From: a virus
Direction: 5' to 3' (one strand)
Length of the DNA: 64,000 nucleotides
Virus record (IMG/VR): IMGVR_UViG_3300025071_000006
Location: 33,208-97,207 of that record
Shown: piece by piece, positions 1-64,000 of the stretch
Numbering within the stretch: the first letter of the stretch is position 1
How the letters are laid out: every line of letters begins with the position of its first letter
Position numbers and translations under genes: made by a program
The notes under the pieces: model-generated
Told to the model about the DNA's origin: nothing
Databases searched by the model: none
The model's input: only the letters and a program-made list of their open reading frames with translations

Positions 1-297
1 CTCTTTAGTAGTAAATTCTTGTAGTTGAGGTTCATTTGGGTGATCAAACCAGCCTATTTCATCTGGTGTTATTACTACTGTACCTTCTTCATCTAATAAG
101 AAAGGTCTAACAGGATAACCATATTCATCTATGTTGATTAATCTTTTGTTTGCTAGTTCAGTAGTACTTTTGTCTATTGCAAAGACTTCAACTACTTCTT
201 TATCTGTACCAACATACAACAAGTTCATGAATAATGATCCTGGTTCTATTTCATCCGGTCCGTACGAATGAAACACTAATTCTAAAGCTATCCACAT
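1..297 (-). CDS. Hypothetical protein, runs off left edge (MWIALELVFHSYGPDEIEPG...)
   Basis: Manual translation: ATG at 297, open for 99 codons to position 1; starts 1 nt after the stop of the upstream minus-strand ORF. Not in track. Confidence 0.75.
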   Translation of the reverse strand, partial: MWIALELVFHSYGPDEIEPGSLFMNLLYVGTDKEVVEVFAIDKSTTELANKRLINIDEYGYPVRPFLLDEEGTVVITPDEIGWFDHPNEPQLQEFTTKE

Positions 298-298
298 A

Positions 299-460
299 TT
301 ATTTATATTTTAATGTCATACCGTTTAAGGTAAAGTTAGTATTACATACATTACATTGGCCATCATGTTGTGTATATCTCATCACAACTGTGCCTTTAAA
401 GCACTCTGGACACATGATGTGTGGTTGCTTATTACTTGCCATTTCGTTTAAATCTTTCAT
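299..460 (-). CDS. Small zinc-ribbon-like protein (CPEC...CNVC), 53 aa
   Basis: Manual translation MKDLNEMASNKQPHIMCPECFKGTVVMRYTQHDGQCNVCNTNFTLNGMTLKYK; two CxxC pairs; alternative start at 442. Confidence 0.7.
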   Translation of the reverse strand: MKDLNEMASNKQPHIMCPECFKGTVVMRYTQHDGQCNVCNTNFTLNGMTLKYK

Positions 461-465
461 ATTTA

Positions 466-714
466 TTAGTTTATTATGTAACCCTTAGGGTCATCGGTTA
501 TATTTACTTCTACCCATCCTTTCTCAGAATAGTCTGCTTCTGCGTTATGGCCTTCTTCTCTTAGCTCTCCTTCTAGAATTAAAGCTGCTTCCCATAAACT
601 GCGTTCAGGTATCTCATCGTGCTCATCATCATATACTATTGCACCTCTTGCTTCATAACAATGATTACCTTTATCATAGTTAAATATAAGTCCGTTTATC
701 TTTCTTCTTTTCAT
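466..714 (-). CDS. Hypothetical acidic protein, 82 aa
   Basis: ORF track; tightly packed in the minus-strand gene run. Confidence 0.75.
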   Translation of the reverse strand: MKRRKINGLIFNYDKGNHCYEARGAIVYDDEHDEIPERSLWEAALILEGELREEGHNAEADYSEKGWVEVNITDDPKGYIIN

Positions 715-724
715 TTCGTTTATG

Positions 725-967
725 TTAATTATCTTCTAAATTATTTATTGCTTCTGTCTCTAGCTCTTCTAATAAGTCTTCACGTACAAGATCTATTATA
801 TCTGTATCTTCTATCATGACTTTGTATACTTCATATTCTGAAGCACTGCCTGGATAATCGTGTGTCATATCTTCTGATGGTGTATAGTATCCTTCTAATG
901 TTAGGTATATATCACAACATTTAACTATTACTGTTGTGGTTCTATGCTCATTGTTATATTTTGCCAT
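725..967 (-). CDS. Hypothetical acidic protein, 80 aa
   Basis: ORF track; packed in minus-strand run. Confidence 0.75.
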   Translation of the reverse strand: MAKYNNEHRTTTVIVKCCDIYLTLEGYYTPSEDMTHDYPGSASEYEVYKVMIEDTDIIDLVREDLLEELETEAINNLEDN

Positions 968-1284
968 TTTCCTCCTTTTAATTCTTTATTGACAAGAAAG
1001 TCTATCCTTCTAGTCCATCTCTTATTCATTCTGTCTTGTACAGTCCATAGTCCGTCCATAATCCCTGCACCTTCAATACAAACTAATGTACCAAATGTAT
1101 AACCTAAAGGTTCAAGATCTCTGGACACTGCTATCCATCTATGTCCTGCAGGATTGAGACTATCAATAACCTTGTTGGATGCTGTAATGAATGGTGTACT
1201 GTCTGTCTGTGCTGGCACAGCATGATAAATCGTAGCTGTAACTGACACTTTCAATGTAAATAGTATTAGTATAAATGTTTTCAT
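928..1284 (-). CDS. 3D (Asp-Asp-Asp)-domain / double-psi-barrel cell-wall-associated protein with N-terminal signal or anchor
   Basis: TATIYHAVPAQTDSTPFITAS...IAVSRDL...GTLVCIEG...VQDRM...RIDFL resembles the 3D/MltA-B pattern; hydrophobic N-terminus. Confidence 0.7.
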   Translation of the reverse strand: MKTFILILFTLKVSVTATIYHAVPAQTDSTPFITASNKVIDSLNPAGHRWIAVSRDLEPLGYTFGTLVCIEGAGIMDGLWTVQDRMNKRWTRRIDFLVNKELKGGKWQNITMSIEPQQ

Positions 1285-1374
1285 TTTTTTAGATTTTTAT
1301 AGATAGACTGTCTGCTCTCCTGCAGCGTTGAGGTTTACTAGTATACCATGATTGTTTTGCCAGTCTTCTATATG

Positions 1375-1485
1375 TTAGTAAAATGGTGTATCATCTCGGT
1401 CAGGATCTTCACCTTCTCCTATATCAGGAAGAAAGTAACAAATGACTATATATGCCACTATTATTAGGCCTATGATTTTTTCCAT
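1375..1485 (-). CDS. Small membrane peptide, 36 aa
   Basis: Manual translation MEKIIGLIIVAYIVICYFLPDIGEGEDPDRDDTPFY; starts 2 nt after upstream stop. Confidence 0.55.
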   Translation of the reverse strand: MEKIIGLIIVAYIVICYFLPDIGEGEDPDRDDTPFY

Positions 1486-1487
1486 AG

Positions 1488-1637
1488 CTAGTATCCTATA
1501 TCTTCTAGTTGATCATCATCTGCTTCCACAGTGTATTCAGAGTTCTGTATTGAGCATAAGAATAGTAGTCCTGTTGCAAATGCAACCTTTCTGAATCTAT
1601 AGAATGCTGTAGGTAATAGTTTAATCTTGCGTTTCAT
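1488..1637 (-). CDS. Small hypothetical protein, 49 aa
   Basis: Manual translation MKRKIKLLPTAFYRFRKVAFATGLLFLCSIQNSEYTVEADDDQLEDIGY; ATGA overlap with upstream ORF. Confidence 0.55.
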   Translation of the reverse strand: MKRKIKLLPTAFYRFRKVAFATGLLFLCSIQNSEYTVEADDDQLEDIGY

Positions 1638-1774
1638 AATCTTATTATATTTATTATTAGTAATAGTATAAAGGAAACTATCAAACCTATATAGGAGATA
1701 GTTGTAATAATCATAGTAGACTCATACTGTTGTTCTGATCTACCTTGTCGGTATTTATAATCTTCTTTTGTCAT
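1634..1774 (-). CDS. Small membrane protein, 46 aa
   Basis: Manual translation MTKEDYKYRQGRSEQQYESTMIITTISYIGLIVSFILLLIINIIRL; C-terminal TM-like stretch; translational coupling. Confidence 0.6.
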   Translation of the reverse strand: MTKEDYKYRQGRSEQQYESTMIITTISYIGLIVSFILLLIINIIRL

Positions 1775-1814
1775 GTTAATGCTATATATTTATTATAGGT
1801 GTGTTATATATTAG

Positions 1815-1840
1815 AGTGGGAAATAGTGGTGAAAAGTGGG
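1815..1840. promoter_or_regulatory. Three phased AGTGG(G/T) direct repeats with 10-nt period (protein-binding-site-like)
   Basis: AGTGG at 1815, 1825 and 1835 in intergenic DNA, followed by inverted repeat GTACT-G-AGTAC (1840-1850). Confidence 0.5.
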
Positions 1841-1971
1841 TACTGAGTACACTACTTCTTTAGTATTCACATAAAATACATCAGAAGTACACAAATAGTA
1901 GTAGTATCCGTACTATATAGGTGTTATGTCTTATAATAAAGCCCAACCCTAACTCTTCCCACCCTATATAT

Positions 1972-2002
1972 AAAGAAACTAAGAGTGCAATTGCTCGCAC
2001 TC
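1972..2002 (-). terminator. Probable intrinsic terminator after the 148-aa leftward gene
   Basis: GAGTGC/GCACTC stem (1983-1988/1997-2002) followed on the minus strand by TTAGTTTCTTT. Confidence 0.6.
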
Positions 2003-2022
2003 CCAGTACTTATTAGTTGCTA

Positions 2023-2469
2023 TTAGAATGCAACCAGTTCACTTGCGTCAAGCACAGGTGCAACGTAAGCTTCCACTTTGCCAGCATCAAACTCAAGCAA
2101 TGCATTAGCGTTATCAGGCATCTCGATTGCAGGGTAGCTCTCAAACAATTCAGCACCTGTTTCAGGGTCATGCATTTGATCGCCATTACTATCACGCTTG
2201 AAGGCTTGACTTTCGTAAATGCTAAAGCCTAATAGGTTAGGAATGCTGATGCTCTTATCACGAATGCCTTCACTTACTTTCTTGGAGCAAGTGATAGCAA
2301 GCTCTGTTCCGTCAGCCTTCTGCAGGATGCACATTACTCTTCGTGTGCCACTAAGGTTGGACTTGATCAACTTAAGTTTTCCATCTGTTCCAATTAGTTC
2401 TGCAACTACTGCAAGTTCTTTTCTGTCAATGAGGGTTCTCTCCCCAAATTTTAATAAATCTTTATTCAT
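2023..2469 (-). CDS. Hypothetical protein, 148 aa, stand-alone transcription unit
   Basis: ORF track; flanked by long intergenic spacers and own terminator; overlapping ORFs in other frames look like shadows. Confidence 0.8.
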   Translation of the reverse strand: MNKDLLKFGERTLIDRKELAVVAELIGTDGKLKLIKSNLSGTRRVMCILQKADGTELAITCSKKVSEGIRDKSISIPNLLGFSIYESQAFKRDSNGDQMHDPETGAELFESYPAIEMPDNANALLEFDAGKVEAYVAPVLDASELVAF

Positions 2470-2504
2470 CTCTAATGTATTAGGTTTGCATGTCTTATGC
2501 TAAG

Positions 2505-2517
2505 GGGGGATACCCCC
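2505..2517. promoter_or_regulatory. Perfect 5-bp G:C hairpin with 3-nt loop (GGGGG-ATA-CCCCC)
   Basis: Read directly; lies 35 nt upstream of the leftward ATG at 2469. Function inferred only. Confidence 0.4.
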
Positions 2518-2612
2518 ACCATGCTTTTTTTAATTGGGGTTTCAATTGGAAGGGGTCTTCTATCGCACACACACGAGGGGTGGGGTGGTTTGGAAAAAAG
2601 TTTTATATAAAA

Positions 2613-2645
2613 TTTGGAACTTTGGGGTAGAATGTTATACCTTTG
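2613..2645 (+). promoter_or_regulatory. Bacteroidota-type primary sigma promoter P1
   Basis: TTTG (2613-2616)-N21-TACCTTTG (2638-2645) matches the -33/-7 consensus TTTG...TAnnTTTG. Confidence 0.65.
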
Positions 2646-2751
2646 GAGGGTGGGTGGGTTATTAATAATAAGAAATATGCTTAGCGATGTTCCTAAAGAC
2701 AGGTTAAAGTATGAATGATTAAACATAATATAGCTTTTATAGCAAGATAAT

Positions 2752-2784
2752 TTTGATATGTTAATTATATTTTATATATATTTG
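2752..2784 (+). promoter_or_regulatory. Bacteroidota-type primary sigma promoter P2
   Basis: TTTG (2752-2755)-N21-TATATTTG (2777-2784), 29 nt upstream of ATG 2814. Confidence 0.7.
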
Positions 2785-2813
2785 CATATAGTATAAGCCA
2801 ACATAACTAAATA

Positions 2814-3242
2814 ATGGAAACAAGGAAACAAAAGATAGTACAAAAGCTAGGTAAAGAGTATGATGACAAGTATAAACTTGCACAGAAGTACTATGCTGTA
2901 CTGTCTGCTTTGAATAACTTAAAGCTTACAGAAAGAGAAGTACAACTTATAGCCTATACAGCTATTAAGGGCACAATCACCTATGCAAACGCAAGGAATG
3001 AGTTCTGTGATAAGTACAAAACCACTACAGCTACAATCAATAACATTGTAAGTAAGCTTAAGAGAGTGGGTATATTCATCAAAGAAGATGGTAAAGTGAA
3101 AGTCAATCCTGTAATAGTTTTAGACTTTGATAAGCATATTAATCTGTTTATACAACTACAACATGAAGAAGATCGACAAGAAAACATTATCACTCAGGCA
3201 GCATATAGTAAAGAAGATGTCAGTGAAGATGGTGGTAAGTGA
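2814..3242 (+). CDS. Winged-helix DNA-binding protein
   Basis: LTEREVQLIAY...TTATINNIVSKLKRVGIFIKEDGKVKVNP resembles wHTH recognition helix plus wing. Confidence 0.6.
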   Translation: METRKQKIVQKLGKEYDDKYKLAQKYYAVLSALNNLKLTEREVQLIAYTAIKGTITYANARNEFCDKYKTTTATINNIVSKLKRVGIFIKEDGKVKVNPVIVLDFDKHINLFIQLQHEEDRQENIITQAAYSKEDVSEDGGK

Positions 3243-3510
3243 GACAGTTATTGAGAGAGTGATCACACATCAGTTTAATGCTGCAGAAGATGCCACTAAA
3301 ACAAACAACAGTTTGGAGATTTCTGGGTTTGGAAAATTTGTTTTTAATACATCTAAAGCGAATAAAAAAATCGTAAAGCTTATTAAAGCAAAGAAGGTAT
3401 ACGAACAGCAGCTAGTCGAGAATACATTGCCAACAAAGAAATTAGATGTAATCAAAAGCAAGTTGAGCAATCTTAATCTTACGTTGAACTCAATCGCACC
3501 TAAAGTCTAA
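3163..3510 (+). CDS. HU/IHF-like DNA-binding protein
   Basis: Likely start ATG 3163 (MKKIDKK...) rather than 3127; motif SLEISGFGKFVF typical of HU/IHF; overlaps upstream ORF by 80 nt. Confidence 0.7.
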   Translation: MKKIDKKTLSLRQHIVKKMSVKMVVSETVIERVITHQFNAAEDATKTNNSLEISGFGKFVFNTSKANKKIVKLIKAKKVYEQQLVENTLPTKKLDVIKSKLSNLNLTLNSIAPKV

Positions 3511-3513
3511 GCT

Positions 3514-3816
3514 ATGTACAAAAACCTAAAAATAAACGTAGGTCAAATATACGAAGGATGGAAGAATAAGCTACTCCCTGATGCAGATATGAAGGAGCAG
3601 ATAGATTTAGTTAGTGCTGAAAGGATAGCCATCTGTGAAGCCTGTGACAATCATTCTAATAACCACTCAACGAAAAGACCAGATGCACATTGCGTTAGTT
3701 GTGGATGCACTTTGTCAGCTAAAACAAAATGCCTATCTTGCGAATGTCCTATACATAAATGGGCAGCAGTGTTAAATGATGATCAACAAGATATAATTGA
3801 AGATAGAAAGTTATGA
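3514..3816 (+). CDS. Cys-rich zinc-binding protein
   Basis: RIAICEAC...CVSCGCTLSAKTKCLSCECPIHKW pattern. Confidence 0.7.
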   Translation: MYKNLKINVGQIYEGWKNKLLPDADMKEQIDLVSAERIAICEACDNHSNNHSTKRPDAHCVSCGCTLSAKTKCLSCECPIHKWAAVLNDDQQDIIEDRKL

Positions 3817-4085
3817 GCATAAAGTTAACTAAGGTATCAGTATCAGGTATGATAGATATGTTAAAAAAGATTTATGACGATGGTGCAGATTATGTAGACA
3901 TCGAAGCTCATCCAACAGATGGGGAACAAGACATGATTAAGATCAATGTCAGACCGGAGTACTATATGGATTCAGAACAGTCTGATACATATGATACAGA
4001 TCCAGAATATATGGTTACCGAACAAGATTTTGAGGAAGATTTTCCTCCTATATCTGATGAGGACATAAATGACTTAATCAAGTAA
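3813..4085 (+). CDS. Hypothetical acidic protein, 90 aa
   Basis: ORF track; ATGA coupling. Confidence 0.75.
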   Translation: MSIKLTKVSVSGMIDMLKKIYDDGADYVDIEAHPTDGEQDMIKINVRPEYYMDSEQSDTYDTDPEYMVTEQDFEEDFPPISDEDINDLIK

Positions 4086-4089
4086 ACCA

Positions 4090-4338
4090 ATGTACGTAAA
4101 GAAAATAATTAAGATTATAGATCTCCTAAAGAAGCTACATCCTACAGTAAATATAGGAAAGCATATTGCAACAGCTTTAGATGGTGAAGATGTATGGTCT
4201 ATAACAGATAAAAAGTTTTATAACTTAATAAACGATTACCAAGCTCAATTAGATCTTGTAGAGATTACAGATTCTAACTTTGATGTAGATAAGATAATAG
4301 AAGATGGGCTATCAATAGGTAATAACCTAATAGATTAA
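4090..4338 (+). CDS. Hypothetical protein, 82 aa
   Basis: ORF track; packed in operon. Confidence 0.75.
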   Translation: MYVKKIIKIIDLLKKLHPTVNIGKHIATALDGEDVWSITDKKFYNLINDYQAQLDLVEITDSNFDVDKIIEDGLSIGNNLID

Positions 4339-4342
4339 CTGG

Positions 4343-4672
4343 ATGCCAGTAAAAAAAACTACATTTATAAATGCAGAACTTGATTGGGCTGAAGGACAAT
4401 TAGTCCAATGGAAAGCTTATGTTGATGCAAACCCTCTACCTGAATTAAAAGATAGAATAGAGTGGAAACAAACTGCCAATGGTGGTTCTATACCAATGGT
4501 TGTAGCTTCTATTGAAGCACAAGGTAAGTTTATACAAGATACTATGAAGAACTACTTATCCTTACTTGGTCAAGTAGATGGATTACGTGAAAGAGAAGTA
4601 AAAAAAGTAGAAACAAGAGGTGGTGCAACATTAGGTAGTATGGCTGAAGACTTTCTAAAACAAAGAGACTAG
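4343..4672 (+). CDS. Hypothetical protein, candidate terminase small subunit by position only
   Basis: Helical 109-aa ORF directly upstream of terL. Confidence 0.4.
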   Translation: MPVKKTTFINAELDWAEGQLVQWKAYVDANPLPELKDRIEWKQTANGGSIPMVVASIEAQGKFIQDTMKNYLSLLGQVDGLREREVKKVETRGGATLGSMAEDFLKQRD

Positions 4673-4674
4673 GT

Positions 4675-6696
4675 ATGAAGCTTCATAACATTACTCATAG
4701 TGAATGGTTTATTAACCAGAAGCGTATACCACCAAAAGACTCAGCAGATCACAAAGCCTTCTTTGATTTTCAAAAGGAACTATGTATGAACGGATGCATG
4801 ATGGATGGTGTATACATAAATCCATTTTTATATTGGCACTTAAATGTATGGCATACAGAAGTAGATACTATAGATGAGTATGGTAGGATAAATCAAAAGT
4901 ATGCAAACCCTCTACTAAGAGATAATGAGTGGTTAGTAACTAATGAGATAGACAGAGCACATAAAGAAAAGAAAGGACTAGTTATACTAGGAATTAGACG
5001 TTTTGCAAAGTCTGTTATAGAAGCTAGTTACATTGGTCACGGTGCAACCTTTGATGAGAACTCACAAAATATTATTGCAGGTTTGAATGCACCTGATATA
5101 AAACTAATTACAGATAAAATAGACAAAGGTCTAAACTTTCTTCCTAAAGAATGGAGATGGCAAAGAGTAGAAGACAATTGGAAAAACCAAGTCACCTTAG
5201 GTATAAAAACTAAAGGTGGAACAAGAATACCATTCTCACAGATTCTTATTCGTAACTTAGATGGAGGTAATAACGAAGAAGCTATTGCAGGTACAAAACC
5301 TAGAAGACTAATTATTGATGAGATAGGTAAAGGCAATTTCCTACGTGGACTACAAGCTGCAATACCAGGATTCACCACACCATTTGGGTGGGGTTGTTCT
5401 CCTATACTCACCGGTACAGGTGGGGACATGAAAATGTTTATGGATGCAAAAAGCTTAATGTTTGATGTAGATAATTTTAACTTTCTAACATATAACAATG
5501 CAAAGGACACTAAAAGAATCCACGGATTATTCATTTCACATAAGTATAGAATGGAAGCAAAAGAAGACTCCACATTGGGTTCTTTTTTGGGCAAGAAAAA
5601 AACATCCTCTCTGCACGAGATACCTATGTTAGTTTCGAATGAAGAGAAAGCTACCAAAATTACAAATGAAATATTAGAAAGATTAAAGAAGGCTGGTGAC
5701 AGAGTTGCTTTCTTAAAAGAAAAGATGTACTACCCTCAAGAGGTGGATGATATATTCTTAAATGAAGATACAAACATCTTTGATATAGAAGCTGCAAAGA
5801 GACAGAAGTATAGAATTAATGAACAAGAAAAAACAGGAGTTCCTGTAATTTTATATGATGATGGAGAAGGTGTAAAACATGACTTTACAGATAAGTTACC
5901 TATTACTAACTTTCCATTAAAACAAACAGATCTAAAAGATGCACCTGCTGTTATATATGAATTTCCTGTAGAAAATCCTCCATATGGCCTGTATGTTGCA
6001 GGAATTGATCCATATAGACAAGGTAAATCAGCATATAGTACGTCATTAGGTTCTATATACATATATAAACGTATGCATGCTATAGCTGGTGAGAAGTATC
6101 AAGATATGTTTGTTGCAAGCTATTGTGCACGTCCTGACAAGAAAGAAACATGGGATGAGCAAGCTAGATTACTAATTAAGTATTATAATGCTAGAGCGTT
6201 ATGTGAAAACGATGAGATATCTTTTATTGATTATATGATTAGTAAAGGAGATGCACATTACTTAGAAAGACAACCAGAATGGTTAAAAGAAATAGTACCA
6301 AACACTACAGTGAGACGTGACTATGGAATACACAGGTCTTCAGAAAAAGTAAGAGACTTTCTACACGGATGTCTTAAGAAATATACTGAAGATGTTATAC
6401 ATACCGAACTTGATGATGAGGGAGAAATAATCTCATCAGTTAAAGGTATGGCTAAAATATTAGATCCTGTACTACTAGAAGAGATGATACAATATAATGA
6501 GTCTGGTAACTTTGATAGAATTATTGCAGCTGAGTTAGCAATAGGACTAGCAATGAAGTTAGACCCAATGATGGGTAGAGTAGGAGATAAAGAAGATGCG
6601 AGACTAACGTCCCTCTTCAAAACAAATAAGAAAAACATTCTTTTTACAGAGTCAAGAAATCTCTTTGGAAGGAAGAAAAATAAACTTTTTTCATAA
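4675..6696 (+). CDS. terL: Terminase large subunit
   Basis: Walker A-like GIRRFAKS, Walker B LIIDEIG, coupling TGTGG, nuclease YVAGIDPY and C-terminal NFDRI; upstream of portal. Confidence 0.93.
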   Translation: MKLHNITHSEWFINQKRIPPKDSADHKAFFDFQKELCMNGCMMDGVYINPFLYWHLNVWHTEVDTIDEYGRINQKYANPLLRDNEWLVTNEIDRAHKEKKGLVILGIRRFAKSVIEASYIGHGATFDENSQNIIAGLNAPDIKLITDKIDKGLNFLPKEWRWQRVEDNWKNQVTLGIKTKGGTRIPFSQILIRNLDGGNNEEAIAGTKPRRLIIDEIGKGNFLRGLQAAIPGFTTPFGWGCSPILTGTGGDMKMFMDAKSLMFDVDNFNFLTYNNAKDTKRIHGLFISHKYRMEAKEDSTLGSFLGKKKTSSLHEIPMLVSNEEKATKITNEILERLKKAGDRVAFLKEKMYYPQEVDDIFLNEDTNIFDIEAAKRQKYRINEQEKTGVPVILYDDGEGVKHDFTDKLPITNFPLKQTDLKDAPAVIYEFPVENPPYGLYVAGIDPYRQGKSAYSTSLGSIYIYKRMHAIAGEKYQDMFVASYCARPDKKETWDEQARLLIKYYNARALCENDEISFIDYMISKGDAHYLERQPEWLKEIVPNTTVRRDYGIHRSSEKVRDFLHGCLKKYTEDVIHTELDDEGEIISSVKGMAKILDPVLLEEMIQYNESGNFDRIIAAELAIGLAMKLDPMMGRVGDKEDARLTSLFKTNKKNILFTESRNLFGRKKNKLFS

Positions 6697-9272
6697 TGGC
6701 AATTATAAGATACACAAATGATTCATCTATTAAGTACGCATACTTAAACATCTTTCCAGATCAGTTTAAAACTACAAAACAAAAGAAAGATGATAGTTGG
6801 ATTAAAAACACAATGGATTACTTTGCAAATCAATCATATGCAATGTATGTTAGAAATAGAGAAACGTTTGCAAAAAACTATGATTTAATGAAAGGGATTC
6901 TTCGTAGGGAGGATTTTTATCAAGAACCAGAAGTAAGAAGTTTTACTGATCAACTAGTAAGTGATATTGATCTTCCTGCTTATGTAAAGATGTATTCTAT
7001 TATAACAACTCCTGTTAATGAATTAGTAGGAGAGATATCTAAACGACCAGACTCTTTTAGAGTAAAAGCATTTGATGATGAAAGTCAAGCACAAGAATTA
7101 CAATTCAAAACAGACACACTTCAAAAATATGTAATATCAAAAGTTAAAGAACAGGTAGTAGCAAAAGTTGCTATGACTGGACAAGATATAAGTGAAGAGG
7201 ATATAGATAAAATAACATTTGAACAAGTTAAAGATCAATTAGATAGTTATACTTCAGTAGCAGAAAAATGGGCTAATCATGTCCTCACTGCACAGAAAGC
7301 AGATTTTAATATTAAAGAAAAGTCCGAAGAAGCATTTAGAGATCTTCTTATAACTGCTAGAGAGTTTTATCATATATATGAAGACAACTCTAAACTAGGT
7401 TATAACATTGAAGTTACAAATCCTAAAAATACATGGTTCTTAACTACACCAGATAAAAAATATACATCAGATCCTACAGGAAGAAAACAAGGATCTTATG
7501 CTGCAGGTACAGTACAGGTAATGGAACTATCAGAAATAATTGAAGCAGTTCCTGAATTAACTAAAGCTGAGATTGATCATTTAAGAACATCTTTACAAGA
7601 CTATGGATTAATCAATGCAAGAGAATCTAATTTAACTAATGGTGTTACACCTGGTATTGATTCTATTACATATGATACATATGATCCTTTAGTATTACAG
7701 ACTCGTATGATGATTGAGTCTGAAATGAAAGAGAATGATGATGGTCTAAGAGACTTTTTAGGACTAGCTAATAATGTATCTGCATTTGGATATAAGTATG
7801 TTGTAATACGTTCTTATTGGGTTTCTAAAAAGAAGATAGGTAAATTAATATACATGGATGAACTAGGAAATGAGCAATCAGTACTAGTAGATGAGAATTA
7901 TAAAAGTGGAATGATGCCTACAGAACAATCACTAGAGTGGGGTTGGATCAATCAATGGTATCAAGGAATTAAAATAGGTCCGGACATCTATCATGTTAAA
8001 CCTTATAAATTATTAGACTACTGTCCAATCATTGGTACAGTGTATGAGCAAAAGAATACCGAAGCAAAATCGTTAGTAGATTTAATGAAGCCTTTCCAGG
8101 TTATATATAATGTTTGTATGAATCAATTATATAAACTACTAGAGAAAGAAGTTGGTAAGGTTCAACTGATGTCACTAAGACATATCCCTGTTCCGAAAGA
8201 TGGAGATGCACAAGATGCTCTTGATGTATGGGAAATGGAAGCTCGTAATAGAGGTGTTGTATTTGTAGATGATAGTCCAGAGAACTTAAAAGCTCCAAGC
8301 TCATTTAATCAATTTACTGCATTAGATCTTACACGTACACAAGAAATACAATCAAGATATACACTAGCCCAACAAATGAAAATAGAGTGCTGGGAATTAA
8401 TAGGTATGTCTAAACAACGTATGGGTAATATAGCTGCATCAGAAACAGCCACAGGTACAAATACAGCAATGCAACAGAGTTACTCTCAAACAGAGCCTCT
8501 ATTTGTTGCACATGAGTATGTAATGGGTCAATTATACCAAGCAATTGTAGATGCTGCACTATATACAGAAAGTTCTAAACCACAATCTACTCTTTCATAT
8601 ATAACTAATGAAGGTGAATCTGCATTTGTACAAGTTAATGGTACTGATTTATCATTACGTGATATTCAAGTATTCTTAACTAATAGACCAGAAGACACTC
8701 AAATGTTTAATGAGCTTAGACAATTATCTCAAGCTGTTATTCAAAATGGTGGTACACTTTATGATATTATTGAATTATATAGTACTAAGTCTATGAGAGA
8801 AATGAAAAAGACTTTCAAGGATCTTAAAGATAGACAAGAACAGCAACAGCAACAACAGATGGAACTTCAACAGCAACAGCAGCAAGCTCAGCAACAACAA
8901 GCTCAAGCAGCATTAGAGCAAGCTAAGCAGATGGCAATGGAAGAACAGGTTAATGAAGATAGACAAAATGAACTAGATAGAGTTAATAAGAAAGAAGTTG
9001 CTCTTATTAATGCTATGGCTAAAGGTCCAGAAATAGTTGGAGCAGATTTAGACAATTCAGGATCACCTGATATAGTAGAGCTATCTAAATTAGAAGCTGA
9101 AACTAATAAAGCTAATAGAGATTACCAAGGTAAAATGGCAGAGATCCAAAGTAGAAATTCAATGGCTCAACAAAAACTACAATTAGAAAGAGATAAAATA
9201 AAATTAGCTCGTGAGAACCAAGCTAATGATCTAGCTGTAGCAAAACAAAATGCAAAAGGAAGAAATAAATAG
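6696..9272 (+). CDS. Portal protein
   Basis: 858 aa after terL; Gln-rich coiled-coil C-terminal barrel as in podovirus portals; crAss-like order terL-portal-scaffold-MCP. Confidence 0.85.
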   Translation: MAIIRYTNDSSIKYAYLNIFPDQFKTTKQKKDDSWIKNTMDYFANQSYAMYVRNRETFAKNYDLMKGILRREDFYQEPEVRSFTDQLVSDIDLPAYVKMYSIITTPVNELVGEISKRPDSFRVKAFDDESQAQELQFKTDTLQKYVISKVKEQVVAKVAMTGQDISEEDIDKITFEQVKDQLDSYTSVAEKWANHVLTAQKADFNIKEKSEEAFRDLLITAREFYHIYEDNSKLGYNIEVTNPKNTWFLTTPDKKYTSDPTGRKQGSYAAGTVQVMELSEIIEAVPELTKAEIDHLRTSLQDYGLINARESNLTNGVTPGIDSITYDTYDPLVLQTRMMIESEMKENDDGLRDFLGLANNVSAFGYKYVVIRSYWVSKKKIGKLIYMDELGNEQSVLVDENYKSGMMPTEQSLEWGWINQWYQGIKIGPDIYHVKPYKLLDYCPIIGTVYEQKNTEAKSLVDLMKPFQVIYNVCMNQLYKLLEKEVGKVQLMSLRHIPVPKDGDAQDALDVWEMEARNRGVVFVDDSPENLKAPSSFNQFTALDLTRTQEIQSRYTLAQQMKIECWELIGMSKQRMGNIAASETATGTNTAMQQSYSQTEPLFVAHEYVMGQLYQAIVDAALYTESSKPQSTLSYITNEGESAFVQVNGTDLSLRDIQVFLTNRPEDTQMFNELRQLSQAVIQNGGTLYDIIELYSTKSMREMKKTFKDLKDRQEQQQQQQMELQQQQQQAQQQQAQAALEQAKQMAMEEQVNEDRQNELDRVNKKEVALINAMAKGPEIVGADLDNSGSPDIVELSKLEAETNKANRDYQGKMAEIQSRNSMAQQKLQLERDKIKLARENQANDLAVAKQNAKGRNK

Positions 9273-9290
9273 CTAAATAATTATTCTCAT

Positions 9291-9306
9291 TATAAAGTGA
9301 GAATAG
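9291..9306 (+). terminator. Hairpin after portal (weak terminator or processing site); right-hand part of TATTCTCA-loop-TGAGAATA spanning about 9282-9305
   Basis: Inverted repeat read directly; no strong U tract. Confidence 0.3.
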
Positions 9307-9353
9307 TTAATGCTATATTATCTCGGATATTTATAAAAATATATAAATAAAGT

Positions 9354-9384
9354 TTTGTAAATCAATATGACTGAATTAACTTTA
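9354..9384 (+). promoter_or_regulatory. Bacteroidota-type promoter for capsid operon
   Basis: TTTG (9354-9357)-N19-TAACTTTA (9377-9384), one mismatch to the -7 consensus. Confidence 0.5.
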
Positions 9385-9431
9385 CAGTCATAGCAAGTAA
9401 AAACCAAGCTTTTAACAAAAAATAACTACAT

Positions 9432-10706
9432 ATGTCTGATAATTTACAGCCACCAGCTAACTTTGGTATACAAGACACCATGAATATGGGTGCAGGCGAT
9501 ACACAATTATTGAATGATCTACTAGCTCCAGAAACTGCACAGGCAGATCCTGAGTCTGTAGAACCAATAGTAAAAGAAGTTGAAGATACAATTCCTGCAA
9601 AAACAGCAGCTAAGGGAAAAGAAATTGTTCCTCCTCTTAGTCCAGACGGAAAAACTGATGAAGAAAAACAAACAGGGGAATCCCTAATTGCTGACTTTCT
9701 AAGTGATGATCCGGATGATACTGAAGAAGAATCAGTTGAAGAAGCTCCAATAGTTAAGGAACCTGAAGATATTCTTGATCAAGTAGGTACAGAAGAATCT
9801 GAAGATACTGCAAATGCAAACTTTGAAGCACTCTCAAATGATCTTTTTGATCTTGGAGTATTTAACAAAGAAGATGAAGAGGAAGTTTCTATATCTACCC
9901 CTGAAGAATTTCTAGCTCGATTTGAATCTGAAAAGAAAAAAGGAGCACAAAGTTTAGTACAAGATTTCATAGGTCAATTTGGAGAAGATTATCAACAAGC
10001 CTTTGATTCTATCTTTGTAAAAGGAGTAAACCCAAAAGAATATTTTGGAACATACAACCAGATAGTAAATTTCTCTGAAATGGATCTATCAAAAGAAGGT
10101 AATCAAAAATCAATTATGCAACAAGCATTAGCTGATCAAGGTTTTGAAAAAGAAGACATAGGTAAAGAAATTGAAAGATTACAAAATTACGGAGATCTAG
10201 AATCTGTATCTACTAGACATCACAAGGTGCTAGTTAAAAAGGAAGCTGCAAAGCTTTCAAAACTAGAAAAACAGTCTCAACAAGAGCTACAAGCAAAGAG
10301 CCAAATTAAGGATCAGTATGTAACTAATGTACAGACAATACTTTCTGATAAAGTAAAAGATAAAGAATTTGATGGTATACCTATCAATTCTAATTTAGCA
10401 AATGAACTACAAGACTTCTTATTAGTAGACAAGTGGAAAACACCTACTGGAGACACCCTGACTGACTTTGATCGTGCTATTTTAGATATGAAAAGACCTG
10501 AGAATCATGAATTAAAAGTTAAAGTGGGATTACTCCTAAAGATGTTAGAAAAAGATCCAACCTTGGCTTCTATACAAAGAGCAGGTGTGACTAAAAAATC
10601 TAACCAGCTATTTGGAGAAGTTGCTAGACAAGTAACTAAATCAAAAACAGTTGCTTCTCAACAGAAAACAACTAGTAAAAAGAAACCAAATTCATGGTTC
10701 TTATAA
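9432..10706 (+). CDS. Capsid scaffolding/assembly protein
   Basis: Very acidic, low-complexity N-half and helical C-half, between portal and MCP. Confidence 0.65.
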   Translation: MSDNLQPPANFGIQDTMNMGAGDTQLLNDLLAPETAQADPESVEPIVKEVEDTIPAKTAAKGKEIVPPLSPDGKTDEEKQTGESLIADFLSDDPDDTEEESVEEAPIVKEPEDILDQVGTEESEDTANANFEALSNDLFDLGVFNKEDEEEVSISTPEEFLARFESEKKKGAQSLVQDFIGQFGEDYQQAFDSIFVKGVNPKEYFGTYNQIVNFSEMDLSKEGNQKSIMQQALADQGFEKEDIGKEIERLQNYGDLESVSTRHHKVLVKKEAAKLSKLEKQSQQELQAKSQIKDQYVTNVQTILSDKVKDKEFDGIPINSNLANELQDFLLVDKWKTPTGDTLTDFDRAILDMKRPENHELKVKVGLLLKMLEKDPTLASIQRAGVTKKSNQLFGEVARQVTKSKTVASQQKTTSKKKPNSWFL

Positions 10707-10735
10707 TAATTATTAATTAACAAAAAACGAATAAA

Positions 10736-12301
10736 ATGGCAATTCAAACAATCCCAGGTTTAACTGGCTTTACTTATGCACGTGTAGCGTCTATGGATGC
10801 ACGAGCTGTAGGTAAGCTGACAGATGCGAACCACCTAGAGTCCTTTCACTCTACTGAGCCTGCAGACTATGATAAAAAGATTATCAGTCTGTATACTCAA
10901 TCTTCATTGTATAGCAATGATTTTCTAGACATGATTAACAAGAGTACTCCTTATTACATTGACACAAACTCAGATGCGTGGAAGTGGAATATAGCTGTAC
11001 CTTACAAATTCCCTAAAATTATTGACATTCCAAAATCTACTAAAGATATCATTGCTGGTACTGGTAAGGTTGGAATTGATGGTCAAGAGTTTGAGCTTAT
11101 ATTAAGTTCTAACGAGTTCTCTAAGAACGCTATCATCTCTGTAGGAACACGTCAATATGGACCACGTTTTTACGTGATAAAAGATCCACAACCATGGAAC
11201 ATGGGATGGATTTACAAATTTACATTAGTAAGTGATAACCCAACAGTAGACTTCGTTAATACTACATTTTTAGCACAAGGTGTTGAATTAGAATTAGTAG
11301 ATGCTGCAATTGGAGAATTTGATCAAGACTTATTAGGTCTTCCTAGATTAGGTGAAGAAATCACTATGTTCGAATCATTAGGTTCTGCATATGGTTATGA
11401 GCACAAAATTACGGAATGGGCTGATGATAAAATGTTAAGAGACTCTTCTGGGAAACCATTAGATATTTTAGTATATGCACCACAACAACGTAATCAACTT
11501 CCTTTAAGAAGAGAAGACGTTAAATGGGAACCGTTCATTGAGTTCTGGATGCGTAAGTCTATGTTAGAATTAAAAGTTAAACGTATGATCTGGGCTTCTC
11601 CAGGTACGGTTAAAACTAATGGATCTAAACAAGAATTAAAAAGAACTTCTGCTGGTGTATACCACAGAATGAGAAATAATGGAAACTTAGTACAGTATAA
11701 CAGAGGTGAATTCTCTGCTAACTTAATACGTGCAGTTTTCGGTGATCTATTCTATCGTAGAGTGGATGTTAAAGATCGTAGAGTTAAAATGTATACTAAT
11801 GAGGCTGGATTCGATGTATTCCAACAAGCTCTTAAAGATGATGCACTTAATTCAGGTCTTACTTTCATGGCAGATTCTGGAAACAGATACATGCAAGGTG
11901 AAGGACAAAACATTACTTATAACTTTGCTTTCGATGCAATGGTTACGAGAGAAACAGGTCGTGTTGAATTGGTTCACTTAAAAGAACTAGATTTACCACA
12001 AACTAATTTAGAATTTGGACAAAACATGAAATCTACGCCAGTATTTATGGTGTTTGATGTTTCTCCATTATCTGATGGTGCAATGGTAAATAATATCCGT
12101 GAAGTTCGTATGCAAGGTGCTCCTTCTATGACTTGGGGTTATATTGATGGTACTCGTTCCCACTTAGGCTTTGCGAAGTCTCAAGGAATGCAGTCTGCTA
12201 ACAAATTCCCAGGATATGAGTTATGGATGAAAGATCGTTGTGATGTATTCATTGAAGACTTATCTAGAACTGTGTTAATTGAAGAAATTCCACAATTCTA
12301 A
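10736..12301 (+). CDS. Major capsid protein
   Basis: 521 aa, highly-expressed codon bias (many TTC/ATC/AAC), position; N-terminal KLTDANHL recalls the crAss-like MCP LTxxNHL motif. Confidence 0.85.
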   Translation: MAIQTIPGLTGFTYARVASMDARAVGKLTDANHLESFHSTEPADYDKKIISLYTQSSLYSNDFLDMINKSTPYYIDTNSDAWKWNIAVPYKFPKIIDIPKSTKDIIAGTGKVGIDGQEFELILSSNEFSKNAIISVGTRQYGPRFYVIKDPQPWNMGWIYKFTLVSDNPTVDFVNTTFLAQGVELELVDAAIGEFDQDLLGLPRLGEEITMFESLGSAYGYEHKITEWADDKMLRDSSGKPLDILVYAPQQRNQLPLRREDVKWEPFIEFWMRKSMLELKVKRMIWASPGTVKTNGSKQELKRTSAGVYHRMRNNGNLVQYNRGEFSANLIRAVFGDLFYRRVDVKDRRVKMYTNEAGFDVFQQALKDDALNSGLTFMADSGNRYMQGEGQNITYNFAFDAMVTRETGRVELVHLKELDLPQTNLEFGQNMKSTPVFMVFDVSPLSDGAMVNNIREVRMQGAPSMTWGYIDGTRSHLGFAKSQGMQSANKFPGYELWMKDRCDVFIEDLSRTVLIEEIPQF

Positions 12302-12313
12302 ATATATAAGATA

Positions 12314-12448
12314 GGTGAATTATTATTAACTTAATGTTCACCATTCTCAGAGAAGTGTCCCCTCACCCACACTGTCCCTCCTCAGAGGGGACATACTTCT
12401 CTAACTTGAGTACTGGATTAAGTTCCTACCTGTTCAATCAGAGTACTC
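12314..12448 (+). other. Structured intergenic element (three hairpins) after MCP
   Basis: GGTGAA/TTCACC (12314-12342); GAGAAGT-GTCCCCTC/GAGGGGAC-AT-ACTTCTC (12350-12401); GAGTACT/AGTACTC (12408-12448). Confidence 0.55.
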
Positions 12449-12490
12449 TACAAATTATAAAACCAAAGAATTAATTAATCAAACTACATT

Positions 12491-13459
12491 ATGGGTAAAT
12501 TAGGTAAAATCTCTACGATAACGAGAGTATATAACAATACACAAGTTCAAACTTTACAAAGTGGTCTATCAAAGGCAGGTATGACAAGAATTCCTGGAAC
12601 AGGAGTTTTTAAATATCCTTACAAAGAATTAGATGGTAAATACAGAACAGGACTAGATCCTGATGCTGGTTATATCAGAAGAATTCAAGATCCAACTGAA
12701 AAAGAACTTGAAATAGAAAGAGTAACTGCTCTAAAAGAAAAGCTACAAACTGTATTAGGAGATATTGATTTAGGACCAAGAGCAAAATTCTGGAACTATG
12801 GATTATCTACAGGAGTAAATGATTCACTTCATGTTAAAGCAGTAAAGCTTTTAGATGGTGATAATATGTATGACTTAGATGTACCAATTCAAGAGATTTC
12901 TTTTGCTTGGTTAAGAGTTCATCCAACTATTGCATCCTCATACCAAGCATGGGAAAGAGGAGAATTTCCAGCAGATACACAGTTTTATGTTGTTAATGAT
13001 GAGATAGAAAGTCAACTAGTTTATAAAAAGAAACAACTTATCAACAAGGCTATTATCAAGTTTGATAGCATGAGTATAGAAAAGAAAAGAAAAGTTGCAA
13101 GACTTCTAGGATTACCAGTAACAGGCGACTCTAAAGAAGAAGTAGTTTATAACTTAGTAGATAACATGTTAAAGCTAACAGAAGTAAAAACTGGAAACTT
13201 CCAAGGATTAAATCCGATAGAAGTATTCAACAGATTTGCTGACATGAAAGAAAATTTACTCCATATTAAAGATTTAATTAAACAAGCTATACAACATTCA
13301 ATCTATAGACTTAAGCCAAGTGGCAAGGTTTATGAAGGAGAATACGAAGTAGCAATGGATGAAGAAGAATTAGTAAAATATTTAGTTGATGAAGATCATC
13401 AAGATGATTTACTAGTACTTGAAAAGAAATTGAAATCTAAAAAACTAGCTTCGGTATAG
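12491..13459 (+). CDS. Conserved-looking hypothetical protein downstream of MCP, 322 aa
   Basis: ORF track; position in the capsid module. Confidence 0.7.
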   Translation: MGKLGKISTITRVYNNTQVQTLQSGLSKAGMTRIPGTGVFKYPYKELDGKYRTGLDPDAGYIRRIQDPTEKELEIERVTALKEKLQTVLGDIDLGPRAKFWNYGLSTGVNDSLHVKAVKLLDGDNMYDLDVPIQEISFAWLRVHPTIASSYQAWERGEFPADTQFYVVNDEIESQLVYKKKQLINKAIIKFDSMSIEKKRKVARLLGLPVTGDSKEEVVYNLVDNMLKLTEVKTGNFQGLNPIEVFNRFADMKENLLHIKDLIKQAIQHSIYRLKPSGKVYEGEYEVAMDEEELVKYLVDEDHQDDLLVLEKKLKSKKLASV

Positions 13460-13460
13460 T

Positions 13461-13619
13461 ATGAGCTTTAAAGAAGATTTTGAAAAGCTATATCCAAACA
13501 CTGATAAAAGAATAAAAAAAATCCTTTTAGATGAATTTGAAAAAGGAAATTGTAAAATAGATGAAGATAATACTTTATGTTATACTTCTAATATAGCTAA
13601 AAAAATAGCATTATTATGA
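13461..13619 (+). CDS. Small hypothetical protein, 52 aa
   Basis: Manual translation MSFKEDFEKLYPNTDKRIKKILLDEFEKGNCKIDEDNTLCYTSNIAKKIALL; fills the gap exactly, ATGA overlap with 13616. Confidence 0.6.
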   Translation: MSFKEDFEKLYPNTDKRIKKILLDEFEKGNCKIDEDNTLCYTSNIAKKIALL

Positions 13620-14347
13620 TACCAGTAGATAGTTTATTATATAAAATAGATCAAAAACTAAATAAACTATCAACTAACGAGCACCAACAGATTGCATTAG
13701 AAGACAAAATCTTAAGCTTGAACGAAGCTCAGATTAAGTTGATAAAACAAAAAGTTGATGGTTTTAGTGTCCCTAACCGATTAGGTTATGATGCTTTTAA
13801 GAAAAGGTATGAAGATTTACAGAATCTAGTTATAGATTTTACAAATCAACCATTACCGTTAGTGGAATCTAACAAAGAATTACATCAATGGAATGCTGAC
13901 TTAACTGTACTTAAACCTAAGTATATGTTTTATGTAGACAGTTATGTGTTAGCAGACAAAGGTAGATGCAAAGATCGAATAATATGGATTAATAAAGATC
14001 TTAGTAAACATGGAGATTTATCTCTTTTACTAAATAATGATCATTATAAACCAAGCTTCGAGTATCAAGAAACCCTAAATGGAATATCTTCTAATACTTT
14101 AAGTATATATACTGACGGTACATTTACCCCCACAACTATACAAATTATGTACATGAGATATCCTGTCTATATAAATAAGGCAGGATACATCATGTTAGAT
14201 GGAACTCCATCAACTAACGTAAATTGTGAACTAGAACTATATCTAGAGGATGAGATTGTAGATTTAACAGTTCAGAATCTAGCTATGTACACAGAGAATG
14301 CTGCTGCTGTACAAAGTGCCCAATTTAGAATACAAACAAATGAATAA
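13616..14347 (+). CDS. Head-tail adaptor / tail ring protein
   Basis: 243 aa; N-terminal LNEAQ helix and C-terminal YMRYP...CELELYLEDEIVDL pattern typical of podovirus ring proteins; position. Confidence 0.6.
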   Translation: MIPVDSLLYKIDQKLNKLSTNEHQQIALEDKILSLNEAQIKLIKQKVDGFSVPNRLGYDAFKKRYEDLQNLVIDFTNQPLPLVESNKELHQWNADLTVLKPKYMFYVDSYVLADKGRCKDRIIWINKDLSKHGDLSLLLNNDHYKPSFEYQETLNGISSNTLSIYTDGTFTPTTIQIMYMRYPVYINKAGYIMLDGTPSTNVNCELELYLEDEIVDLTVQNLAMYTENAAAVQSAQFRIQTNE

Positions 14348-14374
14348 TAATATAACCCTTAAACACAATAAATT

Positions 14375-15514
14375 ATGAGTACATTCGCGTTAACCACGTT
14401 ATTCGTGGTGCCAGTAGGTCAGACAGCTCTGCCTAGCACTGGTTCGACTCAAGACCTTACAAAAGGTCAAGTAGGATTTTACAAAAGTGATTATGCTTTA
14501 GCAACTGCTGCTAACATAGCTGCTTCTCCGTATTTCTACGTAGCACAAGGTAGAGAAAACACCTACCTACAAGGATCTAAAAGATCTGACAAAATTAAAG
14601 GCTGCCCATCTGGGTCAGGTTGTAACTCTAACGTAACTGAGTGGTATAAAGCTTCTGGGTGTTCCCAAGCTGCTAACCAGATTACTGACGTTACAGACTT
14701 TAAAGTACAATGTGGTGAGATAGTCACATTGACATTACGTGCTTTTTCTTCTTACATTAATACTTTATACTTCAACGGATTTACACGTTCAGTAACTGTT
14801 AACGCTCCATGTTGTGAGTGTGGTGGTGATGTGTGTACTGATGTAGATGTTAATGCATTAATCAATTCACTTATCGTTAAGTTAGAGCAATCTGCTCCTG
14901 GCGATAATCCAGACAACGTATCTTTCAAAAGTTTCTTTACATTTGAAAACGTTGGTGGAACAAAATTAAGAATACACGGTAAGCCATTAACTAAATATGG
15001 ACAACCTTGTGATGTTGCTGCATTCCCATTTGAATATGACAGAATGTATTTCAACGCATTTATTTATGATGGACCAGCTACAACTGCTGACTTTATCGTT
15101 GCTGATGCTTGTGACATTGTTGCTAAAGCAACTATAATCCAAAATGCTACTTATCCTTCTGGATTAGCTGCTGAATGGAAACAAGCAGAAATTAATTACT
15201 ATAGCTACCAAGCTGGGTATTTAAAATCTCTATACAGAATGGGAGGATACAATGAGAACTTTGAGTCTTATGTAACTGACGGAGTTGTATATGATAGCTA
15301 CTATATCAGATTCAATGAATATGATAGAGGTGCATATCAATGGGGTGATTTTATCCATCAAGACTCTATCGTAATGATAGCCGTACCTAATTCTGACACT
15401 GATGGTGGAAGTGGTATTGCTGCTGACGTAGAAGCTGTTTTAGTTGCTGCTCTTGGTGCTGTTGTTGATAATAATACTTGTATTACAACTACAACTACTA
15501 CAACTGCTGCATAA
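14375..15514 (+). CDS. Probable auxiliary capsid/decoration protein with C-terminal poly-Thr tail
   Basis: 379 aa, high-expression codon bias, beta-rich, Cys-rich, ends CITTTTTTTAA; followed by a terminator. Confidence 0.55.
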   Translation: MSTFALTTLFVVPVGQTALPSTGSTQDLTKGQVGFYKSDYALATAANIAASPYFYVAQGRENTYLQGSKRSDKIKGCPSGSGCNSNVTEWYKASGCSQAANQITDVTDFKVQCGEIVTLTLRAFSSYINTLYFNGFTRSVTVNAPCCECGGDVCTDVDVNALINSLIVKLEQSAPGDNPDNVSFKSFFTFENVGGTKLRIHGKPLTKYGQPCDVAAFPFEYDRMYFNAFIYDGPATTADFIVADACDIVAKATIIQNATYPSGLAAEWKQAEINYYSYQAGYLKSLYRMGGYNENFESYVTDGVVYDSYYIRFNEYDRGAYQWGDFIHQDSIVMIAVPNSDTDGGSGIAADVEAVLVAALGAVVDNNTCITTTTTTTAA

Positions 15515-15550
15515 GGAAGAAACTACCTAATACAATACTAACCTAATCTA

Positions 15551-15597
15551 ATACCAGAGAGGCGAGGATAACGCTCAATCCTCTGGTATTTTTTTTT
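15551..15597 (+). terminator. Intrinsic terminator
   Basis: ATACCAGAG/CTCTGGTAT stem followed by a T-run. Confidence 0.75.
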
Positions 15598-15608
15598 AAA
15601 TAAAACTT

Positions 15609-16175
15609 ATGGCAGCCAATTTTCAGTTAGATCTTATTGTCCCTCCTAGTTATAGTGTAAAATTACTTGCTGTTACAGATGCGTCTATCTATCCAGATAA
15701 CCCACCTATTGTATCATCACCAAGTATTGAAATTCAGGTTCCAGGATTTGGAACCAAGATATTACCTTTTGTACCTTTAGAGACAAACATTTTTGCATCA
15801 GATACCTTAGGTATTACTGAAGCTGGATGTAAGCAGGATCTTCCGGATGGTATTTACCATTTGAAGTATTCTGTAGCACCTGCATATCTAAATTATGTTG
15901 AGAAAACAATTATGCGTATAGACAAACTTCAAGAGAAGTTTGATTCTGCATTTTTAAAACTTAACATGATGGAATGTGCAAGTGAATTAAAAACACAATC
16001 AAATATTACATTAAATACAATTAACTTCTTTATTCAGGGTTCTTTAGCAGCTGCTAATAACTGTGCTGAAAAAGAAGCATTAAAATTATACAGTCAAGCT
16101 GGTAACATGCTTGATACATTTATAAAATCAAACTGTGGTTGTACAGGAAACAATTACAGAGTAAACTTCATTTAA
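15609..16175 (+). CDS. Structural protein, 188 aa (fibre docking/hub candidate)
   Basis: Beta-rich N-half, helical C-half ending in CGC; first gene of the accessory structural cluster. Confidence 0.5.
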   Translation: MAANFQLDLIVPPSYSVKLLAVTDASIYPDNPPIVSSPSIEIQVPGFGTKILPFVPLETNIFASDTLGITEAGCKQDLPDGIYHLKYSVAPAYLNYVEKTIMRIDKLQEKFDSAFLKLNMMECASELKTQSNITLNTINFFIQGSLAAANNCAEKEALKLYSQAGNMLDTFIKSNCGCTGNNYRVNFI

Positions 16176-16176
16176 T

Positions 16177-16287
16177 ATGGCACAGTGTGCAGGATGTGGA
16201 GCTCAGGTGGGATGTAGCTGTAGACTAAATAATGGTCTATGTGGAGCCTGTCAAGCGAAGTTAAAAGAAAATCAAGGTAAAAAGTAA
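16177..16287 (+). CDS. Cys-rich mini-protein, 36 aa
   Basis: Manual translation MAQCAGCGAQVGCSCRLNNGLCGACQAKLKENQGKK; 1 nt after upstream stop, 7 nt before next start. Confidence 0.7.
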   Translation: MAQCAGCGAQVGCSCRLNNGLCGACQAKLKENQGKK

Positions 16288-16294
16288 GATATAT

Positions 16295-19200
16295 ATGTTA
16301 TCACCAAGATTAACCAATTGCAAAGGATGTGCAGACATTCCTGATTTACTTAGAAGAATAGACTGTAAATTAGCAGAGCTAGGGAACAACTTATACAATA
16401 ATGTTGTATTTATGTTGAATAAACCTATAGCGGTTACTGATATATCACAACTTTTAGTATACAAACGTGTACTGATGTTTAGATATTGTGATACACATTA
16501 TGCAACAAGATGCCCAGAGATAAGTACAGAGGATATTGCTAGTAAAGTTATTCGTCTTACTACTGGTTGTGTTTCATTATGTAATGAACCAACTGTGTGT
16601 GAGATAACTACACGTGCTATTAAACCATCTCCTAATCCTACAACTACTACTACTAGTACATCTAGTACAAGTACAACTTCTACAACTTCTACAAGTAGTA
16701 CAACAACAAGTACAACAACACTTAACTGTAACTTTACTGGTGTAATTGATTGTAGTATTACAACAACAACCACTACTACACCTGCCCCTACTACAACTAC
16801 TACATCAACTTATTTCCCAGATCCATTTGGTGTACCATGTCTATGGTCTACTAATGGAGGCAATCCAGGAAATCTAGCTGTATACAGCTTTGATACTAAT
16901 ACAGCTACTACAGTATTAGTTCCTAACGACTTTAATGAGACAGTGGGTATTGAAAGACCTATTTGTGCTACAGAAGATAAACTATGGTTAGTTAGTATAG
17001 TTGATCAAAATCCTCTTGATAATGATACAAGTGATAAGGTATATATTAGAGAGTGGGATATAGATGGAACTACACCAAATGCCCCTACATTAACTTACGT
17101 AAGAGAGATAACAGTTAACACAGGAACATACAGTGGATATAATCTTGGAGGAACTTCTGTACAGGCCATGGCTGCAAAAGATAATGATACACTTATTATT
17201 GGAACAGGTAATGAATATGGATCAATACCAGCAGGTACTGGTGGAGTTGGTAACATGTATGCTCTTGAATTCAGCATTGCTGCGTCAGGAGATATTACAG
17301 TTACAGGAAATGATATATCTGCTGAATGGGTAGCTGCTTCAGGGACCAATGCAGGTAAAATGAGTAATCTTACTTATACAAATTCAGGGCAACTTGTATT
17401 AGGATATAGAATAGATCTTAATCCTGATGGATCTGGACTTGGAAATATAGTAGGTAATTGGTTAAAAGTATTTCCTGCAACTCCTGCTGATCCTGCATTT
17501 AGTATAAATGATACAGCCATTCCATGGATTAAACTTCAAGACAATGGATATCCAGAATTTACAGCAAGTTATAATGGATCCAAAGATGCACCTTTCTGGG
17601 GTATAAATGGATTAGCACAATTATCACATGCAGAAACTTTAGCGGTGTATACTCTAAATCAATTACCTTCCTATTCATTATCATTGACTACTAATGTGAT
17701 TAGTTCAAATGATTGGTTAAGTTCAGCTACACACTGTTCTAATATTGAATTTAAAATAAATGATACCCCTGATTGTGGCCTTACTTATTTACCTGCATTA
17801 CTTGATACTGAGGGTAATTATTTAGGACCCCAGACATTTGAGTACTTTGGAATGACATGTACAGCAAGCTTATCTGAAAATCTAGATGCCTGGTATATGG
17901 GAACAACTCCTAGTGGCTTCTTAGGATGTAGTGGACTTGTTAAACCATCATCTGAAGGAGTTAGTGTAACTCGAATAGTACAAGGTAATAACTTTAGTGT
18001 TACAATTGATTTCCCTCAATTAGTTAATAATATTCCAATTAGAGCTGGTGTTTTAAATAGTAATGCAGGTGGTACAAGTGGTGATGTATATTATGTTAGC
18101 ACTAATACAGGTGACCCTGTACTTTCTATAAATCAAGGATGTTATCTTCAAGTTGATGATAATAAATTATGGGGTGGAGTACAAAATCCTAATCTTCCTA
18201 ATGAAAACCCTATATATAATCCAGGATATGGAGAGGTTAAAGTTACTACTCCTTCCGACTTTACATCTATGACTATATATGGTAATGCACCAACTGGTGG
18301 ACCATTGTTTTTAGGATGTCGTCCTTTAAATTGCGATAATATGGTATACGTAAGATTTGGAGGATTGACTTGTTCTGATCCTGAAGAAGCAGGACGTTGT
18401 GTAGCTCCACCAAATGTTCCAGTAGCACAGACTTCTTATCAACCAATTAAGGTATGGAATAAAACGACAGGTGTAATTACAGAAGTAGGACCTCCACCAG
18501 GTGAAGGTTTTGCTTCTGGCGATATTGGTATGTCTAATAATATAATTGTAGTATCAGCTAACTTTAACTATCAAAATGCAGCAGCACCTCCTACAGATCA
18601 GTGTTTTATAAAATATACTTATGATAGTGTAGCTGAGGTTCCTACCAATTTAGAATGGGATGGGGTGAGATATGTATTACCTCCTGTCTGGGACCAGTTC
18701 AATAACGGTTTTATTCCAAACATTGAAGTAATAAATGATAACACAATAGGTTTAACTGTAAGTACAACAAGTGGTGGTTTTGATCCTTTATATGATACTA
18801 GATTTCTAGAGTGTACATTCCCTCAAACTGGTACAGAAATGATTACTGTAGAAAAGTTTGCACTTGCTGGAGCAGGTGTTAACAATGCTGGTAATGCAGG
18901 AGATTTACTAATTACATATAAAGAAGATGGTGTAACACCAAATAAAGTAATAGTTTTAGGAACTGTAGATCCCTACGTTGATAATAATTTTATAACTGCT
19001 CATCTTGCAGTTCAACAATATGATTATGAAACAGGAGCTTTAGAGGTAACTACAAGAGCTGAAGACTTTGGGGTTGATCCTATAGGTGGAGCAGCTATTG
19101 CTCTATTTGACGGAAAACTTTATGTAGGTGGTAGTAGATGGGCTACAATAGATCTAGAGTCTCCATATGGATGGACTGAATTAGTGCCTAATGCTCCTGG

Positions 19201-19390
19201 TACACCTGATCCAGCTGGTGGAGCAAGTCAAATACCTGGATGTAGAATAAGTAATGGGTTTATTATAGATCCTAATGTAACAACTACTACAACTACAACA
19301 GATCCTAATACAACAACAACCACCACTACAGTACCACCTGGTGTAAGAACTATATTTACTAGATTTGGAATTAATAATAATCCAACATAA
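16295..19390 (+). CDS. Large modular fibre/decoration protein with poly-Thr linkers, 1031 aa
   Basis: Cys-containing helical N-domain (~95 aa), Thr/Ser runs, then beta-rich Gly/Asn/Thr domains and further Thr runs at the C-terminus. Confidence 0.6.
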   Translation: MLSPRLTNCKGCADIPDLLRRIDCKLAELGNNLYNNVVFMLNKPIAVTDISQLLVYKRVLMFRYCDTHYATRCPEISTEDIASKVIRLTTGCVSLCNEPTVCEITTRAIKPSPNPTTTTTSTSSTSTTSTTSTSSTTTSTTTLNCNFTGVIDCSITTTTTTTPAPTTTTTSTYFPDPFGVPCLWSTNGGNPGNLAVYSFDTNTATTVLVPNDFNETVGIERPICATEDKLWLVSIVDQNPLDNDTSDKVYIREWDIDGTTPNAPTLTYVREITVNTGTYSGYNLGGTSVQAMAAKDNDTLIIGTGNEYGSIPAGTGGVGNMYALEFSIAASGDITVTGNDISAEWVAASGTNAGKMSNLTYTNSGQLVLGYRIDLNPDGSGLGNIVGNWLKVFPATPADPAFSINDTAIPWIKLQDNGYPEFTASYNGSKDAPFWGINGLAQLSHAETLAVYTLNQLPSYSLSLTTNVISSNDWLSSATHCSNIEFKINDTPDCGLTYLPALLDTEGNYLGPQTFEYFGMTCTASLSENLDAWYMGTTPSGFLGCSGLVKPSSEGVSVTRIVQGNNFSVTIDFPQLVNNIPIRAGVLNSNAGGTSGDVYYVSTNTGDPVLSINQGCYLQVDDNKLWGGVQNPNLPNENPIYNPGYGEVKVTTPSDFTSMTIYGNAPTGGPLFLGCRPLNCDNMVYVRFGGLTCSDPEEAGRCVAPPNVPVAQTSYQPIKVWNKTTGVITEVGPPPGEGFASGDIGMSNNIIVVSANFNYQNAAAPPTDQCFIKYTYDSVAEVPTNLEWDGVRYVLPPVWDQFNNGFIPNIEVINDNTIGLTVSTTSGGFDPLYDTRFLECTFPQTGTEMITVEKFALAGAGVNNAGNAGDLLITYKEDGVTPNKVIVLGTVDPYVDNNFITAHLAVQQYDYETGALEVTTRAEDFGVDPIGGAAIALFDGKLYVGGSRWATIDLESPYGWTELVPNAPGTPDPAGGASQIPGCRISNGFIIDPNVTTTTTTTDPNTTTTTTTVPPGVRTIFTRFGINNNPT

Positions 19391-19392
19391 TT

Positions 19393-20724
19393 ATGGAAGC
19401 AACTCAAGACATACATAATAAGATTTTAGAACTACACAAACAGTATCCTCATGCTACTGGTATTGGATGGGGCAAGAAGATTGTAGATGGAGTAGATACT
19501 GGAGAATTTGCTTTTCAAATAGCAGTTAAAAAAAAGAAACCACTTTCTGAAGTCTTAGCAAATGAACTAATCAGTTCTGAGGTTGATCTAAATGGTGTAA
19601 AAATAAAAACTGATATAATAGAAATAGCTATAAATCAACGCATGACTTGTAGTCAGACTTGTGGTAATATAAATGCTGGTCCAAACAATGCCGCAAATAG
19701 AGCGTACACAAGACCTTTAAAAGGTGGAATAGCTGTATCAAGTAGAAACAATGATTCAACTGTAGGAACCCTAGGAGGTTTTGTAATACACAGTGATACT
19801 AATGGTGTGGTTGGTTTAACAAACAATCATGTTTCAATCAATGATGCTTTCTTTACATCCGATAGAGATATTAATGGTCCTTATTTAAATGACTCATATG
19901 CAGTAAATAGAGTTTACAATAATGTACAAGGTCCTAACACCCCTACGTCTAATAACTTTGGAATAAGTTTAAGATATGTTCCTATACACTCGATTGCTTC
20001 AGGACAAGTAAATCAAGTAGATGCTGCAATATGTTCAGTAGCACAGGAAGACTTCTCAACAACTGCCTCTTGGTTACAAGTAGGACTAGAATTAATAATG
20101 GGATCAGACGCTCCACCTTTTGCTAGTACATCTGAGTTAGATAATATATTAGCTACTAATCCTCCTTTATATACAGCTGGAAGAACAACTGGACCAAAAG
20201 GATTAGAACCTGATTGTCCTCTTAGAGTGAGTGCAAGTCCTCAGCTTGTAACTCCAATAAGTTATCAAATGCAAAATCCTACACAAGCTGATTTATCTCT
20301 AGGTAATCAGAGTCCTTATGCTGTAGCATGTACATTTACAAGATCTATCCAATTTGTAAAACCAGCACAAGAAACTCCTAACGCTCAAACTCCAGGATGT
20401 CCAAATCCTATATATAGTGGTGATTCCGGATCTATGTTATTAGCAGATTTTAACGGAACTATTAAAATAGTAGGACTGTGTTATGCTGGTGCTGGTAATC
20501 CTGTAGAATATGGTCTGGCATGTAGAATAGATGACATTGCAGCTCAGTTAGGAATAGAACAATATGTAACTCAAGGTGGAGTAGGAAGTGAAATAATGAT
20601 AGATCCTGATAGTGTCCAATATAAAACTGTAGAAGGAACAAGTGATCAAAAAACAATAACATGCGATAATTTAGAATACTGGCAAACAGGATTTACAGAT
20701 ACATTACAAAATAATTGTCCATAA
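19393..20724 (+). CDS. Chymotrypsin-fold (PA clan, NAL1-like) serine protease
   Basis: GTLGGFV...LTNNHV (His146), VDAAI (Asp210), GDSGS (Ser345), IVGLCYAG; N-terminal GIGWGKK...QIAVKKKKP...KTDIIE prodomain. Confidence 0.85.
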   Translation: MEATQDIHNKILELHKQYPHATGIGWGKKIVDGVDTGEFAFQIAVKKKKPLSEVLANELISSEVDLNGVKIKTDIIEIAINQRMTCSQTCGNINAGPNNAANRAYTRPLKGGIAVSSRNNDSTVGTLGGFVIHSDTNGVVGLTNNHVSINDAFFTSDRDINGPYLNDSYAVNRVYNNVQGPNTPTSNNFGISLRYVPIHSIASGQVNQVDAAICSVAQEDFSTTASWLQVGLELIMGSDAPPFASTSELDNILATNPPLYTAGRTTGPKGLEPDCPLRVSASPQLVTPISYQMQNPTQADLSLGNQSPYAVACTFTRSIQFVKPAQETPNAQTPGCPNPIYSGDSGSMLLADFNGTIKIVGLCYAGAGNPVEYGLACRIDDIAAQLGIEQYVTQGGVGSEIMIDPDSVQYKTVEGTSDQKTITCDNLEYWQTGFTDTLQNNCP

Positions 20725-20748
20725 ACAAACAAATAAAATAATAAAATT

Positions 20749-21885
20749 ATGTCAACACAAAATTGCTCAAATTGTTACAACGGCTGTACTGAAATTACTT
20801 CAGACAAGTGCGTTAAATATACAGGAGTAGATGTTCCTATACTAGGAATAAAAACTGGAGACTCTCTATCTTTTGTAGAGCAAGCTCTTATTACCTTTTT
20901 AGGTTCTACTTTAGATGGCACAGGTATACAACCTGTAGTTCCTGCATCAGATATATGTCCTATAGTAGATGCTAATCTAGATAATTGTAATCCTCTATCT
21001 TTAAATAATTATCTTGTAGGTATTATCAAAACTATTTGTGATTTAAACATACAGATAGAAGCTATAGAAGTTTCTAATCCTAGTACAGTTTACAATGTAG
21101 GATGTGTAGAAAATGTTCAAAATACATCTAGCACATCAGAGGTACTACAACAAACCATAGTAAAGTTATGTGAAGTTGAGCAATCACTGAATACTTTTAT
21201 TACTGATGTTACAAATAACTACGTACAGATTGTTGACATAAATACATATATAGAGAACTATTTAAATACTAATCCTCAACAACAGTTGCTGAATAGTAGA
21301 ATGGTTCCATTTTCTTCTCAGCCTTATTTTGGATCATTATCACCATTTGATGCATCTGGTGCTGGCATAGGGATATGGGATAGAATATTCTTATGTAACG
21401 GAAATAATGGAACACCAGATCTTAGAGGTAGAGTTCCAGTAGGAGCTACTGATATGCCAGGTCAATCTATGGATAGTGCTGTCGATCCAGGAAATAGTGG
21501 AAACCCTACATATAACCTAACTAGTTTAGTAGGAACAAATCAAGTTGTATTAACAACAGCAGAAATTCCTTCTCATACCCATATAGGAACAGTAAGTGCT
21601 CCTAGTCCAGAAACTCACACACATCAAATGTTAGTTAAACCAGGTGTAATGGGACAAGGTGGAGCTACTGTTTACCCTGATTATTCTAATCCAGGAGGAG
21701 AGAGGAGAGGTGAGAGAAGAACAATGGATTCTGGTGTTTCTGGTGTTGGTAGTTATGATGCAGCATATACAGAATTAGAAGGAAACCATACACACACTGT
21801 TACTATTGATGTAACTGGTGGAGGCTTAGGTCACAATAACTATCAACCTGGAATGGGAGCATATTATATAATTTACATACCTTAA
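20749..21885 (+). CDS. Tail fibre protein with tail-collar-like C-terminal domain
   Basis: LCNGNNGTPDLRGRVPVG...VVLTTAEIPSHTH...HTHTV...HNNYQP...YYIIY collar/HxH tip signature; Cys-rich N-terminus. Confidence 0.8.
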   Translation: MSTQNCSNCYNGCTEITSDKCVKYTGVDVPILGIKTGDSLSFVEQALITFLGSTLDGTGIQPVVPASDICPIVDANLDNCNPLSLNNYLVGIIKTICDLNIQIEAIEVSNPSTVYNVGCVENVQNTSSTSEVLQQTIVKLCEVEQSLNTFITDVTNNYVQIVDINTYIENYLNTNPQQQLLNSRMVPFSSQPYFGSLSPFDASGAGIGIWDRIFLCNGNNGTPDLRGRVPVGATDMPGQSMDSAVDPGNSGNPTYNLTSLVGTNQVVLTTAEIPSHTHIGTVSAPSPETHTHQMLVKPGVMGQGGATVYPDYSNPGGERRGERRTMDSGVSGVGSYDAAYTELEGNHTHTVTIDVTGGGLGHNNYQPGMGAYYIIYIP

Positions 21886-21896
21886 TACTAAAAACT

Positions 21897-22208
21897 ATGG
21901 CATACTTAGCTACAAATCCTTGTTGTACCGATATAACATTAAACTCTACTTGTGGATGCTCAAGCACTACAACTGCTGACCCATGTAATACTGCAGTACA
22001 CTATTCAAAATCTATTATATATAATGGACCCACATTACCTTGTTCAAATGTAGAGCCTTGTGACGATTTAAACGTTGCTTTGTCTAAAATTGATGAACTT
22101 CTTTGTATATTGAAGACTCAACAAGTAACCAATACATCAGATATTGCTACTATTAAAGAACAAGTTATACTGATAAATCAAACATTAAATACCTGTTGTG
22201 CATCATAA
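21897..22208 (+). CDS. Small Cys-rich fibre-associated protein, 103 aa
   Basis: SIIYNGPTLPC...DDLNVALSKIDELLC resembles the N-terminus of the 20749 product; C-terminal coiled coil. Confidence 0.6.
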   Translation: MAYLATNPCCTDITLNSTCGCSSTTTADPCNTAVHYSKSIIYNGPTLPCSNVEPCDDLNVALSKIDELLCILKTQQVTNTSDIATIKEQVILINQTLNTCCAS

Positions 22209-22453
22209 TGGAAGCATTTATAAAACTAACTACTGCAGGAAATAACACTGGACCTTTCAATCTGTTCTCAGATATAGATGGGTTCACTACTGCTTTTGAA
22301 ACTGGAATAACTAAAACTCAGTTATTAGCTGGATACACAACATCAGCTGTTGCTGATTTTACCACTACAATTAGAGTGGCATCAGATTCATTATGTGAGA
22401 ATAGTTTTGATATTATATTACAGCAAACAACTACCACTACAACAACAATATAA
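22208..22453 (+). CDS. Single GPF-module protein with poly-Thr tail, 81 aa
   Basis: True start probably ATG 22208 (TAATG coupling): MEAFIKLTTAGNNTGPFNLFSD...QQTTTTTTTI. Confidence 0.7.
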   Translation: MEAFIKLTTAGNNTGPFNLFSDIDGFTTAFETGITKTQLLAGYTTSAVADFTTTIRVASDSLCENSFDIILQQTTTTTTTI

Positions 22454-22455
22454 TT

Positions 22456-23586
22456 ATGGCCTTAATAGAGATAACATTAACAATAGACGGACAAGCAGGA
22501 CCATTTGATTTATTTTCAAATGTAGACAGCTTTGGATCACCTTTTGCTACACAAGTGCCTGCTGCAAGTTTAACTGCTGGTTATTCAGTAGTAGCCCCTC
22601 CAGGAACCTCTACTGTTAAAGTTTGCTCTACTGGTGTTTGTACTAACTGTATAGACATTCTTACTAACTGTCCTACAACTACCACTACAACTAGTTCTAG
22701 TACATCTACTACTACAAGTACTTCAACTTCAACATCCACAACTACTACAGAAGTTCCACCAAATAAACTTAATTGGGAACTTATAACAAATACCCCAGGT
22801 TCTCTACTTGCTGCTGACCCTCAACTATCAAATCTAGGAATAAAAGTTAATGGAATACCAGTAGTAGATGTAGAAATTACAGGCAATGCTTCTTCACAAA
22901 GTGGAGTAATAGACATATATCCAGGTGATACTGTAAATGCTTTTTTAAGAACTGATAGAACAGGAGTATATAACTTTGTTAACAGTATTATAAAAGATGG
23001 TATATTCTATCAAGCACAAGATACATGTGACGAATGTAGTAATTTTTACCAAACAGATCTTAGCCCACAATATGTAGGAGCAGGAGTTGATGTTGATTTC
23101 TCTTTTGTAGGTGATACTATTAAAGAAGAAGTTACTACAACAACTACCACAACTATAGCAGCAACTACAACAACAACTACAAGTAGTAGTTCTTCAACCA
23201 CTACAACAACTACAACATGTGATTGTTCTTTAAATGGTGCAACAGCAATTGTTACTGCAGGAACAACAACAACACAAGTTCCAGCTACAACTACCACTAC
23301 AACAACACAAGCTGGAGGAACTAGACTATTAGCTGTAAGATCTACTCTGTTTGATGTAGCTTTATCAATAGGTATTTGTGATTATGCTTTAAATCAATTT
23401 ACTTTTAAAAGTGGACAACCTGTTCCACAAATTGGAGATATTCTTTATGATCAATCAACTGGTGGTTCAACATTTAATGGAGGTAATAACTACTGGCATT
23501 ATCAAACAAGTGGAGCATCCACAACCTACACTATAAGAGTAGGAGCAACCGGAATAATTTCATATGTAGACACATGCTTTGCTTAA
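22456..23586 (+). CDS. GPF-module protein with Thr linkers and two further beta domains, 376 aa
   Basis: N-terminal AGPFDLFS module; three Thr-rich runs separate distinct domains. Confidence 0.7.
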   Translation: MALIEITLTIDGQAGPFDLFSNVDSFGSPFATQVPAASLTAGYSVVAPPGTSTVKVCSTGVCTNCIDILTNCPTTTTTTSSSTSTTTSTSTSTSTTTTEVPPNKLNWELITNTPGSLLAADPQLSNLGIKVNGIPVVDVEITGNASSQSGVIDIYPGDTVNAFLRTDRTGVYNFVNSIIKDGIFYQAQDTCDECSNFYQTDLSPQYVGAGVDVDFSFVGDTIKEEVTTTTTTTIAATTTTTTSSSSSTTTTTTTCDCSLNGATAIVTAGTTTTQVPATTTTTTTQAGGTRLLAVRSTLFDVALSIGICDYALNQFTFKSGQPVPQIGDILYDQSTGGSTFNGGNNYWHYQTSGASTTYTIRVGATGIISYVDTCFA

Positions 23587-23597
23587 ACTAATTATCT

Positions 23598-23843
23598 ATG
23601 GCACAACAAATTAAAATACAACTAACTTCTGCAGGGGCATGTTCTGGTCCTGTAGATTTATATTCAGATGCAGATAACTATGTTAATGCTTTTGCTAGTA
23701 ATATATCTATTACAGTACTAACTAGTGCTTTAGGATATAATACATCTGCTGCACCAATTGGAACTACTACTATAAGAATACAAAATTCTCTTACTAATCA
23801 TGATTGCAATGATAACTTTGTAGATGTAATTATAATAACATAA
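23598..23843 (+). CDS. Single GPF-module protein, 81 aa
   Basis: SGPVDLYSD...GYNTSAAPIGTTTIRI...C...DVII aligns by eye with neighbours. Confidence 0.7.
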   Translation: MAQQIKIQLTSAGACSGPVDLYSDADNYVNAFASNISITVLTSALGYNTSAAPIGTTTIRIQNSLTNHDCNDNFVDVIIIT

Positions 23844-23845
23844 TA

Positions 23846-24511
23846 ATGACAGTATTAATACAAGCTAATAATATAGGAAGTGATGCAGGACCATTTGATA
23901 TATTCTCTCAAGTTAATGGGTATACAGAAGCTTTTGAAACTGGAATAACTGCAGCACAGCTTATTGTAGGTTTTGTATCTTACAATGTTCCTGATGGAAC
24001 TACAGTAGTAAGATTACTGTCGGTTAATTCTAATTGTAATAATCATGAAGATATAGTTATTAATATTCCACCTGTTTGTACAAATCAAACAATAGTTTTT
24101 CAACTATGTAATACTAGTGCTACTGTACAAGATGACTTTGATATATTTTTAAATGGTATAAAAATAGGAGATGTAAGTTTAAATCAAAGTGCACAAGTAG
24201 GATCAGTAATGGTAGGAAGTAATGTTACTCAAATTATAACACAACCAGACTTTGCTTGTCCTTTAGGTAATATGCAGTTATTCTTTTTTGATCCTGATCT
24301 TATATCATATAGAAATAGTATAACAATGACAAACACTCAGAACAATGGAAATGGTAATGTAGGAACACTCTCAATAAGAAACTACAATGTAGTAAATACC
24401 TCATTAGAAACACCTTGTGTAGTTCAAGATTTTAATTTTAGTGGAAGCTCTGGAGATAGCTTTAATTTTACATGGATACACAGTCAATGTTGTAATGACT
24501 TCAACCCATAA
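23846..24511 (+). CDS. GPF-module protein with C-terminal beta domain, 221 aa
   Basis: AGPFDIFS...AFETGIT...GF...VPDGTTVVRL...C...DIVI then a ~145-aa Asn/Gln-rich beta domain. Confidence 0.7.
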   Translation: MTVLIQANNIGSDAGPFDIFSQVNGYTEAFETGITAAQLIVGFVSYNVPDGTTVVRLLSVNSNCNNHEDIVINIPPVCTNQTIVFQLCNTSATVQDDFDIFLNGIKIGDVSLNQSAQVGSVMVGSNVTQIITQPDFACPLGNMQLFFFDPDLISYRNSITMTNTQNNGNGNVGTLSIRNYNVVNTSLETPCVVQDFNFSGSSGDSFNFTWIHSQCCNDFNP

Positions 24512-24512
24512 A

Positions 24513-24575
24513 AAGTTCTCTTTTGTTGGTTTTAGAGAACTTCTCCTAGGGGCTAAATAGCCCTTGGGAGTTTTT
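24513..24575 (+). terminator. Tandem hairpins / intrinsic terminator ending the fibre cluster
   Basis: AAGTTCTCT/AGAGAACTT (24513-24542), then CTCCTAGGGGCTA/TAGCCCTTGGGAG (24543-24570) and T5. Confidence 0.75.
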
Positions 24576-24683
24576 ATTTATAATCAAATTAATTATAAAG
24601 AATAACCCTCACGATTAAATTTTTTATGTTTAGTCAAATAATTTATCTATCTTTACCATATTTACTAATTAAATACAGGACAA

Positions 24684-25928
24684 ATGGCTGAAAATCAAGG
24701 GCTTCTTAATGAGTTAAAATCATTACTAAAGCGAAAAAGAAGCAAACAGTGGTATGCAGAACAACTGAAAATAACACTGTCTGAAGTAAATGAATTATTA
24801 AAAGAGATGAGGGGTAAGAATGTAGATGAAGGAGAAGAGTTTTTAAATGAACCAACTCACAGTAAAGAATTTGAACAGGCACTGCGGAAGGTAAGTAACG
24901 ATAAGGGAACAATAGAAAGTACAATAACTCTTGACTTTGAACCAAAGAGTGATATAGAATTAGCACAATTACACAAGATAGATTTAGAAAAGTATATAAT
25001 TACTAACTATTGGTCTAAAGTACTTCCAACTGGTAAGTTTACATCTTCGATCTTTTCAAAAAGAAAAGGTCCACAAGATTATACAGCTGATGATTTCAGC
25101 AAGTTCCTAGAGAACTACAAATCAAACTACATTCCTATTTCTTCTCCTAAACTAGATAATGATAAATCTCTTGTAGATATTGAATTATCTTTATCTGATT
25201 ACCATTTAGGTAAAAGATATGTTGATGGAGATAATGATCCAGAGACTAGAGCTACAAGGTTTGTACATATAGCAGAAGCTTTAACACATAAAGTTAGATC
25301 TGTTTATGATATAAATAAAGTAGTGTTTCCTATATCTAATGATTTCTTTCATACTGATAATTATCAAAACACTACAACCAATGGTACTCCACAGGATATA
25401 ATCTTAGACTATGCTTCAGAGTATGAAATGGGATTTAATATTCTAGTAGATACTATTAAGATGCTTAAGACTAACTCCAAGCATGTTGAGGTTATTCTAG
25501 TACAAGGTAATCATGATAGAACTAAATCCTATTATTTAGCTCATGCGTTAGATATATTCTTTAAGAATGATAAAAACATATCATTTGTTAGAGAGGAAGG
25601 ATTAATCAAAGCTACCGTAGTTGGTAGTACATTTATTGGTTTTCATCATGGTAACTGTAAAATTGATGCGTTACCTTTATTGTTTGCAACACATCCAGTT
25701 TATAGTAAATGGTTTGGAGATGCTACATATAGAGAAGTTCACACAGGTGATAAACATCACTATATGGCAAAGGAAATAAAGGGAGTAAGAATACAACAAA
25801 TGCCTAGTTTATCTGGAACAGATAGATGGCATAAAGATAATAATTTTGTACATAGTGTACGAGCTGCCTTAGCGTTAGTCTATGACTTTAAAGTAGGAAA
25901 GGTAGCTGAATTTGAAGAAAGAATATAG
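24684..25928 (+). CDS. Calcineurin-like metallophosphoesterase with N-terminal HTH-like segment
   Basis: Motifs SDYHLG, NDFFHTD, QGNHD, FHHG, GDKHH in canonical order. Confidence 0.85.
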   Translation: MAENQGLLNELKSLLKRKRSKQWYAEQLKITLSEVNELLKEMRGKNVDEGEEFLNEPTHSKEFEQALRKVSNDKGTIESTITLDFEPKSDIELAQLHKIDLEKYIITNYWSKVLPTGKFTSSIFSKRKGPQDYTADDFSKFLENYKSNYIPISSPKLDNDKSLVDIELSLSDYHLGKRYVDGDNDPETRATRFVHIAEALTHKVRSVYDINKVVFPISNDFFHTDNYQNTTTNGTPQDIILDYASEYEMGFNILVDTIKMLKTNSKHVEVILVQGNHDRTKSYYLAHALDIFFKNDKNISFVREEGLIKATVVGSTFIGFHHGNCKIDALPLLFATHPVYSKWFGDATYREVHTGDKHHYMAKEIKGVRIQQMPSLSGTDRWHKDNNFVHSVRAALALVYDFKVGKVAEFEERI

Positions 25929-25930
25929 AT

Positions 25931-26077
25931 ATGGCAACAAAGTATGGAAAGCCTACACCAGGCAAAAATGTAAAAGCTCCTAAGATTCGTCCTTATAATA
26001 TGAAGCGTAATTATATGAGAGAAGCTGATCAAATGGGAGGCATACAAGGATTCGGTAATTACAGAAAGAAAATATAA
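25931..26077 (+). CDS. Small basic protein, 48 aa
   Basis: Manual translation MATKYGKPTPGKNVKAPKIRPYNMKRNYMREADQMGGIQGFGNYRKKI; fills the gap exactly. Confidence 0.65.
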   Translation: MATKYGKPTPGKNVKAPKIRPYNMKRNYMREADQMGGIQGFGNYRKKI

Positions 26078-26078
26078 A

Positions 26079-26807
26079 ATGGCAACATTAAGAAAATTAG
26101 TTTCAGACGTGCGATCAATGCACAAGATTTTATCAACGGATGCACTTATAACAGATCGAGCAATCGCTTCTGAGGTTAAGAATACTGCTCAATTGTTAAT
26201 TAAAAGAGAAACTAACTTAAGAAAGCTATGGGCAAGTGATACATTGTTTACTACAATACCTTGTTTAGAGATGAAGGAAGTACCTATCTCTGAATGTTGT
26301 GAGTATGCAGACGAGTGTAGTGTGTCACGAACAGTATTTAAGTTGCCTAGGATCTCCGAAGGTAACTATCAGTATGTAATTCAAGGTGTATATTCTATAG
26401 ATGCCATGGGTGGAAGAGGTACTAAATTAAAAGAAATAACAATCAATAGATATATTAATCTATTAAAACTACCTATAATAAAAAATGATTATTACTTCTG
26501 GATATCTAGTGGGTATCTTTATGTAAATAATCCTTTATTAAAAGCAATAAGGTTAACAGCATTCTTTGAAGAAGATGTACCTAACGAGATCATGTATCCA
26601 GAATGTGGATGTGGAAGTCCTGAATATACAGATGAAGAGTATTGTAAAAATCCTTTAGACAAGGAATATGCATTACCTGGTTATTTAGAACAACAAGCAT
26701 TATCATTAACTTCTCAAAAGTTATTGTCAACATATTTCCAAATTAAGGATGATATGAGTAATGAAGGCATAGATGGACAAGCTCCAAATGCTCAACCTAC
26801 AAACTAG
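26079..26807 (+). CDS. Tail ring/tubular protein
   Basis: 242 aa; C-terminal YALPGYLEQQAL...DDMSNEG pattern and position in tail module. Confidence 0.55.
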   Translation: MATLRKLVSDVRSMHKILSTDALITDRAIASEVKNTAQLLIKRETNLRKLWASDTLFTTIPCLEMKEVPISECCEYADECSVSRTVFKLPRISEGNYQYVIQGVYSIDAMGGRGTKLKEITINRYINLLKLPIIKNDYYFWISSGYLYVNNPLLKAIRLTAFFEEDVPNEIMYPECGCGSPEYTDEEYCKNPLDKEYALPGYLEQQALSLTSQKLLSTYFQIKDDMSNEGIDGQAPNAQPTN

Positions 26808-26815
26808 AACTATAT

Positions 26816-27295
26816 ATGTCAAGAGTAGCAGTTGACTGGAGAAGTGCAAGTAAAAATAATTACGAAGACTTCTGTAAAAAGAACCCTTTGATATCTCTTA
26901 CTTTTGATGAGTGGAGAAATATTCTGTATGCATTTAATGAATCATTCAAATACTACATTTTAGAGACAGGAGAGAAAGAAAAATTACCTACTGGGTTTGG
27001 AGAGTTTTCTATTAACAAAAAGAAAAGAAGAAGAACTAAAGGAATTGACGGTAAGGAATTTGTAAATCTTCCTATTGATTGGCAGAAAACTAAACAGAAA
27101 GGAAAGGTTATATATAACTTTAACTATCACACAGAAGGATACTTCTTTGGTTGGATGTGGTTTAAACAAAGTGCTAGATTTAGAAATTCTGATCTATGGT
27201 ACTTTAAACCTTCTAGAAGAACTTCAAGAGATCTTTCTCACTACTTAAAAGCAGACAATAAATACCAACACATATACCATGAATGGAAAAAATAA
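26816..27295 (+). CDS. IHF/HU-like protein of tail module
   Basis: KLPTGFGEFSINKKK beta-arm motif; crAss-like phages carry IHF-like genes among tail genes. Confidence 0.65.
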   Translation: MSRVAVDWRSASKNNYEDFCKKNPLISLTFDEWRNILYAFNESFKYYILETGEKEKLPTGFGEFSINKKKRRRTKGIDGKEFVNLPIDWQKTKQKGKVIYNFNYHTEGYFFGWMWFKQSARFRNSDLWYFKPSRRTSRDLSHYLKADNKYQHIYHEWKK

Positions 27296-27298
27296 CTT

Positions 27299-28303
27299 AT
27301 GTCATACTATTATAAATACGATTTTGTATCCCCAGAACCATTATATGCAACAGTAAAAGAAGAACTTAAAAGTTATTTTGATACTGGAGCTGTAGATGAT
27401 TTATTATTCCCTACCTACCTAGATAAGTGTCTTAGGAAGATGGGTAGGACTACATTTCAAATTACTACTGAGATTTTATTTGTGGACGACTTTCAAGCAA
27501 GACTTCCTGATAACTTTTATGCAGTAAGAGAAGCATGGATGTGTGCAGTAGTGCAAGGAAATCCTTATCCTGCAGCATCTTCTTTATATACTCAAGCAGT
27601 TAACGCTACTACTATTCAAGTAGCTCCTCTAACAATAGGAGGAACTCCTTGTGATAATCCATCATGTCAACATCCTAGTTGTGATGGTACATGTATGCCT
27701 ACAGTAGTACAAGCTGTATATAAAACAAATAGTGAAATTCCTAGATCCTGGAGACGTTCTTATTTATTAAAGCCAGGAAATATATCTGCACGTAAAAGTT
27801 GTAATTTATCCTATACTAATTCTTGGTCACAATTTAACCAATTAACTTTAGCAGGTCGTGAGTTTACACCTGGTGCTTCTTCTTTTGACTCTTTTGATAT
27901 CAGAGATAATAACTTCGTAACAAATTTTAGATCAGGAACAGTACATCTAGTATTTTATGCAACAGACTATGATAAAATAGGCAATCAATTAATACCTGAT
28001 AACTTTCGTGTTAGAGAATACATTGAAGCATTTATTAAATTTAAAGTATTTGAAACTCTTACAAATCAAACAGTAGACGAAACATTCAATCAACTACAGA
28101 CTAAACTTATGTATCATAAACAAGTAATGGATGAAGCCTGGGTAATGGCAGAAACAGAACTTAAAAAAGAAACAGTTTATCAAAAGCAAAGAAAAATTAT
28201 TACTGACTTAAATCGTTTTAACCAATATGAACTTCCAGATGCAAAATCTCAAGTATCAGGTAGATATTCAAATAGACGTTGGAGACGTAATGGTTTTAAT
28301 TAA
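27299..28303 (+). CDS. Tail ring/tubular protein (P22 gp4-like position)
   Basis: 334 aa immediately upstream of the muzzle gene; C-terminal helical segment; Cys-rich internal loop. Confidence 0.55.
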   Translation: MSYYYKYDFVSPEPLYATVKEELKSYFDTGAVDDLLFPTYLDKCLRKMGRTTFQITTEILFVDDFQARLPDNFYAVREAWMCAVVQGNPYPAASSLYTQAVNATTIQVAPLTIGGTPCDNPSCQHPSCDGTCMPTVVQAVYKTNSEIPRSWRRSYLLKPGNISARKSCNLSYTNSWSQFNQLTLAGREFTPGASSFDSFDIRDNNFVTNFRSGTVHLVFYATDYDKIGNQLIPDNFRVREYIEAFIKFKVFETLTNQTVDETFNQLQTKLMYHKQVMDEAWVMAETELKKETVYQKQRKIITDLNRFNQYELPDAKSQVSGRYSNRRWRRNGFN

Positions 28304-28308
28304 TATAT

Positions 28309-31300
28309 ATGGCTACTAGAAAAGAAATGGATGACTCTGCTTCAGGCTTAACTGCAGCTAAGAAGAAAGCTGCAGAAGCTAAGAAGATGGAATCTGCTCA
28401 GAAAGGTCAAGTGAGAATGGAGTTTAATCAAGCTCAGTCTGGACTTAATATGGACAGTACAATTAACCAGGTGAAAACAGGGAACCTTACCTATGCTTTA
28501 AATGCAACGGTTGAGAACTTTGATTCTAGTTCTATTAATTATCAAAATGAACCTGGTAATGAGCCTTGTCTTAGTTTTCCTGATGGTTATGAACTTATAG
28601 GAAAGCATACTATTCCTGAGAAAAAGAAAAACATATTCTTTTTAGTAAACCCTTTAACTGGTGGAAGTGAAATTGGCTTCATGTTTAATAATGATTGTCA
28701 GTATCGCACGCTAATCAATGCTCCATGTTTAAACTTTAGTGTTGATCACCCTATACCAAAGGTAGTACATAAAATAACAAACTGTACCACAGAGATATAT
28801 TGGACTGATGGATTTAATGCTAGAAGATATTTAAATGTAGAAACAGACGAGAACTTAGAACCAATTGGTCTTCCTTATACATTAATTTCTGGAAGTCCTA
28901 ATTGTGATCCTGTATATAGTGATATATTAGACTGTAATCAACTAAAGATACAGCCTAACTTTGACATACCTTTTTTAGATGTTAATGAAGTAACTAATGT
29001 AGGATCATTAGAAGCTGGAATGTATCAGTTTGCTATTCAATACTCTGATGCTACAGGTAATGATTTAACATCTTATTATTCAGTAACCAACCCTTGTCCT
29101 ATTGCTGATCCTCTTATAACAACAGTAAACTTTAACTATCCAGTAGGTAAATCTATTATAGTAAAAGTATCTAATTTAGATATATCAGGACAATTTAATT
29201 ACTTCAACTTAGCAGTAATTAAAACTATAAATAATATTACTTCAGTAGAACTAGTAGGTGTTTATAACATTACAGAAACTACAGAAGATATAACCTATAC
29301 AGGAGCAGATCAGACAGCTATAAGATTATCAATAAATGATATATTTGAAAAGTATCCTTATTATGATATTGCTAAAGATTTAACATCAGTTCAAGATGTA
29401 TTAGTATGGGATAATTTAACATCTATAGATAGAATCAACTATCAACAGATTGCTAATGATATAACCTTACAATGGGAAACTCATAGATTACCTGCTGATG
29501 AAAATTATGCTGATGAAGAGAATGCTACAAACTTACGTGGATATATGCGTGATGAAGTGTATGCTTTTGAAATAGTATTTCTTCTTAAGAATGGAAAACA
29601 AACAGATTCTTTTCATATCCCAGGTCCTAACAATCTTAATGTACAACCTGACATACCCAACACTAATGATGATTTTATAGGTGAGCCAGATTACTTTCAA
29701 AACGGTATAGGATATAGTCCATATTGGAAGATATATAACAATGCTATAAATCTAGGTTTCTCACCTGGCTATCTTTCTACTGAAAGCTACAAAGGACCTT
29801 ATGAGTTTGGAGAGTTTGCATACTGGGAGTCTACTGAAAAGTATCCTTGTAATAAAGATGTATGGGGTAATTTAGCAGATCAACCTATTAGACATCATAA
29901 ATTTCCAGATGTATTAATTAGTCCCATTATAGAAAGTCCTGTTATTACTTATGACGGAAACAATATGGTTCCTGTTATGCAAGATAGTAATCCAGTATTC
30001 CCTATGGGAGTAAAGATTAATGACAATCAAATTTCAAACTTAATATTAACTTCTGATTTAACACAAGATCAAAAAGATGATATTGTAGGATTTAAAATAG
30101 TTAGAGGAGATCGTGGTACAAATCGTTCAATTATAGCTAAAGGTATACTTAGAAATGTAAACTCTTATATAAGACAAGATCAAGAGTACTACTATCCTAA
30201 CTATCCATACAATCAAATTTCTGGAGAAGACTCATTTCTACAAGAGAATAACAATGCTTGGAATTATAAATCTAAAGCATGGCTTGTATATATGCCAGAT
30301 TCTGCATCAACTGCTCTTCCAGGAGTAGATCTTAACATAGTAGTAAATAGTGAGGATGGTGTATTTTCATATACCAGTGTCACTAATGGAAGACCTACAG
30401 AGGCAGTTATTAAACCTAATTGTATTATAGAAGTATGTTCTATTACAAGACCTGTAGCTCTTAAAGGAGTAATGACTATAGGTCCTGGAGATTATGATAT
30501 ATGGAAATGCTTTCATGATAGTGGTGCATATTGTGGTTGGAGATCAGTAACTCAAAATCCTTTTAATAATATAAACTTTGATGGAACTCTTGTTGGAAAA
30601 AAATGGTGGGCTGCATATTTCTTACCATTTCTTACTGATAAAACAGGTACTGTAATAACTGATTTTGATCCTGACTTTGATTATGATGGTCAATTTAATG
30701 AAGATGCTGGAGGTCATGCTTTTAGACCAGGTATTGAAACTAAACAGTGTGTATCAATTAATGGAAGTAATGGTCGTAGACCTATGTTAAAACTAGCACC
30801 TCTTGGTAATAATGGAGTTTGTGTAAATGAAGATGGAACTAATGCTGCTAATGGTAATTATTCTCCAGGTTGTTTTTCAAACCAATGTACTGAAGGTCCT
30901 AATGGAGAGGCATGTCAATGTTGTATTGATACAGTTAATGGTGAACCCTCTGGTTTTGGAGAACCTACTAATCCTCTTCCTGCAGTAGTACCTAATCCTG
31001 ATGATTCGACAAATACTTTTACTCCTCAAACAGCTTTGGAAGATGGTGGAAGTGCTTCTCTTAGTGGTACAAATAGTCGTCAAGGAAGAAGGTCTTGTTT
31101 AAATTGTGATAAAGATACACCTATTACACCTTTGGATGGTCCTGATGCTGAAAGAGCAAAAGATATTTTAGATAAATTAATATTTAATTCTCCTGACACA
31201 TCCTTTGGGCAGCCATTTTTAGGTGGTGTACTAAAATTAGAAAGTGTCATGGCTGGAGCTGGGAAGGCTCATTTTGTAGAAGTTAAAGACAACGCTAAGT

Positions 31301-34300
31301 ATAAACTTCTAACTAAAGAGGCTCAACAAGATGCTTTAGATAGTTCAGAAAGAGTAGCTAACATGGGAGCTGAATGGAATGCTGGTGTAATGTTTACAGT
31401 ATACCAATCCTATCTTACTATATACATAAATGGTATAACAAGAAAGAACTATGCAATGTCTTTCAACTCAAGAGCAAATTATGATTATTCTTTTCCTATT
31501 GACAATAATGTTAGCAGTGGTATCAAACAAAGAGAGATAGAGCTTGCAAGGTATTTAATACCAGGAGTTCAATCATTTAATAATAATGATGCCCCTATAA
31601 ATAACTGGAATAGAGAATCATCAGTATATATTAAAACTAAAACTAATGACAATTTATTAGCATTACCTATTCCACAAGATACAAATAGTTTAGCGGCTTC
31701 AGATGGAACTTCTAGTATGGTAGAGTATTCAAGATTTGCTATAGGAGATAGTGGTGCTTGTAGTACTCCTGAAAGAGAACAAGACATAAAGGTGGTTTCC
31801 TATTATGCTTCTATGAAAAATATTATACCTAATCAGTGGGGTCAAATAAATTCATTTAAAAGAATAGATACAGGATATCAAAAACTATTAAATTCATCTG
31901 ATAGTGATACTATATTTGGTGGTGATGTATTTATATCTAGATTTACATTTAAAACTAAACTACCATTCTTTATAGATAATAGAGTAGAAGCACCTGATGA
32001 TTCAGACATATTCTTTGATGAGTTAGGTAATGTAGCTTATCCTAAATATTGGCATTCTGCTAGATCTATACTGAGTAATTACACAGTAACTAAAGGTGAG
32101 GATGCTCCTCAAAATATGTTTAACCTTATTTCTACTAAGGCTAATAATTTTGATTGTCCTAGCGATCCTTCTTTATATGATGCAAATACAGATAATCCTA
32201 TTGCAGGTACATACAGAACATTTTATAATGGTTACATGTATTTATGGGCTTATGGTGTTCCTAACTTCTATTGTGAAAGTGTATATAATACAGATTTAAG
32301 ACAGGCTTTTAATACTAAAGAAGGAGACTTTTGGCCTCATGTAAGTAGTGGTATTCCAGACGAGTGGTTTCAAGAAGTAAATGTTCCAATTGCTCAAGAT
32401 AATACTTATTACTATAATGTAACTTACTCTAAACAAAACAAAGAGAATTCATTTAGTCAACTTCCTCCAGATTGGAGAGAGGAATTATGTTTTACATTTT
32501 TCCCATTTAGAGCAATTTACTCTGACTCACAATCAGATACTCCTGATAATAGAGTAAACAATTGGCTAGTGTATAGGGCTCTTAATTTATTTGACTTTCC
32601 ACAAAACTATGGTGATCTTATATCATTAGATGGTATTCAAGATAAGGCAGTATTAGCACGATTTGAAAACAAAGCTTTATTATATAATAAGCTTTTAACT
32701 ATTGACACTAGTAATCCACAAGCAGCTTACATAGGTAATCCTAAAATGTTTTCTAGTTCTCCTCCGATAGATTTTGCAGAAACAGATCTTGGGTATGTAG
32801 GATCTCAACACAAGTTTTTACTTAAACTACCATACGGTCAGATTACTGCAGATGCAAAAAGAGGACAGTTATTTCTTATTAGTGGAAATAAAGCTGTAGA
32901 TATAACAGGATTTGGATCAGGAGTAAACAGATTTATGACAAACAGTTTACCTTTTGAGATATTAGAATACTTCCCAGAAGTAAACATAGATAATAACTTT
33001 ACAGGATTTGGACTACACGGAGTATATGATAGTAAGTTTGATAGAATTATTATTACAAAACTAGATTATATTCCTATAAACTCTTTGATTTATTTTGATA
33101 TAGTTACACAAAACTTTTATCTGCCATCTTTATTAAATAATGGAATAGATCAACAAATATTCTTAAGTGATACGAAATACTTTTGTAATAAGTCTTGGAC
33201 TATGTCATTTGATTTTAGTACAAAAAGCTGGATATCGTTTCATAGTTATTTACCAAACTTTTATATAGGAGAAAATAACTTCTACTATTCAGGAATTAAT
33301 GGATGCTGTACAAACTTTACTGCTATTCTTGATACTCCAGATAGAAGTAGAATTGATAAAGAAGAACCTAATTTGGAAATGATGGTAGGAGTACTAGATG
33401 CAGTTGTTCTTATAACAACAAGTACAACAACTACTACTTCTCCTTTATTTACAACTACCACTACAATATATACACCGGATTGTAATTTTAATATATCATT
33501 AACAGAAGAGTTGAGTTGTGATATAGATGGTGTAGGATACATAACAGTACCTACTCCTACTACTACAACTTTGTGTGTAAGACCTACTCCTTTAACTACT
33601 TCAACCTTTGTAGAAGGATATCAAATAAAAGGTACAACTTCACCAGTAGTAGGAACAGCTACTGCACAAGAAGCATGTAGTGTAGCTGCATTTTCATTTA
33701 ATGATACAAGTACAGAAATTGTACCTATCACTTTTAATTATCAATATCGTGTACTAGATAATTCTACTAGTATACTTAACTCTCAAGTCTATTTAGGAAT
33801 AAGTCAAGACTGTACTATAGTTCCTGATGGTTGGTATAGTGTTCAATATGAGACTGGAACAGTATTCTATGTAGAAAATGGATTTGTAAAAATAGAACAA
33901 CCATGTAATTGTAATACTCTTACAACTACTACAACTGTATATGCAGGAGCATTTGATCAATGTTGCACATGGTTAATGAATGATGACAATGGAACTGTTA
34001 ATATATATAAAGAAAATATACCAGATATGAATGGTATTCCAGTTACAATTCCTAACTATACTTCTGGTAAGTTAGCAATTGGACCGAGTACTTTATATGG
34101 AGTTTCACCAGGTTTTAATACTACATTTAAGAAATGGAAGATTACAACAAACCCATGGACTGTAGAGGTAGCTTCAGATTTAACAATAGCTGATAATTCC
34201 TTTGGTACAACGGCTGGGATAGTAGTTAAAGATGACAATACACTAATTGCAATAGATACATCTCAAGGATATATAGTAGAAATAGACGCATCAACTGGAA

Positions 34301-34959
34301 TCCCTTCACAGAAAATTCTAGTGGGAGGTAATTATACATACTCAACTAACTTATTATATACTAAAACAGGTAAATTAATAACAATAGGAAAAAATACTGC
34401 GTCAGGAAACTTTCATTATTTCCAGTGGGATTATGATAATGAAGTTGCAAATCCAGAAATAAATACTGAGATAATTAATTCAGAATTTGTAAGTTGTAGA
34501 GCGATTATGTCATGTGATTGTGAGATCACTATTGTGGCAGAAGGTTCTACTTGTGAGAATTATTTATTCCAAGTAGAAACAGCCTCTCCTTTTAGAGTGG
34601 TAGGAATAGGATGTTTAGACTATGTAGCAAACCCACCTACCTTAGATGATGTCACACCTATATGGAGTAAACTTAATATTACAAATGTAACTCAGCAAGC
34701 ATCTTGTGTTACTAAAGGCACAGATCAATTTGGAACAACAACTACTACAACCACTGCACCTGCAACTACTACTACCACAACATCAATATATCCATGTTAC
34801 GGATATGAAGTAGTAGGACCTCAAGTAGTGTGGTATCCTAACTGTGTAGGAGATGATCAATCAATATCTGTACCTACAGGAGAAACTTTACAGTTCTGTT
34901 CTTCAGATAATACTATAACTGGTACAGGTATAACTTTATTAGGAGCATGTCCTTTATAA
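28309..34959 (+). CDS. Tail stabilization/muzzle protein with insertions and Thr-linked C-terminal extension, 2216 aa
   Basis: IYWTDGFNARRY, YQFAIQY, GYMRDEVYAF, IFGGDVFISRF, WISFHSYLPNFY patterns as recalled for crAss-like stabilization proteins; position. Confidence 0.75.
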   Translation: MATRKEMDDSASGLTAAKKKAAEAKKMESAQKGQVRMEFNQAQSGLNMDSTINQVKTGNLTYALNATVENFDSSSINYQNEPGNEPCLSFPDGYELIGKHTIPEKKKNIFFLVNPLTGGSEIGFMFNNDCQYRTLINAPCLNFSVDHPIPKVVHKITNCTTEIYWTDGFNARRYLNVETDENLEPIGLPYTLISGSPNCDPVYSDILDCNQLKIQPNFDIPFLDVNEVTNVGSLEAGMYQFAIQYSDATGNDLTSYYSVTNPCPIADPLITTVNFNYPVGKSIIVKVSNLDISGQFNYFNLAVIKTINNITSVELVGVYNITETTEDITYTGADQTAIRLSINDIFEKYPYYDIAKDLTSVQDVLVWDNLTSIDRINYQQIANDITLQWETHRLPADENYADEENATNLRGYMRDEVYAFEIVFLLKNGKQTDSFHIPGPNNLNVQPDIPNTNDDFIGEPDYFQNGIGYSPYWKIYNNAINLGFSPGYLSTESYKGPYEFGEFAYWESTEKYPCNKDVWGNLADQPIRHHKFPDVLISPIIESPVITYDGNNMVPVMQDSNPVFPMGVKINDNQISNLILTSDLTQDQKDDIVGFKIVRGDRGTNRSIIAKGILRNVNSYIRQDQEYYYPNYPYNQISGEDSFLQENNNAWNYKSKAWLVYMPDSASTALPGVDLNIVVNSEDGVFSYTSVTNGRPTEAVIKPNCIIEVCSITRPVALKGVMTIGPGDYDIWKCFHDSGAYCGWRSVTQNPFNNINFDGTLVGKKWWAAYFLPFLTDKTGTVITDFDPDFDYDGQFNEDAGGHAFRPGIETKQCVSINGSNGRRPMLKLAPLGNNGVCVNEDGTNAANGNYSPGCFSNQCTEGPNGEACQCCIDTVNGEPSGFGEPTNPLPAVVPNPDDSTNTFTPQTALEDGGSASLSGTNSRQGRRSCLNCDKDTPITPLDGPDAERAKDILDKLIFNSPDTSFGQPFLGGVLKLESVMAGAGKAHFVEVKDNAKYKLLTKEAQQDALDSSERVANMGAEWNAGVMFTVYQSYLTIYINGITRKNYAMSFNSRANYDYSFPIDNNVSSGIKQREIELARYLIPGVQSFNNNDAPINNWNRESSVYIKTKTNDNLLALPIPQDTNSLAASDGTSSMVEYSRFAIGDSGACSTPEREQDIKVVSYYASMKNIIPNQWGQINSFKRIDTGYQKLLNSSDSDTIFGGDVFISRFTFKTKLPFFIDNRVEAPDDSDIFFDELGNVAYPKYWHSARSILSNYTVTKGEDAPQNMFNLISTKANNFDCPSDPSLYDANTDNPIAGTYRTFYNGYMYLWAYGVPNFYCESVYNTDLRQAFNTKEGDFWPHVSSGIPDEWFQEVNVPIAQDNTYYYNVTYSKQNKENSFSQLPPDWREELCFTFFPFRAIYSDSQSDTPDNRVNNWLVYRALNLFDFPQNYGDLISLDGIQDKAVLARFENKALLYNKLLTIDTSNPQAAYIGNPKMFSSSPPIDFAETDLGYVGSQHKFLLKLPYGQITADAKRGQLFLISGNKAVDITGFGSGVNRFMTNSLPFEILEYFPEVNIDNNFTGFGLHGVYDSKFDRIIITKLDYIPINSLIYFDIVTQNFYLPSLLNNGIDQQIFLSDTKYFCNKSWTMSFDFSTKSWISFHSYLPNFYIGENNFYYSGINGCCTNFTAILDTPDRSRIDKEEPNLEMMVGVLDAVVLITTSTTTTTSPLFTTTTTIYTPDCNFNISLTEELSCDIDGVGYITVPTPTTTTLCVRPTPLTTSTFVEGYQIKGTTSPVVGTATAQEACSVAAFSFNDTSTEIVPITFNYQYRVLDNSTSILNSQVYLGISQDCTIVPDGWYSVQYETGTVFYVENGFVKIEQPCNCNTLTTTTTVYAGAFDQCCTWLMNDDNGTVNIYKENIPDMNGIPVTIPNYTSGKLAIGPSTLYGVSPGFNTTFKKWKITTNPWTVEVASDLTIADNSFGTTAGIVVKDDNTLIAIDTSQGYIVEIDASTGIPSQKILVGGNYTYSTNLLYTKTGKLITIGKNTASGNFHYFQWDYDNEVANPEINTEIINSEFVSCRAIMSCDCEITIVAEGSTCENYLFQVETASPFRVVGIGCLDYVANPPTLDDVTPIWSKLNITNVTQQASCVTKGTDQFGTTTTTTTAPATTTTTTSIYPCYGYEVVGPQVVWYPNCVGDDQSISVPTGETLQFCSSDNTITGTGITLLGACPL

Positions 34960-34965
34960 TTAACT

Positions 34966-35835
34966 ATGGCAACAAAAATAATAAATTTAAAAATAACGAG
35001 CTCTAGTCCTAATGTAGGACCTTTTGATGTCATTACTGATAACGGAGTTACTGTGGGAACTAATGTTTCACTAAGTGATTTTATTTCTGGTATAAGTTAT
35101 ATAGTAGATTCATCTGTAGAAGTGGTAACAATTAAGTCTAATGGTAATTGTGAATTTACAAAGAATTTTAGTGTTAAAAATATACCTAATCAAACATATA
35201 TAAATGCTAAATATACTCCAACAAGAACTGGATGTTTATGGACTCATTTAAGAAATGATACTTTATATAATTATTACTATGGAGATATAGCTCCTTATAT
35301 AATTGAGTATCCTTTTGCATATAAATATTACGATGAGATACTACAGAATGTAAAAGATTATAGTAAAGTGTATGTATACCTACCTTCTACGTTAGGATCA
35401 TTTGATTCTAATAGTAAGGTGCAAGTTGATGATAAGTATTTTAATAAAGCTGTTCTTTATAATGGTCAGCAATCTACAGGTATAATAGAACTTGTGCCTA
35501 AACCTATGAATGACTTAAGTTCATACTTACAGTATCCTATATTAAATAGTGACAGTAAGACTATTACATATGCAAAGACAGATAGTTTTTATCAATACAA
35601 TACTTTCTGGGCACTACAGAAAGATGATCAAGTACCTTTGTTTAAGACATCATGTGAATCGAAATCAATAGATAAAGTAGTTAATCAGGACAACATGAAT
35701 TATGGTGACCTATCATTTAAGAAGTCACAACTAAGAGCTAAGAATTTAAAGGTGAGACACATATTAGATAACTCTTCTATAACACATATAGTAAGTCAGT
35801 TTATTGTAACACCAGCACAAATATCATATCATTAA
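34966..35835 (+). CDS. GPF module fused to a muzzle-C-terminus-like domain, 289 aa
   Basis: N-terminal VGPFDV module, then LWTH...YNYYYG..PYIIE...FNKAVLYNGQQSTG. Confidence 0.6.
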   Translation: MATKIINLKITSSSPNVGPFDVITDNGVTVGTNVSLSDFISGISYIVDSSVEVVTIKSNGNCEFTKNFSVKNIPNQTYINAKYTPTRTGCLWTHLRNDTLYNYYYGDIAPYIIEYPFAYKYYDEILQNVKDYSKVYVYLPSTLGSFDSNSKVQVDDKYFNKAVLYNGQQSTGIIELVPKPMNDLSSYLQYPILNSDSKTITYAKTDSFYQYNTFWALQKDDQVPLFKTSCESKSIDKVVNQDNMNYGDLSFKKSQLRAKNLKVRHILDNSSITHIVSQFIVTPAQISYH

Positions 35836-38800
35836 TGGCACTAACACCAGGTAAAGCAAAAAAGATGTTAAGCGATGGAACTGTCCATGGTCAATCTTTG
35901 TCAGATAAACAGAAGAGATACTTCGGTGCTATAGCTGGAGGGGCAACACCTATGAAAGCAATCAATGGTGGTTGGTTAGATAAGTATGCAATGGGAGGAA
36001 GTCTTCCAGGTGCATCAGGTATGATGTATTCACGTAACTCTGGTTCTTCTGCAATGTCTCCTCCTAACCTTACTAAAGCTCAATATGGTGACAAGTATAC
36101 AATAGTACCAGAAGATGGTATACAGTTAGATGAGGTTGTTATAACTGGAAGGTCAAACGAGAGAAAAAAGAAAGATGAAATAAGAGAGGAGTTATTTAAG
36201 GATATGCCTGATTATTTAAGATATGGAGATGATGATCGTGTTCTTTCATTGGAACAACAACAACAACTTAAAGATCTAGGTATTACAGACGTAGCTAGTT
36301 ACAATGAATATTTTGGAACATCTTATAGTAAGGACAATGCAGGAAATGAGTTTAATTATTTAAACTCCTATAAGCCTGAACGTGAAGAGTTGATTAGGAG
36401 AATTCATGGTGCTACTAACACAGCAGCAAAAAACGTTGCTCTGTTTGCATCCTTAATACCTAGTCCAATAAGTGGTGCTAGTTTATTGTCCAGAACACCA
36501 CAAGCATATAAAGCTCTTGCTGGTCCTGTTAGACAAGCTTACAACTTTACTGCTAATAGTCCTGTTGGAAAAGCTGCTTTTAAGTATATAGGAGAACCCT
36601 TTAAAAGGTTTACGAACTATAAACCAGGAGGTGGACCATTTAGTATAGGGAACTATGCTGATGCTGCTAGTGTAGGTTATGGTGGTTATAACATTGCTCC
36701 AGATGTAAAAGAACTATATAATAATCCTAGTTGGTCTGCTGCAGGAAATGTAGGTTTAGATGCTTTATCACTTACTCCTTTATTAAATAAAAGGTTTACT
36801 GATGCAGTCCTTCCAAAGAGGGTCAGAAATATTACTAAGTACTATACAAAACCTTTAGGAGATGCTTATAAAATAGGGATGGATAATCCTGATATACCAA
36901 CCTTTCTTACTAGAGGTAAGACTCCACCAAACCCACTTATAGGTAATTCTAAGATAGATGCAGATCGTTTTATGCAAATATATACAAATCCTAAGAATTC
37001 AGCTTTTATGTCTAGATTTGATGATCAGATAATGAAGCCTTTTCCTGGTGGAACGATGAATGAAAATTATCTTAGAGTTCAGACAAGAGAACTAAATGTG
37101 TTACAACAAGAATTAGATGAATTCATAAAAACTCCAGGTGCTCATGTTCTTCCTAAAGCCAAAGCTTTACAAAAGTCAATTACTCAATTAGAAAATAACA
37201 TTAATGGTTTTTGGAAAACGCAATATCCTACTATAGCAAGAAAGAACATGGAAGCAATACAGGCTGGTACGTTTAAGACTACCTTCAGTAGTGCAGATCT
37301 TGGTCCTGGAGTAGGAGGGACATACTGGCCTCCTACTGCTAATCAACCCCTGAACACTTGGAAATATATGTTTCCAAATCAACCAAACACAGTGGGTATA
37401 GGTAACAATAGTGCTGTTAAGCTAAGAGAAGTGCCTGTAGGAGCTACTGAAGCTGTTAAAAATGCAGAAAGAACAAAGGAAATGCTAACTGGTATACATG
37501 AAACCCTTGGTCATGCTAGTAATGCAGGAGGATATGCTTTAACTAAACAAACTAATGATTTAATTAGAGGTGCACTTAAACCCAATCCCAAAATAAAAGA
37601 CGGAACGTCTGAGTGGGTTCAAAAGTTTTTTAAGGATCCTAAAGCAACTTTTAAAGACTGGACAAAATATTTACAAGATGAGACAGAGATGGTTGCAAGG
37701 GTGATGGAGCTTAGAAGACAATACATTGACCCAAAATACTGGGGAACTGGTAAACAATATGATATACCAGATAAGTTAATTGACAGAATATTTAGAGATG
37801 GACTCTCTGGTAAGAGTAAAATACATGCAGACTTTTTTAGAGTGATAGATAAAAAAGGACTTCAGAAATTAATGAAGGGATTATATGCCACTATACCAAT
37901 GGCTATAGGAGCTGATGGATTATTAGAATATAAACATGGTGGTAATGTACCTAAAGCTCAAGGTGGTATTCTGAGAAACAACCTGGAGAAAGAATCTGTC
38001 AAAGGAATAGGTCAAAAGGTTGCTGATATAGCAAGTTCTATGGAAGCTAATGAAGAAGATGGAGGAAGACCGCCTTTAAGTATACCAGATTATGCCAGGG
38101 CATTTTTTGATAAAGAAGGTTTGTGTAGAGATAATACATGTGTTCAAACAGTAAAAGATTTTTATAGTAAAGTTGGTGTAAAGGCTATGCCTGACGATGT
38201 TTATGATAATAGAACGTTTTTAGAGAACTTTAAAGAGTATGGGTTTGAAGAAATATTAGATCAGAAAAATCTTCAACCAGGAGATGTGTTACAATACTAC
38301 TATGGTCCGGATGGTGAAGATGTAAAAGAAGACCCATCATATTTAAACTTTCCATATCACATGGGTGTTTATGTAAATCCTGGAGAGTATATTGGAGATG
38401 GTGATAGTGAAGCTCCTATTCAAAGAAAAAATATGTATACATATGGAGATGGTGACAAGAAGGATCCATTCAGAGCATTTAGGTATATTAAAGAAAACAA
38501 AAATGGTGGGTGGTTAGATAAGTTTCAAGAAGGTGGTGTGATAGAAGATGACAGAGGGCAATGGGCACACCCAGGAAAAATAACTAAAATCAACTCCAAC
38601 AAAATAACAATGAAGGGTGTTAACTACCCTGTACTTGGAATATCTGATACTGGTGACAAGAAGATGATGCAACCAGGTAAAGATTACAAGTTTGGTGGTA
38701 ACTCTGTAACAGAGTATCCAATGGCTCAAGAAGGACTTAAACTTAAAAAAGCAACACCAAGTTTTCCATATATAAACAGAGTGCCTGACACTTCACCTCA

Positions 38801-40532
38801 AGTAGAGTTTTTAAAGAACTGGACAAATTCTCCAAGAGGTCAAGAATTATTAAGTAATAGTTTTGATGGAGATGAAAAAGATATAGAGAGAGTAACTAAT
38901 AAAAGAATAAACAATTTAGATAATATTGATATTAGTATGGATGATCATGCTAGTGATTTCTTAGGTAGATATAATCGTAACAGGCATGACATTAAATTAA
39001 ACTCTAGTCTTCTAGATACATCAGAACCTAAACTAATAGGTAATCAAGATGAAGATGTAATACTTCATGAACTCTCACACGCTCAAGACTTTTCACCAGG
39101 TGCTGAGTTTAACAGATTAACTATGCCATTTAGTGATCAAAAGCTCATTAAAAACTATAGAAAGAAAGCTCTTAAAGAGACAAAGAATCTAGATGTGGAG
39201 AGAAAGACTAAGAAGGATATTAAGAATAGAGTTAACTATATAGGTGACCCAACAGAAACTAGAGCAAGACTTAATTCTATTAGATATTTCTATGAAACTA
39301 GTCCAATTGGAAAAGAGGAAGGAATGCCTAGTATCATGGATTCAGAGGTAACTCCTGAGATGATGGAAGTAATGAAAGACAATGCTCAGTTTAAAGAATT
39401 AAGAGAAGTATATGATGATGATGAGATACTAGAACTTTTAAATACTGTATCAGATAACAGTAAGTCCTCTGGTCCTTCTAATATGGCATATGCACAAGAA
39501 GGTGATAACATACCTCTTAAAACAGTTAATGAGTTTGGTGAATTAAAAAGTCTGACTTATCCAAGTAGTGTGTTCCAAACTAATGAAGGTGAGCCTCAAC
39601 AATTGGTTATGTTAGATCCAGCAGTTGTTACTGCAAAAGGTCCTATAACATCAGCTAAAGAACAAATGGAAAAGTATGGAATAACCAATGAATTAGCAAA
39701 AGGTTATGTACCTAATCTATCTGAAAGAGCATTAAACAATATAATCCCTCAAGATTATGGAGACATAACAAAAAATCTTGATAGATACAGAAGATTTAAG
39801 GGAAATCTAGGACGTCCTGAAGACGCTTTGTGGTATGACGACCCAAAAAGTGATAATCCAAGAAAATATACTATACCTAACCGAGAAGATGCATTTAGAC
39901 TATATCTAGGAATGCCACAAGTTAATAATAGTTTTTCTGTAAGTAATCACAGACCTGGTGATTCAGAAGATAAAAGTATGGTTTATTTAAAACCTACTTA
40001 TTTTAAAAATCCAGAAATTAGACAAGAATTACTAGATAATTATTTTAGTCTCCTTGATACTAGGCTTTTTAACGGTAAAAGAGGAAGAGGTAATGAAAGA
40101 TCATTATCAAGAGGAGAATATGAAGGGGATGGTAAACCATGGCCTACTGCAGATAACGCTTTAGGAGATTTTACATTTGATATGGGAGAGGATGAAAATG
40201 GAAGCTATATATCTATATATGATATATGGGACTTGAACCCATTCAATACCACAGGCGAAGGATCGTCTATAAATAGAACTGGTAAAGCATTACTAAAGCT
40301 TTTTAATACAAAAAGTGGTAAGAACGCTACTGAAAATTCAGAAGTGTCCGAAATATTTGGAGCAGGAAAACCATTTGAAATATATGAAAGAATATATTTT
40401 GACCCAAAAACTAAGAAAATACTAGATATGAAACAGATGAAACAGGGAGGATCCTTGGAGAAGAAGGCTCAATTTACTAACTTTACAAATTATAACACCC
40501 CACAACCAGTAGGCTGGTTAGATAAATACTAA
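35835..40532 (+). CDS. Multidomain ejected cargo protein (two zincin-like domains, NlpC/P60-like domain), 1565 aa
   Basis: HETLGH (37497), C769/H842 NlpC/P60 pattern, HELSH (39066); repeated GWLDK(Y/F) and AQxG/xxGG motifs. Confidence 0.7.
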   Translation: MALTPGKAKKMLSDGTVHGQSLSDKQKRYFGAIAGGATPMKAINGGWLDKYAMGGSLPGASGMMYSRNSGSSAMSPPNLTKAQYGDKYTIVPEDGIQLDEVVITGRSNERKKKDEIREELFKDMPDYLRYGDDDRVLSLEQQQQLKDLGITDVASYNEYFGTSYSKDNAGNEFNYLNSYKPEREELIRRIHGATNTAAKNVALFASLIPSPISGASLLSRTPQAYKALAGPVRQAYNFTANSPVGKAAFKYIGEPFKRFTNYKPGGGPFSIGNYADAASVGYGGYNIAPDVKELYNNPSWSAAGNVGLDALSLTPLLNKRFTDAVLPKRVRNITKYYTKPLGDAYKIGMDNPDIPTFLTRGKTPPNPLIGNSKIDADRFMQIYTNPKNSAFMSRFDDQIMKPFPGGTMNENYLRVQTRELNVLQQELDEFIKTPGAHVLPKAKALQKSITQLENNINGFWKTQYPTIARKNMEAIQAGTFKTTFSSADLGPGVGGTYWPPTANQPLNTWKYMFPNQPNTVGIGNNSAVKLREVPVGATEAVKNAERTKEMLTGIHETLGHASNAGGYALTKQTNDLIRGALKPNPKIKDGTSEWVQKFFKDPKATFKDWTKYLQDETEMVARVMELRRQYIDPKYWGTGKQYDIPDKLIDRIFRDGLSGKSKIHADFFRVIDKKGLQKLMKGLYATIPMAIGADGLLEYKHGGNVPKAQGGILRNNLEKESVKGIGQKVADIASSMEANEEDGGRPPLSIPDYARAFFDKEGLCRDNTCVQTVKDFYSKVGVKAMPDDVYDNRTFLENFKEYGFEEILDQKNLQPGDVLQYYYGPDGEDVKEDPSYLNFPYHMGVYVNPGEYIGDGDSEAPIQRKNMYTYGDGDKKDPFRAFRYIKENKNGGWLDKFQEGGVIEDDRGQWAHPGKITKINSNKITMKGVNYPVLGISDTGDKKMMQPGKDYKFGGNSVTEYPMAQEGLKLKKATPSFPYINRVPDTSPQVEFLKNWTNSPRGQELLSNSFDGDEKDIERVTNKRINNLDNIDISMDDHASDFLGRYNRNRHDIKLNSSLLDTSEPKLIGNQDEDVILHELSHAQDFSPGAEFNRLTMPFSDQKLIKNYRKKALKETKNLDVERKTKKDIKNRVNYIGDPTETRARLNSIRYFYETSPIGKEEGMPSIMDSEVTPEMMEVMKDNAQFKELREVYDDDEILELLNTVSDNSKSSGPSNMAYAQEGDNIPLKTVNEFGELKSLTYPSSVFQTNEGEPQQLVMLDPAVVTAKGPITSAKEQMEKYGITNELAKGYVPNLSERALNNIIPQDYGDITKNLDRYRRFKGNLGRPEDALWYDDPKSDNPRKYTIPNREDAFRLYLGMPQVNNSFSVSNHRPGDSEDKSMVYLKPTYFKNPEIRQELLDNYFSLLDTRLFNGKRGRGNERSLSRGEYEGDGKPWPTADNALGDFTFDMGEDENGSYISIYDIWDLNPFNTTGEGSSINRTGKALLKLFNTKSGKNATENSEVSEIFGAGKPFEIYERIYFDPKTKKILDMKQMKQGGSLEKKAQFTNFTNYNTPQPVGWLDKY

Positions 40533-40536
40533 CAAT

Positions 40537-43500
40537 ATGAAAGCTCAAATATTAAAAATAGCAGGCGTTAAGTCTGAAAAAGAATTCTACAAGAAGTTTC
40601 CTACAGAAGAAGCTTTTATGAAGAAGCATGGAAAAGAACTAGCTAAGCTTAAGAAGGCTGAGGTAGGTGATGTTATAGAATACACTGATGTAGAAGCTGG
40701 TAATAATCGTAAAGTTATTGATGGTACTGAACTTATACAAAGTACTAATAAAGATGTTCTTGGTAATTTTGATCAGTTAAAGGATAGAGCTTATGAGCTT
40801 GGTGTTAATTCTATGACCACTAAAGATGAAAAAGAAGACTATGAGTATAAAGCAAAGGTGGATGCTCTGTATGCTAATCAAAATTCTGGTGGTGGTTTAA
40901 TGGACTTCTTAGGTAGTGAACAAGGTATGGCAGATATTACTTCTATCTTTGGTGAAGGTGGTGGTGAAGGTATGAGTAGCATGATTAGTGGAATGGCAAA
41001 AAAAGGTGGTAAGGTTAAAAAGGGTTATCATAAAATGCCTGATGGATCACTTATGAAAAATTCAGATCATATGAAGAAAGGTGGTAAGGTTGAAAAGTTT
41101 ACACCTCATATGATGTATGACCCTAAGACTAAGAAGGGTAAGAAAGCTATGACTTATAAAGAGCACTTAGCTCTTAAGAAAAAAGGTTGGGGTCATGATG
41201 CACCTAAAGCTCAAGGTGGTAAAAATGTAACAGAAAAAGTTTCAGACGAGGAGCTGAATAACATGTTTGCTAAACTTAAACAAAGAAAAACTTTTAATGA
41301 TCTTGAAACTAGACAGTTAAAAAACAAAATTGATTCTTTAAAACTAAAACAAAAACAAAAAAAGAAAACACCTAAAGCTCAAAATATGGGAAGTTACTTT
41401 GAGGACCAAGGTATAACTGTACCTGAGCAATCTCAATATGGTAATGCTGATGGAGCTGGTATGTTTGGAAAAGCATTTAGTACAGGACAATACAATGAAG
41501 ATGGAAGTGCTATGAACTTTGGTCAAAAAATAGGTAATGTTTTTAACTCTGATGCTATGCAGAACTTTGGTATTCCTATACTAGGTGATGCTATTAAAAT
41601 TGCTGGTCAATTTAAGCAACAGAGAAATGCTGAAAAGGATTTAAAACAAATGAGAGAGGTTAGTGGTATTGCAAGAGCTGCTGCTATGACTAAACCAGAA
41701 CAGATAGAAAGAGATTACGTACGTCCGGAGGATATACAAAATACAGGAGAAGAGTTCTTTCCAATTTATGGTGTAGGTACAAACGTACTTGCAAAGAACG
41801 GAGCTACACTATTTAACAATCCAGACTATGCACCAATACATAATGTAAATAAAGCTAAGACTTTTATGCATGGAGGTTATTTACCTAAAGGACAAGGTGG
41901 ATTTAATGCTGGTAATATTTCATATGGTGGAGGTACAGGATCAGGTATTGGAATGGAGCTTGGTGATGCGGTAGGTTTTAACAACGATGCTGGATCTAAT
42001 GTTGGTGGTACCATAGGTGGAACTATTGGTTCTGCATTTGGTCCTATAGGATCTGCAGTAGGAAGTTTTATTGGAAGTGGTATTGGAGATTTACTAGATA
42101 AAAGTGACAGTAGACAGAAAATGTACAGAAAAGATATAGATAGAAATGTTCGAGATATGTCTAATATGCAAGTAGGTCCTCAGATCCATGCAGGTTATGC
42201 ATCTCATGTGAGAAAAGGTGGAAGAGTTCCTAGTCCTAATAATGACTATGGTATGATAGGAGCACCAGGTCCACAAGTATTAAACTCTTTTGATGGTAAG
42301 AACTTAAACAACATGTTGCAAAAAGCTTCTAGAATGCCAGATACACTTAAACAAGGTGGATCAGTATCAGGTAATGGAGATGTTAAAACTCTATGGGGTG
42401 GAGATGTAAATGCTGTATCATATAATCCTTATGCTGGAGGTCAGAGTATGTACTTCTCTGGAAACTCTCATGACTACAGAGATCCTGAAACAGGAGAGAC
42501 TGGTATTGGTGTAGCCTATGGACCTCAGTCTGTAGCTAACAATGAGCCTGTAGTAGAAGTTGAGAATGAACCAGCACAGATATTAGAAGAGAACGGAAAA
42601 GAAAATCTAGTTATATATGGAGATTTAAAAATACCAAAAGGTTATGCAAGTGAAATTGGTGATGAGAAAGCTGGAGGTCAGAAGTTTAAAAACTATGTAA
42701 ATAACCTTAATGATGAAGAAGCAAGAATTAATAAACAAATGGTAACAGCTGTAGATAATGCTGCTGATATTGATAATACTAAATGGGGAGAACTTTTAAG
42801 ATCTACGTCAGATGCTATTATTAATGGTGGTGATATGAAACTAAAAAATATTGCTAATAAGAAAAAAGTATTATCTGATCTTCAGAGTGCATTGAATGAC
42901 ACGTTTGAAGAGAATGGTATAGAGGGTAATAAGTTTATAACCAAGGGAGTACTTGAAGATATTAAAGATACAGAGGACTATGCTAAGAATGGTAAAAAGG
43001 AAACCTACACTGACTATGCTGAGGATGGTAGAAAGATACCTAAAGCTCAAAATGACGGTAGACCAGGTCCAGATGAAGGTCTTACTTTAAATGAGTTACC
43101 TTTTAAATCAGCTGAAGAAGCAATCGCTGCTGGTTATACTTTAGACGAAGATAAAAACTCAGAAAACTTTGGTAAATATTATATAGATGAGGAGTCATCA
43201 GAAATGTTGAAAGACTTTGAACTTAGCTTTATGACAGATATTCCTGAAAATCAAGAGTTTGGAGGTTCCGATATAGGAAAAATGGTTAATAAAAAAATAA
43301 CTTCTGAAGAATATAATAAGTGGAAAAAGGATAACAAATGGTTTTTTGATAAGAACCCTGATTGGAGAGCTGATACAAAAGAAGATGTAAAGTTATTCCA
43401 AAGAGAATTTAATAAGGTAAATCCTAGTAAAGCCAAAACTTTAAATAGTATAAAAGTTGATGGATTATTTGGTGATCAAACAATATCAGCTAGATTTAAA

Positions 43501-44445
43501 AGTGAAAATAGTGAGACACCTAAAACAGTAAGACGTTACAGAGATGTTGAGGTAGGAGAAGAAGAAGAAGAAATTACTACTGAAGAAACTACTACTGTTA
43601 AAGGTAAAATACCATTTGATCCAAGCCTACTTAAACCATTGTTTGAGAGAGAAGTAGAAAATGACTTAGATTATAATCAAATATTGCCTGAGATGAATGC
43701 AGCTGCAAACAATCAACTTGATCCTGTTTATGCACAATCCTTTCAACCTAGGTTAAGAGTACCTTATGATATTAGTATGCAAGATCAAATGAATGAGATC
43801 ACTGCAGCTACAAGAGCAGCTACACAAAACCCAATGGTTCAAAATAACCCTGCATTATTGGCAGCACTGCAAGCTCCACAGTATGAAGCTATTAACAAAG
43901 TTAAAGCAGAAGAATTTAGAGCTAATCAACAAATGAAAGATACAGTGTACTCTGGTAACATTGAAACACTTAATCAAGCAAGAATGACTAATCTAGGTAT
44001 TTATGATCAACAACAAACAAGACAAGCACAAGCTGTAGCTAATACAAAAGCAACACAGCAAGAGATTGTTAAGTCTATATCTGATAAGTATCAAAGAAAT
44101 AAACTAGAAAATAGAACAGAAAAAGTTCTTAGTAACTTATTTCCTAACTATGACTTTAATGAGAGTTTGGATTTAAATAACCAAGGGTCAACTAACTTTT
44201 CTATACCTAACCTATTAGGAGGTCAGGCTGGTAATACAGGAGGTGGCTTAAATAGTATTATTAATGCTATTGGAATGCAAGGATTTCAACAGTTAATGAG
44301 AACTGCTGGTTTTAATCCAAACCCAAATCAAACTACCACTGATACTACAACAGCACGACATGGAGCTAAGCTCACACCGATAAAAAGAAAAGTAAAAAAG
44401 AATCAGAGAAATAGTAATATTCTAAGAGAATATAAAAATCTATAA
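40537..44445 (+). CDS. Ejected cargo protein with glycine zipper and PG-binding-like motif, 1302 aa
   Basis: GGTIGGTIGSAFGPIGSAVGSFIGSGIG (~42001-42090); VKLFQREFN...VDGLFGDQT (~43381-43480); many xxGG motifs. Confidence 0.65.
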   Translation: MKAQILKIAGVKSEKEFYKKFPTEEAFMKKHGKELAKLKKAEVGDVIEYTDVEAGNNRKVIDGTELIQSTNKDVLGNFDQLKDRAYELGVNSMTTKDEKEDYEYKAKVDALYANQNSGGGLMDFLGSEQGMADITSIFGEGGGEGMSSMISGMAKKGGKVKKGYHKMPDGSLMKNSDHMKKGGKVEKFTPHMMYDPKTKKGKKAMTYKEHLALKKKGWGHDAPKAQGGKNVTEKVSDEELNNMFAKLKQRKTFNDLETRQLKNKIDSLKLKQKQKKKTPKAQNMGSYFEDQGITVPEQSQYGNADGAGMFGKAFSTGQYNEDGSAMNFGQKIGNVFNSDAMQNFGIPILGDAIKIAGQFKQQRNAEKDLKQMREVSGIARAAAMTKPEQIERDYVRPEDIQNTGEEFFPIYGVGTNVLAKNGATLFNNPDYAPIHNVNKAKTFMHGGYLPKGQGGFNAGNISYGGGTGSGIGMELGDAVGFNNDAGSNVGGTIGGTIGSAFGPIGSAVGSFIGSGIGDLLDKSDSRQKMYRKDIDRNVRDMSNMQVGPQIHAGYASHVRKGGRVPSPNNDYGMIGAPGPQVLNSFDGKNLNNMLQKASRMPDTLKQGGSVSGNGDVKTLWGGDVNAVSYNPYAGGQSMYFSGNSHDYRDPETGETGIGVAYGPQSVANNEPVVEVENEPAQILEENGKENLVIYGDLKIPKGYASEIGDEKAGGQKFKNYVNNLNDEEARINKQMVTAVDNAADIDNTKWGELLRSTSDAIINGGDMKLKNIANKKKVLSDLQSALNDTFEENGIEGNKFITKGVLEDIKDTEDYAKNGKKETYTDYAEDGRKIPKAQNDGRPGPDEGLTLNELPFKSAEEAIAAGYTLDEDKNSENFGKYYIDEESSEMLKDFELSFMTDIPENQEFGGSDIGKMVNKKITSEEYNKWKKDNKWFFDKNPDWRADTKEDVKLFQREFNKVNPSKAKTLNSIKVDGLFGDQTISARFKSENSETPKTVRRYRDVEVGEEEEEITTEETTTVKGKIPFDPSLLKPLFEREVENDLDYNQILPEMNAAANNQLDPVYAQSFQPRLRVPYDISMQDQMNEITAATRAATQNPMVQNNPALLAALQAPQYEAINKVKAEEFRANQQMKDTVYSGNIETLNQARMTNLGIYDQQQTRQAQAVANTKATQQEIVKSISDKYQRNKLENRTEKVLSNLFPNYDFNESLDLNNQGSTNFSIPNLLGGQAGNTGGGLNSIINAIGMQGFQQLMRTAGFNPNPNQTTTDTTTARHGAKLTPIKRKVKKNQRNSNILREYKNL

Positions 44446-44486
44446 CAAATCTGATGAGAAAGAATTACCAGAATAGGTTATCCTAC

Positions 44487-44518
44487 CTTGGAAAGTTCTA
44501 TAAATAATAATACATTTG
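44487..44518 (+). promoter_or_regulatory. Bacteroidota-type promoter for the RNAP/cargo operon
   Basis: CTTG (44487-44490)-N20-TACATTTG (44511-44518) in the only gap before ATG 44526. Confidence 0.55.
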
Positions 44519-44525
44519 TTAAATT

Positions 44526-47210
44526 ATGGCATCATATCTAGATAACATACCCAGCTTCAATGAATACGTAGAGCAACGTCCACAGGATGAAATGCTTAAG
44601 GTTGGTCTGTTCAAACAACAACGTTATGAAGAGGGCGTTCAAAGAATTCAAAAGAGCATTGATAATATTGCTGGATTGGATGTAGTTAGAGATGTAGATA
44701 AACAATATCTACAGTCTAAATTAAATTCTTTAGGATCACAACTTTCTGGTGTGGCAGGAGGAGACTTCTCAAACTTTCAACTTGTCAATACTGTAGATGG
44801 TATGACAAATCAATTAGTTAAAGATCCTAATATATTAAACGCTGTAGGGTCTGCAGCTAAATATAGAAAGCAACTAGAGAATCAAGAAAAGATTAATGTA
44901 GATGGCAAAGGTTCTCAATCCAACGATTGGGACTTTAATAGAAGGGTACAACAATGGTATGATGGAGGTCTTGATGCTTCCTTCAATGCACAATTTAAAC
45001 CTTATGTTGATTACAATGAACAAGCTATGAAAATAGTTAAAGCTCTTGCTTCTGATAGTGTTGAGAATGATGTCTACATGGGTAAAGATAAAAATGGAAG
45101 AACAGTAATATATGATGCAGTTACAAAAACTAAGGTAGAAGGTATAACTGCAGATAAAATACAAACTGCTTTAAGTGCTGGTCTTACATCAGATGCTTTT
45201 GCACAAATGGGTATAGATGGAGAGTTTCAGTATTCAAATCAAGATGATGAAATGTTTTCACAGAACGTTAATGAAAGTTATAGTTCTACTTTTAATGCAC
45301 TCTTGGAAGAAAGAACTAGTCTAGAAGGTTTAATGACTTCAGCATCTACTGCTCAAAAAAAGATACAGATTCAAAATCAAATAGATGCTTTAGATGCTCA
45401 AACTAATTTACTAAAAGAAGAATACGATAATGTATCTAGTACATTTACTAATGGAGATGTAGACAGTGCAAAAGCTAGACTATTTTCTACTAACTGGATG
45501 AGAGACTTTTCTAACTCTATGTCTAGTCAGAATGTTTCTCAAACTATACACACCAATCCTTATAAGACAGTACAATTAAAACAGATGCAGATGCAGCAAA
45601 CAGCTGCAATTGCTAATGCTAAATATCTACAGACAGAAAAATATAACAAATCAAGACTAGAAATAGAAAACGCTAAACTAAAGTTACTAAAGGATCCTTA
45701 TGGAGGAGTTTCTCAAAGCAATCCAGGAGAATTAAGTTCTGCAGAGATTATAGCCACAGCAGAAGTAAGTATTTCCGATGATGGTCAACTAGTAAAAAGA
45801 TTAAAATCAGATCTACTTACTAAATATAATTATACTGAGGCTCAGCTATTAGAGATGCAGAACAAGTTAAATACTACCCCTGCTGGATTAGCACCAGATA
45901 TTAGACAAGATCTAATTGAAATTCAAAAAATAGAAAGAAGAAAGGAAAGCAATGATAATCTACTTACGCAAATACGTAATGAGGCTGAATTGTTGAATCC
46001 AGATCTAACAGGTGATGGTGGGACGTTTACATTATCTAAATATAATTACACAAACGCTGAGGCTTCAGATCTTTATAAACAATTTGCATTAGACTATGTA
46101 GACAATATATATCAAGACAGTTTATTGTTGTTTTTTATGGTTCCTGGTTCGACTAATGAGATTACTGATGAGTCATACGCAAAAGCAAAAAAAGATTTAA
46201 CACCTAAAGAATTTAACTTGTTTAAATTGTTTTATACTGATGAGCAAGATGCAAATAATCCACTTGAATGGAATGATCCTTATGATACAAATTATTTTAA
46301 TCCTCAAGAGAAGAGAGATATAGATTCTAACATTCGAAGTTTTTATCTTAAGACTAGAGATGTTCTGGAAGAATTAGATGAAAAAAGAAATGAATATATA
46401 AGTGATGAGCTTGCAAAAACTACTCTTGTTCCTCAAGCTGTATCTTATCAAATTCCTTTAACTAATACTGCAGAGAAGGCATCCTTTGCTTCAGCGTTGT
46501 TAGGAATAGCAAATGATAGAGAAAGTCTTGATGAAGACCTTGCAGACGAGATACGTACAATAGCAAATGATATTACTATTGCTAATCTTATTACACAAAG
46601 TCAAGAGGGTGGAGATTATCAACTTACTATAGTTGGAGATACAGGACTGGGTAGTAATCCTAATACAAAAACTATTTCTCTTAGTGAAGCACAATACGAA
46701 GAATTATTTCAAGGTAGGTTTGATAAAAGTCCTCAGATACAATTCTTTGATGATAACTATCTTGGCCCTATGTTAAATACTATACCGCCATTAATAAGAG
46801 ACGATAGTTCACCAAGTGGGTGGAGGAAAAATTCTCAAAGATTTTGGACTACTGCTAAAGATGGTCAGTATACAACAACTTTAGAAAATGCTGGACTATC
46901 AGGACAAGCTGACTTTCCTAACACTCAATACTATAACGTTAGTGGAAATCTTGTAAGTGAGACTAATCCTAAGTCATTAGAAACTACATATAGATTAATA
47001 TTAAATATATATGATCCAGTTATTGATGAGTATATCGTCAACTTGATGCCAAATATGATAATAAGAAAAGAGCAAGTAGGTCCTACTTTACAAACCATAA
47101 CTGATGAAGTAATATATCAAATTCTTAATGGAGCTGACGCACAGTTTACTAATGAAAAATTCAACGAATTAAAAAAAGCAGCAGAAGGTAATCAGAACGG
47201 AACTAACTAA
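44526..47210 (+). CDS. Virion cargo protein, probable RNAP-associated ejection protein, 894 aa
   Basis: Large helical ORF immediately upstream of the vRNAP gene; role inferred from crAss-like synteny. Confidence 0.55.
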   Translation: MASYLDNIPSFNEYVEQRPQDEMLKVGLFKQQRYEEGVQRIQKSIDNIAGLDVVRDVDKQYLQSKLNSLGSQLSGVAGGDFSNFQLVNTVDGMTNQLVKDPNILNAVGSAAKYRKQLENQEKINVDGKGSQSNDWDFNRRVQQWYDGGLDASFNAQFKPYVDYNEQAMKIVKALASDSVENDVYMGKDKNGRTVIYDAVTKTKVEGITADKIQTALSAGLTSDAFAQMGIDGEFQYSNQDDEMFSQNVNESYSSTFNALLEERTSLEGLMTSASTAQKKIQIQNQIDALDAQTNLLKEEYDNVSSTFTNGDVDSAKARLFSTNWMRDFSNSMSSQNVSQTIHTNPYKTVQLKQMQMQQTAAIANAKYLQTEKYNKSRLEIENAKLKLLKDPYGGVSQSNPGELSSAEIIATAEVSISDDGQLVKRLKSDLLTKYNYTEAQLLEMQNKLNTTPAGLAPDIRQDLIEIQKIERRKESNDNLLTQIRNEAELLNPDLTGDGGTFTLSKYNYTNAEASDLYKQFALDYVDNIYQDSLLLFFMVPGSTNEITDESYAKAKKDLTPKEFNLFKLFYTDEQDANNPLEWNDPYDTNYFNPQEKRDIDSNIRSFYLKTRDVLEELDEKRNEYISDELAKTTLVPQAVSYQIPLTNTAEKASFASALLGIANDRESLDEDLADEIRTIANDITIANLITQSQEGGDYQLTIVGDTGLGSNPNTKTISLSEAQYEELFQGRFDKSPQIQFFDDNYLGPMLNTIPPLIRDDSSPSGWRKNSQRFWTTAKDGQYTTTLENAGLSGQADFPNTQYYNVSGNLVSETNPKSLETTYRLILNIYDPVIDEYIVNLMPNMIIRKEQVGPTLQTITDEVIYQILNGADAQFTNEKFNELKKAAEGNQNGTN

Positions 47211-47217
47211 GAATAGT

Positions 47218-50200
47218 ATGTCAAAAGAAATAAAGAAAGCACAAACAGGTATAACTCTACCACCTATGGCAACTGTTCCTAACAGTCCTTCAGGTAGACC
47301 TTTGTCTAGTGGGTATACACCACCAGGACTTCCTGGCCCTATGCCCAATATAGCTACACGACCTAACCTAGGAGTAGCTAGTTCCAATAGAAATAAACCT
47401 ACTGCTCTACAGTCTTTAATAAGAAATGCTGGAACTCCTGGAAATATAGGAAAGGGATCTAGAAACACAACAGCAGATGAGTACGAAGGATCTGATAGAT
47501 ATGATTATTTTCAACCAACATCAATGGGAGTTGATAATGAGAATCTAGCTGGACTATATCAATCATTTGGAAGTAAAGCGGTGAATGGTGTGGGTAAAGG
47601 TCTTATCCTTACAGGTACAACATTCTTACAAGGTACTGTAGGATTAGTAAATGGTGTATATCAAGCAGTCAATGATGGTAAGTTTTCGTCTTTCTATGAT
47701 AATGAATTTAATAGAGGATTAGATGAAATCAATAAGTGGTCTGAAGATGCTATGCCAAACTATTATACTACAGCAGAAAGTAATGCTAGTTGGTATTCTC
47801 CTAAATATTGGGCTACAGGAAATTTTGTATTTGATGGTGTAATTAAGAATCTTGGATTTGCAGCTGGTGCTTATCTTACAGGTGGTGCATACACTAGTGC
47901 GTTAAAAGCACTTCCAGGAACCTCTAGATTATTTTCTATGGGTAAGGCAGCAGAAACTTTAGCTGCTACAGAAAAAGGATTAAGTGCAGCAAATAAAGGA
48001 GCTGGTGTATATGGTGAAGTGAAAGCTTTATCAGATAGTTTCTTAACACAATATAACTTACTTAACCCAGCAGGAAGAGCTGTGGTAGCAGGATTATCTA
48101 CAACTGGTGAAGCAGGAATTGAAGCTCTTCATAACAGTAATGAGTTTAGACAAGAACTTATAGATGAATTTAAAGCAGAGTTTGGAGTGATACCTTCAGG
48201 TGCTGCTATGGAAAATATAAACGCAGCTGTAGAAGGAGCAGGTAATTCTTCTTTCTATGCTAATGTAGGAATACTAGCTGCAAGTAACTATATTATGTTT
48301 CCACGTATTGCACGTTCTGGATACAAAGCAAGTAAACGAAACATTAATGGATTAGTAAGAGAGATAGATGATCTTGCATATGAGGGAGGAAAGTATGCAG
48401 GAAAGACATCTAAGTTACATCCTATACTACGTACTCTAAACAATATTAGACCTTACACATTTACTGTTTCAGAAGCAGTAGAGGAAGTTTCACAGTATGG
48501 AACTAGTGTAGGAACACAAGATTATTATAATAAGCAATATAATAACGAAGCAACTAGTTGGTTAACATCTATAGGTGTAGGTTTAACTAAAGGTGTCTTT
48601 AGTGATGAAGGTGCAAAGAATGCAATGATTGGTGGATTCTCTGGTGGTATAATGACTGGACGAGGTAGATATAGAAGAAATAAACAAAGAGCAGCAGATA
48701 CAGCACAAGCTATAGAGCTACTAAATGATTTTCAACTCTCTGATTTTACAAAAGAAAGTATATATTCTAACAATAGAGCTGGTGTTCTAGGAGAAGAATT
48801 AGAACAAGCTGCTGAAAGAGGTGATGCTCTATCATATAAAAACTTAGAAAGCCAATACATAATTAATTACCTTACTCCTAGAGTAAAGTATGGTAGGTTT
48901 GATTTAGTTCTGCAAGATATAGCAGACATGAAAAAGCTTGCTTCTACTGAACAAGGTTTTGCTCAATTACAAGCAGAAGGAAAGGTACAAGATGGAGATA
49001 CTAAAGAGGCTTTTATTGCAAGATTAGAAAACTTCAAACAAACAGGTAAAGATGTACAGAGTCTGTACCAATCTTTAGAACTTAGATATGGAGGAATTAC
49101 TGAAAAGGGACCTGATGGAAAACAATACCGTGTTTATGGTCCAGATGTAATAAACAAAATGATATATGCAGCTTCTACAATTGCAGATGCAGATAATCGT
49201 ATACCTCAATTAACATCTGATATACAAGCAGCTGTTCCTACTTTAGATATACAACAAATATTACAAGATATACTACGTGGAGAAACTGAAAGTTTTAATA
49301 ATGCTGTAGACACTATATCAAATCTAGACGTACTGTCTGACATAAAAGATGAGTTAGGAGAAAAGCTAAATGATGCAGCTGCCCTAATTAAGATTAGAGA
49401 GCTAATGCTACAGGAGTATGAGCTTATAAAAACTAAACCTAAAAACTTTCAAGAGAAGCCATTAAGTCAACAAGATGGTTTTAAAACCTACGAGGAACTA
49501 TTAGAAGATGATGCCAATACTTTTGTAGTTAAAACTAAGAAGGGAGAACAGTCATTACAAATAGGACAAGAGTATTTTGTAGGACAAGGTGTAAACTTTG
49601 AAGGGGAAACACCTCTTGGTGAACCAGTAGTAATAAGTAGTTTTGTTCCAGTAGGACAGAATGAAGATGGAACTATTCAGATCAAAGATCAGTCTGGTCA
49701 GGTAAGGGATATATCACCAGATGTTTTATTAGATTATAATGTAGGTAGAAAATCTACATTAGTTAATAACAACACAGCTAACTTCTATTACAAAAATAGA
49801 GATAAAATATTTGAATTTAACTTTGGTAAAAACAAAGGAGGCAAAAGAAAAGGAAGACTTATGTATGATAATGGGAAACTGTTTTTTGTATATAAAGATT
49901 CTAATGGTACAATTGTTAAAAAATACGTACCTAATAAGTTGTTTACAGCACAGCGTGGATTCGATCAAGCAATAATTGAACCAGTAGGAACAGTTACTGC
50001 TGAACAACAAGATGCTGCAAATCAGTTTCTTAGTCCAGAGGAGTTAGCAAAGAATGAACAAACTCTTCAGTCAAATAGAGAGGATAGACTTAAGGTAATG
50101 AATGACTTAGGCGTAGAGTCTAAGAGAAGATTAGAGGAGATAAATAAACAGTTAGAGAAGGACAGAAAGAAACTAGCTATCATTAAGAAAGATCTTGAGT

Positions 50201-53200
50201 CTATCTATACAATGAAAGAGGGAGGTTCTAGAATAAAACTAACATATTCTAAGGCACAAAAGAATTTTACTAGAGCTATAAATAACTATACTTCTATGCA
50301 GCAGGATACGCAAGATCGTATCACAGAGTTAGAAAGAGAACAAGAAGAGCTTGATTTAAACATTTCATACTTTGAAGCATTTGAAGTAGATCTATTAGAC
50401 ATACCAGGAAACACTGGGGAGTTTTTAAAAGAATTAAAGGATCAACTATCTTTACTAGAACAAAATGGTAAAGCTGTAAACAACGAAATAAAAGCTAACA
50501 ACAAATTACTAGACTCTATTACGAAAGCTGCTAAGAAAGCAGCTAAACTACTTAAGAGTGCTTTAGAAACTACATATGTATATGATGAAGACTATGGTGA
50601 TTACTTAAGAGATCTTTTAGAAAAAGCTGCTACTGGTGAAGACTTACTAACTACATGGCCTTTATTAAAACAAGAACTAGCTAACTTTAATCTTACTAAT
50701 GACATACAAAAGGAAACTAATATTTCTGAGAGAGGTGTGTTTGATGCATTGGAAAGTCTTAAAGAATTAGAAGCTACATTAGAGAGCTTAAGAGGAGAGT
50801 ATAAAGCTAAGAAAGCTATTGTAGATAGATTCCAAAGAGTAATGGATGAGTATGCTGCAGAACAACAAGCTCAAGATAAGATTGCTAATGACACTAAGTT
50901 GATAGCAGACTTAAATCAAACTGCAAGTACTAGTCCTGTAACAGATGCAGAACCAAAAACATTTGATCCTATTTCTAAAAAGTCTAATGCAATAGTACCA
51001 AGAGCTAGTATAGGTGAACCTCTAGGTCCAATACAGGATCATCATATTAGAGCTAATAGGTTTGGAGTAAACTTAAATAGGTTTGCGAATAGAAAGAATA
51101 TTCGTGCTGTATATGTAACACTTAAGACCCAAGATCAAAAGCTGGATGGTGTTGTACAAAGAATACTTGACAATGGTAGTCCAGAACTTATGGAAAAGTT
51201 TGGAGATTCTATTATTATTATGGTGATGGTAGATACAGCTGGTAACTTAGTAGGAGTTGATGGTCAACCTATACCCAACACTAAGAATCAACTAGACAAT
51301 GCTATCTATCAAACTATACCTGAAGCATCTCTTGCAAACAGTGAAGGTAGTATGTTTAGAGTAGAGGATAGCGAAACAGCTGCAATTAAAAAACAGTTTG
51401 GTATCTTTAGAAAAGGTATTCTAGACAGAACTACGATAGATGCACCTTTTCAAATAGAAGCATCTTTTGGTATACCTCAATATGAAAAAGACTCTAAAGA
51501 AAATAAGGTCTTAGGAAATACATCTGTAGTAGAAGCAGACTTAATTAGTGAAACAGATTTATCTAAAACTAATGTAATATTTATTCCTACAACCAACCAG
51601 AATATATTTAAAGGTACAGTTGCATACTCTCAACCTTTTGGTAGTGTGTTTTTAGATCTACCTAATGGATATGTTAAACTAAGAAATAGAAAACATACTA
51701 CACAAGAAGCAGAAGCTATATATGATGCTTTATATGCAGTGTCTAAAGAATTAGTAGATGAAGATAAAGGAGCAACTAGTGATGAATCTGTAAGACTGTT
51801 TAACTTTTTACAAGGTGTAACTTACTGGGGTATACCAAAAGATGCTAATGGTAATACAAAAACAGCAGGACAAAACAGTGTATTCTTTAAAAGAGAAGTT
51901 TCCGAATCAATACAAGGATTAGATTTTACTAGACTTATGTTAACGTTAGGAACCTCTGTAAATAATATAGAATTTAACCCTGCGTCTATATCAAAGAATA
52001 AAGAATTTATTATTGAGACCTTAGGTCAAATGTATAATAACATTGACAATTCTAAGCTACAAAATATAGATCAATCCTTTGAGCAAATAACAAAGGTACT
52101 TGATGATGGTACTGTAGAGTCAATAGTATGGCCTAACTACCAAACTTATCTACTATCTAAGAATATACCAGGAGGAGGTACAAGACAGGACTTCCAACTT
52201 CCTTTACATACTACAATGAAACCTGTAGTAGAGGGTAGTGATGAAGTTAATAGAAAGGGTGTATACTTTGTAAATGAAGATAGTGCTGAAGATTTTATAT
52301 CTGAAGTAGTGCCAACAAGAGTTGAAGTTATAAGAAAAAGTAAAGCACCAGCTGCACCAGAACCACAAACTAGTGAGGTTAAAGTTGTATTTGATAATAA
52401 AACAAACAATACCTTTACCAGTGTTGAAGGTAACAAGATTTTGTTTAAAGTTTCTCCAAATGTTACTCGTGAAAACTATGAGGAAGAGGGGCAGATAACT
52501 GTTATAAAGAATGATGACTTAGAACAATTAATTGCAGAAATATCCAAAGCATATCCAAATAAAACGGAGAGAGAAATACAAGAAAAAAAGCTAAAGCTAA
52601 ATATAAAGAATAGCATCTTTAATTTTATAGGAGCTGAGTTAGCTAGATTAAATGCACAAAACGCACAGACAGAAATATCTGTAACTCCTGAGATGCTAGC
52701 TAAGATTAAAGCTAAAAGAGAAGAAACAGGTAAACCTCCTGTAAGTGATTCAGTTAAGGAAGCATTAGAGCGTGGTCAGAACAACATGAACAATGAAGTT
52801 CTACGTGAGGTTATTACTAAGAGTGTAGAGAAAATGGGTCCTGAGAATTGGAAAGATCTTCGTATCTGGATGGACAAAAACTTACCTCAAGTACCTTTAG
52901 TTAGAGTTAGAAATATAATTAGAGCAGGGGGAAAAACTGCATGGGGTATGTTTGATGATAATGCTATGTTTGTTTATAAGAATGCAGAAGTTGGTACAGC
53001 ATACCACGAAGCATTTGAAGCTGTTTATGCAATGTATTTAGACAGTAATGAGATAGCTCAACTTAATGAAGAGTTTAAAGCTCGTAGAGGAAGCTTTGTT
53101 GATAGACCAACAGGTACAACAGTTGAGTATAAAAATGCTACAGCAGATCAGATAAGAGAACAGTTAGCAGAAGAGTTTAGAGATTATATACAAGACCAGA

Positions 53201-56200
53201 AGAAGCCAAAAGGTAACTTCTTCACTAGACTGTTTAATGGATTAAAAAAGTTTATTGAAGGTTGGTTTGTAACTAATAGAACAGAAGAGTTATTTAAAAG
53301 AATTGACACTGGTGCCTTTGCTAAAGCACCTCTTGGTTATGTTGCAAAAAATTATGTTGCAAATTCTATAGTTCCTAATTCGGATGCTGTATTTAGAGTA
53401 GCAACAGGTCTTACTGATGTGCAATCACATGATACGATTGAGCACATGACATATCTTACATTAAGAAATATAATTGCAAATAATGAAAGTTTATTCTCAG
53501 TACCAGAACTTAATCAAACAGAGTTATATAATAGATTAAAAGGTGAGGTTCTTGCTTCTGTAGGGCAGGTGGCCCAACAGTATAAAAACATTCGTCCTCA
53601 GTTTGAAGAGTCAACTGGAGGTCAATTACAAGAAATAGATAATGCAATAGATAATACTGTAGACTTAATGCAAAAGATAGATGACTCATGGGTTGAGTTA
53701 ACTAAAAAGCATAAAGAATATATACGATCTTTTGGAATTACTTTTGATGAAGCTGATCAATTACAAATAGAAGAAGATAGATCTAACAAAGGGTATAATT
53801 CTGATGCTACAAAAATAGATAACTTTAAAAAGACTGGAGCAGCAGTAAGATTATTACTAGGTACTGTTCCAATAGTTACAGTTAATGAAAATGCAGATGT
53901 AAGATTTAGCCCTAGCACTATAAACGGTGTTAAGCTTCTTCCTATTACACAAACATATATTACTGTTTTAGAAAATGTTTCTAATGCTACTAGTATAGAG
54001 AACATGTTAGAGAAGCTAAGGAATGTAGCTCTTAGTGATCCTAACTACCTATCTTTATATAAACGTCTGAGTGGAAGAAGTGCTACTGAAGGTGCAGTTA
54101 GTCTTGATAATATTACTGAAAGACATCAGTTGACATTACTAGCAGCATTGTTTAAAACATTTAAGAAACAAGATCCTATTGTTAAATTAGTAACTGTATT
54201 AGAGAATGGAGAAACTTTAGTAACTGATGCTAACTTATCTACAGCATCTCGTCAGATGTCTCAACAGTATCTAAACTCTATTGTTACTACATCTAAAAAA
54301 GGTAGTGGAATATTTAAGCAAGTAGGTGAAGTGTTTAACCCAGACACTAGAAAACTATCTAAGTATCCTTTAAATACTTTGCAGAACATGTTTAATTTCT
54401 TAGGAGAATTAGGTATACCTTTTAATACAAAAGAGTATAATAACTTTGACTCAAGCCAAAAGAAAAGATTTGCATCAGCGGTTAATGGAATAAAGAAAAG
54501 TATTGAACAATCAAGAGATATTAAATTCTTTTCTACTAAAACATTAAACTTTGCTGGACAGATATTAAATTTAGCTACACTAAAAGTTCTAGCTACTAAC
54601 CCAGAAGCAAGCAGTACATACTTTAATATAGAGGGTGAGAGAGTTCAAACTTATATTGGAACTAATGCTGCATCTGAAGTACATAACTTTATGACATCTG
54701 TAGGAAATAAACAAGAACTAGGAGACACTCCTTATTCTTATTTATTAACTGATGTATTTGCACAAAACTCTACTATAATAGAAAGAGTATATGATGCAGA
54801 AGGTAACCTAAGAACAGATAAAGTAAATTTATTTAAGCCAGGTTATGCTGGAGGAGTTCTTAATGGAACAAAAGGTACTGCAAAGAAATCATCTCAGTTA
54901 CAATTTGCTGATAGACTAAGACAAGAATTAAATCTAAACATAAATGGTCAATACTTAAACCTTGTTCCTGGAGATTCTTCTTTAGAACATATGTTAGAAA
55001 TGGGTAATCCTATTACTGAACAGGACATAGTAAGTGGAAGTACAGTGTTTAATAGTGTGATGAGGGGTTATTTTATTTCTGAAGTAGAACTAGCTAGAGA
55101 AAAACGTGATATAGTTGAGATAGATAATAGACAAACATCTGATTTAAGATTCTTTAAAGAAATATTAGGAGAAGAATTACATGAAGAGATAAGACAAAAT
55201 GTTTTAGATCCTGCTTTAACATCAGAACAAGTATATGAAATTAGTGTAAATAAAATTATAGATGCTACTTCTTCTTATATGCAAAGAAATAAAAATCAAT
55301 ATGCTACTTTTTTATTAAAGTATTCAGTTGTAAAGCAAGCTGAAAATGAGCAATCAGGAGAACTTACAGATAGGTATACTGCACCAGGCGTAGAAGGTAT
55401 GACAAATATGACTATACAAGAAATGGACAGAAAGCTTATTGCACTACAGGCTAATTATGTCATTGCTAATATAGAAATGCATAAAATACTATATGGAGAT
55501 CCTTATGGATATAAAGATGAGCTTAAACGTACTAAAAGTTTCTTATCTCCTAGACAAGCTATGGTTAACAACTCTCCACAATGGAACAATAGAGCAAATG
55601 AAATATGGAATAGAGGATTAGAAATAGATACTGTAGGTCATACTGAGTTTACTAGAGATTACTTTCGAACTGTAACAGGAGGAGATGTAACAGGAGTAAT
55701 AGATATACCTAATTATAAAGCATATACAGAGACTGATGGTGGAGGAATAATTTCTATAAAAGCTTATCGTAACTTTAGAATTAGAACTGCAGACTGGAAT
55801 GATGCACAAGAGAATCAATATAGATATGATATAGCTTGGTACAAGCGTCATAAAAAATTAGAAGATGAACTATCAGAAGAAGAGAAAGCAATTTTAAAAC
55901 AAGGTAACCCTCAAGTACAGAGTACATACGTAACTCTTAAACCTATTGTTTCTGGTGCTAAACTAGATAAAGACGGTAGTGTATCTGCTAATAATAATGT
56001 AGTGCTAGATAAATATGCATTATATCCTCTTTCATACAGAGTGATGCATGAAATAAATCCTACATCTAATGCTCTTAAGTTATATGATAAGATGCAAAAA
56101 GAAGACATAGATTATCTGGTCTTTCAGTCTGGTAGAAAAGTAGGAGCAGAAGGTACACATAATACATATAATGATGATGGTGAGTTTAATAATGCAGAAT

Positions 56201-59200
56201 ATGAAAGTGTTATAAATATACCGTTTAATATTATGAGCCTGCAATCAGAAGTACCTTCTAAGGAAGATGGAAGAGTAACACGTGCAAGTCAAATTACTAA
56301 ACTTATAACTCTAGATTACTTAGAGAATGGTATGCCTATAGATTACAAAGGTACACTTGATCAGTGGTTAACTTTAACTGAAGAACAAAAACAAAAAGCA
56401 TCAACTATATATGCAGAGATTCAGAATAACACAAAGCTCTTAGATGAGATGACCAAGGAAGGTCTTAATGTTATGATGAAAAAACTTGGTATTACCAAAG
56501 TAGGTAATGCATATAAAGTTACTGATTTGACTCCAGCTGCTAAAACATTACGTGAGGAGTTATTTAAAAGAGAGACTAATGATAATATAAGTGATGCTCT
56601 AGATGGATTCTTAATAGGAGACGCAGTTCTAGAAGCTACTCCTGCATATAATCAGATTAGAAATATATTATATTCTATAGTACAGAAAAGTATTGTACGT
56701 CCTAAGATAAACGGTGGACAGAAAGTGCAGATACCTTCAGCATTATTTGAGTCTACTCGTACAGAAAAAACCACTATTAATGGTAAGAAAGGATATACAT
56801 CTGATGTATTAGGTTTTTATAGTTTAACAAAAGATGGAAAAGAAGTTAAGTTTTTAAAAGATAATAAAAACGGAACTTTTAAAGTGCTAACAGAAGAAGG
56901 AAAAGAAGTTAATATTCCTGCTAGTGATTTGAAAACAACCACAATGGAAGTTATGGTGGGTCGTTGGTTTGGTAGTAGCTTATCTGATGAGGCACTTCTA
57001 GAATACCTAAACAACACTGAGGAAGGTCAAAAGATATTACGTGGTGTAGCTTTCCGTATACCTACACAGAAACAAAACTCTATAGATGCTATAAGAATAA
57101 AACAATTCTTACCTAAAGAGTTTGGAGATAATGTTGTAGTTCCTGCAGCAATAGTTGAGAAGGTGGGATCGGATTTTGATATTGATAAACTTTTCATGTA
57201 TCTTAAAAATGTAACATACATTAATAATGAGTTACAGTTAATTCCATTTTATGGATATGGTGAACAATCCAAGAAAAGATTTGGAGAGTTATTTGATGCA
57301 GGTTCACTTCTTAATAAAGCTCAGCAAAAAGAATTACAAGCTCAAATAGATTTGTTTGAATCTGGGCAATTAGAAACATTGGGAGAAACTTTTTTAGATA
57401 CTGAAAGAAAAAAGAAAGAACAAGATGAAGGTAGTTTGATAGAAGCTATATTCGGACAAACCTTTGACAATCAGGATGTTATTGATGATTACATATTAGA
57501 ACTTAAAGACAAAGGTATACGTCAGACTGTAATAGATAGAATGTATATGAGATCTTTAGAGAATGAATTTATTCAGTCTACAGAGAATCTTATAACCTTT
57601 CCAGAAAACTATGAAAGATTAACTGTTCCAAATGACGCTAGTCAATTAGAAGAATTATCTAAAGAGATTGTAGACAAGACAAAAGAATCAGCATTTAACT
57701 ATCGTAATGTTGGTAACCTGCTAAATAGAAGATTTATGGCTAGGTTACGTAATGCTTTTGTACAAGGTAAAAGAGGTATTAGTATTGCTGCAGTGAATCA
57801 AACTAACTTGGCACTTAACCAGCATTCTCCAGTATTTGTAGAACTAGATAGTATAAAGTTTAGAAGAAAAAATACTGTAAACATACCTGATAACGGTGAG
57901 ATGATAAGTCTTTCTGGTATCAAAAATAAAGCTGGAGATTATATATCAGACATACTTGGACAAGTGATAGATGGTATGGTAGATATAGCAGCAGGTCCAT
58001 GGGTTATAGAGTTAGGAATTACACCTACTACAGCTTCTACATGGTTGTACTTAGTTAAGGCTGGTGTACCAATAGATTCTGTAGCATACTTTATGAACCA
58101 ACCTATCATTGTTGACTATTTAAACAAGATAGAAGAGAGTGGTTACACATGGTTATTTATAGAGGACTTTGCTAATGAACTTAAAGAAAATAAATATGGC
58201 AGTCCAACCAACTTAACATCTGCTGAAAAAGAACTTCTTCCTGGTGTAGATGTATTACGTTCACAACTTGGTAAGACTAACTTTAGTAATAGAGATGCAG
58301 CATATCAAAGATTTATATTAGATGAGTTTGTAAACTATGCAAGGCAAGCTCAAGATTTATTTGAAGTAACACAAGGTACAAATTGGGATACCTCTACATT
58401 TAATGATCCTTATCTTATATTTAAAAAAGATCAGCAATATCAAAATGCATTAACTAAACCTATATCTAGTTATGTAGATGGAAGAGTAATACCAGCTGCT
58501 GAAGCTTTGATAGAAACCACTTTCTTAAAAGAAACTATATCATCTCTTCAAGAAGCAAGAGATGGTGTAGCTGAACTTCTTACATCAGACCAAGACACAA
58601 GTAGAACAGTGTTACAAAAAGTTTTACTTCCATATATTAATAGACCAGATAGAGAATTTATTAAAATCTCTAGAGCTGCAGTAAATAGTTTCTTTGATTA
58701 TGCAGTTCAGACAGATCAAGATCTGAACATGTTTCTTAAAGCATTGTTAGTAGACAAGAATGGAACAGCTTCTAAAATAGACAGCTTTGTTGAAAACGTA
58801 CTAGGGAATCCTAATCATCCTTTATATGAAAACCAAGTAGTACGACTATTGGAAAGTGACCCTAACAAACGTGTTGGAGATGTTGCTAATAATATAAAGC
58901 TAAGAAACAATGATAGAAAAGTTTATGAACAAAACTCTATCATATATAGTTTCCGTCAACTTAAAGATTATCTATCTGCTGATAGTAAACTATATGATCA
59001 AATTGTAATAACTTCTGTACTACAGTCAGGTTTAAATAATTCTCCTATATCATTTACATCTTTATTACCCTATGAAGACTTCCAAAAAATATACAATCAA
59101 ACGTTGTCTACCTTAGAAAAAAACCCTAACTTGAACGACTTCTATGAACTAGGTATGTTCGAGAGAAATAATTGGTCTCCTGGAAGTGGAATTGTTCCAT

Positions 59201-59877
59201 CAAAGAAGGCTCCTTGGGTAGAGACAACTCAAGGTAAAAGATATAATCCAGGAATGTTATACCTTCCTAAAAACATTAAGGCAAGTACAGCTACAAGAGC
59301 TATACCTCAACTAGTAACAATTGGTACAGGAACTAGAGAAGGGCAATCAGACTACATAACATACAATTGGAATAATGGAGACTTTACTGCAAAGCAAAGA
59401 AAAGAAATGGCCTCTAAAGGAGACTTCTCATTTATTAATAAAGGCTTATTTAAGAAAGTAAAGGGTTTTAATGAAGATTTTATTCATACCTACGAGCAGA
59501 AAAAAACTGGTAGACTCATGAAATATTTTGTATACAAACATATAAATGCATTAGGGGATTCGTACAGAGCTCAAGAGTATTACATGACATCTAGACCTTC
59601 TGTGTTTGATAATGGTTTATTAAAAGCAGAAGAGAAACAAGACAGTACTATAATAGCTGCATGGAAAGGTCAATCTAATGTTGCTGTAAGACCAGTAGCT
59701 AATAAAAATAATACATCAGATAGTAATGAACTAGTTACTAAAAAAGGTAAATCATTTAAACTAAGTTTATCAAATGCTACGTATAGTCAAGGAGCTATTA
59801 ACCCAATACTCTTAACAGACCTAGGTTATACACAAGAACAAGCAGGTGAGATACTTGAACAAATTTGTAAATCATAA
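47218..59877 (+). CDS. Giant virion RNA polymerase (crAss-like double-psi-barrel type), 4219 aa
   Basis: Catalytic GSDFDIDK at 57172-57189 (Asp3319) preceded by FRIPTQ; upstream YTETDGGG; N-terminal hydrophobic helices; zincin-like remnant YHEAFE at 53002-53019. Confidence 0.88.
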   Translation: MSKEIKKAQTGITLPPMATVPNSPSGRPLSSGYTPPGLPGPMPNIATRPNLGVASSNRNKPTALQSLIRNAGTPGNIGKGSRNTTADEYEGSDRYDYFQPTSMGVDNENLAGLYQSFGSKAVNGVGKGLILTGTTFLQGTVGLVNGVYQAVNDGKFSSFYDNEFNRGLDEINKWSEDAMPNYYTTAESNASWYSPKYWATGNFVFDGVIKNLGFAAGAYLTGGAYTSALKALPGTSRLFSMGKAAETLAATEKGLSAANKGAGVYGEVKALSDSFLTQYNLLNPAGRAVVAGLSTTGEAGIEALHNSNEFRQELIDEFKAEFGVIPSGAAMENINAAVEGAGNSSFYANVGILAASNYIMFPRIARSGYKASKRNINGLVREIDDLAYEGGKYAGKTSKLHPILRTLNNIRPYTFTVSEAVEEVSQYGTSVGTQDYYNKQYNNEATSWLTSIGVGLTKGVFSDEGAKNAMIGGFSGGIMTGRGRYRRNKQRAADTAQAIELLNDFQLSDFTKESIYSNNRAGVLGEELEQAAERGDALSYKNLESQYIINYLTPRVKYGRFDLVLQDIADMKKLASTEQGFAQLQAEGKVQDGDTKEAFIARLENFKQTGKDVQSLYQSLELRYGGITEKGPDGKQYRVYGPDVINKMIYAASTIADADNRIPQLTSDIQAAVPTLDIQQILQDILRGETESFNNAVDTISNLDVLSDIKDELGEKLNDAAALIKIRELMLQEYELIKTKPKNFQEKPLSQQDGFKTYEELLEDDANTFVVKTKKGEQSLQIGQEYFVGQGVNFEGETPLGEPVVISSFVPVGQNEDGTIQIKDQSGQVRDISPDVLLDYNVGRKSTLVNNNTANFYYKNRDKIFEFNFGKNKGGKRKGRLMYDNGKLFFVYKDSNGTIVKKYVPNKLFTAQRGFDQAIIEPVGTVTAEQQDAANQFLSPEELAKNEQTLQSNREDRLKVMNDLGVESKRRLEEINKQLEKDRKKLAIIKKDLESIYTMKEGGSRIKLTYSKAQKNFTRAINNYTSMQQDTQDRITELEREQEELDLNISYFEAFEVDLLDIPGNTGEFLKELKDQLSLLEQNGKAVNNEIKANNKLLDSITKAAKKAAKLLKSALETTYVYDEDYGDYLRDLLEKAATGEDLLTTWPLLKQELANFNLTNDIQKETNISERGVFDALESLKELEATLESLRGEYKAKKAIVDRFQRVMDEYAAEQQAQDKIANDTKLIADLNQTASTSPVTDAEPKTFDPISKKSNAIVPRASIGEPLGPIQDHHIRANRFGVNLNRFANRKNIRAVYVTLKTQDQKLDGVVQRILDNGSPELMEKFGDSIIIMVMVDTAGNLVGVDGQPIPNTKNQLDNAIYQTIPEASLANSEGSMFRVEDSETAAIKKQFGIFRKGILDRTTIDAPFQIEASFGIPQYEKDSKENKVLGNTSVVEADLISETDLSKTNVIFIPTTNQNIFKGTVAYSQPFGSVFLDLPNGYVKLRNRKHTTQEAEAIYDALYAVSKELVDEDKGATSDESVRLFNFLQGVTYWGIPKDANGNTKTAGQNSVFFKREVSESIQGLDFTRLMLTLGTSVNNIEFNPASISKNKEFIIETLGQMYNNIDNSKLQNIDQSFEQITKVLDDGTVESIVWPNYQTYLLSKNIPGGGTRQDFQLPLHTTMKPVVEGSDEVNRKGVYFVNEDSAEDFISEVVPTRVEVIRKSKAPAAPEPQTSEVKVVFDNKTNNTFTSVEGNKILFKVSPNVTRENYEEEGQITVIKNDDLEQLIAEISKAYPNKTEREIQEKKLKLNIKNSIFNFIGAELARLNAQNAQTEISVTPEMLAKIKAKREETGKPPVSDSVKEALERGQNNMNNEVLREVITKSVEKMGPENWKDLRIWMDKNLPQVPLVRVRNIIRAGGKTAWGMFDDNAMFVYKNAEVGTAYHEAFEAVYAMYLDSNEIAQLNEEFKARRGSFVDRPTGTTVEYKNATADQIREQLAEEFRDYIQDQKKPKGNFFTRLFNGLKKFIEGWFVTNRTEELFKRIDTGAFAKAPLGYVAKNYVANSIVPNSDAVFRVATGLTDVQSHDTIEHMTYLTLRNIIANNESLFSVPELNQTELYNRLKGEVLASVGQVAQQYKNIRPQFEESTGGQLQEIDNAIDNTVDLMQKIDDSWVELTKKHKEYIRSFGITFDEADQLQIEEDRSNKGYNSDATKIDNFKKTGAAVRLLLGTVPIVTVNENADVRFSPSTINGVKLLPITQTYITVLENVSNATSIENMLEKLRNVALSDPNYLSLYKRLSGRSATEGAVSLDNITERHQLTLLAALFKTFKKQDPIVKLVTVLENGETLVTDANLSTASRQMSQQYLNSIVTTSKKGSGIFKQVGEVFNPDTRKLSKYPLNTLQNMFNFLGELGIPFNTKEYNNFDSSQKKRFASAVNGIKKSIEQSRDIKFFSTKTLNFAGQILNLATLKVLATNPEASSTYFNIEGERVQTYIGTNAASEVHNFMTSVGNKQELGDTPYSYLLTDVFAQNSTIIERVYDAEGNLRTDKVNLFKPGYAGGVLNGTKGTAKKSSQLQFADRLRQELNLNINGQYLNLVPGDSSLEHMLEMGNPITEQDIVSGSTVFNSVMRGYFISEVELAREKRDIVEIDNRQTSDLRFFKEILGEELHEEIRQNVLDPALTSEQVYEISVNKIIDATSSYMQRNKNQYATFLLKYSVVKQAENEQSGELTDRYTAPGVEGMTNMTIQEMDRKLIALQANYVIANIEMHKILYGDPYGYKDELKRTKSFLSPRQAMVNNSPQWNNRANEIWNRGLEIDTVGHTEFTRDYFRTVTGGDVTGVIDIPNYKAYTETDGGGIISIKAYRNFRIRTADWNDAQENQYRYDIAWYKRHKKLEDELSEEEKAILKQGNPQVQSTYVTLKPIVSGAKLDKDGSVSANNNVVLDKYALYPLSYRVMHEINPTSNALKLYDKMQKEDIDYLVFQSGRKVGAEGTHNTYNDDGEFNNAEYESVINIPFNIMSLQSEVPSKEDGRVTRASQITKLITLDYLENGMPIDYKGTLDQWLTLTEEQKQKASTIYAEIQNNTKLLDEMTKEGLNVMMKKLGITKVGNAYKVTDLTPAAKTLREELFKRETNDNISDALDGFLIGDAVLEATPAYNQIRNILYSIVQKSIVRPKINGGQKVQIPSALFESTRTEKTTINGKKGYTSDVLGFYSLTKDGKEVKFLKDNKNGTFKVLTEEGKEVNIPASDLKTTTMEVMVGRWFGSSLSDEALLEYLNNTEEGQKILRGVAFRIPTQKQNSIDAIRIKQFLPKEFGDNVVVPAAIVEKVGSDFDIDKLFMYLKNVTYINNELQLIPFYGYGEQSKKRFGELFDAGSLLNKAQQKELQAQIDLFESGQLETLGETFLDTERKKKEQDEGSLIEAIFGQTFDNQDVIDDYILELKDKGIRQTVIDRMYMRSLENEFIQSTENLITFPENYERLTVPNDASQLEELSKEIVDKTKESAFNYRNVGNLLNRRFMARLRNAFVQGKRGISIAAVNQTNLALNQHSPVFVELDSIKFRRKNTVNIPDNGEMISLSGIKNKAGDYISDILGQVIDGMVDIAAGPWVIELGITPTTASTWLYLVKAGVPIDSVAYFMNQPIIVDYLNKIEESGYTWLFIEDFANELKENKYGSPTNLTSAEKELLPGVDVLRSQLGKTNFSNRDAAYQRFILDEFVNYARQAQDLFEVTQGTNWDTSTFNDPYLIFKKDQQYQNALTKPISSYVDGRVIPAAEALIETTFLKETISSLQEARDGVAELLTSDQDTSRTVLQKVLLPYINRPDREFIKISRAAVNSFFDYAVQTDQDLNMFLKALLVDKNGTASKIDSFVENVLGNPNHPLYENQVVRLLESDPNKRVGDVANNIKLRNNDRKVYEQNSIIYSFRQLKDYLSADSKLYDQIVITSVLQSGLNNSPISFTSLLPYEDFQKIYNQTLSTLEKNPNLNDFYELGMFERNNWSPGSGIVPSKKAPWVETTQGKRYNPGMLYLPKNIKASTATRAIPQLVTIGTGTREGQSDYITYNWNNGDFTAKQRKEMASKGDFSFINKGLFKKVKGFNEDFIHTYEQKKTGRLMKYFVYKHINALGDSYRAQEYYMTSRPSVFDNGLLKAEEKQDSTIIAAWKGQSNVAVRPVANKNNTSDSNELVTKKGKSFKLSLSNATYSQGAINPILLTDLGYTQEQAGEILEQICKS

Positions 59878-59880
59878 AGA

Positions 59881-62800
59881 ATGGCACTATGTCCTAACAT
59901 AAACTCTCCTGAATGGAAACAACTTGTTGCTGCACAAGGTAAAGCAAAAGCATATTTTCTGTGGAATGAATACAGTGGTGATGTTCCTGGACAGGAGTAT
60001 ACTGGTGTGTTAAAAGTTGAGTCTCTTGCTCCTAAGGTTAAAGAACTAATAGCTAAGATGGGTGTAAGTATTGTAGACTTGCAAGCATATGCAAAGTCCA
60101 ACCCTGAGATTGATTTAACAGGAGCTGAATCTCTTGCTGACGCTGTTGGAAAGATTATCGCTATAAGTAAAGGAGCTACTGAAATAGTAATAACAGAAGA
60201 GTTAGTTCACATTGCTACTGAAATAATAAATCAAAAGAACCCTACGTTAATCACAGAGATGATATCTAAGATAGGTAGGTTTAAAATATATAAAGATACT
60301 CTAGAACAATATAGAATAATACCGGCTTATCAACTTCCTGATGGAAGACCAAACATAAGAAAGATAAAGAAAGAAGCAGTAGATAAATTAATTACTCAAC
60401 TAGTTTCTACTGAAATAAATGGGGAAACAGTAAAGAATACAGAAGAATTATTAGAAGAAGAAAATGCTTCTATAATTAGAAGAATTTGGAATTCTATAAC
60501 TGATTGGTTTAATGGACAATATGCAGCATCTAATTTAGATATATTTCAAACAGCAGCTAGTCAAGTTACTGAAGGAGTAGAGGGAGATCTAATTGATGGT
60601 ACACCTACAGAGTTATACTATTCTGTAACTAATGTTCAAAAGATTATACAGAAAGAGTTATTGGAAACTCAGAAAACCCTTAGAAGTGTTCCTGTAATAA
60701 AAAAGAACTCTAACCCTTTACTAGAAGATGAAGTAAGTAATGAATATGAAGTGCTTATAAACGGTGAGTGGGTAAAGAATCCAAAGAGAGTAACAGATAG
60801 AACAAAGGCTTGGTATAACTCAAAGTTTAGAGATAAAAAACCATTTACTAAAGAACAGGAGAGAGATAATGAGCTTAAGAAACAACTTGGTATAGAGTTT
60901 CATAACTACTTTGAAGAAATACATTCTAGATATTTTAATGAAGATGGAACAAGAAGAGAGTTTCCTTCACCTCGTCCTGTAATACAAGATGCTAAAAAAG
61001 CTGTAGTATATGCAAAGTTAGAAACATACTATACAGATCTTATTGCAGAGTTTTCTAGAGATGGAAAAACTCCTCTTGTGTTTTCTGAAATGATGATCTA
61101 TGATCCAAAAGCAAAAGAAGCTGGTACTATTGACCTTCTTATTGTAGATGAAGATGGAAAGTCTCATATATATGATTGGAAGTTTATGAATATAGCTAAG
61201 TCAGCTAAGGACGTAGCGTGGTATAAACAAGGAGCTTTTGATATTCAACTTGGTACATATAAAAAGATATTAAAAAATAACTATGGGGTTAAGGAAGTTG
61301 GAAAGAATAGAGCTATTCCTATATCCATGGAGTTACAAAGAGAAAACTTTCAAAACCCTAAATCTCCATTAAGGTTTACTGGTATAGCTATAGGTAGTGT
61401 AAATCCTACTGAAATAGAACCACTCACTATTACTCCAGTATCTGAAAAGACGGAGTCTACTGGTGATGAAAAACTAGATGAACTAATAATAAAGTTAAAT
61501 GCTGTATATTCTCAAATAGAAAAAACAACGCCTACTAAAGAAGAAGAAAGAGTTAGTAAAAGAGAACGACTTAATATTCTTAAACTTGCTATACGTCAAG
61601 CACAAGCTAATGAAAACGTTAGGTATGTTATAGATGCTTTAGCAGTAATACAAACAGAAGGAGAGAATATTATATCTGAGTATAAAACTTTATATGAAGG
61701 AAGACCTGCACAATCAACAGACTTTGAAAATGCACAACTCTCAGATTTTTCTAGTAGAATGGTTGAGTACATGAACTCTTCTTCTGCGTTTATTAAAATT
61801 AATGTGGAGCTAGAACCTATACTTGCAGGATCAGATATATCTGATGAACAGAAGTTAGCAATTCAAACTGACCTTGATAAAAAAATACGTTTGTTAAATA
61901 CAAACATTTCTAACATAGCAAAGATAAGTGGTGAGTTTACAGATAAATTTGTAGGACTTAGAAACAATGTAACAGGACTATTAGATCCTCAAGCTTTATT
62001 AAGAGGTTTAAAATCTACTTTCCGAAGTTTATCAGAGTTACCTCTTCCTTCTTTAAGAATACTATCTAGATTGGCTAGAATAGCACAATCAAAAGGTCAA
62101 GCTGAATCATTAACTGATGTTAATAAACTTCTAGAAATTAGAGATAAATTAAAAACTACTGGTCGTAACCTTCTAGATGTTGTAAAACCTTTATATCAAA
62201 AAGATGAAAAAGGAAGTATAGTAAATAGACTTATATATAAATTCTCTAAAGATTTTTATGATTCAGTTGAGGATAATGCTCAAGAAGGAAATAGAAGTAG
62301 AAAATGGTTATATGATAACATAGATATAGAAGCTTATAAAAAAGAAGCTAACGAAATTCTTCGTAAAACATTAGCTGGATATAATAGTCTTTACGATGAT
62401 GTGGAACTAAGAGATAAATATATTAAAGAAGCTAAACAGAAGTGGGATATAACTAGAACTGACTTTAATGGATTTAGTAACTACGTAATAAAAAGACATC
62501 CATTAGCTAAATGGGAATCAGCTGAATTTGTTAAGATTAAAAAAGATCAAGACCTTCTAGACCTTTACAATTTTATAGAAGAGATGAATACAAAAGCTAA
62601 GGATATGGGCTATCTACAAAATAGAATAGCATCTACATTCTTACCATATGTACGTAAAGGAACTGCAGAAAGTCTAGCATGGGACTCTGGATTAAGTGTT
62701 ATCACAAATTGGACAAACTCGTTAACTAGAAGAACAGATGATTTAGGCTATGGATCTGTAAATGAGATTACAGGAGAAACAGAAAGTGCTATACCTAAAT

Positions 62801-64000
62801 ATTACACTAGTGATTTTAGTAGAACTGAAGACCCTCAAGTAAATGATATGACTGATGTATCATTAGAATTCTTTAAGAATCAAATACTTTATATTCAACA
62901 AATGAATAAATATAAGTATATGCAAGAGATCGAAGGGCAAATTAATCTAGTTAGAACAATAGTAAAAACAAAAGGTCACTTTAAAACTGGAGCGTTTTCT
63001 AAGGTGGTTACTAAAGGGGGAGAACCTATTGTAGAAAAAAATAATGAAACTAATTCTAAGATTTTTGATCTATTCATGGAACAAATTATGTATGATAATT
63101 CATTCCCTGCAGACAGTGAAGATTTTGGAGTACCTACAGGTAGAATAAGATCAGGAATAAATTCTGTTTGGAAGCAGATGACAGGTAAACCTTTGTTTGA
63201 TGTAAATGATAAAGGAACTAACTATTCTATTATCAAAAGTATGCAAGCTTTAAATAATGCTTTTCAAATGAAAACATTAGGACTAGAACCTATCTCTGGT
63301 GCTGTAAATATATTTGGTGCAAACATTCAAATAGCAACACAAGCAGGTACCTACTTTAATTTTAGAGAGTACGTTAAAAATGAATTAAAAGTTTTAGGAA
63401 ATTGGAGTAGAAAGAAAGGTGGTGTAGAAACAAAACAAATGAAAGCTTTCGATCAATTGACTGATTTGTTTATGCCCCTTAAGGATAGTCCTACATACGA
63501 GAAGTTAAAGAAGGCCGGTATAAATCTAGGTGCAAGGTTAGACTCTGAGTTAGGTGATACTTTGTTTGCATTTTTTAGACAACCAGAATTAGTTTTAGAA
63601 AGAGGATTGTTTATGACTCTTCTAGATAACTCAATGATTGTAGATGGAAAGATAGTAAATATACCTGAGTTTGTAAGAAATAAATATAAAGGTAGGTATG
63701 ATAGTGCTGCATCTTTTAGTGCAGTTAAAGGTAATATACAATCTGAAATAGAAGATCTTAAAAAGAACAAGTCTATAACTAGTACTGCTAAAATAGGAGA
63801 GAATGGTAAGGTAGAAGTACCAGGTTTAGATCTAAATAATAGAAAAGAACTACAACGTCTTACAGACCTTACAAGAACTTTAGCTAGAAATGCTACAGGT
63901 GGTTTTACAGAATTTGATAGTATTAAAATGAACATGAACATTTGGACTAAGTCTATGATGGTGTTCAAAGGTTGGATACCTAAACTTGTTGATACACGTT
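59881..64000 (+). CDS. Large virion/ejection protein with PD-(D/E)XK nuclease domain, runs off right edge (>1373 aa)
   Basis: Not in the track (no stop in window). Manual translation at sampled points stays in frame: MALCPNINSPEW..., EELVH, FSEMMIYD...AGTIDLLIVDEDGKSHIYDWK (61081-61182), QLGTY, ...FKGWIPKLVDTR at the edge. Confidence 0.8.
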   Translation, partial: MALCPNINSPEWKQLVAAQGKAKAYFLWNEYSGDVPGQEYTGVLKVESLAPKVKELIAKMGVSIVDLQAYAKSNPEIDLTGAESLADAVGKIIAISKGATEIVITEELVHIATEIINQKNPTLITEMISKIGRFKIYKDTLEQYRIIPAYQLPDGRPNIRKIKKEAVDKLITQLVSTEINGETVKNTEELLEEENASIIRRIWNSITDWFNGQYAASNLDIFQTAASQVTEGVEGDLIDGTPTELYYSVTNVQKIIQKELLETQKTLRSVPVIKKNSNPLLEDEVSNEYEVLINGEWVKNPKRVTDRTKAWYNSKFRDKKPFTKEQERDNELKKQLGIEFHNYFEEIHSRYFNEDGTRREFPSPRPVIQDAKKAVVYAKLETYYTDLIAEFSRDGKTPLVFSEMMIYDPKAKEAGTIDLLIVDEDGKSHIYDWKFMNIAKSAKDVAWYKQGAFDIQLGTYKKILKNNYGVKEVGKNRAIPISMELQRENFQNPKSPLRFTGIAIGSVNPTEIEPLTITPVSEKTESTGDEKLDELIIKLNAVYSQIEKTTPTKEEERVSKRERLNILKLAIRQAQANENVRYVIDALAVIQTEGENIISEYKTLYEGRPAQSTDFENAQLSDFSSRMVEYMNSSSAFIKINVELEPILAGSDISDEQKLAIQTDLDKKIRLLNTNISNIAKISGEFTDKFVGLRNNVTGLLDPQALLRGLKSTFRSLSELPLPSLRILSRLARIAQSKGQAESLTDVNKLLEIRDKLKTTGRNLLDVVKPLYQKDEKGSIVNRLIYKFSKDFYDSVEDNAQEGNRSRKWLYDNIDIEAYKKEANEILRKTLAGYNSLYDDVELRDKYIKEAKQKWDITRTDFNGFSNYVIKRHPLAKWESAEFVKIKKDQDLLDLYNFIEEMNTKAKDMGYLQNRIASTFLPYVRKGTAESLAWDSGLSVITNWTNSLTRRTDDLGYGSVNEITGETESAIPKYYTSDFSRTEDPQVNDMTDVSLEFFKNQILYIQQMNKYKYMQEIEGQINLVRTIVKTKGHFKTGAFSKVVTKGGEPIVEKNNETNSKIFDLFMEQIMYDNSFPADSEDFGVPTGRIRSGINSVWKQMTGKPLFDVNDKGTNYSIIKSMQALNNAFQMKTLGLEPISGAVNIFGANIQIATQAGTYFNFREYVKNELKVLGNWSRKKGGVETKQMKAFDQLTDLFMPLKDSPTYEKLKKAGINLGARLDSELGDTLFAFFRQPELVLERGLFMTLLDNSMIVDGKIVNIPEFVRNKYKGRYDSAASFSAVKGNIQSEIEDLKKNKSITSTAKIGENGKVEVPGLDLNNRKELQRLTDLTRTLARNATGGFTEFDSIKMNMNIWTKSMMVFKGWIPKLVDTR

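Follow-up and report, generated by a model that had tools for sequence, protein, structure and literature searches.

Genes at the Locus

The 64,000-nt stretch of DNA analysed here (the window), from a marine crAss-like phage, carries, all on the plus strand, a fibre locus that leads into ring and muzzle genes. Upstream lie a 1031-aa fibre-like protein (16295..19390) with a Cys-rich N-terminal module (aa 1-112), a Thr/Ser linker and a body from aa 144; a 378-aa fibre protein (20749-21885) with a C-terminal region that resembles tail fibres by PHROG tail and tail-fibre matches; and a 103-aa Cys-rich protein (21897-22208), the N-terminal part of which recurs in relatives on proteins of 98-402 aa. 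A cassette of four genes, g1-g4, stands after two other fibre-type genes and before the ring and muzzle genes, with junctions that overlap or leave 2-11 nt. The ATG of g1 (22208..22453; 81 aa) overlaps the stop codon of the upstream gene by 1 nt (TAATG), and the product consists of a module (aa 1-78, 22208-22441) and a short poly-Thr tail. In g2 (22456..23586; 376 aa) three Thr/Ser linkers and two payload domains come after the module (aa 1-77, 22456-22686), and the more C-terminal domain (aa 317-368) matches phrog_21885, whose function is unknown. The g3 gene (23598..23843; 81 aa) again encodes a stand-alone module protein, while g4 (23846..24511; 221 aa) joins the module (aa 1-79, 23846-24082) to a Cys-containing payload of ~140 aa. 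The Thr linkers are encoded by ACN repeats.

An exonuclease gene separates the cassette from ring protein 2 (26079-26807; Pfam CrAss_Ring_2, E 3.3e-18), after which come a 159-aa IHF-like protein (26816-27295) and ring protein 1 (27299-28303; Pfam CrAss_Ring_1, E 1.7e-8). By phmmer against the crAss001 proteins, these three genes follow the order of crAss001 gp40-gp43. The muzzle protein (28309..34959; 2216 aa) falls in Pfam crAss_MUZ (PF25731), and next to it lies the gene for a 289-aa protein (34966..35835), here called muzzle-C, which begins with a divergent copy of the module (aa 1-78, 34966-35199).

Across genomes, g1-g4 form separate orthogroups that are kept in fixed gene order. The g1 orthogroup is found in every complete relative, including genomes with one free copy only, and in these minimal genomes the lone free copy groups with g1. 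Among g2 orthologues the module is better conserved than the remainder of the protein, and the g4 orthogroup is conserved in size (220-223 aa). The g3 orthologues come in two size classes, 78-83 aa or 179-183 aa, and therefore a payload is present or absent at the g3 position. Six of six complete or near-complete genomes, which are related and do not constitute independent evidence, contain at least one free copy and the muzzle-borne copy; the minimal set, seen in three complete genomes, is one of each.

Homology of the Five Copies

The module, of ~75 residues, forms the N-terminus of five ORFs (starting at 22208, 22456, 23598, 23846 and 34966), and in an alignment of the first ~75 residues a G-P, one Gly and one Cys are invariant in all five. 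When all 406 ORFs from the six frames of the window were scanned with leave-one-out profiles, each of the four adjacent cassette copies was recovered with E-values of 1.8e-22 to 1.7e-13, and the best unrelated ORF gave E >= 0.2. Sequence by itself recovers the fifth copy only weakly (E 0.007 in the same search), and E 1.8e-4 is reached against a 62-sequence module profile from which it was left out. Profile-profile comparison of the N-terminus of its own family with the module by hhalign gave a probability of 98.4% and E 4.6e-15 over 70 columns, compared with E 0.44 for the C-terminal part of the same family, used as a control. The AF2 models of the fifth copy and of the module have an identical order of strands and helix, both being predicted seven-strand sandwiches, and a 287-aa orthologue of the 289-aa protein in Virus NIOZ-UU157 is a structural match in BFVD. 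On the basis of the profile-profile match, the shared strand and helix order and the NIOZ-UU157 match, we regard the fifth copy as established. Protein identity among the paralogues is only ~40%, and no further copies were found in the window or in the whole 115,478-bp genome. The first-pass annotation had described five homologous N-terminal modules, two of them stand-alone, two with payloads (through Thr linkers in the protein at 22456) and one on the muzzle C-terminus; this description holds throughout, by leave-one-out E-values for four copies and by profile-profile comparison for the distant fifth.

Fold and Family Comparisons

The AF2 model of the module is a seven-strand sandwich (pLDDT 86.9), and the module is predicted to be a small Ig/FN3-like beta-sandwich. 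VIA-align against 48,161 chains returned FN3/Ig matches (Z 5-6.1, rmsd 2.5-3 Å, ~70 residues), which assign it to the FN3/Ig-like fold class, an assignment of fold class and not of family membership. Foldseek against the PDB gave nothing below E 0.2. A Pfam-A scan at E <= 1 gave weak unrelated matches only, well under the curated cut-offs, with no match to a Pfam Ig, FN3 or Big family, and a PHROG scan at E <= 0.1 gave a single weak partial match (g2 residues 17-48 to phrog_23190, E 0.021). The PDB sequences yielded no match to the family profile of the 289-aa protein or to the 2216-aa protein, and the module profile has no significant match among all crAss001 structural proteins. In BFVD the module matches only five paralogues of Virus NIOZ-UU157, all uncharacterised, and in the Atlas only viral hypothetical clusters; literature searches on the NIOZ-UU157 virus and on crassvirus fibre structures turned up no description of it. 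The earlier reading of the module as an Ig-like unit of an unnamed family is thus supported on both counts, by the predicted sandwich (AF2 pLDDT 87) and by searches of Pfam, PHROGs, PDB sequences and Foldseek against the PDB that returned nothing specific. Pilin-like logic, which the same reading had invoked, finds no support: since the modelled sandwich is already complete with its seven strands, nothing in it calls for strand complementation.

The C-terminal domains of the type IX secretion system (T9SS) also appear in the VIA-align list. They are similar in size and fold to the module, and the likely hosts of the module phages are Bacteroidota. However, their Z-scores (5.1-5.7) are no better than those of generic FN3 domains, and whereas a T9SS domain occupies the C-terminus of a protein that must have a signal peptide, the module stands at residue 1. 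Inspection of the five N-termini shows that they lead directly into the first strand and not through a signal-peptide-like hydrophobic stretch. On these grounds, we rejected this identity.

A Split Muzzle Gene

The 2216-aa protein scores 110.4 bits against crAss_MUZ (gathering cut-off 27; E 1e-31). The break in the muzzle was located by alignment end points against Fpv1 gp30, the 1654-aa protein of Lbo-JY46 and an ORF of MT837925. The core is collinear with these unsplit relatives to aa ~1665 (to 33303), and aa 1666-2216 (33304-34956) are an extension of Thr-linked domains, the last of which (~70 aa) recurs as a payload on module proteins. In unsplit muzzle proteins the extreme C-terminus is homologous to muzzle-C residues ~89-287 (35230-35826), and both Flavobacterium phage Fpv1 and Leptolyngbya phage Lbo-JY46 have this domain contiguous with the muzzle. 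The 289-aa protein has 2607 homologues of ~288 aa, and the profile of this family matches Fpv1 gp30 residues 1589-1781 (E 4.9e-16); gp30 residues ~1597-1706 in turn match PF25729 (crAss_MUZ_C) with E 6.1e-15. The 289-aa protein itself reaches no Pfam threshold and has no direct match to crAss_MUZ_C even at E <= 10, the homology being transitive via gp30; a weak direct match is seen to crAss001 gp44 residues 1210-1261 (E 0.002). The AF2 model of its C-terminal part has pLDDT < 50 and is unusable. Through the homology to unsplit muzzle C-termini, the placement of the fifth copy on the C-terminal part of the muzzle is confirmed. The 2216-aa protein belongs to crAss_MUZ, and muzzle-C residues 89-287 correspond by homology to the C-terminal end of the crassvirus muzzle (PF25731, PF25729). 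The gene here is split, and the break is taken up by an insertion of ~550 aa of Thr-linked domains, a stop codon and the module. No module was detected in the unsplit muzzle proteins of Fpv1, Lbo-JY46 and MT837925.

In muzzle-C the module is 35-51% conserved, compared with 65-81% for the remainder of the protein, and three residues conserved among free copies, an Arg, an Asn and an Asp, have been lost from it. The invariant Cys lies at an equivalent position in free and muzzle-borne modules (C62 in the latter), and the C-terminal part of muzzle-C has two further clade-specific invariant Cys residues (C90, C230).

Family Size and Payloads

The family comprises 1786 clusters at 50% identity (E <= 1e-3) and is almost confined to uncultured marine phages; in a set of 185,579 species genomes, only 6 stray MAG contigs carried the module. 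Deposited phage genomes gave no match to 16 kb by megablast or to g4 by tblastn. Of 393 sampled proteins, 385 have a module that starts at residues 1-7; in the other 8 it starts at residues 12-30, and there the start codons look to have been called too far upstream. It is a real, large, phage-restricted family that stands at residue 1 and in the fibre locus, and the N-terminal position claimed for it is observed in essentially every sampled protein. Its lone Cys is 99% conserved. Exactly one Cys is present in 288/393 modules, 58 of the 74 stand-alone proteins contain a single Cys over their whole length, and the payload Cys count is even in 252/319.

What follows the module varies. The tail is at most 25 aa in 74/393 proteins, and the 302 payloads of at least 60 aa fall into 92 BLAST clusters. 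Directly after the module, at least 40% Thr/Ser is found in about half of the proteins tested, which were those with at least 10 aa after it. Among the 92 payload representatives, a Pfam scan identified one domain, Ice_binding, and a PHROG scan gave no PHROG of known function. The ~890-aa body of the 1031-aa protein (aa 144-1031) stands behind the Cys-rich module in the window and in L007, L009, L011, L019 and L035, and the same body stands behind the module under study, the GPF module (aa 1-77), in L010, L012, L015, L016, L018 and L023-L031. The Cys-rich module is unrelated to the GPF module and is likewise at residue 1 of nearly all its carrier proteins (88 to 1223 aa). The 92 clusters, together with this body on either of two N-terminal modules in relatives, bear out the claim that the payloads are interchangeable.

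A Putative Adaptor for Tail Appendages

Phage-fibre anchor domains have a constant N-terminus, an exchangeable C-terminus and a place in the fibre locus, and the module has all three. We judge the chances to be about even that it is an N-terminal virion-attachment adaptor for accessory tail appendages in a clade of marine crAss-like phages. Known N-terminal anchors of phages include the N-domain of T7 gp17, the head-binding domain of the P22 tailspike and those of the branched tailspikes of CBA120 and G7C. These share with the module a constant N-terminal part, variable C-terminal parts, adjacent paralogues in a fibre locus and payload exchange between relatives. They belong to trimeric fibres, however, whereas the module is predicted to be a single 75-aa sandwich without sequence or specific fold similarity to them, and it has conserved payload-less copies and one copy on a muzzle fragment; its docking is putative. 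The first-pass annotation had proposed an undescribed plug-in system. The undescribed family and its exchangeable payloads stand, but the logic of the N-terminal anchor is less new than claimed, because phage receptor-binding proteins are built to this plan as a rule, with the N-terminal anchor constant and the C-terminal parts variable. What is new here is a domain family without a Pfam, PHROG or PDB relative; the principle is familiar among phages. The likeness to cohesin-dockerin, as a plug-in sandwich, is by analogy only, a dockerin-like partner being absent.

The adaptor would fix its bearer to a tail site, probably at or near the muzzle, whose evolutionary rate is similar. Free copies of three distant genomes (L089-L091) are ~49-55% identical to g1 of the window, compared with ~80% for ring protein 2, and this fairly fast divergence speaks against the conserved barrel as the docking site. 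The payloads, small domains with paired Cys residues, one of them ice-binding-like, may act as adhesins or receptor-binding heads. In crAss001, the tail fibre gp22 docks in the THA2-THB hub through its N-terminal residues 1-26, and hub and ring proteins are joined by disulfides (PMC10172136). By comparison with these tail-hub and ring proteins, the near-invariant single Cys may staple the contact through an intermolecular disulfide. The likeness to crAss001 gp22, gp21 and gp29 extends to a related virion architecture (ring proteins, muzzle), and N-terminal attachment and disulfide-stabilised tail parts, both putative here. It does not extend to homology, as the module has none to crAss001 structural proteins, or to gene position, the fibre locus being elsewhere in the genome. 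Also counting against the adaptor reading, it is odd that a pure anchor should have conserved copies with no payload (g1, g3), and the muzzle-borne module is poorly conserved and has lost the Arg, Asn and Asp.

Could the modules dock on one another? The copy on the hexameric muzzle would then be a socket that recruits free copies, and possibly chains of them, by homotypic contacts and a Cys-Cys disulfide, an arrangement we consider unlikely. The minimal set of one free and one muzzle-borne copy in three complete genomes is consistent with it, as are the equivalently placed invariant Cys, the similar and fairly high rates at which both kinds of copy evolve and the fixed gene order of the four paralogues. 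Yet polar residues conserved in the free copies are lost from the muzzle-borne one, and C90 and C230 of muzzle-C could pair with C62 within the chain. Complex prediction for the muzzle-borne module (aa 1-88) with g1 (score 0.04, mark 0.32) speaks neither for nor against. The plug-in system in its full form, in which the module on each of six muzzle subunits captures free module proteins by homotypic contact between sandwiches and locks them by a disulfide through the equivalent lone Cys residues, is likewise doubtful. It is also rather unlikely that the module is a mere passenger, a generic Ig-like spacer or solubility unit with no docking role, any attachment being through other parts, and with its 5' placement due to descent and to recombination favoured by conserved 5' segments and poly-Thr-coding repeats. 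The generic fold (best Z 6.1, FN3/Ig throughout the match list) and the ACN repeats of the linkers would fit such a unit, and a docking unit is not needed by the C-terminal domain of the muzzle, which should attach by completing the muzzle fold. Ig-like domains are, moreover, reportedly common accessories of phage structural proteins (Fraser et al. 2006). Such domains, T4 Hoc and the crAssphage BACON repeats among them, are like the module in being small mobile beta-sandwiches on virion proteins, but they are usually internal or C-terminal additions, whereas the module is a constant first-residue element with the rest variable. Against a passenger, the ~80-aa stand-alone copies have nothing else for attachment and are nevertheless conserved in every genome; a constrained function is indicated by the invariant lone Cys, by the GPF motif and by a strictly N-terminal placement across 393 proteins; and ~40% protein identity among paralogues is too low for intragenome recombination.

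Two further placements on the virion are less probable. Binding of the module to the capsid surface, with the payloads as head fibres like crAss001 gp21 and gp29, appears improbable: a muzzle domain carries one copy, and in relatives the large fibre-like body carries another, the genes lie in the fibre locus and not beside capsid genes, and the module has no similarity to gp21 or gp29. The attraction of this placement is that crAss001 head fibres are small, bind by an N-terminal domain and have a C-terminal Ig-like domain, and that recognisable homologues of them are missing from most crassviruses (PMC10172136). We consider it very improbable that the cassette proteins form a collar around the barrel, as THA and THB do in crAss001, even though the cassette lies upstream of ring protein 2 (with the exonuclease between) as gp38/gp39 lie upstream of gp40, g1 is small like THB, and the crAss001 hub proteins are disulfide-linked (PMC10172136). 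Sequence matches of gp38/gp39 to the module are at E 0.75 or worse, no crAss001 chain is among its top listed structural matches, although the two may be distantly related, and variable copy number and hypervariable payloads are unsuited to a fixed collar.

Significance

The crAss-like phages are abundant, yet beyond a single gut phage little is known of the way in which they attach and exchange tail appendages. Should the module be no more than a passenger, the finding comes down to a new domain family and the description of a split muzzle gene. If covalent docking is true, the module could find use as a small self-attaching tag, and if the plug-in system is true, tail-tip adhesins could be changed or multiplied simply by adding cassette genes. 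The locus offers natural experiments in the form of one payload on two adaptors, a muzzle gene split at one point and a lone conserved Cys. The module is a widespread and easily recognised putative adaptor, and these natural experiments would help to follow how host range evolves in phages of marine Bacteroidota.

Results and Discussion

The first-pass annotation had five ORFs of the window sharing an unnamed N-terminal "GPF" module, and indeed their first ~75 residues align. Four of these ORFs are adjacent, g1 (starting at 22208; 81 aa), g2 (22456; 376 aa), g3 (23598; 81 aa) and g4 (23846; 221 aa), while the fifth copy forms the N-terminus of a 289-aa protein at 34966–35835. Against a background of the complete set of 406 ORFs from the six frames of the window, leave-one-out profiles retrieve each of the four adjacent copies with E values from 1.8e-22 to 1.7e-13; unrelated ORFs all have E ≥ 0.2. 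The fifth copy is marginal by this measure (E 0.007); against a 62-sequence module profile built without it, the value is 1.8e-4, and G-P-F, Gly and Cys are invariant within its own family as well. In profile–profile comparison, the first 80 columns of the 289-aa family match the module profile over 70 columns (probability 98.4%, E 4.6e-15), and the C-terminal part gives E 0.44. The AF2 models of g1 (pLDDT 86.9) and of residues 1–80 of the 289-aa protein (block means 81–95) contain seven strands and one short helix in identical order, and Foldseek against BFVD recovers a 287-aa orthologue of the latter from Virus NIOZ-UU157. Taken together, the profile, profile–profile, AF2 and BFVD results establish that all five copies are homologous. 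No sixth copy was found in the window or in the whole genome.

The parent IMG/VR record (115,478 bp, rated complete by CheckV; window G+C ~33%) is that of a distant, marine crAss-like phage. Profile matches identify the large terminase (4675–6696), portal (6696–9272) and major head protein (10736–12301), followed by ring protein 2 (26079–26807; Pfam CrAss_Ring_2, E 3.3e-18), ring protein 1 (27299–28303; CrAss_Ring_1, E 1.7e-8) and the muzzle (28309–34959; crAss_MUZ, 110 bits, E 1e-31). The gene order ring 2, IHF-like protein, ring 1, muzzle, cargo is common to the window and gp40–gp45 of the gut phage crAss001. The structural block is interrupted, after the fibre locus and before ring protein 2, by an exonuclease gene (24684–25928; phrog_704, E 4.9e-53), and Flavobacterium phage Fpv1 has an exonuclease at the equivalent place. 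The nearest relatives are contigs of 105–120 kb from Tara and other marine metagenomes; megablast with a 16 kb query gave no DNA-level match to deposited phage genomes.

A word-indexed search returned 81 short and 164 longer relatives of the module, and of 1.84 billion cluster representatives searched exhaustively with the profile, 1786 contain it at E ≤ 1e-3 and 1375 at E ≤ 1e-10. In IMG/VR, tblastn confirmed at least 594 module stretches among the matches listed. Among 185,579 species genomes the module occurs on only 6 contigs, all from MAGs and with mutually inconsistent taxonomy. The proposal that it is always N-terminal holds: it starts at residues 1–7 in 385 of 393 sequences, and the other eight, in which it starts at residues 12–30, look as if the start codon had been assigned too far 5′. 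One metagenomic relative, P0086 (200 aa), is the only protein of the 393 with tandem modules (residues 1–72 and 91–147).

Likewise, the module belongs to no named family, as had been suspected, with no significant match in Pfam or PHROGs; PDB sequences searched with the 289-aa family profile, module included, gave none either. Its structure resembles generic FN3/Ig-like sandwiches (best Z 6.1), and BFVD yields significant matches to just five proteins, all uncharacterised and all from Virus NIOZ-UU157 (417, 939, 287, 77 and 77 aa). C-terminal domains of type 9 secretion substrates (RemZ, NucA, RemA and RgpB) appear among the structural matches to the g1 model (22208–22441) at Z 4.8–5.7, which is notable since the likely hosts are Bacteroidota; however, they match no better than generic FN3 domains.

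What follows the module is highly diverse. In 74 of the 393 proteins at most 25 residues follow it, and the 302 payloads of at least 60 aa fall into 92 BLAST clusters. A single representative of the 92 is confidently recognisable, carrying an Ice_binding domain (PF11999, E 1.2e-48); none of the others has a significant Pfam or PHROG match. Among the proteins tested, those in which the module is followed by at least 10 aa, about half have a Thr/Ser content of 40% or more over the 20 residues directly downstream. In the window, ACN-type tandem repeats, imperfect and with periods of 9–33 nt, underlie the Thr/Ser linkers at 16638–16720, 19267–19330 and 23133–23217; these repeats could promote slippage or recombination at domain borders.

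Close relatives retain the four-gene cassette, with proteins of ~83, 380, 80 or 180, and 221 aa, and more distant ones have one to three genes, whose payloads reach ~550 aa and whose proteins reach 628 aa. The module is present 2 to 6 times per genome in five complete or near-complete relatives. The minimal set is one free copy (83–167 aa) plus a 288-aa protein of the muzzle-borne type ~9–10 kb downstream. In a tree of 43 modules, the muzzle-borne type separates from all others at 100/100 support, g1, g2, g3 and g4 form distinct orthogroups, and the sole free copy of minimal genomes groups with g1.

Payloads are also exchanged. The body of the window's 1031-aa protein (aa 144–1031) has 33–54% identity to 894–973-aa proteins of related loci (L010, L012, L015, L016, L018 and L023–L031), which bear the GPF module at aa 1–77. 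In the window, an N-terminal module of 112 aa, rich in Cys, and then a Thr/Ser linker precede this body (16295–16723). Nearly all related loci examined have this second module, unrelated to the first, and its bearers range from 88 to 1223 aa. Apart from two cases that begin at residues 14 and 18, it occupies residue 1, and in its behaviour it is no different from the GPF module. A 103-aa protein (21897–22208) has a Cys-rich N-terminal part that looks like a third; in distant relatives it recurs on proteins of 98, 229, 255, 382 and 402 aa, sometimes twice in tandem genes. The same body on two N-terminal modules, together with this third case, describes a locus whose N-terminal modules are constant and whose C-terminal parts can be swapped. 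Such an arrangement is the usual design of phage receptor-binding proteins, whose N-terminus is attached to the virion. In crAss001, too, the N-terminus is the virion-attached end (PMC10172136). A 443-aa protease-like gene (19393–20724; phrog_20754) travels with the fibre-like body: one related genome has a 449-aa orthologue (58% identity) behind the body, which there is joined to the GPF module. Such a pairing points to a maturation protease or a chaperone of that fibre.

The fifth copy is fused to the C-terminal part of the muzzle, as first proposed. Unsplit muzzles are found in three relatives: Fpv1 gp30 (1783 aa, annotated as virion structural protein), a protein of 1654 aa in Leptolyngbya phage Lbo-JY46, and, on faecal contig MT837925, an ORF whose length is at least 1362 aa. 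At their very C-terminal end, all three match residues ~89–287 of the 289-aa protein. The 2216-aa muzzle of the window aligns with these only as far as its own residues 1663–1665 (residue 1586 in Fpv1, 1455 in Lbo-JY46 and 1165 in MT837925), and the 289-aa protein resumes the alignment at Fpv1 residue 1588 and MT837925 residue 1172; thus the muzzle gene is split at one point. Residues ~1597–1706 of Fpv1 gp30 match Pfam crAss_MUZ_C (E 6.1e-15), and residues 63–116 of the 289-aa protein give a weak direct match to residues 1210–1261 of gp44, the crAss001 muzzle. Mapped onto the domains of crAss001 gp44, the break would lie beyond crass and IG2, whose end is near residue 1021, in the later propeller or ring-joining part. 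Consistent with this, AF2 gives the isolated C-terminal part of the 289-aa protein a pLDDT below 50.

The muzzle halves are separated by a stretch of Thr-linked domains (~550 aa), a stop codon and the module; the module was not detected within the three unsplit muzzles. The extension (33304–34959) comprises three Thr-linked domains, the first of which (about aa 1688–1879) is present in all split muzzles examined and the middle one only in some. The last, a four-Cys domain of ~70 aa, reappears as a payload of module proteins (for example P0322, E 4.4e-7, and a 340-aa protein of locus L055). A tandem array that donated a "payload, stop, module" fragment in one insertion event would account for this layout.

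In 99% of the modules, position 63 is a Cys. Exactly one Cys is present in 288 of 393 modules, and 58 of the 74 stand-alone module proteins contain a single Cys overall. Payloads have an even Cys count in 252 of 319 cases, which suggests proteins made for an oxidising environment. Paired payload cysteines alongside an unpaired module Cys make the latter a candidate for an intermolecular disulfide. In crAss001, hub proteins are disulfide-linked to each other and to ring proteins (PMC10172136).

Rates of divergence bear on what the module might bind. Between the window and three distant complete genomes, identity is ~80% for ring protein 2, ~70% for ring protein 1, 49–58% for the muzzle and ~49–55% for the free g1-type module. 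Conservation is higher in the module than in the payload for g2 and equal for g4; for the muzzle-borne type the module (35–51%) lags far behind the rest of the protein (65–81%). Judged from these rates, a docking partner, if there is one, is more likely to be a fast-evolving peripheral surface, either the muzzle or another module, than the barrel. That free copies dock on the muzzle-borne copy would fit the minimal two-gene system, although we hold this specific pairing to be doubtful.

The data show homology, an N-terminal position, diverse and exchanged payloads, a split muzzle and the cysteine counts; binding, where it would occur and the disulfide are inferred. Our preferred reading, to which we give even chances, is that the module is an N-terminal adaptor that would attach accessory tail appendages to the virion. 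That it is instead a passenger or spacer domain appears unlikely. An anchor to the capsid is a distinctly poorer prospect, and an equivalent of the tail hub poorer still.

Conclusions

The logic of constant N-terminal anchors with swappable heads, which a virion-attachment adaptor would follow, is already well known. The module domain family itself is undescribed, and a split muzzle headed by such a module is unusual.

Follow-up and report, generated by a model that had tools for sequence, protein, structure and literature searches.

Group B colicins (B, D, Ia and M) and pyocins S2 and S5 carry TonB boxes in their disordered N-terminal translocation domains. Short-tailed phages have to bring megadaltons of protein, followed by their DNA, across the Gram-negative envelope, for which capsid pressure is the usual answer; among their ejection proteins are gp14-16 of T7 and gp7, gp16 and gp20 of P22, and to our knowledge no host motor has so far been implicated for any ejection protein. 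Phages and conjugative elements also encode polyvalent proteins, reportedly treated by Iyer et al. in 2017. In crAss001, the genes following that of the muzzle, gp45 and gp46, encode virion cargo proteins for which ejection in the N to C direction has been proposed, with ~6-12 copies of the cargo proteins per virion (PMC10172136). On the host side, the SusC TonBox consensus of Bacteroides thetaiotaomicron is DEVVV(V/T/I) (PMC10350073).

The locus analysed here lies in a window of 64,000 nucleotides (the whole stretch of DNA that was analysed) from a virus that was assigned to the crassviruses by its muzzle, capsid and portal genes:

6696-9272: portal gene
10736-12301: crassvirus capsid gene (Crass_capsid PF23898, 9e-31)
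28309..34959, plus strand: crassvirus muzzle protein gene, 2216 aa (Pfam PF25731 crAss_MUZ, 1e-31; phrog_37948, 1.3e-105)
35835..40532, plus strand: candidate polyvalent cargo (ejection) protein P0001, 1565 aa, second ORF past the muzzle gene

As the muzzle gene sets the synteny, the cargo genes come after it, and the gene of P0001 occupies the cargo-protein position of the crassvirus structural module. By synteny with crAss001, P0001 is probably packaged in the virion and ejected. The gene order around it is kept in 17 related IMG/VR loci. Its 119 homologues, none of which is named, are modular proteins that cover 2-80% of the query in a mosaic fashion, some of them with PF18760, PF01464 or PF00069 domains. 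For the protein as a whole, no family reached significance in Pfam (E up to 0.01), PHROGs or PDB sequence searches, and aa 1-135 and aa 130-710 had zero Pfam matches even at E up to 5. Homology to gp45 or gp46 of crAss001 was absent in Pfam, PHROGs and a tblastn search against 50,697 phage records, and no relatives of the protein or of its region were found among those records by tblastn and megablast. When 185,579 species genomes were scanned, no relatives turned up. The virus is a marine crAss-like phage, with Flavobacteriia as its probable hosts.

The following features were located within P0001:

35835..35987, plus strand: conserved N-terminal leader, aa 1-51, ending in GGWLDKY, nearly invariant in alignment A3
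35988..36122, plus strand: Gly/Ser/Pro/Met-rich linker, aa 52-96, with AQYG at aa 82-85 (nt 36078-36089)
36126..36149, plus strand: TonB-box-like motif LDEVVITG, aa 98-105, 23.9 bits on the TonB-box matrix, preceded by Q97 (36123-36125)
36150..36173, plus strand: basic stretch just downstream of the motif, aa 106-113, in which five of the eight residues are K/R
38139..38438, plus strand: candidate NlpC/P60-like (peptidoglycan endopeptidase) domain, aa 769-868 (Pfam PF00877, E=0.013, below threshold)
38913..39083, plus strand: candidate SprT-like zincin (HExxH) domain, aa 1027-1083 (Pfam PF10263, E=0.0011, below threshold)
39492..39503, plus strand: AQEG, aa 1220-1223, upstream of LDPAVVTA (regex scan)
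39612..39635, plus strand: LDPAVVTA, aa 1260-1267, degenerate second copy of the motif, 10.7 bits

The initial annotation had described a SusC-type TonB-box look-alike, QLDEVVITG, and a weaker LDPAVVTA, each shortly after an AQxG motif. In the translation of 35835-40532 on the plus strand, QLDEVVITG is present at aa 97-105 (nt 36123-36149), and AQxG stands ahead of both sites, as AQYG 13 residues before the first and as AQEG 37 before the second. The scoring matrix was built from 30 TonB boxes of TonB-dependent transporter genes in three marine Flavobacteriaceae genomes, which may not be the host of this phage. With 23.9 bits, LDEVVITG falls in the middle of the range of these 30 boxes themselves (14.4-27.8), and it was the sole match of at least 14 bits in the 22,229 residues of the six-frame ORFs of the window. 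Just ahead of the Plug domain, the Flavobacteriaceae transporters read (S/A)-L-D/E-E-V/I-V-V-(V/I/T)-G/A, and the phage and host sequences concur column by column in L, D/E, E, V/I, V, V/I, then T/V/I and then a small residue. The motif also fits the published B. thetaiotaomicron consensus. When the exact ten-residue SusC form was back-translated to DNA, it was found in at least 120 stretches of genome_contigs; among the matches listed, 78 of the 80 titles were Bacteroidota, the other two being a 'Bifidobacteriaceae' bin and an 'uncultured bacterium'. The Bacteroidota TonB box as given in the initial annotation is upheld by the 30 Flavobacteriaceae genes, the survey of the SusC ten-mer and the literature (PMC10350073), and the label 'SusC-type' proved too narrow, since the G/A and the residues next to it fit generic Bacteroidota transporters equally.

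Judged by its residues, LDEVVITG is indistinguishable from a TonB box of the host phylum. Because TonB boxes are degenerate beta-strand peptides, such a match is necessary and insufficient for a TonB box. Neither a Plug, a barrel, a carboxypeptidase-regulatory-like domain nor a signal peptide adjoins the motif, as searched with Pfam and by inspection of the N-terminus for a hydrophobic signal. P0001 was ruled out as SusC/RagA or another TonB-dependent transporter, as it is without Plug, 22-strand barrel and signal peptide.

The second site scored below all host boxes; therefore, 'weaker' was the correct word for it. In seven homologues (P0002, P0004, P0010, P0015, P0018, P0021 and P0029), the position homologous to LDPAVVTA, with the same flanks, holds a motif of 18-25 bits. 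By this comparison of sequences, LDPAVVTA is a decayed copy, with Pro at its third position, of a site that is strong in homologues, and in P0001 it is probably non-functional.

Within the P0001 family, the motif was enriched, with 70 matches of at least 14 bits in 62 of the 119 homologues, compared to 0.55 in shuffled sequences. Unrelated IMG/VR ORFs gave 3 matches in 222,615 residues (1.3 per 100,000 residues) and none at 18 bits or more, so that the family is 33-fold enriched over real phage ORFs. The matches are spread between roughly aa 80 and 1700 and over at least eight different upstream contexts, the flanks of which are non-homologous while the 6-8 residues of the motif stay fixed. 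The synonymous codons of the motif differ between contexts; therefore, the constraint acts on the peptide and not on the DNA, and a recombination junction conserved at the DNA level was ruled out. Alignment A3 shows L, E, V, V and T of the motif without variation. A motif-bearing ORF occupies the position of P0001 in 12 of the 17 syntenic loci, and in these loci the muzzle, the ORF of roughly 290 aa and the next cargo ORFs were without the motif, except in locus L004, where the gene is split and its downstream half carries the motif. In the commonest family context, the LDEVV core is found inside a conserved module of ~60 aa, in which positions 7-8 drift from the host pattern and the scores are 11-16 bits; in that setting, LDEVV may simply be a structural strand of the ordinary kind. 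The sequence is a selectively maintained short linear motif.

The surroundings of the motif were also recurrent. AQxG was observed 414 times in the family compared to 38.5 expected (10.7-fold), and an AQxG precedes 91% of the motif matches by no more than 80 aa, versus 21% of random positions. The family motif sits a few to ~50 residues past AQxG, in predicted coil, and is followed over eight residues by a mean of 2.1 K/R compared to 1.0 at random positions; host SusC boxes too have basic residues after them. GGWLDK[YF] was found in nearly all homologues. In P0001 itself, AF2 modelled residues 1-36 of the leader as helical (pLDDT 69-80) and residues 37-114 as coil, for which pLDDT stayed below 50, a low confidence that is no proof of disorder, as the alignment had only 10 rows. 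For the NlpC/P60 candidate, Cys and His are invariant in alignment A4, and the top Foldseek rows were Tae3, MepS and NlpC, all with E of at least 0.076 from a query model of pLDDT 50.

Beyond the family, the exact LDEVVITG 8-mer, searched as a DNA pattern, was found in at least 114 stretches of IMG/VR, compared to 20 each for the reversed and scrambled composition-matched controls, which are possibly lower bounds themselves; the enrichment over controls is a lower bound. Among the matches listed, 55 distinct contexts were left after removal of transporters and of the P0001 family, 31 of them in ORFs of at least 600 aa. Five of the 8-mer contexts listed, with 15 ORFs, had Plug-domain matches and are transporter genes on IMG/VR contigs. 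Of the carriers, two were identified as tape-measure proteins and one as a virion protein that contains a peptidoglycan-binding domain, the tape-measure carriers belonging to phages of 51-58% GC that have no structural proteins in common with crassviruses. In other phage proteins, the 8-mer often lies in Pro/Thr- or Gln-rich linkers that are followed by Lys/Arg runs. This recurrence is more simply accounted for by a partner in the host that Gram-negative bacteria have in common than by one specific to phages. Annotation of the other motif-bearing giants of IMG/VR mostly returned nothing. Some of the 8-mer matches in IMG/VR are plainly ordinary strands, as in a tail sheath insertion.

Among cultured relatives, gp44-gp50 of crAss001 were without the motif (best score 9.0), as were the structural regions of Cellulophaga phi17:2, Flavobacterium FpV4 and Fpv1 and Leptolyngbya phage Lbo-JY46, and that of csAssE-Sib apart from one weak match of 15.3 bits. 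Therefore, the motif is no general crassvirus requirement, and these six phages rule it out as a general crassvirus feature.

A multimer prediction with host TonB, one of the checks named in the initial annotation, was run with the TonB C-domain of Formosa, a member of the Flavobacteriaceae (30-row alignment), and aa 66-135 of P0001. The median ipSAE was 0.57 (runs 0.52, 0.59 and 0.57), whereas the best of three controls gave 0.00; the pLDDT of the partner was at least 52, and at least 90% of the contacts were common to the runs. Of 80 solved complexes, 58 attain the ipSAE mark, as do 2 of 110 mismatched pairs, and passes at 0.60 or under comprise just 7 of the 80 solved complexes, yet both of the passing mismatches. 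As complexes of TonB with TonB boxes have already been solved structurally, the pass may reflect likeness or model memory only. The prediction came out above its controls, with weak support for the complex. The 115-kb genome had no match to a TonB_C domain, which ruled out a phage-encoded TonB-like partner.

Taken on sequence and model, there is about an even chance that this marine crAss-like phage has a TonB-box mimic here, placed in the presumably disordered N-terminal region of its candidate polyvalent cargo protein. For the earlier proposal that the cargo engages host TonB, the conserved host-like motif, the predicted coil near the N-terminus and the cargo position speak in favour, and the predicted complex does so weakly. 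Once the muzzle opens, the protein would exit with its N-terminus first, as proposed for gp45 of crAss001, and the motif would reach the periplasm, where it would attach, by beta-strand addition, to the C-terminal domain of TonB in the host. With the proton-motive force as its drive, TonB-ExbBD would then pull on or tether the cargo chain and so help to bring a largely unfolded protein of 1565 aa, which has candidate peptidoglycan-hydrolase-like and zincin-like domains, across the outer membrane. Such a use of the motif would parallel the N-terminal TonB-box import of group B colicins and S-type pyocins, and the motif suggests that the phage borrows the host TonB motor during entry. As stated in the initial annotation, this appears to be undescribed for ejection proteins, since no TonB box in a phage virion protein was found in the literature searched.

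A broader version, which we consider unlikely, is that TonB capture is a widespread, undescribed entry step, with copies of the TonB box in the first-out proteins of unrelated Gram-negative phages. Its carriers would be crass-like cargo, siphovirus tape-measure and other giant virion proteins, with the motif in disordered linkers, and TonB-ExbBD would pull them through the outer membrane and periplasm, perhaps together with the leading end of the DNA. The AQxG of the family would be cleavage sites, so that the TonB box would come to lie close to a newly made N-terminus, as it does in mature transporters.

The main competitor, rather doubtful in our judgement, is that the motif serves the phage itself, as a docking strand to a virion component or, together with AQxG and GGWLDK[YF], as a maturation-cleavage signal, and that its likeness to TonB boxes is coincidental. 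Docking to the muzzle, tail barrel, portal or scaffold for packaging, or such a signal, would agree with a motif that travels with AQxG, which is enriched and upstream of 91% of the sites, and with the GGWLDK[YF] of nearly all homologues, and also with the commonest context, a conserved module with non-host-like positions 7-8. In crAss001, the portal and the tail barrel have gp45 segments bound to them, but those resolved are helical or a compact domain and not an added strand (PMC10172136). Close cultured relatives manage without the motif. However, a phage-internal partner gives no reason for coincidence with the host-phylum TonB box over 6-8 positions at 23.9 bits, a similarity for which not one of the 222,615 control residues attained even 18 bits, nor for the over-representation of the 8-mer in unrelated virion proteins, including the tape-measure proteins of the 51-58% GC phages.

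Very unlikely is a decoy role, in which the motif would bind TonB in order to titrate or jam it and so stop nutrient uptake or superinfection by TonB-dependent phages or bacteriocins. Its support comes from the sequence and the predicted fold, just as for the TonB-box mimic, and TonB-box peptides are reported to inhibit TonB-dependent transport (PMC9841981). Nevertheless, a protein delivered by the virion acts at entry only, and an N-terminal, first-out position suits import better than inhibition. The ~6-12 cargo copies known from crAss001 are also few compared to cellular TonB, of which E. coli has hundreds per cell; jamming of TonB for superinfection exclusion, also raised in the initial annotation, is unlikely with about a dozen copies per virion, a figure inferred from crAss001. 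Even more improbable, and barely credible, is that the motif is a relic of a captured fragment of a host transporter gene, kept without function. Transporter genes do occur on IMG/VR contigs, as the 15 ORFs with Plug-domain matches in five of the listed contexts indicate, but here the neighbourhood of the motif is free of Plug, barrel and carboxypeptidase-regulatory-like domains and of a signal peptide, and Pfam is blank over aa 1-135. Non-homologous flanks around 6-8 fixed residues, the synonymous codon variation and the 33-fold enrichment over real phage ORFs also argue against a relic.

If the TonB-box mimic is real, the box on the cargo protein would be a concrete, testable energy source and docking site, and the import trick of colicins and pyocins would extend to viruses. 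The status of tonB and exbBD and the membrane potential would then govern sensitivity to abundant marine Bacteroidota phages. The enrichment in IMG/VR suggests relevance beyond a single clade, and as the motif has only eight residues, the idea is amenable to tests by peptides and point mutants.

When compared to the TonB-dependent transporters of Bacteroidota, both SusC/RagA and generic, the phage motif has the same eight-position profile, L-D/E-E-V-V-V/I-x-G/A (also PMC10350073), and it likewise follows a segment predicted to be flexible and precedes basic residues, as is often the case in the host. Unlike the transporters, it is found without signal peptide, N-terminal extension, Plug or barrel, in a presumed virion-associated polyvalent protein, and at position 7 it has Thr in most cases, where SusC favours Val or Ile. 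With gp45 of crAss001 (C1), P0001 shares a gene that follows the muzzle, a large and, for P0001 by prediction, partly disordered product, a presumed N-terminus-first exit and a presumed action in the envelope; the two differ in that no sequence similarity was detectable and the crAss001 cargo is without a TonB-box-like motif. The candidate peptidoglycan endopeptidase domain recalls the peptidoglycan-hydrolase-like content of T7 gp16. As in polyvalent proteins, which are giant virion-delivered chains of variable enzyme modules, the P0001 family appears modular, the domains of P0001 being below threshold. We know of no polyvalent protein described as punctuated by TonB-box-like, AQxG and GGWLDK[YF] motifs, and the string WLDKY was absent in this sense from the literature searched. 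Finally, group B colicins and pyocins are foreign proteins that cross the outer membrane with the host TonB box copied in a disordered N-terminus, to which P0001 is, by prediction, comparable. They are soluble bacteriocins that thread through a bound transporter, whereas P0001 would be extruded from a phage tail, has 1565 aa and several enzyme-like domains, and its TonB binding is a prediction. In both cases, capture of periplasmic TonB, established for the bacteriocins and proposed for P0001, would provide for force-driven import.

Translation of P0001, the 1565-aa candidate cargo protein, confirmed QLDEVVITG at aa 97-105 (nt 36123-36149; site 1), and LDPAVVTA was likewise confirmed at aa 1260-1267 (nt 39612-39635; site 2). 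As the initial annotation had described, an AQxG precedes each of them, AQYG 13 residues before site 1 and AQEG 37 residues before site 2. By sequence, P0001 holds four such copies:

36078-36089, plus strand, AQxG
37956-37967, plus strand, AQxG
38724-38735, plus strand, AQxG
39492-39503, plus strand, AQxG

The host motif was derived independently by back-translating the ten-residue SusC form to DNA and searching it in the species-genome collection. At least 120 stretches matched, and among the 80 matches listed all were titled Bacteroidota except one 'Bifidobacteriaceae' bin and one 'uncultured bacterium'. In three marine Flavobacteriaceae genomes reached through this pattern (Formosa, Maribacter and Lutibacter), 151 Plug domains were located, and the residues just upstream were read for 30 of them. 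These boxes followed (S/A)-L-D/E-E-V/I-V-V-(V/I/T)-G/A, then Y-G-T or T-R. The LDEVVV-type box attributed beforehand to Bacteroidota transporters therefore holds in these 30 Flavobacteriaceae boxes and agrees with the TonBox consensus of Bacteroides thetaiotaomicron SusC, DEVVV(V/T/I), deletion of which abolishes SusC function in that species (PMC10350073).

An eight-column log-odds matrix was built from the 30 Flavobacteriaceae boxes, a host group that is itself inferred for this phage. The host boxes themselves scored 14.4-27.8 bits, site 1 scored 23.9 and site 2 scored 10.7; site 1 was the only match of at least 14 bits among the six-frame ORFs of the window (22,229 residues). In seven homologues, a strong motif (18-25 bits) with the same flanks stands where site 2 aligns, and as site 2 carries Pro and Ala at positions 3 and 4, it is, judged from its sequence, a decayed copy. 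Proline substitutions in TonB boxes (BtuB L8P, FhuA I9P) inactivate them. The FhuA substitution is also cited in PMC9586334.

P0001 has 119 homologues in metagenomes (several marine, e.g. Tara), whose likeness is mosaic and modular. In this family, 62 proteins held 70 matches of at least 14 bits (164,138 residues searched), versus 0.55 on average and 2 at most in twenty composition-preserving shuffles, so that the enrichment over a composition-matched background anticipated for a mimic was indeed found. Unrelated real phage ORFs gave 3 such matches in 222,615 residues and 0 at 18 bits or more. The family matches form at least eight groups, with the upstream 10-12 residues unlike between groups, and lie anywhere from aa ~80 to beyond aa 1700. 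Among 54 distinct 15-mers, L was invariant, D, E, V and V were each 87-94% conserved, position 6 was I/V in 81%, position 7 was T in 50% and position 8 was S/A/G in 94%, a column pattern that, as read from sequence, is that of the host. Because the codons vary synonymously between contexts (GAG/GAA; GTT/GTA/GTG), constraint acts on the peptide; a conserved DNA junction as the cause of the motif was ruled out by the same differences. In 17 syntenic IMG/VR loci, the motif was present in the ORF at the position of P0001 in 12, and absent from the muzzle gene, the ORF of ~290 aa and the cargo ORFs after P0001; the sole other match was in the downstream half of the P0001-equivalent gene, which is split in one locus (L004).

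A shallow N-terminal alignment of ten sequences revealed a fixed order of five elements. A nearly invariant leader of 51 residues ending in GGWLDK[YF] comes first, then a stretch rich in Gly, Ser, Pro and Met, K-A-Q-x-G, a spacer whose length varies between 3 and 14 residues, and the motif, after which a basic run follows. With this shallow alignment, AF2 gave moderate confidence for residues 1-36 only and predicted coil with pLDDT <50 for residues 37-114, consistent with disorder of the stretch holding site 1. Across the family, AQxG was found 414 times versus 38.5 expected from composition (10.7-fold), usually 7-57 residues upstream of the motif, and 91% of the motif matches lay within 80 residues downstream of an AQxG, versus 21% of random positions; the association first noticed at the two sites is thus valid family-wide. 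A-Q also closes the signal peptide of small host transporters (L151, L153 and L156), a short way ahead of their TonB box. If AQxG were a cleavage site, AQxG plus motif might, speculatively, imitate the N-terminus of a mature transporter.

The string closing the leader occurs three times in P0001:

35964-35987, plus strand, GGWLDK[YF], aa 44-51
38502-38525, plus strand, GGWLDK[YF], aa 890-897
40512-40529, plus strand, GGWLDK[YF], aa 1560-1565, the last residues of the protein

Nearly all 119 homologues have it N-terminally (~aa 47), internally and at the extreme C-terminus. A literature search found no paper using this string with a biological meaning; its role may be to mark the end of a module or to serve as a tag for cleavage or docking. 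A further module of P0001, aa ~901-967 (38535-38735), ends in P-M-A-Q-x-G with no motif after it. The same module occurs in an unrelated virion protein of 1101 aa (L290:2-3304, minus strand), which has a PG_binding_1 domain; there the exact 8-mer, i.e. the TonB-box peptide ending in G or A, follows the module within 10 residues.

The virus record holding the window has 115,478 bp and 33% GC, and the genes of the window include those for a P22-like portal and a crassvirus major capsid protein (PF23898, 9e-31), as well as that for the muzzle protein:

28309-34959, plus strand, muzzle protein gene (PF25731, 1e-31)

ORFs of 289, 1565, 1302, 894, 4219 and >1373 aa follow 3' of it, all on the plus strand. 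In crAss001, the products of the genes after the muzzle are virion cargo proteins, and the first of them, gp45, is placed with its N-terminus in the tail and is proposed to exit the virion from N to C, partly unfolded (PMC10172136). P0001 (35835-40532) had no match in Pfam, PHROG, PDB sequences or the phage database, apart from sub-threshold Pfam matches to NlpC/P60 (E 0.013) and an SprT-like zincin (E 0.0011), so we infer its ejection from the virion from synteny with crAss001. After the basic run, aa ~190-330 (36400-36830) contain family-conserved hydrophobic Gly/Ala/Ser-rich stretches. These are long helices in a low-confidence model and may form the membrane-inserting part, comparable to the transmembrane helix predicted in crAss001 gp45.

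The host probably belongs to Flavobacteriia, for three reasons: Crassvirales have Bacteroidota as hosts, the record is low in GC, and 36 of 38 cultured-phage records matching the muzzle N-terminus infect Cellulophaga and Flavobacterium. The best cultured match to the muzzle N-terminus was Leptolyngbya phage Lbo-JY46 (PP438436.1; 32% identity, 6e-48), recorded on a cyanobacterial host, which is unexpected for a crass-type muzzle. No TonB-box-like motif was detected in crAss001 gp44-gp50 (best score 9.0) or in the 41-kb structural regions scanned of Lbo-JY46, Cellulophaga phi17:2 and Flavobacterium FpV4 and Fpv1, and that of csAssE-Sib held a single 15.3-bit site, in the 'tail lysozyme'. A general crassvirus feature is ruled out by these absences, which point to a trait of this marine clade and scattered others.

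The exact 8-mer was also searched in IMG/VR as a degenerate DNA pattern and gave at least 114 stretches, versus 20 for each control of equal degeneracy (reversed and scrambled peptide). The 117 matches listed reduced to 70 distinct contexts: 5 transporters, recognised by a Plug HMM built from host loci, 2 in the present family, 8 in short ORFs and 55 in other proteins. Of these 55, 31 were in ORFs of at least 600 aa; with the reversed control, 16 contexts fell in ORFs of at least 150 aa and 4 in ORFs of at least 600 aa. Two carriers are tape-measure proteins (phrog_25337 and phrog_32115), on contigs of 51% and 58% GC; in both, a polar linker contains the 8-mer and a run rich in Lys/Arg comes after it:

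L240:1934-5317, minus strand, tape-measure protein, exact 8-mer
L283:2-2989, plus strand, tape-measure protein, exact 8-mer

Others are a virion protein with a peptidoglycan-binding domain and several unannotated proteins of 1100-2300 aa. In such non-family carriers, the motif lies in linkers rich in Pro/Thr, Gln or acidic residues and precedes Lys/Arg runs; some of the proteins contain it twice. Some matches are clearly ordinary strands, e.g. an insertion in a tail sheath. Since the loci span 29-70% GC, the 8-mer is not confined to Bacteroidota phages, and its apparent spread among unrelated phage proteins is a lead.

Unannotated phage proteins of ~1000 aa (L291:9563-12490, plus strand; also L302 and L311; 53% GC) hold two exact 8-mers spaced by 60-120 residues, both preceded by a Pro/Thr-rich linker, and a third, weaker copy upstream. 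In proteins of 286-291 aa on viral contigs (L235:727-1584 and L232:4229-5101, plus strand; several identical copies), a signal peptide with A-Q at its end is followed ~20 residues on by the 8-mer, with no Plug match; these may be outer-membrane or periplasmic proteins that phages carry and that interact with TonB. A 995-aa SusC-like transporter matching the custom Plug HMM (L245:2288-5272, plus strand) recurs in at least eight near-identical loci (L260, L275, L278, L279, L298-L300, L314, L316) on IMG/VR contigs of 40-57 kb; it represents either a gene carried by phages or host DNA included in proviral calls.

A complex was predicted between P0001 aa 66-135, aligned with ten homologous segments, and the last 118 of the 241 residues encoded by the best TonB_C gene in Formosa sp. 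PL04, aligned with 29 Flavobacteriaceae orthologues; the phage's own host may differ. The median ipSAE was 0.57 (0.52, 0.59, 0.57) versus 0.00 for the best of three controls, with partner pLDDT of at least 52 and at least 90% of contacts shared. In calibration, 58 of 80 solved complexes passed the mark, as did 2 of 110 mismatched pairs; only 7 of the 80, but both passing mismatches, did so with scores up to 0.60. The predicted complex with the TonB C-domain passed its controls weakly, with the Formosa TonB as a stand-in, and the model lends weak support to binding; as complexes of TonB with TonB boxes are in the PDB, the pass may reflect likeness rather than binding by the copy in P0001.

The reading in line with most of the data, which we favour at about even chances, is TonB-box mimicry on a protein whose N-terminus enters the periplasm ahead of the rest. 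Most likely, if group B colicins and pyocins are taken as the model, P0001 would expose the mimic on entry, host TonB would capture it, and TonB force would help to extract the unfolded cargo chain or would tether it. A service to the phage itself, in internal docking or processing, is possible but rather unlikely: in the context most frequent in the family, the LDEVV core lies within a conserved ~60-aa module and positions 7-8 are unlike the host's, which leaves room for a structural role there, yet such a role gives no reason to coincide with the TonB box of the host phylum over 6-8 positions. A TonB decoy seems improbable, and a relic of captured host DNA more improbable still, as the motif stays fixed while its flanks get replaced and its codons drift. 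No TonB-like domain encoded by the phage was found.

Mimicry by a phage virion protein appears to be undescribed, as the initial annotation had supposed for ejection proteins: full-text searches pairing the TonB box with crAss, cargo/ejection, polyvalent and tape-measure proteins found no paper that reports one on a virion protein of a phage. The two tape-measure matches deal with FhuA and T5 pb5/Llp, and the crAss-like phage literature found mentions TonB-dependent transporters in one role only, that of phase-variable surface proteins. Bacteriocins already provide examples of TonB-box mimicry: group B colicins and pyocins use TonB capture, the use proposed for P0001 is alike, and what would be new here is the carrier, probably a phage virion protein.
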